64,000 nucleotides of DNA from Rebecca billardiae RCC1528 (GCA_965240325.2 OZ251222.1:3286001-3350000), one strand, 5' to 3'. Positions 1 to 64,000 are shown, counted from the stretch's first letter. Numbers and translations: made by a program. The notes: generated by a model not told the origin, from the sequence alone.

Positions 1-249
<249 letters not shown>

Positions 250-1079
250 GGCGACGTCGCGATGGTGCCCGCCGACGCGGCCCCCGCCCCGCTCGCTGGC
301 CCCGGGTGCGAAGCACACGGGGCTGGTGGGGCGGGGGCCGCATGCCTGTGGTGCTCCCCCATGCTTATCTTCGGCAATCTCCTGCGCGCTCGTCGGCCTC
401 GCGGCACTCCTGCTTGGCTGCAACATGACTACGACTAGTTCTACGACCTCTACGACCACTTCTTCCTCCCTTCGTGCGCACGCGCTGGCCCTCGCAGGGC
501 CAGTCGGACGCGGCGTGGGTGGCGGCACGAGCGCGGCCAGCGCGCTCGGCCTGCCTGCCTGCGAGCCTCCATGGATGCGTGCGCGTGGGGCCGGGTTCTG
601 CCACCGTTCATTGCCAACAGCAACTGGGCACGGACCTGCGACGAGGCATGCCGCCTTTCCCCACGCGCCCTTCAGGTTGTCCCGGCTCAGCCGGTCGCTT
701 CGGCGGCCGACGGGCCCTCGGCCGGCTCCCCCTTCCCGGGGACTCGGTGGGGCACCGCCAGGAGTGTCTCGCGGCGGGCGGGCCGAGCGCGCGGGTCGCC
801 AGCTGACCCCGCGACGTTCGATTCGACTGCTCTGCGCTGGCACGTGCACGCGGAGATCAACCACACGCAGCGGGTCCGGGATAGGCACTGGCACCCTCTT
901 TCTCCAGCCGGCCGCCGGCTGCATCGCCTCGGGGGGCGATGCAGCAGGTGGACGCCGCTGCCACCCATCTGGCCCTTGGCGCCGGCCTCCACCGTGCCCC
1001 TCGCTCCACCCTAGGTGGGGCAGGGGGTGCGGGGTGTGACGAGCCCAGGGGCCAGGTTCCCCAGCATCAAGCACTGCAT

Positions 1080-1400
1080 CTGCAGCAGCCCGCCGGCGGG
1101 CCGGGCTGCGACATCGACTACCACCTCATCTGCTTCATCGCCCAGAGCGCGCTAGGCGGCGCGCTCACTCTCCAAGCCCCTCTTCTGCAGCTGCGCGCCG
1201 CTTGGCCGGCGCGCGGCGACGCGCACTACGACCTCATCCTCATCCAGGCGCCCACGCGGGCGCACGGGGGCGACAGCCGCGGCTGCCGCTTGCCGGAGCT
1301 GCTCGCCGCTAGGTCGGCGGGCGGCGACATCGACTACGACCTCACCCTCATCCAAGTGCTCCGGAAGGCGCTCGGCCGCGGCGGCATCTGCCGTCGCCGT
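1080..1400. repeat. Degenerate 108-bp tandem repeat, about 3 copies
   Basis: The core GCGAC..ACTAC.ACCTCA recurs at 1108, 1216 and 1324 (exact 108-nt period). It reads D(I/A)xYxL on + and DExEVVVxVAAR on -. Confidence 0.75.
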
Positions 1401-1566
1401 CGTGGACGTGTGCCCCAGGCAGAGGCGGTGCTCCATCCCGGCCCCGCTCCCGTAGGGGGGCAGGGCTGCGGGTGGCGCACTGTCTGACCTGGTCGGAAGG
1501 CGCGGACGCATTCTATGTGTCTGTTGCACTCTGAGCCTGACGCTTGTCCGATGCTGCCACGTCGTT

Positions 1567-1572
1567 AAATAA

Positions 1573-1616
<44 letters not shown>

Positions 1617-1660
1617 TGATGAGTCCGAAGTAACTGTATTATATATATATATATATATAT
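1567..1660. repeat. (TAAA)n tail plus two (AT)n microsatellites
   Basis: Directly visible. Confidence 0.9.
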
Positions 1661-1987
1661 AACAGTCAAGTGAGTGATGAGGACTGAGGAGTCCGGTCGG
1701 ACTCGGACCCGCCCTAGCCTAATTTAGTATTCGTGATGATGATCATCATCTCATAGTTACGTGATCGTGATGCATCGTCCGACGACTAGGCCGTGACGAC
1801 AGCGCTTATTGCGCTGAAATATCGTCGCCGTGTACGACTGTGCGCGTAGCCGTAGGCCGCCGGTCACCGACACCGCTGCGGCCATGTCACAGATGAGATA
1901 ATAGACGAGATGTCGTCTATCGATTCGTCATCAGCCTGCGCCCACTGGCTTGCCGTACAGGTCCTTGGTCTTGGTCAGCGTGTTAAC

Positions 1988-4070
1988 CTAAGGTGCACGA
2001 CCGGGCGGCGCGGCGCGCGTGATGGATATTGTAAGCGGGCAGAGCTTTAGCTTGGCGCGCCGAGCACAGCGCGGCGCAGGCCGAGGCGGCCATCGCAGTC
2101 GACGGTGACGCCCGGGGCGCACGCAGCGAGTCAGAGTGCACACCTGCATGTGCGGCCACATAATGAGCCCATCGGTCTTCGCGCATGCGTCGCTCTCCTT
2201 GGGGGTGCACGAGTAGCACTGGCGGTGCTGCTCGCCAGCGATCTCGTTGAACGTCTGGCCTTGGAATTTCTCCTGGTCACCCTCGTAGACCTTGTCCATT
2301 CCGGCACACGCGGTCAAGCAGCCATCGCCGGACTCGGCTGTGACGCCGGCGCAGTTCAGGCAGTCGAAGCGCTGCTGGAACTTCATCATCACTCGCTGGG
2401 CGTACTGGAGCACCTCCTTCTGCGAGCCATCTGCCGCCTGCACCTTCGAGATCCACAGGTGATTCTCAAAGTCGCTGTTGGCTGCCTGGGCCTGGATGAA
2501 CTGCGCAGGCAGACATCCATCAAGGCCCACATACGGACGGTAGTAGGGATAAATAGCAGCGCCGAGGGAAGGGCAGTGAGTGGCGCGTGAGCCCGGCGCA
2601 CGCATGGGGTGATGGATCGAGCGGACCAATTGAACACATGCGCAGTAGTGGCAGGCTCGGAAGCGCAGCCGGGAGCGGTGCACACGCCGGAGTCTGTGAG
2701 AGCTGCTCTGCTTTGAGCACGACGTGCGCCGAGCCGAGCACTGACTCGAACTGCTCCGCCTCGCTCACCAGGAATGGGTTCATCGTGAGGTAGGTAGGGT
2801 TCTCGGCCGTGCTATCCTCGTCGCGCACGCCTGCGGAGGCGGGGCCCCAGTCCTGGTCTGCGGTGGTGTACGAGTCTGCCGGGAAGCACGCCTGTGGCAC
2901 CGGCGTCACGTCCAGGTTTGCGCCGCGCAGGCTCTTCAGCAGCTCTTCCTTGGCGCCCGACCCGGAGCTTGAGTTGAAGGTCCCCTGAGCTGCCATCGTC
3001 ACGCCGTGCGGCACGACGCCCATGCGCGAGACCATCCAGTCCGAACCACCGCCGGAGGCGGGCACGGCGTTGTACATGTACATCCCCACCTCCTCGTGCA
3101 GCAGCCCACCCTCTTCGCCGTCTTCGTCCGTCGGCGACGTCTGGTACACCTGCAGCTTGTACCTGACGCCGTAGAGGAACTGGTCCATTTGGCAGCCGGG
3201 CGAGATTCCGTTGGCCCCCTCGTACCCGCGGTTGCGCACGGCGCCGAGCACCGGCTCGAAGGTGATCTCCTCGCGGTACGTCTGGTTCTTGATCGAGTGA
3301 AAGGTCGCGCTCGGCTGGCCTGGGATGAGCGCAATCTCCTCCTTCAAGAAGGTGCCCTCGTCAGCAGCGGTCGGCCTGGTGATGGGCAGTGCATGTGCAG
3401 CGCGCGTGCCAGAGGAGGTGGGCGTGGGCGGGCGCTGTGAGCGCGCGGTGGGCGGGGGGCATGCACCGCATGCGGCACGCAGCGGCAGCGGCGCGCACGA
3501 GTAGGCTGGCACGGCAGTGTAGACCTTGCCAGCGGAGCCCTCCCACGTGCCCAGCAGGTGGCCGAGCGGGCCAAAGCAGGCGTGCAGGTCGGCGCTCTCC
3601 TCGTCGCCCGAGAGCATCGGCTCGTCCTTGCCGAACACGTTCACCTTGCACTGCCGCTTGCCCGGCTCAAGCTCAGCCATGCCCACCTCGACACACGCCT
3701 TCTGCGGGCCGGTGCCATCCTTCAGCCAGTCGTACTTGTTGCAAAATGCGTCATACAGGGCCTGGCGCTCGACGAGCAGGTCGCCCTGTGGCGAGCCTAC
3801 CGCAGTCGCGTCGCGCGTGCACTTGGGCTGCCAGCCTGATGGCTGCGAGATGAGCGGCGGGTGGTTGGCCGGGAGTGCGCCAGTGATCGCGTCGAGCGGG
3901 AGGGCTGACTTCTCCGGCAGGGCGTGATGCGCAGACGGCGCCGCTGCGAGCCGACTAGCAGCCACGAGAAGCGCCACTCCAGCCAGCCCAAGCGCGACCG
4001 CCGATGCCGCCACGCGCACGAGGGCGATGCGGCTCGCTGGCGTCGCCGCGCGGGCGGGGTGCATCATCAT
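1988..4070 (-). CDS. Membrane-anchored/secreted heme-binding beta-barrel protein, FMP-type peroxidase / nitrobindin-like (3 exons; 3' end uncertain)
   Basis: N-terminal hydrophobic anchor. Motifs FGPLGHLLGTWEG, YREEITF, VRNRG, LYGVRY, LLHEEVG, RMGVVPHG, LQYAQRV and WPHMQVCTL occur in the order I recall for bacterial FMP-type heme proteins. Introns 3376-3498 (GT-AG) and 2501-2687 (GC-AG; joins SQTP|FIQAQA). Confidence 0.72.
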
Positions 4071-4116
4071 CGCGGCCGGCCGTGTTCACGAGCTCACAGC
4101 GACGCCCGCGATACTC

Positions 4117-4441
4117 AATCTCGCTGCAGACCTGATGAGCTGTGGTCCCTCACGGTACTTTGTTCTAAGTAAACTGTATTCATAGTTTATGACGGTTCGA
4201 AGCTTTCTACCCCTGCCCCGCCTCGGGCCTCTCAGGAAACACTGCCGTACCCATGAATGACTTAATACAGGGAATTTAGTCATTTTTCCCCTTTATAACG
4301 GGCTCCGGGTAGGGAAGTCGTTTTTCTCCCTTGACTAATTATATGATTTAAAGACACAGGCACTATCATACATTCATGTTTCCTACAGTTTACTTAAGAA
4401 TAAGAGACGCACCAGCCGCCACAGCTCAGGCAGGCGAGATT
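4117..4441. repeat. Imperfect inverted repeat (arms 4117-4178 and 4384-4441) in the divergent intergenic region; MITE-like
   Basis: Left arm AATCTCGC..TGAGCTGTGG..TTCTAAGTAAACTGTA matches the reverse complement of TACAGTTTACTTAAGAA..CCACAGCTCA..GCGAGATT. Confidence 0.7.
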
Positions 4442-4704
4442 ACCTGTGTCGTCAAATCATAGAATGAGTCGACAGCAAACCTGCCATTCATAACGTTTCA
4501 AAGGTGTTTTTTTAAATTATTATTATGAAAGACTCATTTTGGGAGAAGTGTTCGCGAGCCGCGCTGGCGCCGCGGGATCATCCCAAGCGACGACCGGCCG
4601 CCGAGCTCGGCGCGGCTTGCGGCAAATTTCGGTCGTCGGCACGGAGTCGACCACTACCCACGCCGGACGGGCGCGAGCGCGAGACGCCTTTCGATTCGGG
4701 CCGC

Positions 4705-7190
4705 ATGCTCCTCGTCGCCAAGCGCGCCCTACTCAGCCGCGCGGCAGCGCTGGTGCTGACGGGGGCAGCCGTGCTGTGTGCCATCGCGCTCGTCTCGACG
4801 GCTCGAGGCGCGCTCGCGAGCGACTCGGCATTGAACGGCGATGATGACGCCGCGGGCGACGGCGATGCGCCGCCCAGCGCACTCAAGGCCGGCTTGTTCA
4901 CGTGCGCCGCGGGCGCGACGGCGGACGATGCCCTTGGGATCGACTATGCCTGCAACGACCTCCGGTACGCCTCGCCCTCCACCTATCTCCACTCCTACGC
5001 GGCCGGCGGCGCCGATCCACAGTACGACCTCCTGATCGTGGGCGCTGGCGTGCAGGCGGCGTACCTCGTTGACAACCTACGCGACGCGCTGGGCAAGGTG
5101 GCATTCAACAAGCTGCGCATCGGCATCTTCGAGGCCGAGCGCATGACCGGCGGCCGGCTCATGTCCGCCTGGGGCGGTGGTGACCTCAGCTACACCTCGC
5201 AGCTCCGCTCGCCCGGCGACACCGTGCCCATGGAGTACGGCGGCATGCGAATCGATCCCAAGACGCACTTCCTCGCGTTCGATGCGCTGCGCAAGACGGC
5301 GAAGTGGCACGATCCGGACGCCAAGTGCGAGCGCAACAACGACGTCAACCCCGGCACCATCCTCAAGGCGGACGGCTCGGACCAGGCGGGCGTGTCCGTC
5401 CTCATGGATGCCCTCAAGGCCCTCTATGGCGGCGAGGGCGTCTACACGGGGCTCGGGCAGACTGCTGACTGCCCGGGGTACCTCACGCACATGAACACGG
5501 CGGTGATGCGCTACTTCACCAACGGCTCGAAGGCTGAGTTCGGGGACTACCTCCGCTCGTCCACCCTCTTCGACGATGGCTCTGTCGAGGCGGGCTGCCT
5601 CGACCTGATCGGCCACACAAACACACTCTTCGAGGCCAACAGGGAGAAGATGCTCAACGAGTCGAAGAGCTTCGTCGAGCTGGTGAACAACGCGTGCACG
5701 TTCGCATGCAAGCAGACCGACACGTACGCCGACTTTTGCACGCTGTGCGCCAAGTTCCCGCCGGGCAGGCAGGGCCAGAACCTCGTCTCTTGCATTGGGT
5801 ATGACGACCTTCCGGGCGTATCGCCCGCAGTCGGCATCGACGAGGCGGCAGCGGTGACCGGCCGCGGCGACTACTCGTGCACCCCAGCGACCTCGCCGGG
5901 GTGCTCGTATCTCTACCTCTTCAACCACGGAATGCAGACCTTTGCGCAGGAGCTGCTCGCCGGCAAGCCAAACACGGGCTTCAACCCAGTCGGCGTGGTG
6001 CGCGCCAACCCTGCTCTCTTCACGGCGCACGCGCGTGCGCGTGCGTGCGCGCCGCGCCACCTGCCCAGCCGGCACGGCCGGCCGGTGATTAGTGCGCGCT
6101 CCGACGAGCGGGCGTGTGGCGTGGCCCCGGCGTGCGCGACGTGCGCAATGCGTCCCGCAGATCTTCGAGAAGCGCCTGAAGGGTGTCAAGTACGACGGCG
6201 CCGACGCCAAACCGCTCGCCGCCGCCCTCACCGGCAAGCACAAGGTCAAGGAGTGGGCCTCGCCCGTTGCGCACACGGACGCCCCAGCTGCGCCCAAGAC
6301 GCTCACGCTGGACTTTGAAGACGGCTCGAGCGTGAGTGCGAAGGCGGCGTACCTCACGATGGTCCCCGACGACCTCACCAAGATCGACACTTTCTCGCCC
6401 TGGGCCCCACTCAGCGAGAAGGCCTTCATGAAATTCGGCGCGGACAAGCTCTTCATGCACTGGGCGGACGGGTTGCCCCAGAAGCTCAAGGAGTCGACCG
6501 GCGACCCAGACAAGCCGGACGATCGCAAGCGGCTGGTGCTCGACGGCGACCGCCCGGGCTGGGTGTCGCGTCAGGTGTTCCAGTGGGACAACCGCACCAT
6601 CCTCGTCTACGGTACCGCGCCCGAAGACCCCACACTGCCGGTCAATGTGATGCAGCAGATCATTCAGGCACGCGCGGCGCGCCCGCGCCCGCCGGCGCAC
6701 GCGCGAGCGCATCAACCCGTGTGCAGCGGGTGATCCGCCGCGCCAGGGAGCTGCTCTCGATCGGCACACGCGCTGACTCACCTCGCCCGCCCTGCATCTG
6801 CCCCCCTACGCTGCATCGTTCCGCGCCAAGCAGACCAAGGGGATGAATACCGCGATCCAGACGGTCGTGGACGAGCTCAACGTGGCCCACGGCGTGACCG
6901 AGGACAGCGCAGACGGCATCCCGATGCCGTCGTGGGCGCGCGTGAAGGGCTGGCCGGGCGGCACGTTGTCCTACTACAAGGAGGACTGTGGCGAGCTCAA
7001 TGTCGACCCGTTCGCCTTCTCCTCGCGCTTCGAACGCCCCCTGGGCGAGGATGTGCCGCTCTTCTACGGCTCGTCCGAAATGAATGCGCATGGCGGCTCT
7101 GGCTGGGTGGAGGGCTCTCTCGAGGAAGTCGTGCTCAACTTCCAGCCCATCAAGGCGATGCTGAGCGACATCGCGGCGGGCAGGGCGTGA
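4705..7190 (+). CDS. Membrane-anchored FAD-dependent amine / L-amino-acid oxidase (achacin/aplysianin-like LAAO), 3 exons
   Basis: Signal anchor; Rossmann motif LLIVGAGVQA; GG motif FEAERMTGGRLMS; MEYGGMRI; C-terminal GWVEGSLE. Introns 5998-6160 (GT-AG) and 6668-6833 (GC-AG) restore the frame. Confidence 0.82.
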
Positions 7191-7707
7191 AGAAGCGCGA
7201 GAAAAGACGATCGACGTCGTTGCGGATGTGGAGGCGGCCGCGACCTGGCGGCGCAGAGATCCTGTCCGCGGTACGCGCGGCCCGCCCGCGGTTCGCTCGG
7301 TAGCTACCACTACCATTCATCGCCGGCTTCATTCAATCATTCGTCAATCATCATAGTGGCGGCATCACCACGGCCTTCTGTCGACTTGCTGGCCGATCAT
7401 ACTACTGTATTGCCCGTCTATACGACCACTCGTTGCACCCTCGACTGGTCATGAGGTCCGGATCCTTGTCACTCGGATGTCGACGGTCGTATATACCGGT
7501 AAGTGGCGGTAACGCGGTTCAGTAACGGGTAAGTATACCGCCTGGCATCAGTCGATTATGAGTATTTATTGATATATAATTATTATAAATATAATTATAA
7601 TAATTATTAGAAGTATATATTCGGCCGGGTTAATAGTAATCGATCTCGATCCGCGGTCGCGCGTCGGCGTGACGGCGTCAGTGCCGTCTGATATGCCGTA
7701 GTCAGTC

Positions 7708-7708
<1 letters not shown>

Positions 7709-7753
<45 letters not shown>
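7709..7753. repeat. (CT)n microsatellite
   Basis: Directly visible. Confidence 0.97.
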
Positions 7754-7755
<2 letters not shown>

Positions 7756-8383
7756 GTAGTATATTTCGTCGCCTCGTTACGGAATCGGGAATCATCATTA
7801 TATAATATGACCGCGTTCCGCGGTCCTTTTCCGTAGAACGAACGTAGTTCGGGGCCCGCGGTGGCGGTGCACCCTCCGTCGCAGTCGTCTATTGACAGAC
7901 CAGCCAGTTGCATGCCCGTACAACTAGACTCCAGCGGCGCGCCGCTGCGCCCCGGCGCCGGCGCCGCGGGCGCGGGCCCATCGCAGCCGCCGGCGCGGCG
8001 CCCGGATTGTGTACAGGCGGATGCGACGAGGCGTGATCGACGAATGAGCGCGACTCCACGTGCACGCCAGGCCACGTGGAGCTGACAGCCAGGGAACACT
8101 GTGCGGGGCCGCGGATTCGTTCGGGCCGCTGCTGCTGACCGCGCTGTCTGTCGTCACACCGCGCCGCGGCAGCGCCAGGAGTAGTCAGTAGATGATTTGC
8201 ACTGGTCCGAGTAGGGTTCGACCAGCGCCTGCGCGACGGCCGACAGGCGGGCGCGAGGCGTGATCGACGCATGAGCGCAACTCTATCTACGCGGAGCTGA
8301 CAGCCAGAGGGAGCACTGTGTGTGCCGAGGTGCGAGGGCACCGGTGATCGTTATTTCGCGCGCCGCGCGTGCACTGCACGGGG

Positions 8384-8900
8384 TCACGGGGTGACACACC
8401 TCGGTCGGGCTCGGCACGCGTCGCAGAGGCACGGCCAGCTCTGGGGACGTCGCGCACCACCGTCGCCCGCGCCGCAGCTCGTCCTCCTAGGTCCGCCCGT
8501 CCAGCGCTGCAGACAGACTCGCCGGCGCGGGCCGAGAGTGAGTGCCGCAAAGCGGCTGCCAGCTGTTGGGCCGGGTGAGGAGGAGGGAGGGAGCTGGCCT
8601 GCGGGGCGCGTGGTGAAGTCGGTGATCAGTCGCGTCGCGCTCCCCCTGGCGATTGCGCCCTCGTCCTCCAGCACGGTGCGGACTTTGCGAACGAAGTTGT
8701 AGATCGACCATTTGGGCACGTTGTACTTCACGGCCGCAGAGGGCACGTCCTGCTCGTGCCTCACGACTGAGATGGCAGCAGCGATGCTCTGGAGCGTGCT
8801 CTTAGCCACCTTCTTCACTGCCCCGGATTCGAGCAGCACGTTCAATACGCGGCGAGCGCGGTCCTCGTCGGCGTCGCCAGCTGACGTGCTCGGCATCATG
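8384..8900 (-). CDS. Small ORF with pipsqueak/CENP-B-like HTH (possible pogo/Tigger relic or captured fragment)
   Basis: AAAISVVRHEQDVPSAAVKYNVPKWSIYNFVRK resembles the HTH_psq pattern AxxAVxxxxSxxxAAxxYxVPxxTL. ATG at 8900; no DDE domain follows. Confidence 0.45.
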
Positions 8901-9037
8901 TCCACGTGAGCGCAAAAGTGGCCTCGAGCCTGCTCCTGGCTCGCCAGAGGGCAAAAGGCCAATAGCTACTCCCAATTCCCGAAGGCTGATGATGAATACG
9001 CACACGTGCGCCTGATGAATATCGATGATATTCTGCT

Positions 9038-9583
9038 CGACCCCGCCTAGCAGTCCATGAACCATATACATTATAATGTATGAAAACGAAGCGGTGCAAA
9101 TGATGTTCTCCAGTATAGTGGATACGACCCCGACGAAGCGATTTTATGCCTGCGTGAACCATACATATGAATACGAAGCGCGGTGCAAATGTTCTCCAGT
9201 AGTGAATACGACCCCGACGAAGCCAATATATATCGGTTGGTTACTTCGCTGATCCCGTAAGGACGTGCAAAAATAGCCTCAAAGAAGCTGACGCTTGTAT
9301 TGGACTTGTACGACCCCGCCTAGCAGTCCATGAACCATATACATTATAATGTATGAAAACGAAGCGGTGCAAATGATGTTCTCCAGTATAGTGGATACGA
9401 CCCCGACGAAGCGATTTTATGCCTGCGTGAACCATACATATGAATACGAAGCGCGGTGCAAATGTTCTCCAGTAGTGAATACGACCCCGACGAAGCCAAT
9501 ATATATCGGTTGGTTACTTCGCTGATCCCGTAAGGACGTGCAAAAATAGCCTCAAAGAAGCTGACGCTTGTATTGGACTTGTA
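9038..9583. repeat. 273-bp tandem duplication (9038-9310, 9311-9583) with internal sub-repeats
   Basis: Both copies run CGACCCCGCCTAGCAG ... TATTGGACTTGTA and look identical. Each holds two related units TGAACCATA..GCGGTGCAAATG..ATACGACCCCGACGAAGC. Confidence 0.95.
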
Positions 9584-9847
9584 ACCGTCCTACTTCACAC
9601 AGAAGTGAACTCTCACGCCCGGCCGTCCACGATTGATTAGGGGAATGTCGTGGACGCGGTTTTTTTCTCCGTGATGCATCTGTAGAGAGGGTCTCAAAAT
9701 TCGAAACTCGGTCTCCGCCAGCCCTAAAAATCGGCCCCCGCGTCCCTTTTTCTTGATCAAAGATCTTTTTGAAACGTGGTTCCGGCCCGCTGGTGCGGGC
9801 TCCACGCTGCGCGCTCCGCCCTGCACCGCGGGCCATTATCATACTAG

Positions 9848-10007
<160 letters not shown>

Positions 10008-10137
10008 TGCTACGACTTGACGACAGTTGACCGTTATACAGTCGTCCTGCCGTCGTAGCATGATTCGTTAAATCGTTATTAGATCGAGCGCGCGTCGTCG
10101 ACTTGGAGTCGGTCTAGACTGTGGTGGGTGGATGCGG

Positions 10138-11625
10138 TCACCCTGAGCGCCGCAGCCGGCTGACAAAGAAGCCGTCTACCCCTCCCTCACTTGCGCACAT
10201 GGACGGGAGCACGCGCAGATCTCCCGCCGGCGTGAGCGCAGCATGCAGCGCGGGCGCAACATCAGCCTCGCTGAGCGGCAGACGCTCGCACGCGATCGGC
10301 GGATCGGCGAGGGCGTCGGGCTCAGCGACCTCCCGCAAGAGCGCATCGATCTGCTCCTCGCCCTCCGCCGTGAGTAGCGAGCACGTCGAGTAGACCACGA
10401 CCCCGCCTGGACGCACGAGCGCCAGGCCGGCGCGCAGCAAGTCCGCCTGCGAGCGCAGCAGACGGCGCAGGGTGATGGCCTTGGGCGGCTGAAGCACGCA
10501 CGCGGGGTGGCGGCGGACGAGCCCCGTGCCCGAGCACGGCGCGTCGACGAGCACGGCGTCTGCGCGCACGCCCGCCGCCGCCTGCTTGCGCGCCCACTCC
10601 GCGCCCTCTGCGCGCACCACCTCGCGCACCGTGCCGCGCGCGCCGGCCGCGCACCGCGCCAGGTTCTCTTCGAGCCGAGAGAGACGGCCGCTCGAGCGGT
10701 CGACGGCGGTGAGCTCGGCGCCGGAGGCGAGCAGCTGGAGGGCCTTGCCACCGGGCGCGGCGCACAGGTCGCACACGTGCGCACCCTCCACCCCGGTCCC
10801 TGCCGCCGCGAGGGCATCCACCGCCGCCGTCGCCGCCATGTCCTGCACCCACCACGCGCCCTCCTTGAAGCCCGGCATGCGCGCGAGCGCCCCTCGCGTA
10901 GACGGCGCGAGCCGGACGGTGCGCGTGCCGACGAGCGAGCCGCCGAGCTTCTGCGCCCACTCGAGCGCACTTGCCTCATCCTGCGCGTCGCGCAGCGTGA
11001 GGTCGAGCGGCGGCTCGCGGAGCATCGCCGCACCGATCGCAGCGCGCGCTTCTTCGTCCGCGATCAGCGCGAGCTTTGCATCAAACCAGGGCGGGAGCGC
11101 GCGTGACGCATCTTCGAGGATGGCGGCGTGCTCTTCGCGCCGTTCGGAGATGCCGCGCAGGCGCTTGTTGATCAGCCCCTTGAATGAGCCCAGCCCGGAC
11201 GCCTTCGCGAGCTCGACCGCGGAGGACACGGCCGCGTACTCGGGCGTGCCAAGGACGAGCAGGTCACACGCGCCCAGCCGGAGTACGTCGCGCAGCGAGC
11301 GCGACGTGGGGAGCTCGCCCTGAGTCTCGATAATCGTGTCCAGCTGGTGCATGCGGCGGACCGTCAGCGTCGAGAGCCGGCGCACGAACGTGCGCCGCCT
11401 GGGCGGGAGCTTTGCAAGCCTGTCCGAGCCGCGCAGCTCGTCGTCGAGCGCTGCCCCCGCCTGCACGGCGGTGAGCACGTCGAGGGCGAGCGCGCGTGGG
11501 CGTGTGTCGGGACTGCGGCGACCCGGGCGAGCTCCTGTCGCCGTTGCGCTGCCCCCGCACCCAACCACAAGCAGCGCGAACAACCCCACCCGGCCAAGCC
11601 GGGCGGCCACGTGCGAGGACGCCAT
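10138..11625 (-). CDS. rsmB: RsmB/Sun-type rRNA m5C methyltransferase with NusB-like N-domain, probably plastid-targeted
   Basis: Motifs WWVQDMAA, DLCAAPGGK, LVDAPCSGTG, YSTCSL, DGFFVSRL. NusB-like LRLGACDL..PEYAAVSSAVELAK. Signal-peptide-like N-terminus from ATG 11625. Confidence 0.88.
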   Translation of the reverse strand: MASSHVAARLGRVGLFALLVVGCGGSATATGARPGRRSPDTRPRALALDVLTAVQAGAALDDELRGSDRLAKLPPRRRTFVRRLSTLTVRRMHQLDTIIETQGELPTSRSLRDVLRLGACDLLVLGTPEYAAVSSAVELAKASGLGSFKGLINKRLRGISERREEHAAILEDASRALPPWFDAKLALIADEEARAAIGAAMLREPPLDLTLRDAQDEASALEWAQKLGGSLVGTRTVRLAPSTRGALARMPGFKEGAWWVQDMAATAAVDALAAAGTGVEGAHVCDLCAAPGGKALQLLASGAELTAVDRSSGRLSRLEENLARCAAGARGTVREVVRAEGAEWARKQAAAGVRADAVLVDAPCSGTGLVRRHPACVLQPPKAITLRRLLRSQADLLRAGLALVRPGGVVVYSTCSLLTAEGEEQIDALLREVAEPDALADPPIACERLPLSEADVAPALHAALTPAGDLRVLPSMCASEGGVDGFFVSRLRRSG

Positions 11626-11754
11626 GCGAACGCGCCGCCGAGAAAACAAATACAGTATGGGGGTAAACTGATACGAACCGGCGCGCGGGAAGGGCCCGGG
11701 CGTCGTCGACCGCGGCCGAGCTCGAGCGCGAGAGCTTGGCGTGCGCCGCCCGAG

Positions 11755-14023
11755 ATGCTCGGCTTGGCGGCGCGGAGCGCGGCGGCGGGTGCGGTAGGTA
11801 CGCGGTTACGCCATCATGGGACATCACGACATCTCGCATCGCCCTCGGGCTGGAGCACGCAGCGCGCGGCCACGCGCACCGCCCCTGCATCCCGGCGCTG
11901 CCAGTCGAGTACGCGCTTGCATGCCGCTCAGGCAAGCCCGCGAGAGCTGACGGCTGCCGAGGTGCTCAAGCTCGTGCAGGTGTACGGCCGGTCGTGGCAT
12001 GCGACCGAATCCGCGGTGGCGCTCGAGGAGCTCGCTCCCCTCGTCATCAGCCTGTTGCGGCTCCCCTCGGAGCACTCTCTGGAAGAAGCGCAGGCGGCAA
12101 CGCTCGCGTTCGTGTACGCCAAACTGGTGCATCGCAAGGCGGAGGTGGCCAAAGCCGTGGTGAGCGCGGCGATTGAGCGCTTCTCGTCGCGCTCGCACGG
12201 CCTCGCCGCCGCGCCGCCGCCGCTGCTCGCGCGCCTCGCGTGGGCCTCCTCGATGGCGCGGCCTGATGACGCTCGGCCGCTGGCGGCCGTGGCTGAGGCC
12301 GTGCGCGACGAGGCGGCCCTGTCGGCGTTCGGCGCGCAAGGCGTGGGCCTCGTCGCGCAGGCGTGCGCCCGCGCCGCCCGCGCCGACGCCGCCGCCCCGC
12401 CGCCCCGCCTCCTGCGCGCGCTCGCCGAGCACGTCGCGGGCAGCGCGTGTGCGCTCGAGCCGCGGCCTCTCGTGCACGTCCTCCGCGGGCTGCTCGATGC
12501 GGCGCGGCACGTGGGGCGAGGGCCGGGCGGTGCGCGTGGAGAGGCGAGCGGCGGCGCGCGGCGGGCTGCACCGGGCGGCGCGGCCGATGGCCTGTACGCG
12601 CGCTGCGCGCACGCGATGGAGCGCACGCCCGCGCACCTGCCGGAGCTGCCTGGCGCAGAGCTCGCAGCGCTTGCGCTCGCGGCTGCTGAGCTGTACAGTC
12701 GCACGCCCGCCGCTGAGCTGCGCGCGCGCGTGCGCCACGGCGTGATCGACCCGATCGTGCAGCACGCGACGGAGGCGCGCGGCATCGTCGGCGCGCACGG
12801 CCGCGCCGCGCACGCGCACGCGCCGCGGGCCGGGCAGCACGCCCTCACACCAGCAAGCGTCTCGCAGCTCGCGGTCGCGGTCGCGAGAGCGGAGGCGCGC
12901 TGGCCCGTGGAGGGCGCGGTCGAGAGGGGCTCGGGCAGAGTCGATCCGGCGCTCGAGCGGAGCCGGCGACTCGAGCGTGAGCTCTTCGAGGCGATCGAGC
13001 GCCAGTCGGGCGCGCTCTTCGACGGCGCCAGCCCCGCGCAGCTCGCCATGCTGCTCGGGGCGATGGTCGCGTGCGACTTCACCGGCTCAGGCCCGCTGCT
13101 CGAGCGCGCGAGCGAGGCCATCAGTGACAGGCTGCAGCTCGAGCTCACGCCGCTCGCGGCGATCCCGCTGGCGTGGGCGCTGTGTGCGCTGGGCGAGCAC
13201 CCGAATGGGCTGCTCTCGCGCCTCGTCGCGCGCATCAACAAGCTCGCGCCCGAGATGGAGCGGCTGCTGTCCCGGCCGAACCAGCCGAGCCAGGGCCCCA
13301 GCCCCGGTGACTCGAGCGCGGCCGCGATGGCCACGCCGCGCGCCCACACGGCGGGGCCTCATTGGCCGCTCAGCCTGCGGCGGGAGCAGGCAGTGCGGGC
13401 GAGCAAGCGGCTGCCAGCGAAGGAGCGGGTGATGCTGAGTACGCTGTCGGCGTCCCTGCGCATCGATCACGCTCACTCAGGCGTCGAGATCAGCCCCGCC
13501 CTGCGTGGTGCGCGCGGCGCGCCGCTCGGCCACGCACGCACGCGCGCGCGCGCACCGCCCTGAGGGCGCCCTGCCCGCCGTGTCGCCGCGCGCGCGCGCT
13601 GCAGGCGCGGCCTCGCAGCTGGACGCCATCCTCGCCAAGGGCACGCGGCCCTCCACCCTGCACGCGCATGTCTCGTCGGTGCTCGACGCGATGGGCGTGC
13701 CCCACATCAACGAGCACTTCCTGCCCGCCACCGGCGACGTCGTGGACATTGCGCTCAGCCCGCTGGGGAGCCGAGTGCTGATCGATGTGCTCGGGCCGAC
13801 GCACTTCCGATTCGGGACGGCACTCAACCGGCTCACGGCGCTGCAGCACGCGCGGCTCGAGCGGCTCGGGTGGCAGGTGCTGCCGCTGCCGTGGTGGGAG
13901 TGGCCGCGCGAGGGCGACCGGCTGGTGAAGGAGGCGTACCTCCGCACCCTGCTCAAGTCCCGCGGGCACGGAGGCCGAGACCCGAGTCGGCTCGCGTCGG
14001 TGTCAGCGCCATCGCCGCGTTAA
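11755..14023 (+). CDS. Helical-repeat RAP-domain organellar RNA-processing protein (FASTK/OPR-like), 2 exons
   Basis: C-terminal RAP motif VDIAL..VLIDVLGPTHF..LERLGWQVLPLPWWEW; Ala/Leu helical repeats; Arg/Ser-rich transit-like N-terminus; intron 13508-13604 (GT-AG). Confidence 0.8.
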
Positions 14024-14534
14024 CCACGGCGTGCTCGGGCTGGCAGCATGCCCACGGCGCGCGCGCGCAGGAATCGCACGTCGGCAGTGCGCATGCGCAC
14101 TTATCGCCGTAGGCGGAACTGTGATGCCCGTGATGCCTGTGGGGTTTGGTCAGTTTGGGCCCACCGCCGCCGGGCCGCCGCGGAGTTCTCAGAGGGTTTC
14201 AGTGCGGACGAGCACTCGGTGTCGACTGCGCTCGTCCACACGGTCGCGGGCGTGGCTGATCAGGCAAGATATGTGTCGGGTATATTGGTGCCTGAGCTGA
14301 GTCTAGACGTCAACCAACGACATCGAAGTACTCGATCCGGCAGGTTGCTAAGCGGAATGTCGCGGCAGAAGCCTGTATTGATACCGTCTCGCGCGCGCAA
14401 GAACACCCGACAGTGTCCCGACACAGCCAATCGATCAGCACCAATAAACCAAAGAATACTGGTCGTGGTAAAGGCCCGGATGGCCGGATTCCGACGAGCA
14501 ATCGCGCACCCGGACCCGCAAACGGTACTGAGCC

Positions 14535-15635
14535 ATGGCCGCCGCGCGACGACACCTGATCGTGCAGAGCGCGGGAGGCGTGCTGGGCTACGTGCACGCG
14601 CGTGAAGAGTACTACGCCTTCCGCTTGATTCGTGCGAACGACTCCGTTCCACTCCGTGAGGCCGAACTCGACGTCAGCGACGAGCTCGCCGCGGTGCTCG
14701 CCGGCAGCGAGGCGCTCGTCGCACAGCGGCTCGCACAGTCGCAGTCTGCGGAGGCGTTCGCAGTCGAGCTCGCTGCGATCATCGAGCAGCTACCGAGCGC
14801 CCCTTCGCTCTCAACCCTACCTTCGGAGACGTACTACACGAGCCTGATCTCTCAGCTCGACGAAATGGGCTGGGATGCGCTCGCCAGCCTGAACGACAGC
14901 CTGAGCGTTGTTGAGCTCACGCTGCAGGACGCGGCAGGGCGTGCGCATGCGCTCACACTCGAGCTGCCTTTCAACTTCCCGCGCAGCCCGCCGTCCGTGC
15001 GATGCCAGCTTCCCGCGGACTTCGAGGTCACCTGGCCCGCCTCGGCGAAGAGCGCGCGCTCGTACGACCTCAGCACGGTGCTGTCGCAGTTCCGCGCGCA
15101 GCTGAGCGCGTACCAGGAGCTGTGGGACGTGCTCGACGACCTTGACGCGCACACGGCGGTGCTCGAGCCGAGCGCGCCGACGCGGGACCAGTGCGCCCGC
15201 CGCGTCGCGCTCGGCCGGCACAGCTCCCTACAGCTCAGGCTCAACCCGAGCAGTGCGCGTGCGCTCCCAGAGCTCTTCTTCTTCGGCTCAGAGACGGTGG
15301 TCGCACCGCTGCGCGCGAGGCTCAACGAGCGGCTGGGCGTGTGGGACGCGGCGCGGAGCGTGCGCGAGAACCTGGAGCTCGTGCTCGAGCTTGAGTTCCC
15401 GCGGCCGAGCGCGGCGAACGCCGAGGAGTTCAGCGTCGAGTGCGGCGTGTGCTACACGTACAAGCTCGAAGACACCATCCCGGAGTGCGCGTGTGACGGG
15501 TGCAACCAGGTGTTCCACCATGGCTGCCTGCTCGAGTGGCTGCAGGCGCTGCCAAACTCGAAGTCATCCTTCAACTCCGTCTTCGGCACTTGCCCGTACT
15601 GCTCCAAGCCGATGTCTATCAAAGCGCATCAATGA
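14535..15635 (+). CDS. FANCL: E3 ubiquitin ligase FANCL
   Basis: RWD/UBC-like region (LWDVLDDLDAHTAVLEP, RRVALG) and FANCL RING ECGVCY..C..C..FHHGCLLEWL..SKSSFNSVFGTCPYCSKP. Confidence 0.93.
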   Translation: MAAARRHLIVQSAGGVLGYVHAREEYYAFRLIRANDSVPLREAELDVSDELAAVLAGSEALVAQRLAQSQSAEAFAVELAAIIEQLPSAPSLSTLPSETYYTSLISQLDEMGWDALASLNDSLSVVELTLQDAAGRAHALTLELPFNFPRSPPSVRCQLPADFEVTWPASAKSARSYDLSTVLSQFRAQLSAYQELWDVLDDLDAHTAVLEPSAPTRDQCARRVALGRHSSLQLRLNPSSARALPELFFFGSETVVAPLRARLNERLGVWDAARSVRENLELVLELEFPRPSAANAEEFSVECGVCYTYKLEDTIPECACDGCNQVFHHGCLLEWLQALPNSKSSFNSVFGTCPYCSKPMSIKAHQ

Positions 15636-15908
15636 TGACGGCGGTGACGACGACGCGATGTCGTGATTACGCGAGGCGGCGCCGTCATCGGACTCATCGG
15701 CCATCGGCATCGGGCGTCCGCGTCATTATGGTCGTCAGCACTTTGGCTCGTCGTGTCTCGTCGTCGGGCCAGCATTAGTCGGCGCGGTCACAATGATGAT
15801 TCATACGCGCATATAAGTGACGACGATTTCGCGTGCGTACATGCCACATCATCATCAGATTCATTGATGCTGTCGGGCGCCACTCGTCCGCCCACTCGAC
15901 ACGATTCG

Positions 15909-17864
15909 TCATCGCGCAAGAAACGTGGGCGTCATGTCCACGCCGCGGCGAACACACACCTCGCACAGCTCCTCCACGTCCGGATCGAGCTCTGGCGCAA
16001 CCCCTCGGAGGTAGGCGTAGTCCATGTCCGCACCCGCGCCGTACGGATCAGGCCGCGTTGGGAAGCGCAGTGACTGCGCCAGCGCAGTGACCCGATCGCG
16101 ACGCGGCATGCGCCGGAGCGGCGATGCAGAAGCAGTGTGCTCGAAGTCCCATCGCTTCGCCTTTGCGCTGTGCGTGATTGCAGCCGAGTCGGATGGGTCC
16201 ATATCCCAGGCGCTCACGCGCGGGCTTGCGCTTGCACGCGGCGAGCGAAAGCTGCGCCGATTCTGTCGACCGGTCGCCGTCCAGCCGTACGGTGAGGAGC
16301 CGCGCGGGCTCCTCGCGAGTGGCGGGACGAGCCGGGGGCCGCTCGGCCTCGCGGGCGAGCGCGGAGCGCGCGTGCGGCCGGTGAACGCGGCGTCCTCCCG
16401 CGCGCGAGCACGGGCTGGGGCGGGCGAGGCCCGCGGCGTGCGCGAGCCTGAGCGCCTGCGGCTTGCCATGGGTGTGCGCCGCCCAGCAGCCTCGCCGCCG
16501 ACGGCACCAGCGGCGCGGCTGCTGCTGCTGCGGCTGCTGCTGCCTCGGCCGCTGCCGCTGCGCCCACTGCCGCGCCGGCTGCTGCCACCGCCACCTGCAG
16601 AGCGAGCGTCGCTGGCAGCATCTGCCGCAGCCCGCGCCCGCGCGGAGCTCCGCCCTCCGCGCTGGACGCCGGGCGAAGCGGCGGCGCCAGACAGTCGCGC
16701 CACTCGGCGCCTGCGCACGCCGACCCCGCCGAGCGCGCTCGAGCGAGCAGCCCGCGCGCCACCGAGCGCCGCGCCCGCAGAGGGCGAGCGCGAGCGTGAC
16801 AGCGACAGCCCGCGCGCGCGCAGCCCCGGTCGCGCGCCCGACGCGCGCCTTGCGAGTCGACCCCGCGCGCGCGGCCGGCGAGCATCCTCGCCATCAGCTT
16901 CGTCGTCGCTGCCGTGCGCATCCCCGTTGGCCGCGCGGGAGCCGCCGCCGGCCGAGCTGCTGAGCTCACTGCTCGACGCTGACTGCGCCCCGCGCCGCTT
17001 CGGCGCTTCGACGATTTGCGTCACGACGCCCGGCGCGAAGCTGGTCATGCTCCCGCGCCTGAGCACGCGGCGTCGCTCGGCGAGCAGCGAGGCGGCCTCG
17101 TCTTCGTCCTCGTGGGCACTCGCCTCCTCCCCGGCCGCCGCCGCCGCCTCGTCCTCGTCGGGCGGCACGCCATCATACACGTCGTACACCTCAGAGCGCA
17201 GGTCGGAGGGGGTGCCCGAGTTGGAGGCGCTCCCCGTGCTGCGGCGCTGGGGCAGCCCGCCTCCGGCGCTCGAGGCCGGGAATGTGAGGCAGATATCGGC
17301 GAGCGGCTCGTCGCCGCCGTCGCTCGTGCTCGGCGGTACAGCGCCGCCCTCAACGCTGAGGTACTGTCGCTGCGCATGCCCGGCGGCTGGCACGCCCAGA
17401 AGCGCTGCAGCGGCGGCCGCAGCCCGGGCGCTCGTCGGCGCGGCGTGCCGCTCCGCACCAGACGGCTCGCCTCGAAAACCTGCTTCGCTTGCCCTGCCGA
17501 GGCCGGCGCCACCGTATCGCTCCGTGCCCAGTACGGCAGTGCGAGCGCCTGCTTCGCCCGAAGTGCCAAGCCCGCTGCCGAGGCCCACGCCGAGGCCCGA
17601 GCCGAAACGCCGGTCGAGGCTCACCCCGAGGCCACCATCCACGTCAGCGCTCGTACGGAGGCCGCTACCGATTCCCACGTCGGCAGTCGCCCGGAGCTTG
17701 TCCATAGACGTGGAAACGGATGAGTGCTTGACGCCGCCGCTCCCGATGACCGCCTGCATGTCGTCGTCGAGGAGGAAGAGGCGGCAAAGGCGCATCTTAC
17801 TGTGCGGCTCGAGATTAGATTGAACGATGCGGCTGTACCGTGACTTGCGCGCCTGCGCTACCAT
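15909..17864 (-). CDS. Hypothetical low-complexity Ser/Arg/Gly-rich protein (3' end uncertain)
   Basis: Long ORF from ATG 17864 with an ordered N-terminus (MVAQARKSRYSRIV..RLFLLDDD) and acidic and RS-rich tracts; divergent from CDC20. Confidence 0.55.
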   Translation of the reverse strand: MVAQARKSRYSRIVQSNLEPHSKMRLCRLFLLDDDMQAVIGSGGVKHSSVSTSMDKLRATADVGIGSGLRTSADVDGGLGVSLDRRFGSGLGVGLGSGLGTSGEAGARTAVLGTERYGGAGLGRASEAGFRGEPSGAERHAAPTSARAAAAAAALLGVPAAGHAQRQYLSVEGGAVPPSTSDGGDEPLADICLTFPASSAGGGLPQRRSTGSASNSGTPSDLRSEVYDVYDGVPPDEDEAAAAAGEEASAHEDEDEAASLLAERRRVLRRGSMTSFAPGVVTQIVEAPKRRGAQSASSSELSSSAGGGSRAANGDAHGSDDEADGEDARRPRARGRLARRASGARPGLRARGLSLSRSRSPSAGAALGGARAARSSALGGVGVRRRRVARLSGAAASPGVQRGGRSSARARAAADAASDARSAGGGGSSRRGSGRSGSGRGSSSRSSSSRAAGAVGGEAAGRRTPMASRRRSGSRTPRASPAPARARAREDAAFTGRTRAPRSPARPSGPRLVPPLARSPRGSSPYGWTATGRQNRRSFRSPRASASPRVSAWDMDPSDSAAITHSAKAKRWDFEHTASASPLRRMPRRDRVTALAQSLRFPTRPDPYGAGADMDYAYLRGVAPELDPDVEELCEVCVRRGVDMTPTFLAR

Positions 17865-18027
17865 CGCGTCGTGTGCTGCGCCTCGGTAGCGGACGTGGAG
17901 GTGCGCGGCACGGCACGCACGCAGAGACAGCCTCGCAAGCGGCCGCTCCTCTGCTCGTCCCTCGCAAGCGGCCCGGGCGGGCGGCCCCCGGACGTCGAAC
18001 GAAGTCGAATGCCGAGCGCGGAGCGCC

Positions 18028-18056
18028 GGCCGTTTCAAAATCTAAAACGGCCGTTG
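18028..18056. promoter_or_regulatory. Putative G2/M cis-element cluster (MSA AACGG x3 plus CHR TTTGAA) upstream of CDC20
   Basis: GGCCGTTTCAAAATCTAAAACGGCCGTTG contains CCGTT (18030), TTCAAA (18034), AACGG (18046) and CCGTT (18051). Confidence 0.5.
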
Positions 18057-18173
18057 CCCCAGAGGAGGCCAGGACATGAAACGCACGGCCCGAACGACGA
18101 CGCTCGCTCACTCGTGAGAGACCCACCCCGCTACCACACGCAAAGCCCTTCACTCCGGAGCACGACGACAACC

Positions 18174-19622
18174 ATGGCCACTGAGGCAAACTCGACCAGC
18201 AACCGGCGCATGCGCGACCTGTGCGAGCTTGACGACCTCCTCCGTCTGGACTCCACCCCTAAACGCACCACCACAACGGCCTCGCGCACACCGTCGTCAC
18301 GCGGCGGCGCGCTGCGGCCAAGCAAGCTCGACGTCGACAAGCCGTGCGGCGACCGCTTCATCCCGAACCGCGGCGCGTTCGACATGGCCGTCAGCCAGTT
18401 TGAGATCGCTCGGCGAGGAGACGCCGAGAACGCCAACCTCGACTACAACGCCTCCCCGGCGAAGGAGGAGTACAAGCGCGAGCTCGCGTCCACGCTCTAC
18501 CAGGGCGCGCCCGGCGCGAACAAGGTGCTCGCGTTCAAGTCGAAGGCGCCCAAGCCGGCGGAGGGGCATCAGAACTCGCTGCGCGTACTCTACTCGCAAA
18601 ATAAGGACGCGATGAACATGCCCAAGCGCTACGCGCGCAACATCCCGCAGGCGCCTGAGCGCATCCTGGACGCGCCCGACCTGATCGACGACTACTACCT
18701 CAACCTGCTCGACTGGAACGCGTCCAACGTCGTGGCGATCGCGCTGGGCGACTCGGTGTACCTGTGGAACGCAACGGACGGCTCGATCCAGCAGCTGCTG
18801 CAGACGCCCGGCGACGGCTCGCACGTCACCTCCGTCAGCTGGATCCAGGACGGCAGCCACATCGCCATCGGCACCTCGCGCAACACGACGCAGCTGTGGG
18901 ACACGGACAAGCTCAAGAAGGTCCGGGAGATGGACGGGCACCAGTCGAGGGTCGGCGCGCTGTCGTGGAACCAGCACGTGCTCTCGTCGGGAGGACGTGA
19001 CGGCTTGATCGTGCACCACGACGTGCGCGTGCAGAACCACATCTCTGCGACGCTCGCCGGGCACACTCAGGAGGTGTGCGGGCTCAAGTGGTCGCCGCAC
19101 GGCAACCAGATCGCGTCCGGCGGCAACGACAACCTGCTCAACATCTGGGACGACCGGATGTCGAGCACGCCGACATTCTCGCTGACGAACCACACGGCCG
19201 CCGTCAAGGCGCTCGCGTGGGCCCCGTGGCAGAAGAACCTCCTCGCGTCGGGCGGCGGCACGGCCGACCGGATGATCCGGTTCTGGAACACGCAGACGGG
19301 CGCGTGCCTCAACGCGGTCGACACGCACTCGCAGGTCTGCGCGCTGCAGTGGTCGAAGCACGACAAGGAGCTCGTGTCGTCGCACGGGTTCTCTCACAAC
19401 CAGCTGATCTTGTGGAAGTACCCGTCGATGGTTAAGGTGGCCGAGCTCACGGGCCACACCGCGCGCGTGCTGCACATGGCGCAGTCGCCCGACGGCACGA
19501 CGGTCGCTTCGGCAGGCGCGGACGAGACGTTGCGCTTCTGGAAGATCCTCTCCGGAGGGGACAACAAGAAGGAGATCGCGAGCTCAAACGATGGGCTGAT
19601 GAAGATGAAGAGCATTCGGTGA
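18174..19622 (+). CDS. CDC20: APC/C co-activator CDC20/Fizzy (intronless)
   Basis: C-box DRFIPNR, ILDAPDLIDDYYLNLLDW, WD40 repeats, C-terminal IR tail. Confidence 0.96.
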   Translation: MATEANSTSNRRMRDLCELDDLLRLDSTPKRTTTTASRTPSSRGGALRPSKLDVDKPCGDRFIPNRGAFDMAVSQFEIARRGDAENANLDYNASPAKEEYKRELASTLYQGAPGANKVLAFKSKAPKPAEGHQNSLRVLYSQNKDAMNMPKRYARNIPQAPERILDAPDLIDDYYLNLLDWNASNVVAIALGDSVYLWNATDGSIQQLLQTPGDGSHVTSVSWIQDGSHIAIGTSRNTTQLWDTDKLKKVREMDGHQSRVGALSWNQHVLSSGGRDGLIVHHDVRVQNHISATLAGHTQEVCGLKWSPHGNQIASGGNDNLLNIWDDRMSSTPTFSLTNHTAAVKALAWAPWQKNLLASGGGTADRMIRFWNTQTGACLNAVDTHSQVCALQWSKHDKELVSSHGFSHNQLILWKYPSMVKVAELTGHTARVLHMAQSPDGTTVASAGADETLRFWKILSGGDNKKEIASSNDGLMKMKSIR

Positions 19623-21302
19623 CCTCGCCACCTGCAGGGCTCTCTCGCGCGCGCGGCGCCCCCCCCTCCCCCTTCCCTTCCCTTTCCGTGTGTGCGCGCG
19701 CGCGCGCGTGCGCGCGCGCCGTGCGCGTTGCGCCCCGCTGTGCGCGTTGCCCTCTGCTGTGCATGCCGGCCGCGCCCGCTCGCTCGCTGCGCCAGACAGG
19801 TCTGCTTGCTCACCGGCTTTCATCCGCGACAAGGTCTTCAAACGACGCCTCGATCGCGAACCACATCGCCGGTGCTTTTCAGCGCCCTTTCGGTTCTCTC
19901 AATCTTTAAGATGACGCGCGACACTGTTCATGTGTGCTCAGTAGTGCTGCCACTGAAAGTCTGATAGCGAGCAGATAATGTCGTTGTACGTAGTATTAAG
20001 ATTTTTATCAGCTCAGCAGTTACTATCACTATGTCCCGACACTGATCAGAATCAGATAAGGATTTAATGATGCGTACCATATATATATATATATCCTATA
20101 TATATCACTATATATACATATATGTCGACTGTCATCGTGCAGATTACCAGATAGAAATAGCCGCTGATTATATTGCAGGCGGCGCTGTGCGGCGGCGCCG
20201 TCCGGCCGGGACCGTGCGCTCGGGCTCGGCCTCAGCCCGGCGGAGTTGGAGTGGCCAGTGCCAGTGCGGCCCAGTCAGTTACTCAGTATGAGTACAGAGT
20301 AGTGACTAGCTAGTGTGAGTAGTGACTTGTAGCAGGCCATCCGAGTGGGATTACTGGGAATGGAACCATTGCCGTTGGCAAATGGTTGGGGCGCGGACCG
20401 CCGTGACGCGCAACCCCCCAGTCCCCACCCGCCACCGGCGCCACCCGCCCGACCGGCTGACCGAAACCGGCGGTCCGCCACTGCGTCTGCGCGCTGCGCT
20501 GACGTGTGACGTATGTAGCTTATTTTAATCGTTTCAAAAAAGATAGCGCTAGCTAGCATACATTCAGTCACGGCAAGTGTGTCACACGATCACACTGTCC
20601 GATAACCGATATCCGAGCGGCGTGTCTGGTCATCTCGGGTGTCGGGGCCGCGGAGTCAATCAGTCCGATGGCGGTTGCCGTTACTAGCGTTATTATTCGT
20701 GTTCGTCCGTAGTCAGCCGTGCTCACTCAGCATGCCTCAGCATGGCACATCCGCACTCTAACTCGGTTATTCGCTGTCTGCCCGCCGACCCGCTGCGCGG
20801 CCGCGCGGCTTGTACTGTAGCTAGAGCTACGAACCGTACTGGCAGTCACGTACTGTTCAAACCAGTTTCCAGGTCTCTCTTCGGAGAGCGTGCGATGAAG
20901 GATGGCGCGGCAACCTGCCACCCGCCACCGTGAGCCTTACGTACGTTAAAACAAATAAACTGTAGTTACTCAATTCAAAATCAGCAATATAAAATCAATA
21001 TAAAATAAGCTAGATAGAGTCCAAGAGCTTAGAGCTATATACTCACTAGAGAGTCTCTGAGACGACTGCTGATTAAGAATCTCACGGTCGTGTGTATATA
21101 CATATATATATTCCTAGCAGTCAGTCAGAAATTACTCAGTAGTGACTAGGCTTCACCGTTGACGGCACTCAGCCGTGTCACGCGGCTGGCCGGCTGCGGG
21201 TCCGTAAGAATTTCAGCCGGAGGCTCGCAGCAGGCTGCACGTGTGAGTGCCTCGTTTCTTCGTCAATGACCAGGCATCAGTTCAACCCCAGTGTGCACAG
21301 CC

Positions 21303-21881
21303 TCAGAAGACGAGATCCGAGATGCGGCCGCGGTTGTGCATGACCTTGTTCACGTCGCAATGCCTCTCCAGGCAAGTTTGCACCGGGCCGAACAGCAGCT
21401 CGGCCTCCATGCACGACGACACGCACTCAATGGGCTGGTCCACCTCTTCATTCGAAATGCTGCACGTGTCCTGCACACACTTGGCCCATCGCTGATTGCA
21501 ATCAGGTGCATCCTGGCACGCACGCGCTTGCTCCGTGCAGTACTTGGATGTGCATTTGTGCACAGCACGTGCCATGGCCATGCGCTTCAGGAGCTCGGAG
21601 GGCTCGTGGCGAGCGACGTCGTCGATGGAGCGAAAATCGCCTCCTCGCCCCTTCACCTGGATCCCTTTCGGATCGATTGCCTGGCGCGGCACCCAGGGTG
21701 GACGCAGCTCGTCGGCAATGAAGATGTGCACCTCTTCGGCTGACACGCTGTCAACGGAGTCACGCCTGCGACCGAAGTCGACGTCGTGCAGGAGGACTAT
21801 GGACATGATGATGGGTAGCGCTGTCGCAAACAGTACAAACCCACCGAGGAGAGGGAGTGTACGTGGACCACTGAATGCCAT
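21303..21881 (-). CDS. Small membrane-anchored protein with a 10-Cys domain resembling the violaxanthin de-epoxidase N-terminal Cys-rich domain
   Basis: N-terminal TM helix; Cys spacing x4-x6-x5-x6-x4-x12-x3-x12-x4. Confidence 0.6.
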   Translation of the reverse strand: MAFSGPRTLPLLGGFVLFATALPIIMSIVLLHDVDFGRRRDSVDSVSAEEVHIFIADELRPPWVPRQAIDPKGIQVKGRGGDFRSIDDVARHEPSELLKRMAMARAVHKCTSKYCTEQARACQDAPDCNQRWAKCVQDTCSISNEEVDQPIECVSSCMEAELLFGPVQTCLERHCDVNKVMHNRGRISDLVF

Positions 21882-22189
21882 GGAATCAGAGGGGTACTAG
21901 AAGAGTGGCGTGGCCCGCCGCGGCGCCGCCATCGTTCATGCTTGTCCAGTTCCTCCGCCGCCAAATATGAACTGCTAATAAATAACTCGAGGAAAAAGAT
22001 CCGCGGCCCCGGCCGTGCTACGCAAACGATATCCGCCTCGATGACCCCTTGCTGGCACTACGCGGTGGCAAGTGGCACGGACTGACTGGCTACCACTCTC
22101 ACAACTCACTGACACTGTCTGAAACCGACACGGTGACGGTGACCATTTAGACCAACTTAGCCGACCGGGCATCTGTTGAGGAGACTGAG

Positions 22190-22421
22190 TGACGACCAGC
22201 CGGGGTCATCGTGCGGCGCTGAAGGCGAGTGAAGCCTGGCCAGACCTGTGACTGGCAGTGACTGAGTGGTCACTGCACCTCGGACCACCCGTACGGCCCG
22301 CCTCACCAGCACGGCCGATGACGACCAGCCGGGGTCATCGTGCGGCGCTGAAGCCTGGCCAGACCTGGGACTGAGTGGTCACGGCACCTGACCACCTACG
22401 GCCCCCTCACCAGCACGGCCG
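22190..22421. repeat. Degenerate tandem duplication, period about 129 bp
   Basis: TGACGACCAGCCGGGGTCATCGTGCGGCGCTGAAG at 22190 and 22319; both copies end CCTCACCAGCACGGCCG. Confidence 0.9.
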
Positions 22422-23747
22422 TAACGGGCGTCTGTACAGAGTAGTGCGTCCGACCGGGCCGCCCTCCAGCACGAGCCGCACGCTAGGTGGCGCGCTCCTT
22501 CCGCTTCCCTGCCGATTCAGATTTGACACCTGGCATCAATGGTCCAGTGAGCTGCGGCTGCTGCAGCCGCAACGTGCTGGCGCGGTGAGACAGTGCGGAC
22601 CAAGACCACAGCGGCACCGCGCGTGCGGCTCTCGTGGCAGCATCCGCACCGCGCGCGCAGGCGAAGAGTTTAGAGCGTAACGCAGGGCGACGCGCGCGCG
22701 CGGCGAGCGAGCCGGGTCACCACCGCCCGCATTCACATGCAGCCCCCGCGCGCGCGGCGCGCACCATGACCATCCGCCCCAGTGCCATAGTGCGCAGCGC
22801 GGCGCCGCCGGGTCGCAGTTCATGGGTCGTTGGACCGCATGCCGTGGCGCGGCGCGACGGGCGCGGCGCGGCGTTGCCGCGCTTGCTTCTCCCGGGGGCC
22901 TGAGCCTACTGGCTGAGGCCCCCACGCGCGGCGGACTCCGCGCGCGCCCCACCTGATGTGCGCGCGGCGCGCGGCCGCAGCGCGCGGCGGGCGGCGCTGG
23001 CCATCGAGCCTCATGCGGGGCGGGCGCCGTGCGGCGGTGCCGCTGGTGCGTATTCGGTCTCGTCAGATGCGTGCTCGGTCTCGTCAATCGTTACCCGCGT
23101 CGCTTGCGGCAGGCGGCCGCCCCCTTTAGCGGTTGTCGAGGCCAACCAACGACGCTTGGACGCCTACGGCCGCGCGAAGCGACGGCGCCGAGCGGGCGCG
23201 CGCGCCTGGTACGAGAGGTAGACTCCCACATCGTGCCTCCACACCCCGCCCGCGCCAGCGCACCCGCCCCTGGCGCTCTTCCCGCTCGTCGGCGGCGCTC
23301 GGCACCCGAGCCGAGCCGAACGCGTGCACGGCGCACGACGCAGCGCGGCGCGACGGGCGCGGCGCGGCGCGCTCGGGCGAAAGTCCCCCGGGGCTCCGAG
23401 CGTACGGGCCGACGCGCCCACTCGCGGCGCGCCCCGCGCGCGCCCCGCCAAATGCGCGTGTAGGCGCGAGGCGCGGGTCGACACGCTCGGGTGCTCGGCG
23501 CGGCCGTCAACAGCCCCCCCCCGCGAGTTGATGAGCGTCCCCGGATTCCATTTTCCGGACTCTGATTGATGCTACGCAAAGCCGCGGGGGCGGCCGTCCG
23601 TCGAAACGGACGTGCCCCCCCCGCGGAAAAACTGTGCGCCCTGGCGCCATACGGGTGGCCTGTAGTCCGGGTGGCGGCAGTCCCGAGTCCGGGCGGGCGG
23701 CTGCCGGCGCGTGCTGCGCGGCGGCGTGGCCGGGACGGGAGCCCCCC

Positions 23748-24020
23748 GTATCAGTGATACAGGCGAATACAGATTACAGTGATACATCAGTGATACAGGT
23801 GGCCTGTAGTAGTCCGGATTAGGCGGTAGTCCGGGCGGCGGGCGGCGCGCTGACTGACGTATCCTGGACACGGTGCCGCGGCGGCTGGGGCTGTGCAGCC
23901 TGTCGGCTCAGGGCCCTGTATCACTATCAGCCGGCCGTGATTGATACACAGCTGGGCTGTATCAGGTGGCATTGATACACAGCCGGGCTGTATCAGCTGG
24001 TGTTGGTGCCCACTGATACA
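23748..24020. repeat. Cluster of ten TGATAC/GTATCA motifs in both orientations
   Basis: Copies at 23748, 23755, 23780, 23791, 23918, 23942, 23959, 23973, 23990 and 24014; includes two TGATACACAGCYGGGCTGTATCAG hairpins. Confidence 0.85.
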
Positions 24021-24634
24021 GCCCAAGATGAGTATTGTCTAAGGGGGATCAGACGTGTGCCGCCGGCCAACCAGCGCTCGCGGACGGCTGCGCTTCTCGG
24101 AAACTACAGATTCTGGCAAAACTCGGGGGGCACGCCGGCGGCCGGACTGACCGTTGCTTCCTATGACCGTACCCCTCCGCCCCCGCCGTCACACGCGACA
24201 CGCCACACTGAGGCCCGTCCGTTGGTTGCCGGTCCCGCCCGGTACCGCCCGGCCGCGAGGCGAGACGAGACTCGAGGACGAGAGCCGGAGCGGAGAGGCG
24301 CGAGGCCGTGCAGCGTGCTGATGATCCTTGCCGATCAGGCGTTTCGAACTGGTGTGGCCAAAGGTTACGATCGTCCACCTTCGGAGTTCGGTGAGCGCCG
24401 CGCCCAGGCTGCTACGAGTCGAAGAGCGTGCTCTTGTGTCGGATGTGACGCGAAAGGCGCTGCGACTGGCGCTGCGAGTTGGCGAGCGTGCAGGCAGCGG
24501 GGGGCAGGGGCCACGGCTGAGGTCCGGCCGCGTGGCCGTCTGACGATCTCTGAGATCCATGAAGCCATCGGCGGACAAGGGCAGCGCTCGCGCCGACGCC
24601 AGGCGCCCGAGCCCTATCGCGTGAAGTACGCCGC

Positions 24635-25272
24635 TCACGAGCCATTCGCGAAGCCATCTGCCCCCTGCTGGTTGACGAGCTTTCGGAAGATGATTGCCTC
24701 CGTGGGGGTTATGTTCTTGTAGTAGTCGGGCACTGAGCCAGCCTGCTCGAAGCCGTGCTTCCTGTAGAAGGCGAAAGCCGCGTCGTTCCCCGTCTGCACG
24801 TGCAGATAAACCTCTTTGACATCCGGCTGCTCGGCCGCCTTTTTGAGGATGTAGTCCACCATCCTCGAGCCGAGTCCGAGCTGCCTGTATGGCTCCAGCA
24901 CGCCAAGCGTCAGCACGTACAGCTTGAACGTCATGTCGTCCTGCGGCTCTACTCGGGCGCAGATCGCGCCTACGAGCAGGTCACGAAAGTACACTGCATC
25001 GAGCACGGCGCGGGACACGACGCGCGGGCGCGAGGGATGCGAGTCTCAGCCTTGACAGCGCACGCGAGCGACATGAGCGTCGCTCGCAAGCAGCAGCTTT
25101 ATGCGCCCGCACCATACTGCGCCAGATCGCCCACCGTCAGGATGTCCCGATAGAAACGCTCCTGATACTGCACAGGGTAGAGCTGCTGGTTGAGCAAGCG
25201 GAGCTGGCCGATGTTCTTCTCCGTGAGGTCGCCAAAGTCGACGTCGCGGTCGCTCGCGACCGACGACGCCAT
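24635..25272 (-). CDS. NAA50: N-alpha-acetyltransferase 50 (NatE catalytic subunit), 2 exons
   Basis: DLTEKNIGQLRLLNQQLYPVQYQERFY, LYVLTLGVLEPYRQLGLG, YLHVQ, FYRKHGF, YYKNI; intron 24994-25112. Confidence 0.92.
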
Positions 25273-25599
25273 CGTCCTGGCACGGAGCCAAATGCGTGCC
25301 TGAACGTGCCACCGGATGTCGCCGCGAGCTCGCGATTCCGACCAACCGGCACTTCATTTCGTCTTCTTTTTTGATTATTGGATTTCCGCGCGGATTTTTG
25401 CAGGCCGGCGCCCTCGATGAGGCGCTGACGAAATCGGATCAAGGATGTACTTGAAGCCGGTGGATCCTGGAATAGTCAACTGCAAGGCCGCCCGCGGCCC
25501 GCCACGGTTAGATATCGTAGGATCCACCAGTCGGCGTTGGGCGGCATTGACGTCCGCGTCGATTCTCGTGGCGGTGGCGAGTGCAGGGCTGGGAGGAGC

Positions 25600-26805
25600 A
25601 TGGGCACGACCAGCAGCAAGGACAAGGGGGGATCGACCGATCGGCACGCGGCATCTGCGGCGAAGCGCATCGAGGCCGAGCCGGTTCCAATCACGAATGC
25701 AGATGTTGACTCGCATATCGACCTCACACTGCCCGGCCAGACGATGGAGCAGCGGCTGACGCAGCACGACTTCCACATCCTCAAGGTGATCGGGAAGGGG
25801 TCGTTTGGAAAGGTGCTACTTGTCACAAAGAAAGACTCGAGCCAGCTGTACGCGATGAAGGTGCTCAAGAAGGACGCGCTCATCAAGCGCAACCAGGTGC
25901 AGCACACCAAGGCGGAGCGACGCATCCTGCGCACATGCGACAGCCCGTTCATCGTGCGCATGCACTACGCCTTTCAAACGGCCGAGAAGCTGTTCCTCGT
26001 GCTCGACTACCTGCCCGGCGGCGAGCTCTTCTACCACCTCAAGCGCGAGCGCCGATTCGTCGAGGAGCGCGTGCAGCTGTACGCGGCCGAGCTCGTGCTT
26101 GCCCTCGAGCACCTGCACGGGCGCGACATCGTCTACCGCGACCTCAAGCCGGAGAACGTGCTGCTGGACGCCGATGGCCACGTGTGCTTGACTGACTTCG
26201 GCCTCTCGAAGGATGCGATCACCGCGGATGGCCGCACGCGCACGTTCTGTGGCACACCTGAGTACATTGCGCCAGAGATCTTGCAGGGCCTCGGCCATGG
26301 GAAGCCTGTCGACTGGTGGTCGCTGGGCACGCTGGTGTACGAAATGCTGGTGGGATTGCCGCCGTTCTACTCGACCGATGTGAACACGATGTACGAGAAG
26401 ATCCTCAAGAGTGATCTCACCTTCCCCGCATACATCTCGCCGCCGGCGCGCGATATCCTCGCCGCCCTGCTCAAGCGCTCGCCCGACCAGCGGCTGGGCG
26501 GCGGCGCGACCGACGCAGCAGAGATCAAGGCGCACCCCTGGTTCGCGTCGCTTGACTGGCAAATGGTGGCGCAGAGAAAGTACACCCCAATCTACCAGCC
26601 CGTGCTGGCGGGCTGCGGCGACACGTCGCACTTCGACCAGGCCTTCACCGATCTGCCGATCGAGTCGCTGCCGACAGACGCCTCGAGGCCAGGCACCAGC
26701 CACGCGCAGCCGGGCGGCATGATGTTCGAGGGCTTCAGCTGGGATGGGTCCGCGAACGGTGCCGGGCTGCCCCCGCCACCCCCCCCACCGGGAGGCCAGG
26801 CATGA
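25600..26805 (+). CDS. AGC-family Ser/Thr kinase (Akt/SGK/S6K-like, no PH domain, predicted N-myristoylated)
   Basis: GKGSFGKV, YRDLKPEN, DFG, TFCGTPEY, hydrophobic motif FEGFSW; N-terminus MGTTSSK. Confidence 0.93.
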   Translation: MGTTSSKDKGGSTDRHAASAAKRIEAEPVPITNADVDSHIDLTLPGQTMEQRLTQHDFHILKVIGKGSFGKVLLVTKKDSSQLYAMKVLKKDALIKRNQVQHTKAERRILRTCDSPFIVRMHYAFQTAEKLFLVLDYLPGGELFYHLKRERRFVEERVQLYAAELVLALEHLHGRDIVYRDLKPENVLLDADGHVCLTDFGLSKDAITADGRTRTFCGTPEYIAPEILQGLGHGKPVDWWSLGTLVYEMLVGLPPFYSTDVNTMYEKILKSDLTFPAYISPPARDILAALLKRSPDQRLGGGATDAAEIKAHPWFASLDWQMVAQRKYTPIYQPVLAGCGDTSHFDQAFTDLPIESLPTDASRPGTSHAQPGGMMFEGFSWDGSANGAGLPPPPPPPGGQA

Positions 26806-27318
26806 CCCGTGGGGTTGGCTCTGCTGCCAGCTGGCTCGACCCGCGCGCCTAAGCGTTTGCATGTGGCGCGGCGCTGACGACCGTGCTCGGCCGCGTGCTC
26901 AGACGTCCAGACGAGCAGCGTAGCCGTAGTCCGAGACCGAGTCGACATGATTTATTGACATGAACTACTCTCGTGATTAACTACACGCCTAGCCCTATAG
27001 AGATCCGAGATCGCGCCCGCCGGTGGATTAGACTGGCGCGCCTGATCGGATGTGACGACGACGCGAGTGAATCATACGGCCGTCGCCATAAATACCCTCC
27101 ACCGCTGCTGCTGCATGATGAGTGATGGGCTGGCTAGCACGTCGCACCCTCATCAATCATCTTATATCATGGCAGCGGAGATCAGACTGCTGCTCCGCAC
27201 GACCGCGCCTCCGGTCCTCCGGAGACGGGAGAGTCGCCTCACAACACGCTCAGCATAACGGCGATGCCGAGCGCACATCGCTGCTGGGGCCACGTGGCCT
27301 TGCTGCTCAAGGAAGTTG

Positions 27319-28727
27319 TCACCGTGCCAGGTCGTTCAGTGCCTTGAGCAGCGACGCGGCAATGACGGGCTCGGGCGCGTCTGGCAGCACCTTGAGCATG
27401 TCTGCAGCGGAAGCCATCATGCGCTGCGCCGCGCGCCGCTTGCCGATGACGAGAGGGTCCGACATGATGAGCTCGAAGCGATGCGGCGTGCGCACGTACT
27501 CGAGCGTGGGCGCGCGCCCCTCCATGAGCACCACGCTGCCGCCCTCGCCCATCTTGGCGGCCGCGGCGGCGGCGAACGAGATCACCTCGCCCTGCGTCTG
27601 CTCGGCCACCAGCGGGATGTGCTTGCCGATCGATGCGTCCTTGAGCAGCGTGTTTGCCACCTCGGAGACGAGGTGCTTCATGCCCAGGCCTGAGATCTGG
27701 ATGTCCCACTTGCCCCCGAACTGGCCGAACTCGAGCATCGCCGTGAACTCTTTGAGCTGCTCTGGCGTGAGCACCTGGGAGATCTCGTACTTGCCTGCAG
27801 TCGCCGCCGGCGCCGGGCAGCAGAGTGGCGGGCGCGGGCTGCGAGTGAGCACACGCACGTAGACAGACGGGCGTGGACGGCGGAGGCGCGCGCGCGCGCA
27901 CCGGATGCGTCCGCCTTCAAGCCCAGCTGCTGGCAGCGCGTGACGGTGAGCAGCGTGAGCGCGCGGAAGACGTTGCCGTTGGACCAGGTGACGGCATTCG
28001 GCAGCGCGTGCTTCACGCGGTCAACCGTCGTCCCCTTGCCCGTGCCTGAGAGCCCCTGCAGCACGACGACGCAGCCGTTCTGCGCGCCGTCGCCCAGCGC
28101 GCTGATGATCTGCTGGGCCACCTCCTCTGCCGACTTGCCCATCACGTCAATCTTCGTCACGGGCTCGACGGGCGGATTGGCCTCGATCACGCCGCGCTCA
28201 ATGGCGACCTTGATGCCCGCCGCCAGCTTCTCGTCGTCCAGCGCGTCTCGTTCGATGATGGCCTCCATCTCGCGCGTGGAGAACGCGGTGAAGGGCGCGT
28301 ACTCGTCGAAGACGCCGATGATCGCGTTGCTCGTCATGTCATCCTGCCGCATGAGCACGCTCTGGTTGAGCGCGGGCACACCCTGGAAGCCTGCCGTTGC
28401 CAGCACGTGGTGCACGTGGCACCAGTACGCGCGCCAAAACTCCGACTCGGTGCAGTGCTTGGGGACGAGCTTGTAGACCATCGACGCGATGGCTGATGAG
28501 GCCATGGCGTGCTTCTGGCTCAGCTCCTTGAACCGATTGAAGTCCCACAGCTCGGGCAGCAGCTCTGCACGAGGCACGCGGGCATCGCGCACAAATGTCG
28601 TCGGGTCGTGCGAGGCCACGCCCTCGATGGCTGTGCGGATCTCATCGGTGGCGGCCGCATTCTCGCCCTCGAACCAGTCGTCTGGCCAGTCCCCCGCAGG
28701 CTGTCCCACCACCACCTTGTTGCCCAT
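27319..28727 (-). CDS. BSD-domain / cytidylate-kinase-like P-loop fusion, 2 exons
   Basis: BSD signature YKLVPKHCTESEFWRAYW; kinase motifs VLQGLSGTGKGT, SNGNVFRA, VLMEGR; intron 27795-27901. Confidence 0.75.
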
Positions 28728-29128
28728 TCTCCCTGTCGCGCGAGTGCGCCGCGCGCGTTGCTCGGCCCAACGCGTGGAGATTCCAGCGCCCGCAGACGAC
28801 CGCGAGTCCGCGAACGCAGCCTACCCGCGAAATAAAATGCGAAGACGAAAAGGAATGATGCGAACATGAAGGCCAAATAAAAGGCAAAAATCGCGCCAGA
28901 GATTTTCTGGCCGCGAAAGTGGCGACGAAACGAAACCGTGTATTTTACTATTTTTGCTGGCGCCCGCCCGCGCGGCGGATGCTCCATGCTGGTGAGCTAC
29001 AGAGCAAGTGAAGCAAGCAGCGCGGCGAGCAGCCTGGCCAAATACGCGCGCTTGTTCGTCGGGCGGCCGGAGAGGAGGCAGGCTGGCCGCTCCCCGAGGA
29101 GCGGCAGCCGCCCGCGCGGCCAGTCGCG

Positions 29129-32100
29129 ATGCTTCTGGAGGGCATGCTGGGCTCCGTGGGCAGGACAGACCGCAGCTCTTCCGTCAGCGTCGACGGCCGG
29201 GACGTGCGCGTTGCGGCAGGCGCGCCCAAGCGCCGTACTTCAATACTCGCGCCACCAATACTTAGGGGTGGCTCGCGGAGGGCAACCCTGGCGCCGTCCA
29301 TGGTTCGGCGCAATACCGTGAAGCACAACCCAGAGATGGCGATTCAGGTCCTCAAGGCCATGGGCGCTGACGACGACGCACGAGTCATGCGTCGCACGCT
29401 GCAGCGCCGCATCCGCACCGGCGTGACCAAGATCTCGTGCGAGATGCAGGACACGGTGATCGCCGTGGACATCTCGCCCGACGGCCAGTACTTTGTTGCC
29501 GCGGGCAATAGCCGAGAGGCTGTGGTGTACAACGCCATGAATGGCGAGGAGGTGGTACGCGCACGTGCACGCGCGCGCGGACCCGGGGGTGCGTTGTGCC
29601 CTTGCTGATCGGTGCTGCCGCGCTGCACCACACGTGCGTGGCTGCGGTGGCCACGCCTGCGTGACGGCGGCATCCACGCGCCCTCCATGCGGGCGCGACG
29701 TGCAGTGCCGCATCAAGGTCACGATGGCCATCACGAGCGTCAAGTTCACCCACGGCCCGCGCACGTCGGACGCGGAGTCGGACGATGGCGTCCCGCGCCG
29801 GCTGGGCCCGCTGAGCGCGAGTCGCGAGCCGGGTGGCACGCAGGAGCAGCCGGGCGAGGCGGGGGCGTGGACCGCGATACCGCAGAGGGTGTGGACGGGC
29901 ATCGTCCCGCACCGCCAGCCAAGCGGCGGAAACTCTGCGAGCATCGCGCACGGCGGCAAGGCGAGCTCACGTGGCGCTGCCGGCGCCATCGGAGCCGGCG
30001 GCGAGCAGGCGCGCTCGCTCAAGCTGCTGATCGGCACGTACGCGGCGGGCGAGAAGCCCAACGTGCTGCTGGTCGACGTGATGAGTCAGGTGCGGCTGAG
30101 CGACGCCCTCTTCGGCCGCGACGAGCAGCGCTGGAACGTGCAGACCTCCGCTGTGACCACCAACGGCAGCCTGTACGCGGTGGGCGGCGACTCGCAGCAC
30201 GTGCTGCTGTACAGAATCAAGCTGGCGCCCAGCGCGCGCGCGCGCGCGGCGGAGCTGCAGGCGGGCGGCGGCGAGCCGCTGCACGAGGGCGCGCTGCAGA
30301 TGGCGCCGGCCGGCGAGGTGCGCTACCCGAGCCACGTGACGGCCGTCTCGATGAACGCGGCGGGCACGCTGCTCGGCATCGCCGGCGACGCGCAGCGCGT
30401 GCAGCTGTGGACGCTTGTCGACCAAGGGGCCAGCGGGGCCGTGCACGCGCGGATGGGGTACCAGTTCAACTGCCACACGGCGATCTACGGGCTGGACATC
30501 TCGGCGAACGGCTTCTCGGTCGCGGCGGGCACGAACAAGCGCACGGAGGTCTGGCGCGTGCGGTACGAGCTGCCGTCGGAGGTGGACACGAACCTGAAGG
30601 CGGCGGCGCACGCGGCCGGGCAGCCGGCCGTGCGCAGTGCGGGCGGCGGCGGGGAGCGCTTCTCGGCCGCGCAGCTGAGGGCGCGGCTGCGGTGGAAGGG
30701 CGCGCGGCGAACCTTCTCCGACCAGTCGCAGAGCGACCTGCAGCTCCCGGGCTCGGTGGTCTCGCTCGGCATGGCCGCGCGCTCGACGGGCGGCGAGCTC
30801 GATCTGAACTCGCTCTCGATCGAGCGGATCGCGGGCCGGCGCTTCAACAGCAGCGCCTCGCTGGGCGGCGGCCAGGAGGCCGACGCCGCCGACCTCAAGC
30901 GGAGCGCGGCGGAGGAGCTGACGCGCCGGCTGTCCAACACCGCGAGCAGAGCCACGCAGGACGCCGACGGCTCGGCGGCGGCGGGAGGCGGTGAGCTCGG
31001 GCTGGGCGAGGCCGGGCAGCTGATGCACGAGCAGCTGTCTGTGCTGCTCGGGAATGGGCGGAGCAGCAGCGCGCGCCGTCGCGCCGCGGCGCAGCACCCG
31101 GCGATCCACTGCGAGCCGGTGCAGGTGTTCGAGCAGCCCGCGCCGCAGGGCGGCGTCTCCTTCTCGCGCGACGCGTCGCGGCTCGCGATCGCGGGCGACC
31201 AGCTCGTGACGCTGCACGACGTGCAGTCCGGCTCGACGCTGCGCTCGTTCAAGCAGGGCGGCCGCGTGCGCTGCGTCGCCGTCTCCGCGCTCGGCACGGA
31301 GGTGGTGAGCGGCGGCTTCGACAAGCGGGCGTCGCTCGTCGCGGCGGACGCGGGCGCGGAGCTACTCGAGGCGCGGGGCGTCATCGACGTGGTGCGCTCG
31401 GTGCACGTGCTGGGCGAGCTCTTCGCCATCGGCGGCTCGACGCGGCAGGGCGGGCTCGCGCAGCTCTTCACGACCGCGGACGGCTTCAAGACGCCGCTGT
31501 GCGAGTGGCGCCGCGCCAAGGAGGTGCGCTGCGTGCACCTCACGCGGGGGAAGGCGCTGCTGGCGATCGCCGGGCACGACTGCATCGTGCAGCTCGTGTG
31601 CACCGTCACCTTTGCCACGCTCTGCGAGCTCAACTACACGGGGCGCGGCGGTGTGCCCCACTTTGTCTGGAGCGTCGACATCTCGACCGACGTGCGCGTG
31701 ATGGCGGTTGGCTGCTGGTCGTCCAAGGTGCACGTGTACCTGCTGGGCAACGTGCCGGAGGCGCCGACGCCCGAGCCAGTGAGGTCCTCGCTCGTCTCCT
31801 CGCTCCTCGGCCAGCGCGCGGCCGGCGCGGGCAGCGCGGTCACCACCGTGCTCAGGCAGCGCGTCGTCCGGCCGACCGAGGTTGCCGTGCTCAGCCGCGG
31901 CGACCGCGTCTACTCCGTCTCGCTCGACGGCGAGGGCTCGAAGCTGCTCGTGGGCGGGCGCGACAAGACGGCGGCGATGTACGACCTGAGCGAGACGATC
32001 GGCAAGAGCCGCCGCGAGCCGCGGCTGCTGTGGGAGGAGCGCGTGGACGAGTTCATCTACACGGTCTCGATGTCGCGCGACTGGTCGGTGTGCGCGTTTG

Positions 32101-35040
32101 GCGGCATGGGCAAGTCGGTCAAGGTGATGACGGCGCACTCGCACCAGCTGCTGTTCGAGGTGCCCGTGGCGGGCACGGTGCACGCCGTCTCCGTGCAGGA
32201 GGACGGGCAGCACATCGCCCTCTCGGGCGAGCTGCCGCACATCACCGTGTACGACCGGCGCGGCGTGGAGAAGCTGTGCATCCCGATGGGCGACGACGCG
32301 TTCTGCGTCTCGCTCACGGCCGCGTGCCTCGCGTACACGTCGCACCGGCACGCGGTGCTGTTCGGCCGCTCGGGCCACGCGTTCGGCTGGCAGGACCAGC
32401 CGTCGTGGACGATGGCGACGAAGATCATCCGCTCGTCCACCGAGGAGAACCTGCTCCGCTTCCTCTCGCGCGTGCTCGACGCCAACCCGTCGCTCGTCAA
32501 CTCACGCTCGAGCGCGGACGGCGGCTCGTTCCTCAAGTTCATCGTCGAGATCTCGCGCGACGCGGACATCCTCGACCTGGTGCTCAACGCGTCGACCTCG
32601 ATCGGGCTGCTGCCGGACGGGCAGCTGACGACCGCGCTGCACATGGCGGTGGAGAACGGCAACCGCACCGCGATGCGCCGCATCCTCCGCGGCTTCCTCT
32701 CGGGGCGGCTCGCGCGCATGCCGGGCTCGATGCGCCAAGTCTTCTCGTGCTTTGAGCTGATCGCGAAGCGCTACCCGCACGACTTTGTCGACTTCATCTC
32801 GGCGGTCGAGCTCGAGCCCGAGCCGGAGGTGCTCGACCTGCAGGACTCGACGGACGTGGTGCTGCCCGCGATGGTCGTGAAGGGCTCGCCGTACCGCTAC
32901 CCGAAGGGCATCTGGCAGAAGGTGATCGACCGTTACAAGATCTCGGACGAATCTGCCGGCCGCCAGGTGCGCGACGAGGAGCCCGAGGAGGACGGCGACG
33001 ACGAGGACGAGCCGCAGAGGAACGGCGCGCCGCCGAGGCCGCCGCCGCGCAAGAAGCCGCCCGGCGCGCCCATCGGCCAGGGCGGCATCGACGGCGATCG
33101 CGGCGGCGGCGCGAACGGCGGTGCGTCGGCGCACGGCATCACGGGCGGCGCGGGCGCGGGAGGCGGCGCGGGGGCGCCGCGCGCCGCGGAGCCGCCGCCC
33201 CAGACCGCGCGCGCAGCGCCGCTCAAGATCCGCCGCTCGACGGCGCTGCTGCGCTCGCTCGGCTCGCGCGCATTCGAGCCGCCGATCGACGAGGGCCTCG
33301 CGCTCACCAAGTCCGCCTCGTCCGGGCTGACGGCGCTGCGCGTCCCGTTCCAGAACTTTGCGGGCTTTGGGCCGTTCCGCAAGGGGCAGGTCGGCTCGAG
33401 CCCGCTGCAGCTCGTCTCGCTCGCCGCGCGCACGACGGGGGACTACTCGGTGTTCGGCGCGACGCTGGTCGAGGCGACGCTCGAGTACAAGTGGGAGACC
33501 TTCGCGCGCCGCCAGTTCTGGTTCGAGCTGGGCCTGTACCTCGTCAAGATGGCCTTCGTGTACGCGCACGTGCTCGTGGTGCTCTTCCCCTTCTCCACCA
33601 ACGGCACGGCCGAGACCGTGATCGGCCTCGGCCTCGCCGAGCTGCGGCAGCACGAGCTGTGGGCGTGGAGCGTGTCGACGTGGCTGGCGACGACGTACTT
33701 TGCGCTGATGGACGAGTGGAACGAGCTGCGCCAGCTCCTCACCGCGAACACCCTCGCTGACTACCTCGGGCTGTGGAACTTCTTCGACCAGCTGTTCATC
33801 GTGCTGCAGCTCACGGCGAACGCGCTGCTGCTGCACGCCGCGCTCACGCCAGGCGCAGAGTACATGCTCGGCGGGTTCGCGCCGCTCATGCGCATCGACG
33901 GCGCGGGCGGGCGGCTCGGGCGCGTGCTCCGCGCGGGCGGCGGCGGCGGCTCGAGCGCCGAGCTCCTCCCCTCCGACCTCGAGCCCGTGTTCCAGGACGA
34001 GGACGGGCTCGTGCGGCTGATCACGATGTGCGAGGCGATCGTCTTCCTGTGCGTGCACCTCAAGCTGCTCTACTACGCGCGCGGCTTCACCAAGCTCGGC
34101 GTGCTCGTGCGCATGATCATGCAGATCCTCATCGACATGGCGCGCGCGCGCGCGCGCGCCGCCGCGCGCTGCGCGAGGCGCGCGCGTCCACGCGCGCGCG
34201 CGCGCTGACCGCCCGCCCGCCCGCCCGCCCGCCCACGCGTGCCCGCTGCCCTTCCATCCGCGCGCCGCGCGCAGCTCTCGTTCATGTTTGTGCTGTTCGT
34301 GATCCTCGCCGGCTTCGGCTTCGCGCTGTACGTGCTGCGCCGGCACCGGTACACCGAGCTGTCCGACATCGTGGTCGCCGTGATGAGCGTGGTCGACTCC
34401 GGCCTGTACGCCGACCTCGCGCCCGAGACGTACCAGGACGCGGGCGTGGTGCAGCTCGCCGTCTTCACCACGTTCATGATCATCACGCAGATCGTGCTGC
34501 TCAACCTGCTGATCGCGATCATGTCCGACTCGTACGCCAAGGTGCGAAGCGGGCTGGGCGGTTGCGCGCCCACACGCGCGCCCTGCCGCGTCGCGTCGCG
34601 CCGCGCGCGCTCACAGCGACGCGCGCTGCGCACGCCTCGCGTCTGGGCCGATGCGTGCGCGCGCTCAGGTGCGCACCCAAGCGGAGCTCGCGTCCAAGTA
34701 CGAGAAGGCGCAGGTGGTGCTGGAGATGGAGGTGTCGCCCCCGCTGCTCGAGCGGGTGGTGTCGACGCTCTTCGGCCTCACTGACGGGGACAAGTTCCCG
34801 CGCTGGCTGCACGTCCTGATGCCCGAGGCAGACGAGGTCAGCCAGTCGGCGATCAGCGCGGGCAGCACATCCAACGGCGCCGAGCGCGCGACGGCTCCGC
34901 GCGGCGGCTGGCGCGCTGGCGTGGGGCTCGAACAGCGCCTGGATGCGCTCGAGAACAAGCTCGATACGGTCATCGACGTGCTGTCCGCGAGCGAGGCTAC
35001 CAAGCGCTCGGGCGGCATTTTCCAGCGAGCCATGGGATAG
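29129..35040 (+). CDS. TRP-like cation channel with large N-terminal WD40 region and ankyrin-like segment, 4 exons
   Basis: Many WD40-like strands ([21 protein letters not shown]); TALHMAV; LEYKWETF; S6 motif [16 protein letters not shown]. Introns 29555-29705 (GT), 34140-34274 (GC), 34542-34668 (GT). Confidence 0.82.
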
Positions 35041-35236
35041 CCGCTTGCGAGCTGGCTGCCGCCATCGCTCCAGATCGATCGATCTTATTATTTCGGCAGC
35101 GGCACAATACAGTATTCGAGGTCTGAAACGGCCGGACAAAACGGTGTATCGCTTCGCAGCCATCTCGCGCCCCATTGGTCCGTCGCGGGGCCGCAGTGGG
35201 ACAGCGGCGACTCCGACGACGGCGCCGACGCCCGGG

Positions 35237-36211
35237 ATGCTCCGCCGCGCGGCTGCAACGTACCGAGCGGCGGCTGCCCGCGCCACGTTGGGCGCCGTTC
35301 GCCCAGCCGCCACTGCTGCCACGATCCCGGGCGCGAAGTACGTCGAGGGCTTCACCGACTCGTACGCGCCGCTCTTCCAGCTTGCAGACGACAAGACGAC
35401 CGAATGGAAGCGGCTCGACAAGGCGAGCAAGTACGTGTCCGTGGAGACGCTCAGCAACGGGAAGGAGTGCGTGCGCGTGCAGGGCGAAGCGATCAGCATG
35501 CTCACGCAGCAGGCGATCGGCGATATCTCCCACTTCTTGCGCAAGTCGCACCTTGCACAGCTGCGCCTCATCCTCGACGATCCGGAGGCGTCGCAGAACG
35601 ACCGCTTCGTCGCGCTCGAGCTCCTCAAGAACGCGAACATCGCGTCGGCTGGGATCCTCCCGGGCTGTCAGGATACGGGCACAGCGATCTGCATCGGCAA
35701 GCGCGGTGCGCGGGTTCTGACCGACGGCGACGACGACGCGCGCTTCTCGGAGGGCGTGTACGCTGCGTACACGCAGCGCAACCTGCGCTACTCGCAGGTG
35801 GCGCCGCTCGACATGTACACTGAGAAGAACACCAAGTGCAACCTGCCCGCGCAGGTCGAGCTGTACGCGGACGACGCACACCCGGACGAGTACAACATGC
35901 TCTTCATGGCGAAGGGCGGCGGCTCCGCCAACAAGACCTTCCTGTACCAGCAGACGAAGGCGTTGCTCAACCCGTCCTCACTCATGGCCTTCCTCGACGA
36001 GAAGATCAAGACGATCGGCACGTCGGCGTGCCCGCCGTACCACCTGGCGATTGTGATCGGCGGGCTGTCGGCGGAGCTCACGCTCAAGACGGTCAAGCTC
36101 GCCTCGGCGCGCTACTACGACGACCTCCCCACCTCGGGCGACGAGAGCGGCCGCGCGTTCCGAGACGTTGGCCTCGAGGGGGAGGTGCTCAAGCTCACGC
36201 GCGAGATGGGG

Positions 36212-36264
<53 letters not shown>

Positions 36265-36982
36265 GCTGCCGAGGCACGGTGCGTCGTGCCCGGTCGGGCT
36301 GGGCGTCTCCTGCTCGGCCGACCGGCAGGCGAAGGCCAAGATCACGCGCGACGGCGTGTTCATCGAGCAGCTGTGCGAAGACGTGTCGCCCTTCCTGCCC
36401 GAGGTGACGCAGGAGGACGTCTCCGCTGAGGTCGTCAGCGTCGACCTGAACCAGCCGATGGACCAGATTCGCAGCCAGCTCGCGCAGCACCCGATCCGCA
36501 CGCGCCTCTCGCTCTCAGGCACGCTCGTCGTCGCGCGCGACATCGCGCACGCCAAGCTGCTCGAGCGGCTGCAGAGCGGCGCCGGGCTGCCTGACTACGT
36601 CAAGGACCACATCATCTACTACGCCGGCCCGGCCAAGACGCCCGACGGCTACGCGTCCGGCTCGTTCGGCCCGACGACCGCCGGGCGCATGGACGCGTAC
36701 GTCGACACGTTCATGCAGCACGGCGGCTCGTTCATCTCGCTCGCCAAGGGCAACCGCTCCAAGGCGGTGACCAAGGCGTGCAAGAAGTACGGCGGCTTCT
36801 ACCTTGGCTCGATCGGCGGGCCGGCCGCCATCCTCGCACAGAACTGCATCAAGAAGGTCGAGGTGCTGGACAACGAGGAGGATGGGATGGAGGCGGTGTG
36901 GAGGATCGAGGTCGAGAACTTCCCCGCTTTCATCGTCTGTGACGACAAAGGCAACGACTTCTTCGCAAAGTGGATGGGTTGA
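35237..36982 (+). CDS. Class I (Fe-S) fumarate hydratase, mitochondrial
   Basis: [42 protein letters not shown]; Arg/Ala-rich presequence [10 protein letters not shown]. Confidence 0.95.
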
Positions 36983-37274
36983 CGTGATGAGTGTCGTGAG
37001 AGGATGAAAGGACTCATCTTTGACTGCGCGTCGACGGACTCGTCATGTGAGTGTCTAGCCAATAAGCTATTAGCAGCGCGCTGATATGATGACGATGCTG
37101 ATGGTATACACTACTATATATAGTTATACTAGGTAGGTACTCGAATTGTCTCCGGCGCGCCGGGCGCCGGGCCCGGCGGGCCCTCTCGCGCCGCGCTCAA
37201 CGCGCGCATTGGCGGTGCGCGACGGCGCGCTTGAGCGCCGTGGGGCACCGCCTCATTGACAGCTCAGAATCGTC

Positions 37275-40200
37275 TCACGCCGTGAGCGCGCTTGCCTGCT
37301 GCTGGATCACGGCGAGGAGCACGCTCTCCGCCTTCACGACAGCGTGGCCCTGCTTCTTGAACGTGGCAGACGCAGCCTGCGCGGGGCGCACATCGCAACC
37401 AGCAGTTTGGGGCACGCGTCAGCCCGTCTATTGGGAGGAGGCTTGGCTGGCACTCAGATGGAGTGCGGTGGGGTGCATGGCGCGAGCACTTGTGCGCGTA
37501 GTGGGCGGCCTCGACCCGACGCGTTCTGAGCGCGCACCTTGTCCGCGGGGCATGAGACGACGAAATAGCGCACGTGGTCGTCATCCGAGGGTGCGGGCGG
37601 GAGGCGGGTGGTCACCTTGCCGCCGGAGGCCTCGATGATCAGCCCGAGGTCGTCCGGCTTGGGCATGATCGACTTGGTGAGCAGAAACGTGCAGCCGCGC
37701 AGGCACGGCTCAGCGGCCGCCCGGCCCAGCGACGCCTGCGCGTTGAACGACCACTTGGACGACGCCCCGCGCGCTGAGCTGAAAGTGCCGCTGAGCTCGA
37801 ACGGCGCCTCTGCGACAAAGCCGTGTGCGCGCGCGCTCGCGTCCAGCCACGCGGCGTCGACGAGGTGGCGTGCGCGCTGCGCGGGCGCACACGCGCGCGG
37901 CGAGCGCCGGGGGCAAGGGGCACGTCATGATACACGCCGCGCGTCGCGCACGTGGCTGAGCAGGGCGCGCAGCGTGCACGGCGCACAGACAGGGGTGCGC
38001 GCACACGTCACGCGCACGCGCGAGTGAGCGCGCGCGCGCGCGTGCCGAGACAGCAATGCACAGCTTGACGGTGCGCTTCACGGTGGTGCGGTCGACGACG
38101 CAGTGCGTGCAGCTCGGCGCCTCCGCCGCGCTCTCGAGCACCTTGCCGCCGCACTCCTTGACCGTCTTCTTGAGCGCCGCCTCGCGCGCCGAGTCCTCGA
38201 AGCAGGTGAAGAGCACGCGCACCTCTCCCGGCCTGTGCGGCACGACCGCTGCCGCACTGTCAGCTGCGAGCGGTGCGGCGGACGGCTGCGGCTGCGGCGC
38301 GGCGGCCGCAGCATCGGAGCGAGCACGCTTGCGCCCCGGGGTTGGCTTCGCCTTCTCCTCGCTCGCTGCCGCCGCCGCGCCATGAGCAGCGGTCGCGGCA
38401 CGCGCACCGCCGCCCTCTCCGCGCGCGCGCTTGGCAGCGGGCTCCTCGCTGGCAGCGTCGGCCGCCGGGGCCGCGGCTGCCTCGCTCTGTGTGGGCGCAT
38501 CGGCAGCGCGCGAGCCGCGCCGCTTGGACGGGCGAGCGGAGGCGGGGGGGTCGCCGCTGCCGCCGGTGTCCGGTGCGCGCGCGCTCGACGCCTTCGCGGG
38601 CGCGGCGCTTTCGGCAGCCTGCGGCGCCGAACGCGTCTTGCCGCGCGGCTGAGCCGGGCGGCCGCGCCCGCGGCGCGCTGGCGGTTCCTCCTTAGCCTCA
38701 CCCTCTTCGTCGACGTCCATCGCGGCCGGCGGCGTGGCGGGCGCAGGCGCTGCACTCGCGGGAGTCGCGCGTGGGCCACCACGCTTCGGCGCCCCCGCCG
38801 CACCGCCCGCGGCGCTGGCCGTCGGCACGGCGGCGGCGCGCCTGCCGCCGCGCACCTTGTCCGCGCGGCTCGCGGCGCGAGGCGGCGGGTCGGCGTGGGG
38901 CTCGGCAGTCGGCTCTGTGGCTGGGTCGGGCGCCTCGATGTCCGCGGGCTCGCTGGCCGGAGGTGCGCCTCGCGGCCGCGTCGAGCGCTCGTCCGCGCTA
39001 GCGCGACCTCGGCGTCGGCTGCCCGCGGGCTCCGCATCGGCCGCTGGCTCCGCGACGGCATCGGCGGCGGGCGCAGCGGCGGTGCGAGATTTAGCGCCAC
39101 GGCCGCGTGCGGGCTTGCTCGCAGCGGGCTCGGCCGCGGCGCGTGCGGCAGGTCGCGAGCGCGAGGCTCGGCCCTTGACCTCCGGCTGGGCCGGTGCGAG
39201 CTCCTCGTCGGCCGCCCCCGGAGCGGCGGTGGCGGGCTCAGCGCTTGCAGCCCGCGCGGCAACAGCCGCGGAGTCGAGCACCGCGCCTGCAGCTGCGGCG
39301 GCGGGCTGCGCGGCCGCGGCCACACTGGGCTGTGACGGCGTCTGCGTCTGCGTCCAGCTCGTGTCGATGAGCGCACCCGGGCTCGCTGCGGGCTGCGAGG
39401 CGGCGGCGACGAGCTGCTTGGTTTGCCTGCTGCGGTGTGGCACGGGGGGCGGGCGAGCCGCTCCGCGGGCGCCGCGCGAGCGCGCGCCGCGCGCTCCGGC
39501 CTCGGGGCCCGCTGGCTGCGCGCCGCTGGCCTGCTGGGCTCCAGCCCGCGCCTCAGGCGCTGCCGCTCGCGCAGCCGCGTCGGCGGCACCGTTCGCGCGA
39601 GTCGGGCTGCCCTCAGCCGCGCGCGTGGCGTGCTCGGCACCGTGGTCGTCGGCATCCGCGCCATCCGCATCGGCCTCAGGAAGCATCACCTGCGTCGGCT
39701 CGCACGCCTCAGGACCGACGGAGGATGGCTCCGCACCCACGGCCTCGGTTGCGCCCAGCGAGGGCGGCGGCACCGGTGGCTCGGTCGCGCCCGGCTCCGG
39801 CTCGGTGGCCGCGGCACCACCGCGGGGCGCCGCGACGACGGAGGGCATGGTGCCCTCCACGGGCACCGTCGTGGGCGCCGCACCCAGCTCGCCCTCACCG
39901 TACGCGGGCGAGAGGCTGTGGCCAGCGTCGAGTTCGCCGCTCGCGCCGTGCGCCTCCGTCTCAGCTGCGGCCGCTGGTCCAGCAGCATCGTCAGCGCCGC
40001 CGGGCTCGATGACCTGCGTCTCTGCAAACGCGTTCGGGTCCGGGTCCGGCGGGTCCGGCGCGTCTGTGTCCAGATCGGCGGACTCGTCGTCCGCATCGCC
40101 AGGCCCTTCCCAGACCTGCGTCGCGTCGTTGTCCACCTGCATGCCCCCGGGCGCGGCGGCGGGCTCCGTGCCGACACGCGCGGGCTCGAGAGCACCGGCT

Positions 40201-41084
40201 GCGGCGGCCGGCAGCTGCTCAGTGGCGGCATCGTAGGGCGAGACGGGGACCGGCGGTGTCGACGTGAGCGGCGGTGGTGACGCATGCGGGCGGGCGTCTG
40301 CGGGTGCACCTTCCCCGAGACCTGGCTCTGCGGTCCCATCGCGCGCCTCGGCTCCGCCCTCGTCCTCGCCCTCAGGCGGGGCCGTCTCGAGCGAGCACAC
40401 GCTGTCGTTGTCACCGTCTGCATCCCCTGGCACAGCGCCGCCAGACGGCGGCGGGAGGGCAGGCGGCGGAGGTGGCGGCGCTTCGCCACGAGCGTCGCCG
40501 GCGTCGTCCTCGAGGACGGGCGAGGCCACGCCATCGCCGTTGAACTCGCTGCCGAGAGGCGAGCCGACCACCTGCGACGGAGGCTCGTCGCCAGGTCTCG
40601 GCGAGTCTGGATGCGGCTCGTCGAGGCGCGCGGGGACGGGAGGAGCAGGTTCGCCGGTGTCCACGTCGTCGAGCGGGGGTGTTCCGTCCACGTCCGCGCC
40701 GCCATCCTCGTCGGCGCCGCCCAGCATGCGCACCTTCACGCGCGTGCTCGCAAACATTGCGCAGCCATCCTTTGGCCACATGGCGCGCACGTTTGGGTCA
40801 AGCACACGGCCGTTGAGCCTGGTCTTGTTGGTCGAGCCCAGATCGGTGAGGAACCACGAGTGCGCGCCGTCGAATTCCAGCCGCGCGTGCTGCTTTGAGA
40901 CGCCCGGCCGGTCAAGGACGATGTCGCACGTAGCCGCAGAGCCGATCACCCACCCAAAGCCCGCCCCGGTCAACGGGAGGATGAAGTCCGTGTCTCCGCC
41001 CTTGGTGAGCACGACCAGCTCAGCCGGCGCTGGGCGAGCATCCTCCTCCTCCTCGCTGAGCTCGTCCATCTGCAGGGTGGCCAT
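37275..41084 (-). CDS. MDC1-like FHA + tandem BRCT DNA-damage mediator, 3 exons
   Basis: N-terminal FHA (VSKQHA, DLGSTNKT); long disordered linker; tBRCT VLFT..THCVVD..KRTVKL..WL. Introns 37877-38045 (GC-AG) and 37377-37537 (GT-AG). Confidence 0.8.
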
Positions 41085-41375
41085 GGCGCGTGTGCCCGGC
41101 GCCCGCCCTGCCCGCGACGGTGGTCAACGGCACGCCGACAGAAGACGGCCGCTGCCGCGCGGAGGCTGAGCGCAGCGGCGCAGACTCGCAGAGCCGCTGA
41201 CGGCCTGACGGTCGGCAGGGCCAAGGCAGGGCCCTTGCGCTGAGCAAGGGTGTCGCTGAGCAACCAGGTCTGAAGTCATCACCCTCTCGAGCTCGACTCT
41301 CACTCGGCCCTCCCCTTGCGGCCGTCACCACCCATCGACGAGTTCGAGTGCGGGCTCGACGCGTGACGACTCACG

Positions 41376-43097
41376 ATGTCTGCCGACGTGTCGGCTGCCG
41401 AGGTGTCGGCAGCCGACGTGTCGACGGCCGCTGCGAGCCTCGCTGGCTTGGCCTCGGCCACGCCAGCCACCTCAGCCGCTGAGGTGGCCGGAGGGCCGTC
41501 AGGATCGCGAGCGGCTGATTCGGTCCACGGACAACCCGCCGTGCCGGGCATCGGCCTCCTCGGCCATGGCGATGCTCTCCCACTCCAGGGCAAGTCGGGG
41601 GAGACTAGTGGCCCCGGAGAAGCGGGCGGAGCGTGTACGCCCGTGGCAAACGCTGTCGTCCGTGTCCTGCCGGTCATCCACGACGGCAAAACCGCCGCCG
41701 TGCTCGCCGAGGAGGCGCGGCTCGGGCGCGAAGAGGATTTACGGAGGTATGAACAGTCGAAGGCGCTGGCGCGCGAGCGGCAGCGCAGATATCGGGCGAA
41801 GCTGGCGAAGCGCGAAGCCGAGCTTCGGCGAGAGGACGAGTGGCAGCAGTCGGACACTGTGCCCGGGGGCGACTCGGTCACGCCGAGCTTGGCGGGGACG
41901 TTTCCGGGCGGGCAGCCTTCGGTGTCGCCAGCTGCTGGCGCGTCTGGCGAGCCGGGGGCTCGGGCAGGGCCAGAGGATGTGCAGGCAGCAGCACCCGCCT
42001 GCGCACAGCCCGCGCTCGACGACGATGCACTACAGCGGATTGCACAGCGGAGGGCGTCGATGCGCGAGCGGCAGCGCAGGTATCGGGCGGCGCAACGGGC
42101 GAAGCGCGAAGCTGAGTACTTGCGCGAGAGGGAGAAGCGGCTGGATTGCACCAGCGAAACTGCCCCCGAAGCCCGCCTGTCGGGCGCCCCCGAGCCCGAG
42201 CGCGACTCCGTCACGCCGAGCTCGCTTGGGACAATGTCGGGCGGGGAGCAGGCGTTGGCGTCGCCGGCCGCTGGTGCAGGCGGCGAGCCGCGAGCAGGGC
42301 CAGAAGGCGTGGAGGGAGCAGCTCTCGACTCGCTCGCAGCAGCAGCTGTGCGCGCCGTTCCCGCTGACCACGGCTCAGGCGGTGGCAGCGCCGGCTCCCC
42401 CGCGGCGGCAGCTGCCGTTGGCCCTACACTCAACGATGCGCAGCGCCGCGCAGAGCTGAGGCGGCTCAAGGATCGAGAGCGGCGCCGCAGGTACATGGCA
42501 GATCCGACGAGCGGCGAGCGCGCACGACGCCGTCAACAGGAGGCCCAGCGCAGGTACCGCGCCCGCCTCGCGCTGGGCCAGAAACTTCGAGCGCGGCCCT
42601 TGGAGGAGAGGGCAGTCAGGCAGTCCTCAGCCACGGGCGATGCTTCTGGGCCCAGCGCGCGCCCATCGCCCGTGCGCGCAGGCGATGGGTGCGACGCGTG
42701 TGGGTGCGCCACTGCCGTGGCTGTCGCTCTTCCAGTCGTCACGAGTGTGCAGGTGGCGTCGGACGACTCGCACTGCGACGAGCTCGAGGTGGTGACCTCT
42801 GAGCTCTTCCCGGAGCCGGGCCACACCGAGCCGGCGGGTGCTCGCAGCACGCCGGCGCAGTCGCACGAGCAGCGCCTCGCTCCGATGGTGCCTGTTGACG
42901 GGTCTGCCGCTGAGCTCGAGCCGGTGATCGAGGATCTGGACACCGACGCCGAGTCTGCTGAGCCCGAGCCTGAGGCCCGCGGGAGCGAGGAGCTGGAAAC
43001 TGGCTCGGAGGCCGCTGCACGCCGCGCGCCGCCATCCGACTCCGGGCGGCTGATCGAGGATTTGGACACCGACTCGGAGGCCTTGAACAGCACGTAG
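41376..43097 (+). CDS. Hypothetical protein with four basic helical RxRQRRYR-type repeats (putative DNA-binding)
   Basis: ARERQRRYRAK, MRERQRRYRAA, KDRERRRRY, QEAQRRYRAR; an internally duplicated module of about 100 aa; IEDLDTD twice. Confidence 0.65.
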   Translation: MSADVSAAEVSAADVSTAAASLAGLASATPATSAAEVAGGPSGSRAADSVHGQPAVPGIGLLGHGDALPLQGKSGETSGPGEAGGACTPVANAVVRVLPVIHDGKTAAVLAEEARLGREEDLRRYEQSKALARERQRRYRAKLAKREAELRREDEWQQSDTVPGGDSVTPSLAGTFPGGQPSVSPAAGASGEPGARAGPEDVQAAAPACAQPALDDDALQRIAQRRASMRERQRRYRAAQRAKREAEYLREREKRLDCTSETAPEARLSGAPEPERDSVTPSSLGTMSGGEQALASPAAGAGGEPRAGPEGVEGAALDSLAAAAVRAVPADHGSGGGSAGSPAAAAAVGPTLNDAQRRAELRRLKDRERRRRYMADPTSGERARRRQQEAQRRYRARLALGQKLRARPLEERAVRQSSATGDASGPSARPSPVRAGDGCDACGCATAVAVALPVVTSVQVASDDSHCDELEVVTSELFPEPGHTEPAGARSTPAQSHEQRLAPMVPVDGSAAELEPVIEDLDTDAESAEPEPEARGSEELETGSEAAARRAPPSDSGRLIEDLDTDSEALNST

Positions 43098-43517
43098 TCC
43101 CTGGCGGCCGCGACACTGTGAGTCACTGACAGCGGCCAGCGCTGGCGGCGCGCCTTGTAGCGCTGGCCAGTCGTCGTGTGATATGGTATAGCTGGGCTGG
43201 CAGACCCGGGGCACGGCGCCCCGGACATAACTTGTAGCAGCTAATAGAATAAGTAGTCGTAAAGTCTTGATATGAACCAGCTAACTCGGACGGCACTCGG
43301 ACGGCGCCGCTACGACAAGAGTCAAGAACTAGCTAAGAAGAATTCCGCCTGCTCTTTAAACTGCTCGAATTAGCTCGCCGCCGCCGAGGCGGAGGTGGCA
43401 TCATAAAACTCATCCGAGTCATCAGTACGCGCTGGCACACCAGGGTTCTGAGACTCACACTTACACAGTCTCACAATAACTAAATCGGCCCGCGACCGTA
43501 TTCTCTGCTGCCTGGCA

Positions 43518-43645
43518 CGCGGTGCATAAGGCTCGGTATGCTCTGCCACCAACGCCGACATCGTGTCGACGATCGGGCACTGCCGCCGCGACGAATCAGG
43601 AGACCCGAGTCGTCCTACCTGTGTCGTTAAATCATAGAATGAGTA
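43518..43645 (+). repeat. Dispersed repeat copy (inverse copy at 51879-52018; fragments at 4441-4469 and about 45816-45836)
   Basis: TATGCTCTGCCACCAACGCCGAC..GATCGGGCACTGCCGCC..GAATCAGGAGACCCG..TACCTGTGTCGTYAAATCATAGAATGAGTA. Confidence 0.88.
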
Positions 43646-44365
43646 CGTGCCCAGTTATCTCACAGTCACACCGCACTGTACCGTGTCAGACACTATCTTA
43701 ACTCGGCTGAGCTTATTCACTCTTGTCCTTTCTGTAACTAAAAGAGTCTTGGCACCGCAGTCAGCTGTTGACTTGAACGGCAGAGCCGCCAGTCAAACAC
43801 GCGGACCGTGCAGGACCGGCTGGCGGCTGGTAAGTCCTGAATAGCGAATGACCGTCCGCGCCGGCGGCTGCCAACAGTACCGTCCAGATGACAATCGGAC
43901 ATCGTCCGCCGCAAACGGGGCAGCGGCCGACTAGAGTGTTGAATCCATGGAGCACAAGAGACAAGGCTGTTTGTGCAAGCTGATCCGGCACCTTGGAGGA
44001 CAGTGTGGCCAGGCGCGTGCGTGGTCGCTGTCTGCCATCCTGGGCCTTGGGGATGTGTTCATGACGCAACATGCCGCCATGCCGGTCGTCACCGGATCAG
44101 GTGGAGTCGTGTTCGCGCCGCAGGGGGCGTCCGGATCTTGTAGACCGGACAAGCGCGCGAGGCGCCGCTGTTGGCGCGCCGGTCCGGGGTGGCAGCCAAC
44201 TGGCAACTGCAGGCGCCTTTTCCTCGAAACCACCCAATCTTGGTACTTCCGTACTTACGACTACAAGAGCCCAGGAAACCTGATGCTGAATAAATCCTGG
44301 CCGCCGTTGGATCCGCCAGGCCGCCATCCGCCCGCGCTCGAGCATCCGTCGTCGACACGCCCACG

Positions 44366-44977
44366 ATGTTCTTCGTTGTCAAGGCAACGCGCGACGAGCA
44401 GGAGTCATTGGTGGAGGATGAGTGTGACGAGGCATCTCCCGCGGCGCCGCCTGCCGACGTGAAGCAGCCGCCCCCGCCTGAGACTGCGAAGCCCAAGGCC
44501 GCCCAGAACAAGACGCCCCAGGAGATCCTCGAGCAGCTGCTTGCCGCCTTCAACGAAGCCGTTGGCCGCGCGTTCGGCAAAAAGGCCGAGGCGGTTGCAC
44601 CCGGGGACTACGAAGAAGATCCTATCGCATCTGCCCTCGAACCCGCGCTCGACCGCGTCTTGGCGCTCGTCCAGTCTATCGCGCAAGATGGTGAGGACGA
44701 GGCGAAGCGTGATCTCGCCGACATGATTGCGGATCTCACCTCGGGCTTGGACGATAAGGCGCTCGCACGCCTTCGTGATCCGACTGTTCTCTGTGGGGTC
44801 TTCCCCACCCTGAGCGATATCGAAGCCGATCTGCTGGCTGACGCAGTCCCAAGAGCGGACGATAAGGGTGTGCCGCCACCGCCGTGGGAGGGCGCACATG
44901 CGGCAGCACACACGGTGGCATCTGAGGACCCTGTTGCCACATCTGCGAGCCAACCTCCGGCGGTGCCTGTGGTTTGA
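44366..44977 (+). CDS. Hypothetical acidic helical protein (possibly a 3' exon or pseudogene)
   Basis: 203-aa ATG-initiated ORF with protein-like composition; no motif recognised. Confidence 0.45.
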   Translation: MFFVVKATRDEQESLVEDECDEASPAAPPADVKQPPPPETAKPKAAQNKTPQEILEQLLAAFNEAVGRAFGKKAEAVAPGDYEEDPIASALEPALDRVLALVQSIAQDGEDEAKRDLADMIADLTSGLDDKALARLRDPTVLCGVFPTLSDIEADLLADAVPRADDKGVPPPPWEGAHAAAHTVASEDPVATSASQPPAVPVV

Positions 44978-45318
44978 GCATCAGTGCGGCCCTAGCCCTA
45001 GTCAAACGTCCTAAGTCAGCACACAGTAGCTACTCAGCAGCACCACCCGTGTCTGCAGTATTATTAAATAATGAATATAGGCAATGCCCTCGGTCTTACG
45101 GCCTGACTAAGTGATTAGTGCACGGACCGACTAACGGACTACCGTACTGCTCAGTAACAGTGTAAGCTCATGCAGTGTCTAGTCGTCGGCGCAGGCGGCA
45201 GCGCCGCGCTTACTTCTTACGCCCGGCGCACGGCCGACCGCGGCGGTTGCGGATTCTTACATTATAATATAATCACCTAGCTGATTATTAAATAGTCTAA
45301 AAATTGACTGCGCTGCGT

Positions 45319-45803
45319 TAAGCCTGACGGCTGAGTCTGAGTCAGACCTTGTCAGACGGTCACTGTTACACTCACAGTGACAGTTACGACTCACGACGAG
45401 TTTCGGACGATCCAGTATAGTAGCTTGATGACAGTACGGTCACGGGGCCCGGCATCAGCTGGTGGCGGCACCAGCAGAGTAATACCGGCGAGCTCGGCCG
45501 CCAATTATTCTACAAGTACGGTGATCGATATAGTACCGACTGCTGCTGTAGTGCTGACGATTTAAGCCTGACGGCTGAGTCAGACCCTGTCAGAGTCACA
45601 CTCACAGTTACGACTCACGTTTCGCGGACGATCCAGTAGTAGCTTGATGACAGACTATACGGTCACGGGGCCCGGCATCAGCTGGTAGCGGCACCAGCAC
45701 AGTAATACCGGCCGGAGCTCGGCCGCCAATTATTCTACAGAGAAGTACTGCTGCTACGGTGATCGATATATAGTAAGACGACTGCTGCTGTAGTGCTGAC
45801 GAT
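45319..45803. repeat. Tandem duplication of about 243 bp, diverged by short indels
   Basis: TAAGCCTGACGGCTGAGTC..CTGCTGCTGTAGTGCTGACGAT at 45319-45561 and 45563-45803. Confidence 0.92.
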
Positions 45804-46375
45804 GTATTGTACATGTCGGGCACTGCCGCCGGCGACACTCTCCTCACTCACTAGTCACTACTGTCTACTGTCGGCTACCCTGAGGCTGACTGCGCCGTAT
45901 TATTAGCAGTCACGACTGCGAATAATGTACGGACTGATGCTGATCCTCAGTCTCATCACCGACTGATCTGTGAGTGATCGTGATCAGTCCTGCCGTCCGT
46001 GAAACTCCGATCCGCGTGATGATCATGATGGCGCCGGCTCACGGTCGACACGGACGAGCACATATACTAGCTAGTGATACTCTGTACTCTGACTGACTGG
46101 TCCGCTGAGTTAGCGTGTCTGAAATTGTCTGTGCTTATTATTATTATATATATAATAATAATTATTATTAGACTGGACGACGTGATCGAAGCGACTGTGA
46201 CGACGAACGGACTGACAACGCCACAACGGTGCGACAGATGAGTCAGCAGATCGAGCCGTCGGCACGCCGGACGCGGGACGGCACGCTGCTGCCGCTCCTG
46301 ATGACCCTGTCCTGCCCGAACCTTTAGTTAGGGCGCAGTGTCTTAGACTTAGTGAGCCAGATGCCGCACTGTGAA

Positions 46376-48693
46376 TCACTCGAGCTCCACAACGCCGCCG
46401 ACGCCTGGCCGCCTCTTCGACGGTGGCACCAGATCGGGCGGCAGCGTTGCCGGAAGTGGCTTGCCGGCGACAGATGATCGCACGAGGTGCATGGCGAGCG
46501 CAAACTCGTCCGCGTCAAGTTGGCCATCCTTGTCGACGTCCGACAGCTCCCACACTCGCCTGAGCGTATCGATGGCCAGGTTGGAGCGCTCGAGCACGGG
46601 CCGCACGGCGGCGCCACTGACCTTGCCGCCGTTGGGCGAGAGAGTGGCGAAGACCTCGTCGTACTTGGCCTTCTCCTCGGCCGAGATCGCCCACGCCGGC
46701 GCGCTCGGCGCGGCGGGCGGCGCGTCAAAAGGGTTGGCGACGGCCGCGCTCGACGGGGCGGGCGCCGGCCGTGGCTCGGCTGACAAGCCGAGCGCGCCCA
46801 TCGCCGCTGCTGCGGCGTCCGCGGGCCCCGTCAGCTGGGGAGTGCTATGTGCCACCGACGCAGGCGGCATGATGGCCGGCAGCGGCGGCGGCGGCGGCGG
46901 CTGCTGTTGCAGCTGCGGCGCGGACGCGACCGCCGGGCCTGGCACGTGCTCGTACATATCGCCCGTGCCCGTCGGACCCGTTAGCGCCGGCACGTTAGGC
47001 GGCGGCGGGAGGGAGGCCGCGACGCGCTCCGCAATCCCCGTCTTGAAGTGGCCCTCGTGCGGGAACTGCTCCATCAGCTTTGGGATGTCGCGGCTGAGCA
47101 CGAGGTCCATGGCCTGGCGAGCAGTCGCGCGTGTGCGCGCGCGCGCGCGGCCGCATGCGACGGCGCTGCTCAGCGGTGCGCGCGGAGAGGGGCGGGGAGG
47201 GAGCGGGGCGGGGCAGCAACGCACGCCGCGGCGCGCGCGCTCGCACCTCCACGAGCTCCTTGTTGAACTTTGGGAATTTGCTGATGTCGTGCGCCGAGAG
47301 CGACGCGCGGAACTTGGCGACGTCCGGGAAGTCGCCGACGGGCAGGTGGTGCGCGCGGTGCACCTTGAGGAAGACGTCCTCGAGGCCCTGCAGCAGCGCC
47401 GCCTGCTTCTTGTCCTTGCCGAACATGGCGGGCATCTCCTTCTTGAGGTGGCCGATCAGGTACGCGTGCACGCGCGACAGCCGCGTGCGCTTCACCAGCT
47501 CGTTCACCTTGCGCACCGCAGCATTCCTGCGCGTGCGCGTGCGGGCGCGTGGGCGCGCGCGCGAGCAGCGGCCTCAGCGCCAGGCGGTCGCGCGCGATCG
47601 AGCGCGCGCGCGACCGCGACCGCGCGCGACGCGGCGGCGCGCGACTACGCGCGCGAACCGCGGGATGTCGCGCAGGTCGCGCATCAGGTCCTTCATCTCC
47701 GCCTCGAACAGCTTCTCGTTCTCCTGGTGCCGGAACGGCTGGTTCCAGAAGGAGCCGATGTACACGCGGCACACCTCTGGCGACTTGAACACCTTGCCCA
47801 GCGACCACATCAGAGCGCCGTACACGCGCATGAGCTGCTGCGCGTTCACCTGGTCCGCCTTGTTGAGCACCACGCGCACCTTGTCGTCGTGCCCGCGCAG
47901 CACCTCGATCACCTGCTTGAACTCGTCCGAGATGTCCAGCTTGTGCGCGTCGAAGAGCAGCAGGATCATGTCCGCGCGCGCTGCAAACCACTCGGCGACA
48001 CCGACCATCGAGTAGCCGCGCGAGATGCGCTGCTTCTCGCCGGAGAGCACGCCGGGCGTGTCGATGATGGTGATGTACTCCAGGAGCGAGCTGGGCAGCT
48101 GCGAGCCCTGGAACTTGGTGAGGAAGCCGTTGCCGAACATCTCGAGACCCCTGCGCGCGGAGCAGAGCGCCCGCAGCAGCAGGGCAGGGTGGGCACGCAT
48201 GGGCTCAGCTGGAGCGGCCGAGCCGACGCCGCGAGGCGCGCCCACGGCACGCACACGCGTAGCGAGAGCGGTGGCGACGCCACCAGCGGGCGCACGCGCA
48301 CCTGAACGGCATGCTGGACGACACGGCGAGGGCATTGCCCGGCGTGACCTTCTCCTCGGCTCCGTGCATCACGGCGATGAACCGATCGGTCGTGGGCTCT
48401 GGGCCGATGTGCTGCCCAGGGAAATCGCGGCCGAGGAGGTAGCGAATGAATGACGTCTTGCCCGTCGAGTACTGCCCGAGCAGCAGCACCATCGGCTTTG
48501 CGTCAAAGTCGTGGTCGGTAAGCAGCGGCTGGTAGAACTCGCCGTACTTGTACAGCTCCTCAACCGGCTTGATCTTCTGCCGATAGAGATGCTTGAGCCC
48601 GTCGGTCACGGAGTCGAAGAGCACCGACGCGTCCGCGGGCTCGGGGGCATGCGCGCCGCCCGCGGCGCTGCCGGCGTGCGGCGGAGCGTACAT
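46376..48693 (-). CDS. EHD1: EH-domain-containing dynamin-like ATPase (EHD/RME-1), 4 exons
   Basis: LGQYSTGKT, IGPEPTTDRF, IDTPGVLSGEKQR, NKAD, C-terminal EH domain and an NPF motif. Introns 48151-48301, 47527-47658, 47114-47246. Confidence 0.93.
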
Positions 48694-48818
48694 GCGTGCG
48701 CTGGAGGATGCGCCCGGGCGGCGGCGGAAAAGCAGGCAGGATGGCGTCTGGACACCGGAAACCTCCCGCAAACCAGCAGGACTGAGGACTTCTGCGAAAG
48801 TTCGCCTATCGTGCCAGC

Positions 48819-50156
48819 ATGGCGGCTACTCCGACCGCGCAGCTCCTTTTCGTGCTCCTTTTCGCCGAACCTGCCCCCACAGCGTCCTGGGATGGTGACA
48901 CGCGCGGCGTCTGGGCACTGGCGTCCAGCAATCACGGCGGAGGCGACCTCGACTGCGTCAAGGACAACTCGCCGCCGTGCCGTTGCACGCGCGACGCGGA
49001 GGCGGCCACCGTGTTCGCAGCCGCGACCGCCCGTGACCTCCCGCTTCCATTGGCAACCCAAATCGCGGGCGACGCCTCTGCCGAGTTCGGCGTGCTCTCG
49101 CACGGCGCCACGCATCAGGTCGGCCAGCCGCCATGTCGCCAGTTCGCCCTCGAGATCTCGGGTGCAGGCGGCGGCGTGGCGGCGCTCAATTCGACGGCTC
49201 ACCGCGTGATCGCGGCCTCAGGTGGCAAAGTCGACGTCTTCGCGCACCTGTACGCCGTGCGCGACCCCGTGCTCGAGATGAAGCTTCTCGAGCGGATATT
49301 CGGGCCGAGGTTGCGCGCTGTCACCTTCGAGCGCTGGGGCACGCACGTCGAGGCGCACATCATACGTGTCGCGAACGGACGCAACGGCACGGCCGGTCGT
49401 GTCAGCGGCAGCGGCAGCGGCGGCGGCGACGATGCCAGCGGGCGCTTGGGCGGTCCAGCAGCGCTGGACTGGCTCGTGAACGAGCTCAGCCAGCGGTTTT
49501 CGCGCCGGCTGTGCGGCGCCAAGCTCGCCGACCAGTCCCCCGAGATGCGCTGCCGCAAGCCGTGGCGCACCGTGCTCGCACACGTGCTGAGCATGTGGCG
49601 CAAGGTCTTCCTCGCCTCTGAGATGCGCGCTCGGCACGAGCGCGAGGGCGGCTGTCGGTACGATCTCGTGATGCGCTCTCGCCCTGACGCGCGGCCGACG
49701 CGTCCGCTCGACCTGAGGCGCTTCGCGGCCTCCGCCGGCCGGCCGCAGCGCACCGCGCACGCCCTGTGTGCTGGCATGGGCCGGCGGTACTGCAAGCAGC
49801 GCGCAGCGGTCTGGCCCGCGACCGCATGCTGGGCGGATGACCAGGTCGCGCTAGGCGACCGCGACGCCATGACGGCGTACGCGCGCTTCTTCCCCGAGTT
49901 CAGCACCTTCGCGTGGTGGTACCCTCTCGCGCGCGCCGACAGCTGGCGCCACGTGAGTGAGCGGCTTCTCGGAGCGCACTTTGACTGGCGCGCGCGCTCA
50001 GCACGGGCACTCGCCGGCGCGCGCGAACCGTTTGCGTGGCACGTGCGCCAGCCTGACGGCAAGGTGGACTTCGGCTGGGTCCTTGACCGTGGCGCGTGCT
50101 TCCGCTGCCTGTCCGATAAGCCGATCCCACCCGCCCTGCGGCCATCAGCCACCTAG
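48819..50156 (+). CDS. Secreted/Golgi glycosyltransferase-like protein
   Basis: Signal peptide; YDLVMRSRPD..DDQVALGDRDAMTAY..SERLL matches the YDxVxRxRxD pattern of uncharacterised GT-A-like proteins. Confidence 0.55.
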   Translation: MAATPTAQLLFVLLFAEPAPTASWDGDTRGVWALASSNHGGGDLDCVKDNSPPCRCTRDAEAATVFAAATARDLPLPLATQIAGDASAEFGVLSHGATHQVGQPPCRQFALEISGAGGGVAALNSTAHRVIAASGGKVDVFAHLYAVRDPVLEMKLLERIFGPRLRAVTFERWGTHVEAHIIRVANGRNGTAGRVSGSGSGGGDDASGRLGGPAALDWLVNELSQRFSRRLCGAKLADQSPEMRCRKPWRTVLAHVLSMWRKVFLASEMRARHEREGGCRYDLVMRSRPDARPTRPLDLRRFAASAGRPQRTAHALCAGMGRRYCKQRAAVWPATACWADDQVALGDRDAMTAYARFFPEFSTFAWWYPLARADSWRHVSERLLGAHFDWRARSARALAGAREPFAWHVRQPDGKVDFGWVLDRGACFRCLSDKPIPPALRPSAT

Positions 50157-50439
50157 TGGCACGGCCGCGTGACGATTGTAGTCGAAGTGACGACTCACTA
50201 TGACAATAGACGAATACTGTAGTCGTCGTGACGACGCGTCGTCATCGGAAGAAATGAACTTCAGTGTCGGCCGCGGGATAAAATCTCGCGGCCGCCCGCG
50301 GGGCGCGGGCAGGGAAAACTGAAAACCAAACCGGGCTCTCGGCCGACGTCATCAGCCGGCGTCATCGTCGGCTCGTCGTCCGCGCAGCGAGCCTTTGCGG
50401 CCGCCCAAGCGTGGGTGCCATACGCTGGAAGGCGGGACG

Positions 50440-51837
50440 ATGAGCGCGCCGGGTGCAAAACCGTTGTCCCCGGCGGGAACGCCGACAATGATGCAGCACA
50501 TGGAGCTTGAGTCGAAAGACGCGCACGAGGAGCAGCATCCCGACGTGACGCACGTCCATCACGAGGTGCCGGTCCTCTCGCCGTTGGCAGCGGGCATCTC
50601 GCTCCTGAAGACGATGGTGGGCGCGGGTATTCTCGCCTTGCCCTGGGCGCTCATGCGCTTTGGGCTATTGACCGGGATCATAGGAATGGTTCTGCTCGCC
50701 GGGATTAACGTGGCGGCCATTCGGCTGCTCGTCCACTGCCGGGTGCGCGTGTACCAGTTGGACGCGGTCGCGGCCGTGCGGGAGCAGCATAGTCCGCTGT
50801 ACTCGCGCGGCCCTCGAGCACACGCGACCGTTCCGCCCAAAGCCCTGAACCTGAACCCGTACGAGACCATTGCGCTGCGCATCGTCGGGCGGCGATTCGC
50901 CACCCTGGCGACATGCGCTATCGTGCTCGGCCAGGTTGGCTCGTGCACGGCCTACATGGACGTCACGACCGAGACGCTGCTGTCGAGTCTGCCAATGCTT
51001 AGGCGGCCGCTTGTGATCTTCATCCAGTGGCTCCCGCTGACGTGCACCGGCTTTCTGAACGGGCTGAGTGACGTGGCGTGGCTGGCGGTCGCCGGGCTGC
51101 TGTGCTACACCACCGTGATCTTCGCGCTGTTCTGGCACGGAGTGCCGCACTTGGCTGAGCGCGAGGAAACGCTGACCGGCGTGACGCTGGTCAACCTGGG
51201 CGGGTTCGGGTACTGGTGGGGCATCTCGATGTACGCGTACGAGGGGATCGGCAACGTGCTGCCCATCTTCGAGGAGATGCGCACGTTCGAGCTGCCGCAT
51301 CGGTACCTGCGTGTCGTCTCCGCGGTGTACGTGGGCGCCTTCGCGCTGTGCTGCACGGTGGGCTCGGTCGGGTACCTGTGCTACCTGGACGAGACGGAGG
51401 AGGTGATCCTGTTCAACTTCCCGAAGGGCCTGGTTACGACCGTCACGAAGCGCTCGATGGCGGCGATGCTGCTCTTCACATTCGTCGTGCAAATGTACCC
51501 GGTGCACCGCATCGCTGATGAGCAGTACGCTGAGCTGATCGACCGCCCGGCCGAGCAGTTCAGCTGGCTCGAGCGCATCGTGCTGCGAATGTTCGTGACG
51601 GCAGTGCCTTGCTTGATTGCGTCTGTCGCCCCGCACGTGTCTGTGGTGGTGGACCTGGTGGGCAGCGTGTGCTTCTCTTTCCTGGGCATGCTCGCGCCAG
51701 CGGTCATGTACCAGCGGCTGTTCCGCCAGGAGCTCACAACGAAGGACAAGGTGCTCTTGGGGGTGCTGTACGTGACGGGCGCGGTGGGCCTCTTCTTCGG
51801 CACGCTCTCGCCCGTCGTTGGCTGGCGTCGACGCTGA
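50440..51837 (+). CDS. Amino-acid permease, AAAP/Aa_trans family (SLC36/38-like), copy 1
   Basis: LLKTMVGAGILALPW, MYAYEGIGNVLPI, about 11 TM segments. Confidence 0.92.
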   Translation: MSAPGAKPLSPAGTPTMMQHMELESKDAHEEQHPDVTHVHHEVPVLSPLAAGISLLKTMVGAGILALPWALMRFGLLTGIIGMVLLAGINVAAIRLLVHCRVRVYQLDAVAAVREQHSPLYSRGPRAHATVPPKALNLNPYETIALRIVGRRFATLATCAIVLGQVGSCTAYMDVTTETLLSSLPMLRRPLVIFIQWLPLTCTGFLNGLSDVAWLAVAGLLCYTTVIFALFWHGVPHLAEREETLTGVTLVNLGGFGYWWGISMYAYEGIGNVLPIFEEMRTFELPHRYLRVVSAVYVGAFALCCTVGSVGYLCYLDETEEVILFNFPKGLVTTVTKRSMAAMLLFTFVVQMYPVHRIADEQYAELIDRPAEQFSWLERIVLRMFVTAVPCLIASVAPHVSVVVDLVGSVCFSFLGMLAPAVMYQRLFRQELTTKDKVLLGVLYVTGAVGLFFGTLSPVVGWRRR

Positions 51838-51878
51838 TTGGCGCTGCGCAACGTTGGCAGCGTGCAGTCTTATGAGTA

Positions 51879-52018
51879 TACTCATTCGAATTTCTATATG
51901 ATTTGACGACACAGGTAGGAGTAGGTCTAGGACGACGCGGGTCTCCTGATTCGTCGGCGGCAGTGCCCGATCGTCGACACGAAGTCGGCGTTGGTGGCAG
52001 AGCATAGCCTGCACCGCG
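51879..52018 (-). repeat. Dispersed repeat copy (inverse of 43518-43645)
   Basis: Reverse complement aligns with 43518-43645, with small insertions. Confidence 0.88.
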
Positions 52019-52322
52019 ATTAGCCGTCGTCAGACTTTTATTATAATAAACAAATTGCTGGCGACGAAATTCATATTTTGTTAAAATTAATATATATTAT
52101 TATAATTAAGAATACTCGGACTCGGAGACTCATCGGAATCTGATGATGACACTGATCGGTCAATCATCAGTCGTCTGTCGCTGTCTCGCTGACTACAGCG
52201 CATTGTATATTGGGTGACGCCGGGGCCCGGCGGCCGCCGGGGGTGGCACCGGCAGAGTCGTCGCTGTCGATACGGTGTGGACAACACAAAGGCGGGCGAC
52301 GAGCCACAAAACCGCACGCGGA

Positions 52323-53711
52323 TCAGCGCGTGCGCCTCGAGCCGGCGAGCGGCGCAGTCGTGCCAAAGACCAGGCCGATGACGCCGATCACGAACAGCAC
52401 CGCCAGCAGCGCCTTGTCCTTCGTTGTCAGCTCCGGACGGAACAGCCGCCCGTACATGATCACTGGCGCGAGCACGCCCAGGAAAGAGAAGCACACGCTG
52501 CCCACCAGGTCCACCACCACAGACACGTGCGGCGCAACGATCGCGACCAAGCAGGGCACGCCGGTCACCAGCATGCGCAGCACGATGCGCTCGAGCCAGA
52601 TGAACTGCTCGGCCGGGCGGTCGATCAGCTCCGCGTACTGCTCGTCAGCGATGTGGTGCACGGGGTAGGCCTGCACCACGAATGTGAACAGCATCATCGC
52701 CGCCATCGAGCGCTTCGTGACGGTTGCAACCAGCCCGTCCGGGAAGTTGAACAGGATCACCTCCTCCGTCTCGTCCAGGTAGCACAGGTACCCGACCGCG
52801 CCCACCGTGCAGTACAGCACAAATGCAGCAACGTACACCGCGGAGACGACGCGCAGGTACCGCTGCGGCTGCTCGAACGTGCGCATCTCCTCGAAGATGG
52901 GCAGCACGCAGCCGATTCCCTCGTACGCGTACATCGCGATGCCCCACCAGTACCCAAATCCAGCCAGGTTCACCAGCGTCACGCCGGCCAGCGGGTCAGC
53001 ACGCTCCGCCACGTGCGGTATGCCGTGCCAGCCGAGCGAGAAGATCACGGTGGTGTAGCACAGCAGCCCGGCGACCGCCAGCCACGCCACATCGTTCAGC
53101 CCTTTCAAAAAGCCGGAGCAAGTGAGAAGGACCCACTGCACCAAGATCACAAACGGCCGCCGCAGTGCAGGGTAGTCGGTGATGACAGTCTCAGACACCA
53201 CATCAATGTACACGGTGCAAATGCCCAGCTGGGCGAGCACGATCGCACATGTGGAGGCGTTGGCGAATCGTCGACCGACAATGCGCAGCGCGATCGTCTC
53301 GTACGGGTTGAGGCTCAGCGCCTTTGGCGAGACCAGCGAGCTGCGAGCACCAGATGTGAGCGGTGTCTGATCACGTGCTGCTGCGACTGCAGAGTCCAGC
53401 TCGTAGATGCGCACCCGGCACTGGATCACGAGCCGAATCGCCACCTGGTTGACCATGGCGACGACGACCATGCCGAGCATGCCCGAGACTATGCCGAACC
53501 GCATCAGGGACCAGGGAAGTGCGAGGACGCTGGCGCCGACCATGGTCTTCATGAGCGAGACACCAGCAGCAAACGGCGAGAGGACCGGCACCTCGTGATG
53601 GACGTGCGTCACGTCGGGGTGCTGCTCCTGCGCATCACTAGGCTCCCGCGCCAAGCCCATCATAGGTGCACGCCCTGTCAACATCTCCGCCTCGTCGCTG
53701 GACTGGCGCAT
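52323..53711 (-). CDS. Amino-acid permease, AAAP family, copy 2
   Basis: Paralogue of copy 1; ATG 53711. Confidence 0.92.
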   Translation of the reverse strand: MRQSSDEAEMLTGRAPMMGLAREPSDAQEQHPDVTHVHHEVPVLSPFAAGVSLMKTMVGASVLALPWSLMRFGIVSGMLGMVVVAMVNQVAIRLVIQCRVRIYELDSAVAAARDQTPLTSGARSSLVSPKALSLNPYETIALRIVGRRFANASTCAIVLAQLGICTVYIDVVSETVITDYPALRRPFVILVQWVLLTCSGFLKGLNDVAWLAVAGLLCYTTVIFSLGWHGIPHVAERADPLAGVTLVNLAGFGYWWGIAMYAYEGIGCVLPIFEEMRTFEQPQRYLRVVSAVYVAAFVLYCTVGAVGYLCYLDETEEVILFNFPDGLVATVTKRSMAAMMLFTFVVQAYPVHHIADEQYAELIDRPAEQFIWLERIVLRMLVTGVPCLVAIVAPHVSVVVDLVGSVCFSFLGVLAPVIMYGRLFRPELTTKDKALLAVLFVIGVIGLVFGTTAPLAGSRRTR

Positions 53712-53934
53712 CACGCTGCAGCGCAAGTCGGCCGGTGTCGGCGGCGGCAGGTCTGTAGTGCGGCACCCGTGCGGTGACGAATCATGAGCAGCAGGTTTTT
53801 CCAATCATCACTTTTTTGACGCGACAAAAAAGAAAATGCGTTTTTGTCGTAATGTCGTCAGTCGTCGTCCGGCTGCTCACGAACGACGGTCACGCCGCGG
53901 AGCCGCCATCGCATCGCGCGCTCGGCAATCGGGC

Positions 53935-55326
53935 ATGGACCGCCAGTCGAGCGACGAGGCGGAGACGTTGACAGGGCATGCACCCACGGAGCACATGGAG
54001 CTCGAGCCTAGTGATGCGCAGGAGCAGCACCCCGACGTGACGCACGTCCATCACGAGGTGCCGGTCCTCTCACCGTTTGCTGCTGGTGTCTCGCTCATGA
54101 AGACCATGGTTGGTTCTGGAGTCCTCGCCCTCCCATGGTCACTCATGCGCTTCGGCTTAGTCTCAGGCATGCTCGGCATGGTCGTCGTTGCTGTCGTGAA
54201 CGTCGTGGCCATTCGGCTTGTGATACATTGCCGAGTCCGCATTTTCCAGCAGGATGCAGCCGCAGCGGTACGCGAGCAGAGCCCGCTCACAGCCCATGCC
54301 CACAGCTCGCTGGTCTCGCCAAAGGCGCTGAGCCTCAACCCGTACGAGACGATCGCGCTGCGAATTGTCGGTCGACGATTCGCCAACGCCTCCACGTGCG
54401 CGATCGTGCTCGCCCAGATGGGCATATGTACGGCGTACATTGACGTGGTGTCTGAGACTGCGCTTGCTGCCAGTCCAGACCTGCAGCGGTCGCTTGTGAT
54501 CTTGGTGCAGTGGCTGTTTCTCACGTGCTGCGGGTTTTTGAACGGTCTGAACGATGTGGCGTGGCTGGCGGTCGCCGGGCTGCTGTGCTATACCACCGTG
54601 ATCTTCTCGCTCGGCTGGCACGGCATACCGCACGTGGCGGAGCGTGCTGACCCGCTGGCCGGCGTGACGCTGGTGAACCTGGCTGGCTTTGGGTACTGGT
54701 GGGGCATCGCGATGTACTCTTACGAGGGAATCGGCTGCGTGCTGCCCATCTTCGAGGAGATGCGCACGTTCGAGCAGCCGCAGCGGTACCTGCGCGTCGT
54801 CTCCGCGGTGTACGTTGCTGCATTTGTGCTGTACTGCACGGTGGGCGCGGTCGGGTACCTGTGCTACCTGGACGAGACGGAGGAGGTGATCCTGTTCAAC
54901 TTCCCGGACGGCCTGGTTACAACCGTCACGAAGCGCTCGATGGCGGCGATGATGCTGTTCACATTCGTGGTGCAGGCCTACCCCGTGCACCACATCGCTG
55001 ACGAGCAGTACGCGGAGCTGATCGACCGCCCGGCCGAGCAGTTCATCTGGCTCGAGCGCATCGTGCTGCGCATGCTGGTGACCGGCGTGCCCTGCTTGGT
55101 CGCGATCGTTGCGCCGCACGTGTCTGTGGTGGTGGACCTGGTGGGTAGCGTGTGCTTCTCTTTCCTGGGCGTGCTCGCGCCAGTGATCATGTACGGGCGG
55201 CTGTTCCGTCCGGAGCTGACAACGAAGGACAAGGCGCTGCTGGCGGTGCTGTTCGTGATCGGCGTCATCGGCCTGGTCTTTGGCACGACTGCGCCGCTCG
55301 CCGGCCGGCGCAGCAGACGTAGTTGA
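53935..55326 (+). CDS. Amino-acid permease, AAAP family, copy 3 (inverted duplicate of copy 2)
   Basis: Head-to-head with copy 2; 3' half almost identical to it. Confidence 0.92.
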   Translation: MDRQSSDEAETLTGHAPTEHMELEPSDAQEQHPDVTHVHHEVPVLSPFAAGVSLMKTMVGSGVLALPWSLMRFGLVSGMLGMVVVAVVNVVAIRLVIHCRVRIFQQDAAAAVREQSPLTAHAHSSLVSPKALSLNPYETIALRIVGRRFANASTCAIVLAQMGICTAYIDVVSETALAASPDLQRSLVILVQWLFLTCCGFLNGLNDVAWLAVAGLLCYTTVIFSLGWHGIPHVAERADPLAGVTLVNLAGFGYWWGIAMYSYEGIGCVLPIFEEMRTFEQPQRYLRVVSAVYVAAFVLYCTVGAVGYLCYLDETEEVILFNFPDGLVTTVTKRSMAAMMLFTFVVQAYPVHHIADEQYAELIDRPAEQFIWLERIVLRMLVTGVPCLVAIVAPHVSVVVDLVGSVCFSFLGVLAPVIMYGRLFRPELTTKDKALLAVLFVIGVIGLVFGTTAPLAGRRSRRS

Positions 55327-55897
55327 CGTTGGCACCATACGCTACGACTCGTAATAACTACAAGCGCTATATACCGGATTGCTGTAGCAGCTGAGCTGCT
55401 GCTGCTGTATACGTATACTGCTAGTATTCAAAAAGCGCGTATACTGTACTCTGTGACTGTAGTCAGTAGACACGGACTCTAGGCCAGACTAGGCCTAGCT
55501 TAGTAATTAGCAGTTATTAGTCAGTGTCAGTGTGACGCCATGCGAATTACTAGAATCTAGATAATTGACGATATATATATATATATATATATATGCCAGT
55601 GACGTGACGATCTGAAATTCTGAATTATAAGCTCGGTTACGGTCGGTAGCTCGCGACTCAGACGACTCGTCTCGCCGCCATCAAGATTCGATCCGCGCTC
55701 TGATCTCCGGCATCAGACCGCCGGCTCGTGGAGAACGCAGTAGACTGTGCGCGTGGGTTTTCACTAGTGGGAGGCTCGTCTCTCTCTGCATATCGAACTC
55801 GATGCTCTCGTCGGAGAGTCACCAACGGTCACCCGATGTAGAATAGCGGTGCGGTATAGATGATACCGCATCAGCACGATCGAGAGGGGGGCAGGCG

Positions 55898-58605
55898 CTA
55901 GCCCTTCGACGCATCCTGCTTGCCCTTCGCCTCCTTGAGCGTGACGGAGCGATTGAACACGAGGCCGGGTGGCCCGCTGTCCGGGTCGCACACGAAGAAG
56001 CCCACGCGCTCGAACTGCATGCGGTCGCCGGGCTTGGCCTCGCGCACGGACGGCTCGGCCAGCGCGCCACGCACCGCCTCGAGCGAGTTGCTGTTGAAGC
56101 ACGCCAGCCAGTCCGGCTCGGCGCCCACGTTCTCTGCCGTGAAGAGGTGGTCGTACAGCCGCACCTCGGCGAGTTCCACCTTGCCCTCGTCTGGCACCCA
56201 CTGCAGCACGCCCTTGGGCTGCTGCTTCTTGGCGCGGCTCGCGCTGTCCGGGTCCATGCGCACGCGCAGCTCGGCGGGCTGGCCGTCCGCGCCGAGGATG
56301 ACGTCTGTGCACTTCACGAAGAAGCCAGCGTACTTGAGCCCCACCTCCTTGTCTGCGCGCGCGCGCGCGCGCGACCGCGACCGCGACGCAGGCGTGGTGG
56401 GCGCCGCTCAGCGTCGGCTGAGGGCGACAGGCGATCTGGCGCGGGCGCGCACCCGGTGCGAGGCCGTAGTAGTTGGGGTCGTCGACCATGTGGAAGTCCG
56501 AGCGGTCGATGTAGATGGTGCGCGTGAGCCGGATGGTGCGCGTGCCCATGCCCTCGTCCTTTGGGTGGTTGCGCGCGCTCAGGTCGACGGGTGCGGGCAG
56601 GTTCTCGATCGTCACGCGCAGCGGCCGCAGCACCGCCATCACGCGGCGCGCGCTCGCGTCGAGCTCGGCACGCAGCGTGGACTCGAGCACCTCGAAGCGC
56701 GTGAGCACGCCGTCCACGCGCGTCACGCCGACGGTCTCGCAGAACCGGTTGATCGACTCGGACGAGTAGCCGCGCCGCCGCAGCCCGGCGAGCGTGAGCA
56801 GCCGAGGGTCGTCCCAGCCGTTCACGAGGCGCTGCGTGACGAGCAGGTTGAGCCTGCGCTTCGAGAGCACGTTGTGCGTGAGGTTGAGCCGGCCGTACTC
56901 CCACGTCGCAGGCTTGTACATGCCCAGCCGGTCGAGCAGCCAGTAGTACGAGCCCTCGGGCGCCTGGCGCGTCTCGAACTCGAGGGTGCACAGCGAGTGC
57001 GTCACGTTCTCGATCGAGTCGATCACGCAGTGCGTGAAGTCGTACGTGGGGTAGATGCACCACTCGCGCCCGCCCTCGCCCGGGTGCGGCGTGAACTTGA
57101 CGCGGTACGCCGCGAGGTCCCACATGTTCGGGTTCGACGCCGCGAGGTCGCCCTTGAAGCGCAGGAACGCCTCGCCCTCGCCCACGCGCCCCTGGCGCAT
57201 CCGCTCGAACCAGCGCAGGTTCTCCTCGACGCTCCTGTCGCGCCACGGGCTCTTGGCGGCGGCGGGCACCTCGCCCTTCTGGTGGTGCGCCTCGACGAGG
57301 AGCGCGCGCGAGGCGCGCACTTCCTCCTGCGTCTGGTGGCACACGTACGCGTCGCCGGACTTGATCAGCTGCACCGCGAGCGCGTGCAGCTGCCCGAAGT
57401 AGCTCGAGGAGTGAGTGACGCACTTGGGCGAGTGGCCGAGCCACGTGACCTCCTTCTTGATCATCTCGAAGAACTCCTCCTCCTCCGCCTCGGGGTTGGT
57501 GTCGTCGAAGCGGAGGATGGTGTGCCCGCCTGTGCGCCGCGCGTAGCCGAAGTTCATGTTCATCGCCTTGGCGTGGCCGATGTGCAAGTACCCTGCGCGC
57601 CGTCCCGCGCCGCGCGCGGCAGGGCAAGCGCCGCGCGCGCTCGGTCAGTGTTTCGCGCCGCCAGCTCACGTGCGCCACGCCGCTCGCTCGCGCGCGCGCG
57701 CGCGCGGCGGGATTGGGCGCGGGAGGCGGCGCAGCGCTCGTGGTCGCGCGCGCGGGCGCACCGTTCGGCTCCGGCGGGAAGCGCGTGATCACCTTGCCGC
57801 CCGTCTGCTCGAGGTGCTTGCGCAGCAGCGCCTCCGAGTTGAGCGCGTACGGCGGCTCGCCGCGGTTCTCAGAAGGCGCCGGGAAGCTGCGCTCGGCGCC
57901 CTTGCTCACGTCATCTGACGCGGCGGCGGCGGCGGCGGCGGCGGCAGGCTTACTCGCCGCGCCGCCCTCCGCCTTCGGCTGCGCCGCCTTCGCCTTCTCC
58001 TTCTGCTTCTGCTTGAAGGCCTTGTCGTCGAGGTCCTCAGCGGTCTTCGGGCCGAGCTGCTGCGCGATCGCGGCGTCGATCGCGCCCTTGAGCGCCGCGC
58101 CGTCGGCCCAGCGCAGGCGCTCGCCCTCGGGCCCCGTCTGCAGCTTGCGCACAAACTGGCCCACGTTCGTGCGGTACCGCGTCTCTGCGATCGCCGCGCG
58201 CTCACGCTCGACGAGAGCCCGAGCAGCCGCATCGATCTCGTCGGCTGAGACGACCACACCAACGCCACTCTGCTTCCGCAGCTCGCCGACGTCGACCGTG
58301 GACGCCGTGAGTACCATGTTCAGGTACGCGAGACCACCCTCGAGCTGCTGGTTGCGCGCGACATCGCGCGCGCCAATCAGTCGCGCGAGCGCTTCGCGGT
58401 GTGTGTCCGGCAGCGCCTTTGCCTTGGGCGACGTCGCGAGCTTGTAGATGAGCGTGCCCACCTCCTTGGGGCAACCTGTCGCGGCCACGCCCGCCACCTC
58501 GGCCAGGCGCAGGACCACCTGCACAGTCGCGGCGCTGGACACTGGCTCCGTGATGCCCAGCCGCGCGAGCTGCTCGGCACTATCGGACATCGTCGCGGTC
58601 GCCAT
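55898..58605 (-). CDS. QARS: Glutaminyl-tRNA synthetase, eukaryotic type, 3 exons
   Basis: TRFPPEPNG|YLHIGH after splicing, RFDDTNPE, WCIYPTYDF, LSKR, QFERVGFF; eukaryotic N-terminal extension. Introns 57593-57761 and 56353-56452. Confidence 0.96.
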
Positions 58606-58848
58606 CGTGACCCAGCGTGGGCGATCCACGTCGCGTGCGCACGGCAAGTGCGCAGGTGAACCGGCGTGTGCGAGTGCCGGACTGCGCCCGCCTACGGGCA
58701 CACCGACAGTTTGCACTGGCTCCAGTGAAGAACTCCCGCCGTAACGCCTACGGATCAGTGATTAGTCGATCAGCATCAGTGCCAGACTGCTGCTGACAAA
58801 CCGTTGTTGACTGACCGTTGTCCTCACGGTTCGCGCCGGGCCCACGGT

Positions 58849-58967
58849 ATAACCGCGCGCGTCGCGCTCCGCCTTATGGCGGTCCGGTGTTTACGTTGGG
58901 CGGCTGCCTAGCTTGCCTGGGGCCGCCAGACGTCACGGGGGGCCGGGCGGCGAGACAGCGCCCGCCC
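58849..58967. repeat. Split direct repeat B2 (119 bp)
   Basis: Identical to 59470-59588. Confidence 0.93.
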
Positions 58968-59469
58968 CCACGCGGACGCTGACTCAAGCCGCACCCTGCC
59001 CCGGCGCGGCGATCCAACGCCGAGGGAGGGCGGGCGGGAGGCGGAGGAGCGCAGCTGGTTGTCCGTGCGGCTGCTCGGCGCCAAGCGTGGCCCGTCGGCT
59101 GGGTTTGGTAGTCGGGCGGCGGTCCGGTCGGCGGTCGGGCAGGGCGAGGTGCGCCGTGCGGTCGGGCGGGAAAGCGGACGGCTGCTGGGCGAAACTCGCT
59201 CCTGTTCGCCAAAGCCGGTCACTGCCCGTCAACTCCCGGCGCGCGCTCACTTTTCTGCGGTCCGCGCCAAAAGCGAGCTGCCACACGCTCGGAACGCTGT
59301 CCGGGGGCGCGCTGCGAGCTCCGAGCTCCGAGCCCGTCCGGGCGGGGGTGCGGTCGGAGGGGCGCTGGAGGAGGGTATCGGGCGGCGGCGAAGCGGCGCC
59401 GGCAGTCATAACGCGATAACCGCCGCAGACTGCCAAACCCGCCACTCCCGTCGCGTCGGCCATCGCCCC

Positions 59470-59588
59470 ATAACCGCGCGCGTCGCGCTCCGCCTTATGG
59501 CGGTCCGGTGTTTACGTTGGGCGGCTGCCTAGCTTGCCTGGGGCCGCCAGACGTCACGGGGGGCCGGGCGGCGAGACAGCGCCCGCCC
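59470..59588. repeat. Split direct repeat B1 (119 bp)
   Basis: Identical to 58849-58967; contains the YR-frame stop codon. Confidence 0.93.
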
Positions 59589-61170
59589 ACAGGGGCGCAG
59601 CGCCAGGCGCCACGCCGGCATGGGCGGCGTCGGCCGGCGCGGTCGAGGCCAGGCCCGGCCCCGACCCCCAGAGACGCTGCGCCCGGCCACGCCCCGACGC
59701 ACGCCGTCAGCGCCAAGCGCGTGCCGTCGGGCGGGGCAGCTCCCGGGAAGTACGTGCGGGGCGCAGGCCCCGCCCACCGCCCCGCAGCGGTGATCTCGGC
59801 CGCGGGAAGCCCCAGGAACGGCCAGCGTCGCCACGGCCGAGCGTCGAACCGAGTTGGCGCCAACACACGTTGTGGGAGCCCCAGCGCCCGACACTCATCG
59901 TGCAGCCACGCCAGATACGCCGCGCGAAAGCCTCGCACGCGCGCCAACCCGCCCGGTGTCGGCCGTCGACGGCGGGCAGCACCCCGAGCTCCGCGAAGCG
60001 ACGTCCAGCCAGCGTGCGTAGCCCTGAATCGCCATGCGCCCCTTGGACCTTGGACGCGAAGGGCGAAGCGCCGAAGCCCGCTGTCCGGCTGTGGCAAACC
60101 GCCGGGCCGCCTGCGCTGTGGGAGCGATGGCGGCCGGTGGAAGCGGCGGGGAGTAGGCGACGCACGCCGCGCGAACGAGGACGGTCGCGCGGCACGCGAG
60201 CGACGGCGGACGCGCCGCGGATGATCGGCGCGCACGCATGACGATCGGCGCATGATGATCGGCGCGCGCGCATGATCGGCGCATGATGATCGGCGCGCGC
60301 GCATGATGATCGGCGCGCGCGCATGATGATCGGCGCGCGCGCATGATGATCGGCGCATGATGATCGGCGCGGGCGCATGATCGGCGCATGATCGGCGCAT
60401 GATGATCGGCGCGCGCGCGTGATCGGCGCATGATGATCGGCGCGGGCGCATGATCGGCGCATGATCGGCGCGTGATGATCGGCGCGCGCGCATGATCGGC
60501 GCATGATCGGCGCATGATGATCGGCGCGGGCGCATGATCGGCGCATGATCGGCGCATGATCGGCGCATGATCGGCGCATGATCGGCGCATGATGATCGGT
60601 GCGCGCGCATGATCGGCGCATGATGATCGGCGCGGGCGCATGATCGGCGCATGATCGGCGCATGATCGGCGCATGATGATCGGCGCGCGCGCATGATCGG
60701 CGCATGATGATCGGCGCGGGCGCATGATCGGCGCATGATCGGCGCATGATCGGCGCATGATCGGCGCATGATCGGCGCATGATGATCGGCGCGCGCGCAT
60801 GATCGGCGCATGATGATCGGCGCGCGCGCATGATGATCGGCGCATGACGATCGGCGCGCGCGCATGATCGGCGCAAGATGACCGGCGCGCGCGCATGATG
60901 ATCGGCGCGCGCGCATGATGATCGGCGTGCGCGCGTGATGATCGGCGCGCGCGCATGATGCTCGGCGCATGTTGACCGGCGCGCGCGCATGATGAGCGGC
61001 GCGGACGGTGGCGCGCGGCGCCGCCACCCGCCGCCGCGGCGTCGAAGGCAGCAGCAGCGAACGCCGATGGTTCTTGGCTGGGCCAGGCGAGCATGCCGGG
61101 GGCACGCAGCAGGCGTGCACGATCGGCACTAGCAGGGTCAAGGGGCAGGTCGGCCGGCTGAGTCAGCACT
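59495..61170 (-). pseudogene. Degenerate tyrosine recombinase (frameshifted, minisatellite-interrupted)
   Basis: YR motifs are split over frames: RSK, ANSVRRSAVATLA (HSxRxG-like) and EITAAGRWAGPAPRTY (GRW plus catalytic Tyr). Confidence 0.7.
60219..61000. repeat. Minisatellite of GCATGATCGGC with ATG and GC length variants
   Basis: Directly visible, about 780 bp. Confidence 0.97.
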
Positions 61171-61213
61171 GCTGACCCGCCCCGCTGGCTGCTGAGCGGC
61201 GGCGACCGGGCGT

Positions 61214-62944
61214 TCAGGGCAGGCCGTGCTGATCGCCGGCCGCCGCGAAGGACGCGGCGGCCTCATCCCGGAGCTCGGGCCAGTACTCGGGAAGCGCCGC
61301 GCGGAAGCACCGGCTGATTGCGTCCGCCACCCGATTGCGCGCCCCAGGCACATGCTTGCAGAGCAGCGTGCTGGATGTCTCCGCCGCGAGCAGGGCGAGG
61401 TCTTGCAGCAGGCAGTTGAGCACCGGTCGGTGGGGCACAGACATGCGCGACAGCCACGCCACGGATGCAGAGTTATCACACAGTAAGAGGAGGTGCACAG
61501 CGGAGCGGCCGGCGAGCCAGCGCAAGCCGGCGAGCAGGACGCACAAGCACTCGAGCTCGTTGATGTCCCACGCCTCGCCGGCCGGCACGAAGGCGCGCAG
61601 GTCCCACGCGGCGACATGGCCCGCCGACGACGCCGCCCCACCGCGCCCCGTGGAGAGGGCGGCGTCCGTGGCCACCGCCAGCCGCTCCGAGGGTCGCACG
61701 TACAGCTGCCGCCGACACGAGCCCCGCTCGAGCAGCCGCGCGAAGAAAGCGCACTCGCGCGGCAGCAGCACCCCCAGGGGCGCCACGAGGGTGCCGGACG
61801 CAGCGAACGCATCGTGCCGCGCATAGAGGAGGTCGAGGAAGGGGCGGATGAACGGGCGAACCGCGGGCTGTATCCGAGCGATCCAGCCGAGCTTGCCGAT
61901 GAGCGAGCTGAGCTCCGGGCGCGTCACGCGGCTGCCGAGCAGCGTGAGCAGCGCCGGGAACCACTTGGCGCGCTTCCGCTCGGGTAGAGACACCGAGCCC
62001 TGGACCGCGTCAATGACGACGCCAAGCAGCTCGATGTGCTGGCATGCGGGCACGATCTTGGTCGGCTTGGCCGACGGCGGCAGACCCGCGGCGCGCAGCG
62101 TCGAGCAGTAGAGCTGGAATGCCCGATCGAGGTCCCCCCGGTGCGAGCTCCACCCGAAACCGTCATCGACAAAATTCTTGAGCTTGAAGCGCAGCTCCCC
62201 CGACCAGCGCGCCACGAACGCGTGCCGCAGCAGATCTGAGAGCCGGCAAAACAGGAACGGCGCGGACGCGGCGCCGAAGGGGAGCGAGGTGTACACGTAG
62301 TAGGCGCCCTCCCACCAAATGCAGAGCAGCCACAGATCCTCCGGGCGCACGGCGACGCGCGTGTATGCCGCGTCGATGTCCACCTTGAAGATCCAGGTGC
62401 CGGGGGTCAGATCGGCCAGGAGCTCGTCCAGCGACTCAAAGGTGAACCGCGGCGCGCGGATGTCGGCGTTCACGCCCGAGGCCGTCATGTCCACGATGAG
62501 GCGGAAGTCGTCCTCGTCCTTCGGTACGCAACCGAGCGGCGACACCGCCACTGGCCGCGGCAGGGGCCGGCCGCCGCGCGCCGGCCCCGCCAGCACGCCC
62601 GATGACACATACTCGGCGAGCCGCGCGCGCACAAACTCGGGCTGCGCCAGCGAGGAACGGTGGTTGGGACGGAACCGCGACACGCGCGCGCCGCGGTAGA
62701 GCAGATCGACGCCGTCACGCAGCTCCACGGACAGGTCAACGCCGGTGAAGGCATGGATGAAGGACGCCAGCGCCACGTAGTTGCGCTGCATGGCGTTGGG
62801 CACGAGACTGTGTGCGAGGTCAGCGCGCAGGCCGGTGCGCGCGACCATCTCGGCGGAGGTGATGGGCGGGCGAGTCATAGCGAGCGGCGCGCCGCGGAAC
62901 GCGGCGGGCACCGACAGGGGATCTCGTCGCGCGCCCACCGCCTC
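61214..62944 (-). CDS. Reverse transcriptase + RNase H of the retrotransposon
   Basis: PLGCVPK..FRLIVD, KVDIDAAY, LPFGAASAP, FVDD, IELLGV; RNase H TDAA, INELE, CDN, HVPGARNRVADAISR. Confidence 0.93.
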   Translation of the reverse strand, partial: EAVGARRDPLSVPAAFRGAPLAMTRPPITSAEMVARTGLRADLAHSLVPNAMQRNYVALASFIHAFTGVDLSVELRDGVDLLYRGARVSRFRPNHRSSLAQPEFVRARLAEYVSSGVLAGPARGGRPLPRPVAVSPLGCVPKDEDDFRLIVDMTASGVNADIRAPRFTFESLDELLADLTPGTWIFKVDIDAAYTRVAVRPEDLWLLCIWWEGAYYVYTSLPFGAASAPFLFCRLSDLLRHAFVARWSGELRFKLKNFVDDGFGWSSHRGDLDRAFQLYCSTLRAAGLPPSAKPTKIVPACQHIELLGVVIDAVQGSVSLPERKRAKWFPALLTLLGSRVTRPELSSLIGKLGWIARIQPAVRPFIRPFLDLLYARHDAFAASGTLVAPLGVLLPRECAFFARLLERGSCRRQLYVRPSERLAVATDAALSTGRGGAASSAGHVAAWDLRAFVPAGEAWDINELECLCVLLAGLRWLAGRSAVHLLLLCDNSASVAWLSRMSVPHRPVLNCLLQDLALLAAETSSTLLCKHVPGARNRVADAISRCFRAALPEYWPELRDEAAASFAAAGDQHGLP

Positions 62945-64000
62945 CTAGACGCGGCCCACGCCCGTGTGCTGCTGCACGTGCGCTGTCTCGGCGTGCGCGC
63001 CGGCCAAGTGGCCAAGGCTCCCGCACAGAGCGCACTTGGTGGCGTGCGCGAGCGTGAAGTTGTGCTGCATCTGCGCAGACGGTTGGCCGCCGGCCGACCG
63101 GTACGCGGCGAACAGCGGGCACGCCGCCGCGGAGCAGTCGCCGAATAGCTGGTGCCGTAGGCAGCCGTGCGCGCGGAAGACGCGGTGGTTGGCCTCCGAG
63201 AGCAGGGGCCGCCCGCTCGCGTCGCACACACCCCCGTACCGCGCCAGCTCGCGCGCCAGCGTCAGCGGCGGCACGCCCCCCGCAGAGGCGGCGCCCGGGA
63301 ACGGTTGCGGCAGCGTCCGCGGCGGCCCGCCTGGCGGCGGGGGCGGCGGGCCGGGAGGCGGCGCCTGCGGCCCCGGCGGGTACGGCGCCGGTGTGTACGG
63401 CGCCGGCCCGGGCGCCCAGGCCGAACCCGCCGGCGGCACGTACGTGAGCGCGAGCGGCGCGGGCCCGGGCTGCGCCCCCTGTACCGGCGGCGCCGGCGGG
63501 GCCGGCGCTGCCGCCTGCAGCCCCTGCGGGTACGGCGCCGGCGGGCACAGCGCCGGGCGGGGCGCCCAGGACGATCCTGCCGAGGGTGCGCACGTGAACG
63601 AGAGCGGCACGGGCCCGTGCGGCGCCACCTGCATCGGCGCCGACCACGACCAGCAGCCCCACTCCGCTGCGCCGGGCGCCGCCCCGCCAAAGCCGGGCGA
63701 CAGGTCCTGCACCATCAGCGACGGCGGCGGCGGCGGAATCGGCATGCTCCCACCGTAGACGCGCATCAGCGGGCGCATGGCAAACTTGTCATGGAAGGGG
63801 TTGTCGTTCTTGTAGCAGTCGAAGAACGGCTCCCGCCCGCCACCGATGCTCGCCACCAGCGCCGCCACGCCCGAGCGCGCGTCGAGCACCCGCCCGAGGC
63901 TCTCCGAGAATTCAGAGTGGAACTGTGCCGCCGCCCGCCAGTCGCGCGCCTCAGCGAGCTGCATCACGAAGCCCCTGTACTCGCGCAGCACCTCGGCGTC
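62945..64000 (-). CDS. gag-like ORF1 of the retrotransposon (5'-truncated by the window edge)
   Basis: Open to the window edge; duplicated Pro-rich segment; C-terminal zinc-knuckle variant CALCGSLGHLAGAH. Confidence 0.75.
   Translation of the reverse strand, partial: DAEVLREYRGFVMQLAEARDWRAAAQFHSEFSESLGRVLDARSGVAALVASIGGGREPFFDCYKNDNPFHDKFAMRPLMRVYGGSMPIPPPPPSLMVQDLSPGFGGAAPGAAEWGCWSWSAPMQVAPHGPVPLSFTCAPSAGSSWAPRPALCPPAPYPQGLQAAAPAPPAPPVQGAQPGPAPLALTYVPPAGSAWAPGPAPYTPAPYPPGPQAPPPGPPPPPPGGPPRTLPQPFPGAASAGGVPPLTLARELARYGGVCDASGRPLLSEANHRVFRAHGCLRHQLFGDCSAAACPLFAAYRSAGGQPSAQMQHNFTLAHATKCALCGSLGHLAGAHAETAHVQQHTGVGRV

What the first reader, a model, noticed from the sequence alone, without database searches (positions are those of the whole stretch)
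1988..7190. Divergent surface oxidase + heme-protein pair: candidate H2O2-generating/handling module
Seen: a flavin LAAO/amine oxidase and an FMP-type/nitrobindin-like heme protein are head-to-head about 635 bp apart. Both have N-terminal hydrophobic anchors and Cys-rich ectodomains, which suggests the same extracytoplasmic compartment. Known: LAAOs release H2O2 and ammonium, cell-surface amino-acid oxidase activity has been reported in haptophytes, and FMP-type proteins are bacterial heme peroxidases. Inference: a co-regulated oxidase-peroxidase unit for organic-N scavenging with peroxide removal, or for oxidative defence. I know of no description of such a pair. Caveat: head-to-head arrangement is the norm in this window, so adjacency alone is weak evidence.
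Basis: partly seen in the sequence, partly recalled or inferred. Interest (0 to 1): 0.78.

Follow-up and report, generated by a model that had tools for sequence, protein, structure and literature searches.

The report
Neighbouring secreted amino-acid-oxidase-like and heme-barrel genes
Two intact, back-to-back algal genes encode a secreted flavin enzyme most like L-amino-acid oxidases and a secreted protein with a bacterial-type heme-binding barrel, both from small unannotated families, but nothing yet shows that they work together.

Summary
Two intron-containing genes lie head-to-head with 634 bp between their start codons. Each has one N-terminal hydrophobic segment and many conserved cysteines.

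Gene B (+, 3 exons, 717 aa) belongs to a small unannotated protist family. It misses Pfam Amino_oxidase but is tied to that superfamily by profile hits and by a confident model of a homologue. Its nearest solved relatives, by sequence and by fold, are L-amino-acid oxidases. The FAD motifs and the Met-Arg that holds the substrate carboxylate are conserved.

Gene A (-, 4 exons, 557 aa, ending at 1931 rather than 1988) carries a complete FMP-type heme-binding domain split by a Cys-rich insert. Full-length homologues match NCBIfam NF040572 at E 1e-37 to 5e-41, just under its cut-off. Matches to the FMP peroxidase model and to nitrobindin are far below cut-off.

Functional coupling is unproven:
- Three genomic contexts of distant B relatives hold no A-type gene.
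- One other sequencing run holds transcript-like contigs of both families.
- No RNA run was listed for this organism.

Heme binding, peroxidase activity, H2O2 release and surface location are all inferred. The scan noted the heme gene separately before (s1-346590).

The parts
3499..4070 (-). Gene A exon 1. It holds the ATG at 4070, an N-terminal hydrophobic segment (4013-3957), a Cys-rich leader, and the first barrel motif GPLGHLLGTWEG (3572-3537).
   Evidence: ORF and sequence; hydrophobicity; alignment to P0006/P0007; weak nitrobindin N-terminal match.
3376..3498 (-). Gene A intron 1: 123 nt, GT-AG, phase 2. It is in frame, so the raw ORF reads through it.
   Evidence: Homologues P0006/P0007 run straight from ..PAxS to the next block; splice sites checked.
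2688..3375 (-). Gene A exon 2: the core of the FMP-type heme-binding domain. Motifs are IKNQTYREE, VRNRGY, GLLHEEVG (3107-3084) and VVPHGV (3017-3000).
   Evidence: NF040572 E 5.5e-22 for this exon alone; invariant His in LLHEE and PHG across the family.
2501..2687 (-). Gene A intron 2: 187 nt, GC-AG here. Contig L001, from another assembly of the same species, has GT at the donor.
   Evidence: SQTP|FI.. junction is gap-free against P0006/P0007. P0005 reads V where the window reads A. L001 is 99.96% identical with 1 mismatch.
2144..2500 (-). Gene A exon 3: the end of the main barrel block, a Cys-rich insert (FDCLNCAG..QHRQCYSC), and the first half of the last conserved strand, WPHMQ (2158-2144).
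   Evidence: NF040572 positions 211-253 at E 1.2e-7; alignment.
1988..2143 (-). Gene A intron 3: 156 nt, GT-AG.
   Evidence: WPHMQ|VNTLTK restores the family motif WPHIQVNTLRK.
1931..1987 (-). Gene A exon 4: VNTLTK... plus the stop codon at 1933-1931.
   Evidence: The C-terminal tails of homologues match the last positions of both FMP models.
4071..4704 (.). Shared 634-bp upstream region between the two start codons. It has 52% GC and an AT-rich core with nested inverted repeats.
4705..5994 (+). Gene B exon 1. It holds a signal/anchor segment (4741-4794), the FAD motif VGAGVQAAY (5038-5064), the GG motif TGGRLMS (5146-5166), EYGGMRIDP with the substrate-carboxylate Arg (5233-5259), and a Cys-rich helical insert.
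5995..6160 (+). Gene B intron 1: 166 nt, GT-AG.
   Evidence: Junction NPVG|IFEKRL matches VGPVFNKRL of P0002.
6161..6667 (+). Gene B exon 2: part of the substrate-binding domain.
   Evidence: 41-53% identity to P0002/P0004/P0010.
6668..6833 (+). Gene B intron 2: 166 nt, GC-AG.
   Evidence: Junction QQIIQ|TKGMN matches QHMIQSQGMG of P0002.
6834..7190 (+). Gene B exon 3: the C-terminal FAD-binding segment FYGSSE..GGSGWVEGSLEE (7062-7127), plus the stop codon at 7188-7190.
   Evidence: Aligned to GQGWVEGAL of the solved LAAOs 8jhe/8jt7; conserved in the family.

Best explanation
These are two separate, intact nuclear genes transcribed away from each other from a 634-bp spacer. Both products enter the secretory pathway through one N-terminal hydrophobic segment and are probably disulfide-rich.

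Gene B is a divergent FAD enzyme with the amine-oxidase fold, nearest to L-amino-acid oxidases. It most likely holds the alpha-carboxylate of a free L-amino acid on the conserved Arg of EYGGMR and passes a hydride to FAD. It then releases keto acid and ammonium, and re-oxidises the flavin with O2 to give H2O2.

Gene A carries a complete FMP-type (nitrobindin-related) beta-barrel domain whose last strand is separated from the rest by a Cys-rich insert. It most likely binds heme b through one of three invariant histidines (LLHEE, PHG, WPH) and reacts with a small oxidant.

Shown: the gene structures, homology, the fold of a B homologue, motif conservation and the adjacency.
Inferred: substrate, H2O2 release, heme binding, location, and any cooperation between the two. 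I put cooperation at about one in five. The adjacency is more likely coincidental or loosely co-regulated.
For: Gene models agree with homologues exon by exon.

Gene B:
- An exhaustive profile search found only 115 relatives in 1.84 billion proteins. The weaker matches (E 2e-17 to 7e-4), e.g. P0066/P0067 at E 2e-17, are true PF01593 Amino_oxidase proteins.
- With a family-only profile, all six PDB hits are LAAOs: 8jhe at 1.1e-6, arginine oxidase 8jt7/8t8a at 3e-5, L-Lys oxidase 7eii at 1.6e-3.
- The AlphaFold model of P0002 has pLDDT 79 and pTM 0.80.
- Foldseek gives VioA L-Trp oxidase at E 7e-17. VIA-align gives Z 25.3 (rmsd 2.8 A, 399 of 413 residues), HTAncLAAO2 at Z 21.8, snake LAAOs at about Z 21, and MAO/PAO/LSD1 at about Z 20.
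- GxGxxA, GGRL, E[YFL]GGMR and GW.EG are conserved in every member.
- Met89-Arg90 of snake LAAO contact the flavin ring, and Arg90 holds the substrate carboxylic acid group (PMC7052187).

Gene A:
- NF040572 heme_bind_FMP scores E 7e-37 to 5e-41 over model positions 1-253 in five homologues. The window's exons match separately.
- The C-terminal WPHIQVNTLRK matches the last positions of both FMP models.
- The nearest ESM Atlas cluster is a bacterial 'heme-binding protein' cluster with PF08768.

Secretory entry: hydrophobic N-termini here and clear signal peptides in relatives; 12 invariant Cys in B.
Against: - No family member reaches Pfam's Amino_oxidase threshold.
- LAAO-type folds also include amino-acid 2-monooxygenases, which release no H2O2.
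- A scores below the curated cut-offs of NF040572 (127-141 against 150), NF040571 (at most 62 against 300) and PF08768 (at most 21 against 25).
- The structure prediction for A failed (pLDDT 30), so no heme pocket was seen.
- The B fold is that of a 42-57% identical homologue, not of the window's spliced protein, which was not joined.
- No expression data for this organism.
Confidence: 0.6

Rival explanations
1. The two genes share a bidirectional promoter and act together at the cell surface. B makes NH4+ and H2O2 from amino acids, and A, as a peroxidase, removes or uses the H2O2.
For: - Both families are rare, unannotated, secretory and Cys-rich.
- They are divergent neighbours 634 bp apart.
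- Run ERR2654253 holds transcript-like contigs of a B homologue (P0008, L017) and an A homologue (P0007, L005) with similar GC3 of 0.73 and 0.71.
- Cell-surface amino-acid oxidases that produce H2O2 are reported for Prymnesium. Extracellular ROS is reported for the coccolithophorid Pleurochrysis (PMC6247811).
Against: - No A-type gene lies within the held flanks (about 1.3-10 kb a side) of B relatives in L008-L011, L024-L026 or L028. This was tested by tblastn at E<=10 and by a profile against the six-frame translation.
- A is not an FMP-peroxidase orthologue.
- Co-occurrence in one run may only reflect shared lineage.
- A quarter of neighbouring gene pairs are divergent by chance.
- No expression data.
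Confidence: 0.2
2. B is not an H2O2-releasing LAAO. It is instead an amino-acid 2-monooxygenase/decarboxylase or an oxidase of another carboxylated amine, and so yields little or no peroxide.
For: The LAAO/MAO fold covers such enzymes. MAO, PAO and NicA2 score only 4-5 Z units below the best LAAO match. Sequence identity to any solved enzyme is 11-17%.
Against: All PDB sequence hits of the family profile are oxidases of L-amino acids. The carboxylate-binding Arg is invariant.
Confidence: 0.2
3. A is a heme-binding protein with a non-peroxidase role. It could capture or carry heme for iron supply, or handle NO/peroxynitrite as nitrobindins do, independently of B.
For: The better-matching model is the general 'heme-binding protein' domain, not the peroxidase equivalog (141 against 62 bits). 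Nitrobindins bind NO and isomerise peroxynitrite (PMC6275384, PMC10094804). The N-terminal barrel half gives weak THAP4_heme-bd matches.
Against: No direct evidence for any ligand. The nitrobindin matches are below threshold.
Confidence: 0.3
4. One or both proteins stay inside the cell (ER, vacuole, or a plastid compartment reached through the ER in an alga with a complex plastid). If so, there is no shared extracellular site.
For: Only an N-terminal signal is seen. Three close B homologues (P0004, P0008, P0009) have A-F-G at the likely signal cleavage site. From my own knowledge, this recalls the ASAFAP-type plastid import motif.
Against: The window's two proteins lack such a Phe, and B continues with an acidic stretch. 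Twelve invariant cysteines fit an oxidising, extracytoplasmic site.
Confidence: 0.15

Closest known systems
Bacterial LAAO group with solved structures: HTAncLAAO2 (8jhe), Pseudomonas arginine oxidase (8jt7/8t8a), L-Lys oxidase (7eii). Also VioA L-Trp oxidase (5g3t, 5zbc).
   Same: The fold matches (Z 21.8-25.3). The N-terminal GxGxxA, GGRL and ELGGMR motifs and the C-terminal GQGWVEGAL motif are shared. These are the only PDB sequence hits of the family profile.
   Different: - Identity is 12-17%.
- Gene B is not recognised by Pfam Amino_oxidase.
- Gene B adds a signal/anchor, an N-terminal Cys-containing leader and a Cys-rich helical insert with 12 invariant Cys.
- Gene B is eukaryotic and has introns.
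[quoted passage not shown]
   Same: The proposed chemistry and extracellular site are the same: NH4+ scavenging with H2O2 as by-product (PMC7412212; PMC6247811).
   Different: LAO1 homologues are already reported in Haptophyta (PMC7412212), so they are the obvious candidates for that activity. Whether gene B's family is related to LAO1 beyond the superfamily was not tested. No member of B's family carries a functional name apart from one 98-aa fragment called 'monoamine oxidase'.
NCBIfam NF040572 'heme-binding protein' (heme_bind_FMP) and NF040571 'peroxidase, FMP-type'
   Same: Homologues cover NF040572 end to end (positions 1-253 plus 256-273) at E down to 5e-41. The C-terminal WPH strand is shared with both models.
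   Different: - Scores are below both cut-offs.
- The gene A proteins are eukaryotic and about twice as long.
- They have an N-terminal anchor, a Cys-rich leader and a Cys-rich insert before the last strand.

I read FMP as the Flavobacterium meningosepticum peroxidase of Koga et al. 1999 (cited in PMC3084812). That link is my inference.
Nitrobindin / THAP4 heme-binding beta-barrel (PF08768; At1g79260, Rv2717c)
   Same: The N-terminal PLxxLLGTWxG motif and the first half of the barrel give weak matches (E 0.04 to 4e-4).
   Different: The matches are below Pfam's cut-off, and the C-terminal half does not align. Equivalence of a proximal His could not be tested.

Membership tests
Flavin amine oxidase superfamily (Pfam PF01593) | Score above Pfam's gathering cut-off for Amino_oxidase | tested here: not met
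   No PF01593 hit for the window's exons or for 13 family members. Only NAD_binding_8/9 hits near threshold.
Flavin amine oxidase superfamily (Pfam PF01593) | Significant profile link to recognised members, and the two-domain FAD/substrate fold | tested here: met
   The profile hits PF01593 proteins at E 2e-17 to 7e-4. The model of P0002 matches VioA at Z 25.3, and LAAOs, MAO and PAO at Z 20-22. The fold was tested on a homologue, not on the window's joined protein.
L-amino-acid oxidases | FAD motifs (GxGxxG/A, GG motif, C-terminal GW.EG) plus the Met-Arg whose Arg binds the substrate carboxylate | tested here: met
   VGAGVQAAY, TGGRLMS, EYGGMRIDP and GSGWVEGSLEE are conserved in all members and aligned to 8jhe. 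The role of Arg90 is taken from PMC7052187. Residue equivalence rests on the HMM alignment and the motif, not on a superposition.
L-amino-acid oxidases | O2-dependent oxidative deamination of L-amino acids with H2O2 release | not testable with these tools
   Needs an enzyme assay.
NCBIfam NF040572 heme_bind_FMP (heme-binding protein) | Whole-protein score of at least 150 bits | tested here: not met
   The five full-length homologues score 127.6-141.3 bits. The window's exons score 78.7 and 31.7 bits separately, and the joined protein was not scored.
NCBIfam NF040572 heme_bind_FMP (heme-binding protein) | Coverage of the whole domain model | tested here: met
   Positions 1-253 are covered in one stretch. 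Positions 234/256-273 are covered by the C-terminal tail after the Cys-rich insert.
NCBIfam NF040571 peroxidase, FMP-type (equivalog) | Whole-protein score of at least 300 bits | tested here: not met
   36.6-61.7 bits.
Nitrobindin / THAP4_heme-bd (PF08768) | Score of at least 25 bits, and a proximal His in the last strand | tested here: not met
   Scores are 12-21 bits and cover model positions 2-94 only. An invariant His in WPHIQ lies in the last conserved strand, but its equivalence could not be tested because the model of A failed.
Conserved divergent gene pair (functional module) | Adjacency kept in relatives | tested here: not met
   No A-type gene lies in L008-L011, L024-L026 or L028, which surround distant B relatives. 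Close relatives are known only from contigs of 2-4 kb, so the test is incomplete.
Conserved divergent gene pair (functional module) | Co-expression | not testable with these tools
   No RNA run was listed for this stretch. The only hint is joint presence of both families in run ERR2654253.

The most novel reading that the evidence does not exclude
Gene B's family is the unidentified gene for the cell-surface L-amino-acid oxidase activity long known in haptophytes. It works with an FMP-type heme protein as a two-part extracellular redox module of marine protists: nitrogen scavenging joined to peroxide removal or peroxide-driven chemistry. That module was acquired from bacteria or giant viruses.
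Probability: 0.15. Interest if true: 0.7.

Novelty: new variant of a known kind. Interest (0 to 1): 0.45.

Why it matters
Cell-surface amino-acid oxidation lets phytoplankton use dissolved organic nitrogen and is a source of H2O2 in sea water. In the papers I read, the haptophyte activity is described but tied to no gene, apart from reported LAO1 homologues.

Gene B gives a concrete, testable candidate from a family that standard annotation misses: no Pfam hit, and only 115 relatives in 1.84 billion proteins. Gene A belongs to a small eukaryotic group of an otherwise bacterial-type heme-binding barrel family that is barely studied.

If the two did act together, they would form a simple extracellular oxidase and heme-protein pair. 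As it stands, the value lies in two new, well-defined gene models and a short list of decisive experiments.

Tried and rejected
- RNA evidence: the look-up of sequencing runs listed no RNA run.
- Structure of gene A's family: the AlphaFold model of P0007 with a 5-sequence alignment failed (pLDDT 30). Both fold jobs were then spent.
- Profiles of gene A's family against the PDB gave nothing at E<=10.
- Fetching bacterial FMP-type genes, to compare heme ligands and neighbours, failed three ways. tblastn against plasmids gave no match. Two scans of bacterial genomes gave no confirmed locus.
- The metagenome scan with gene B's family gave only two transcript-sized contigs with no neighbours.
- Papers: no text on 'FMP-type' proteins beyond citations of Koga 1999. 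Run and assembly accessions were found in no paper.
- Idea rejected: the two 166-nt introns of B are copies of one inserted element. They share no more than GC-rich composition.
- Idea rejected: B starts at ATG 4525. That stretch has no coding GC3 signal.
- The spliced proteins were never joined. All searches used single exons by reference or natural homologues.


Full report
**What is there.** The stretch lies in GC-rich eukaryotic DNA with spliceosomal introns. Coding GC3 is about 0.88 and the spacer is 52% GC. Other notes of this scan call the organism a haptophyte, which I did not test. Two of the five introns here use GC donors. From my own knowledge this fits coccolithophore genomes.

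**Gene A (minus strand).** Reading both strands and aligning to natural homologues gave the model.
- The ATG is at 4070.
- Exons are 4070-3499, 3375-2688, 2500-2144 and 1987-1934. The stop codon is at 1933-1931.
- The protein has 557 residues.
- Every junction is collinear and gap-free with P0006 and P0007 and restores family motifs. Examples are SQTP|FI.. and WPHMQ|VNTLTK.
- Intron 1 is in frame, which is why the raw ORF of 516 codons reads through it.

**Gene B (plus strand).**
- Exons are 4705-5994, 6161-6667 and 6834-7187. The protein has 717 residues.
- Both junctions match P0002/P0004.
- The upstream in-frame ATG at 4525 sits in sequence without coding periodicity.

**Shared protein features.** Each protein has one N-terminal hydrophobic stretch of membrane-spanning strength and no other. 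Most relatives of B have plain cleavable signal peptides, and some have anchors. Relatives of A likewise have signal peptides or anchors. B has 12 cysteines that are invariant in its close family. A has 14 cysteines, several of them invariant. Entry into the secretory pathway and a disulfide-rich, extracytoplasmic fold are therefore well founded. The final destination is not.

**Gene B: family.** Pfam does not recognise an amine oxidase in the window's exons or in any relative. It gives only borderline Rossmann-motif hits. A single-sequence PDB search found nothing. The word search found three relatives without annotation.

An exhaustive profile search of 1.84 billion representatives found 115 proteins, of which about 25 are near full length. 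The ten weaker matches I scanned, such as P0066/P0067 at E 2e-17, are genuine PF01593 Amino_oxidase proteins. That establishes homology with the superfamily.

A profile made only of the close family hits six PDB sequences, and all are L-amino-acid oxidases:
- HTAncLAAO2 at E 1.1e-6
- Pseudomonas arginine oxidase at 3e-5
- L-Lys oxidase at 1.6e-3
- a Pseudoalteromonas-type enzyme at 0.41

**Gene B: fold.** A model of the homologue P0002 (42-57% identical to the window's exons) reached pLDDT 79 and pTM 0.80.
- Foldseek puts VioA L-Trp oxidase first (E 7e-17, TM 0.73 by target), followed by HTAncLAAO2 and arginine oxidase.
- The second-look aligner gives VioA Z 25.3 (rmsd 2.8 A, 399 of 413 residues), HTAncLAAO2 Z 21.8, snake-venom LAAOs about Z 21, and MAO, PAO and LSD1 about Z 20.

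**Gene B: active-site motifs.** The dinucleotide motif, the GGRL motif, E[YFL]GGMR and the C-terminal GW.EG are kept in every family member and in the nearest canonical relatives. In snake LAAO, Met89-Arg90 contact the flavin and Arg90 holds the substrate carboxylic acid group (PMC7052187).

I conclude that B is an LAAO-like flavoenzyme. Its substrate and its H2O2 release remain inferences, because the same fold houses amino-acid 2-monooxygenases.

**Gene A: family.** NCBIfam holds two models named after 'FMP'.
- The five full-length relatives match NF040572 (heme-binding protein, domain model) at E 7e-37 to 5e-41. The scores of 127-141 bits fall just under the cut-off of 150, and the matches cover model positions 1-253.
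- The window's exon 2 and exon 3 match it separately, at 5.5e-22 and 1.2e-7.
- After a Cys-rich insert, the C-terminal motif WPHIQVNTLRK matches the last 14-40 positions of both FMP models. The domain is therefore complete but interrupted, and in the window its last strand is split by intron 3.
- The peroxidase equivalog NF040571 scores only 37-62 bits against a cut-off of 300. This is not an orthologue of the FMP peroxidase.
- Nitrobindin (PF08768) matches stay below threshold and cover only the first half of the barrel.
- The nearest ESM Atlas cluster is a bacterial 'heme-binding protein' cluster in which a quarter of members carry PF08768.

Three histidines are invariant (LLHEE, PHG, WPH) and are candidate heme ligands. 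The structure prediction failed and no bacterial members could be fetched, so no pocket was examined.

I read 'FMP' as the Flavobacterium meningosepticum peroxidase of Koga et al. 1999. That paper exists, but I could not check its link to the NCBIfam models.

**Are the two genes a unit?** Adjacency alone says little, since one neighbouring pair in four is divergent by chance. The rest of the window holds ordinary housekeeping genes: FANCL, CDC20, class I fumarase, an FHA protein and GlnRS. There is no nitrogen or redox cluster.

- *Linkage in relatives.* This could be tested only for distant B relatives that sit on long contigs: P0136/P0133 (L008-L011), P0022 (L024-L026) and P0164 (L028). None has an A-type gene within the held flanks (about 1.3-10 kb a side), by tblastn at E<=10 or by a family profile on the six-frame translation.
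- *Close relatives.* Close relatives of both families are known only from contigs of 2-4 kb that look like transcripts, so their linkage is unknown.
- *Co-occurrence.* Run ERR2654253 holds a B homologue (P0008) and an A homologue (P0007) with similar codon bias. A second A paralogue occurs in sister runs. This shows co-occurrence, and probably joint expression, in one more sample. It could equally reflect shared ancestry.
- *Expression here.* No RNA run was listed for this organism.

I put functional coupling at about 20%.

**Comparison with what is known.**
- Cell-surface amino-acid oxidases that make H2O2 are described for Prymnesium, and extracellular ROS for the coccolithophorid Pleurochrysis (PMC6247811).
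- Chlamydomonas uses periplasmic LAO1 for the same purpose. LAO1 homologues are reported in haptophytes (PMC7412212).
- B's family has no named member apart from one fragment called 'monoamine oxidase'. Its relation to LAO1 was not tested.
- I found no paper on eukaryotic FMP-type proteins or on such a pair.

**Verdict.** The family calls are supported at superfamily or domain level. The oxidase-peroxidase module remains a hypothesis with weak support.

Exons were searched one by one by reference, and folds were made on natural homologues.

Noticed in passing
window 2686-2687 (minus strand; donor of gene A intron 2): The donor is GC in the window but GT in contig L001, which comes from another assembly of the same species. 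This is the only mismatch in 2821 nt, so it is a GC/GT splice-donor polymorphism.
   Followed up: partly
window 4136-4470, in the spacer between the two genes: The AT-rich core has nested inverted repeats: 35-nt arms at 4333-4367 and 4436-4470, and a perfect 13-nt pair at 4166-4178 and 4384-4396. The 35-nt arm sequence recurs at 43616-43644 and 51897-51917. This may be a small hairpin/MITE-like insertion that widened the spacer.
   Followed up: partly
window 5995-6160 and 6668-6833: Both introns of gene B are exactly 166 nt long but share no sequence beyond GC-rich composition.
   Followed up: yes
L015:1-18 and L017:1-29: Two B homologues from different runs have very short 5' leaders that share ATTTACTGAG just upstream of the ATG. 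This could be a lineage-specific start element or a leader.
   Followed up: no
model of P0002 against the ESM Atlas: Several of the nearest structural clusters are amine oxidases of giant viruses (Nucleocytoviricota; TM by target 0.72-0.90). One of these clusters has the oxidase fused to a cytochrome-b5 heme domain.
   Followed up: no
L008:5849-7774, L009:890-2815, L011:223-2148; L024:7341-7685: The distant B relative P0136/P0133 keeps a multicopper oxidase two genes upstream, plus the same unannotated neighbours. The relative P0022 has a SOUL heme-binding gene 2.3 kb upstream.
   Followed up: no
P0004, P0008, P0009 N-termini: Three close B homologues have A-F-G at the likely signal-peptide cleavage site, which recalls the plastid-import motif of algae with complex plastids. 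The window's protein lacks it.
   Followed up: no
window 14535-15635, 17871-19622, 29541-34208, 34943-36982, 37710-41084, 56314-58716: The other large ORFs of the window are housekeeping genes: FANCL, CDC20/Fizzy, a WD40 protein, class I fumarate hydratase, an FHA-domain protein and the N-terminal domains of glutaminyl-tRNA synthetase.
   Followed up: partly
P0006 (EukProt Awhi_evm1s2500): One A homologue carries a EukProt name that I read as the ichthyosporean Abeoforma whisleri. If right, this bacterial-type domain has a patchy spread across distant eukaryotes. The model stops before the last WPH strand and is probably truncated.
   Followed up: no
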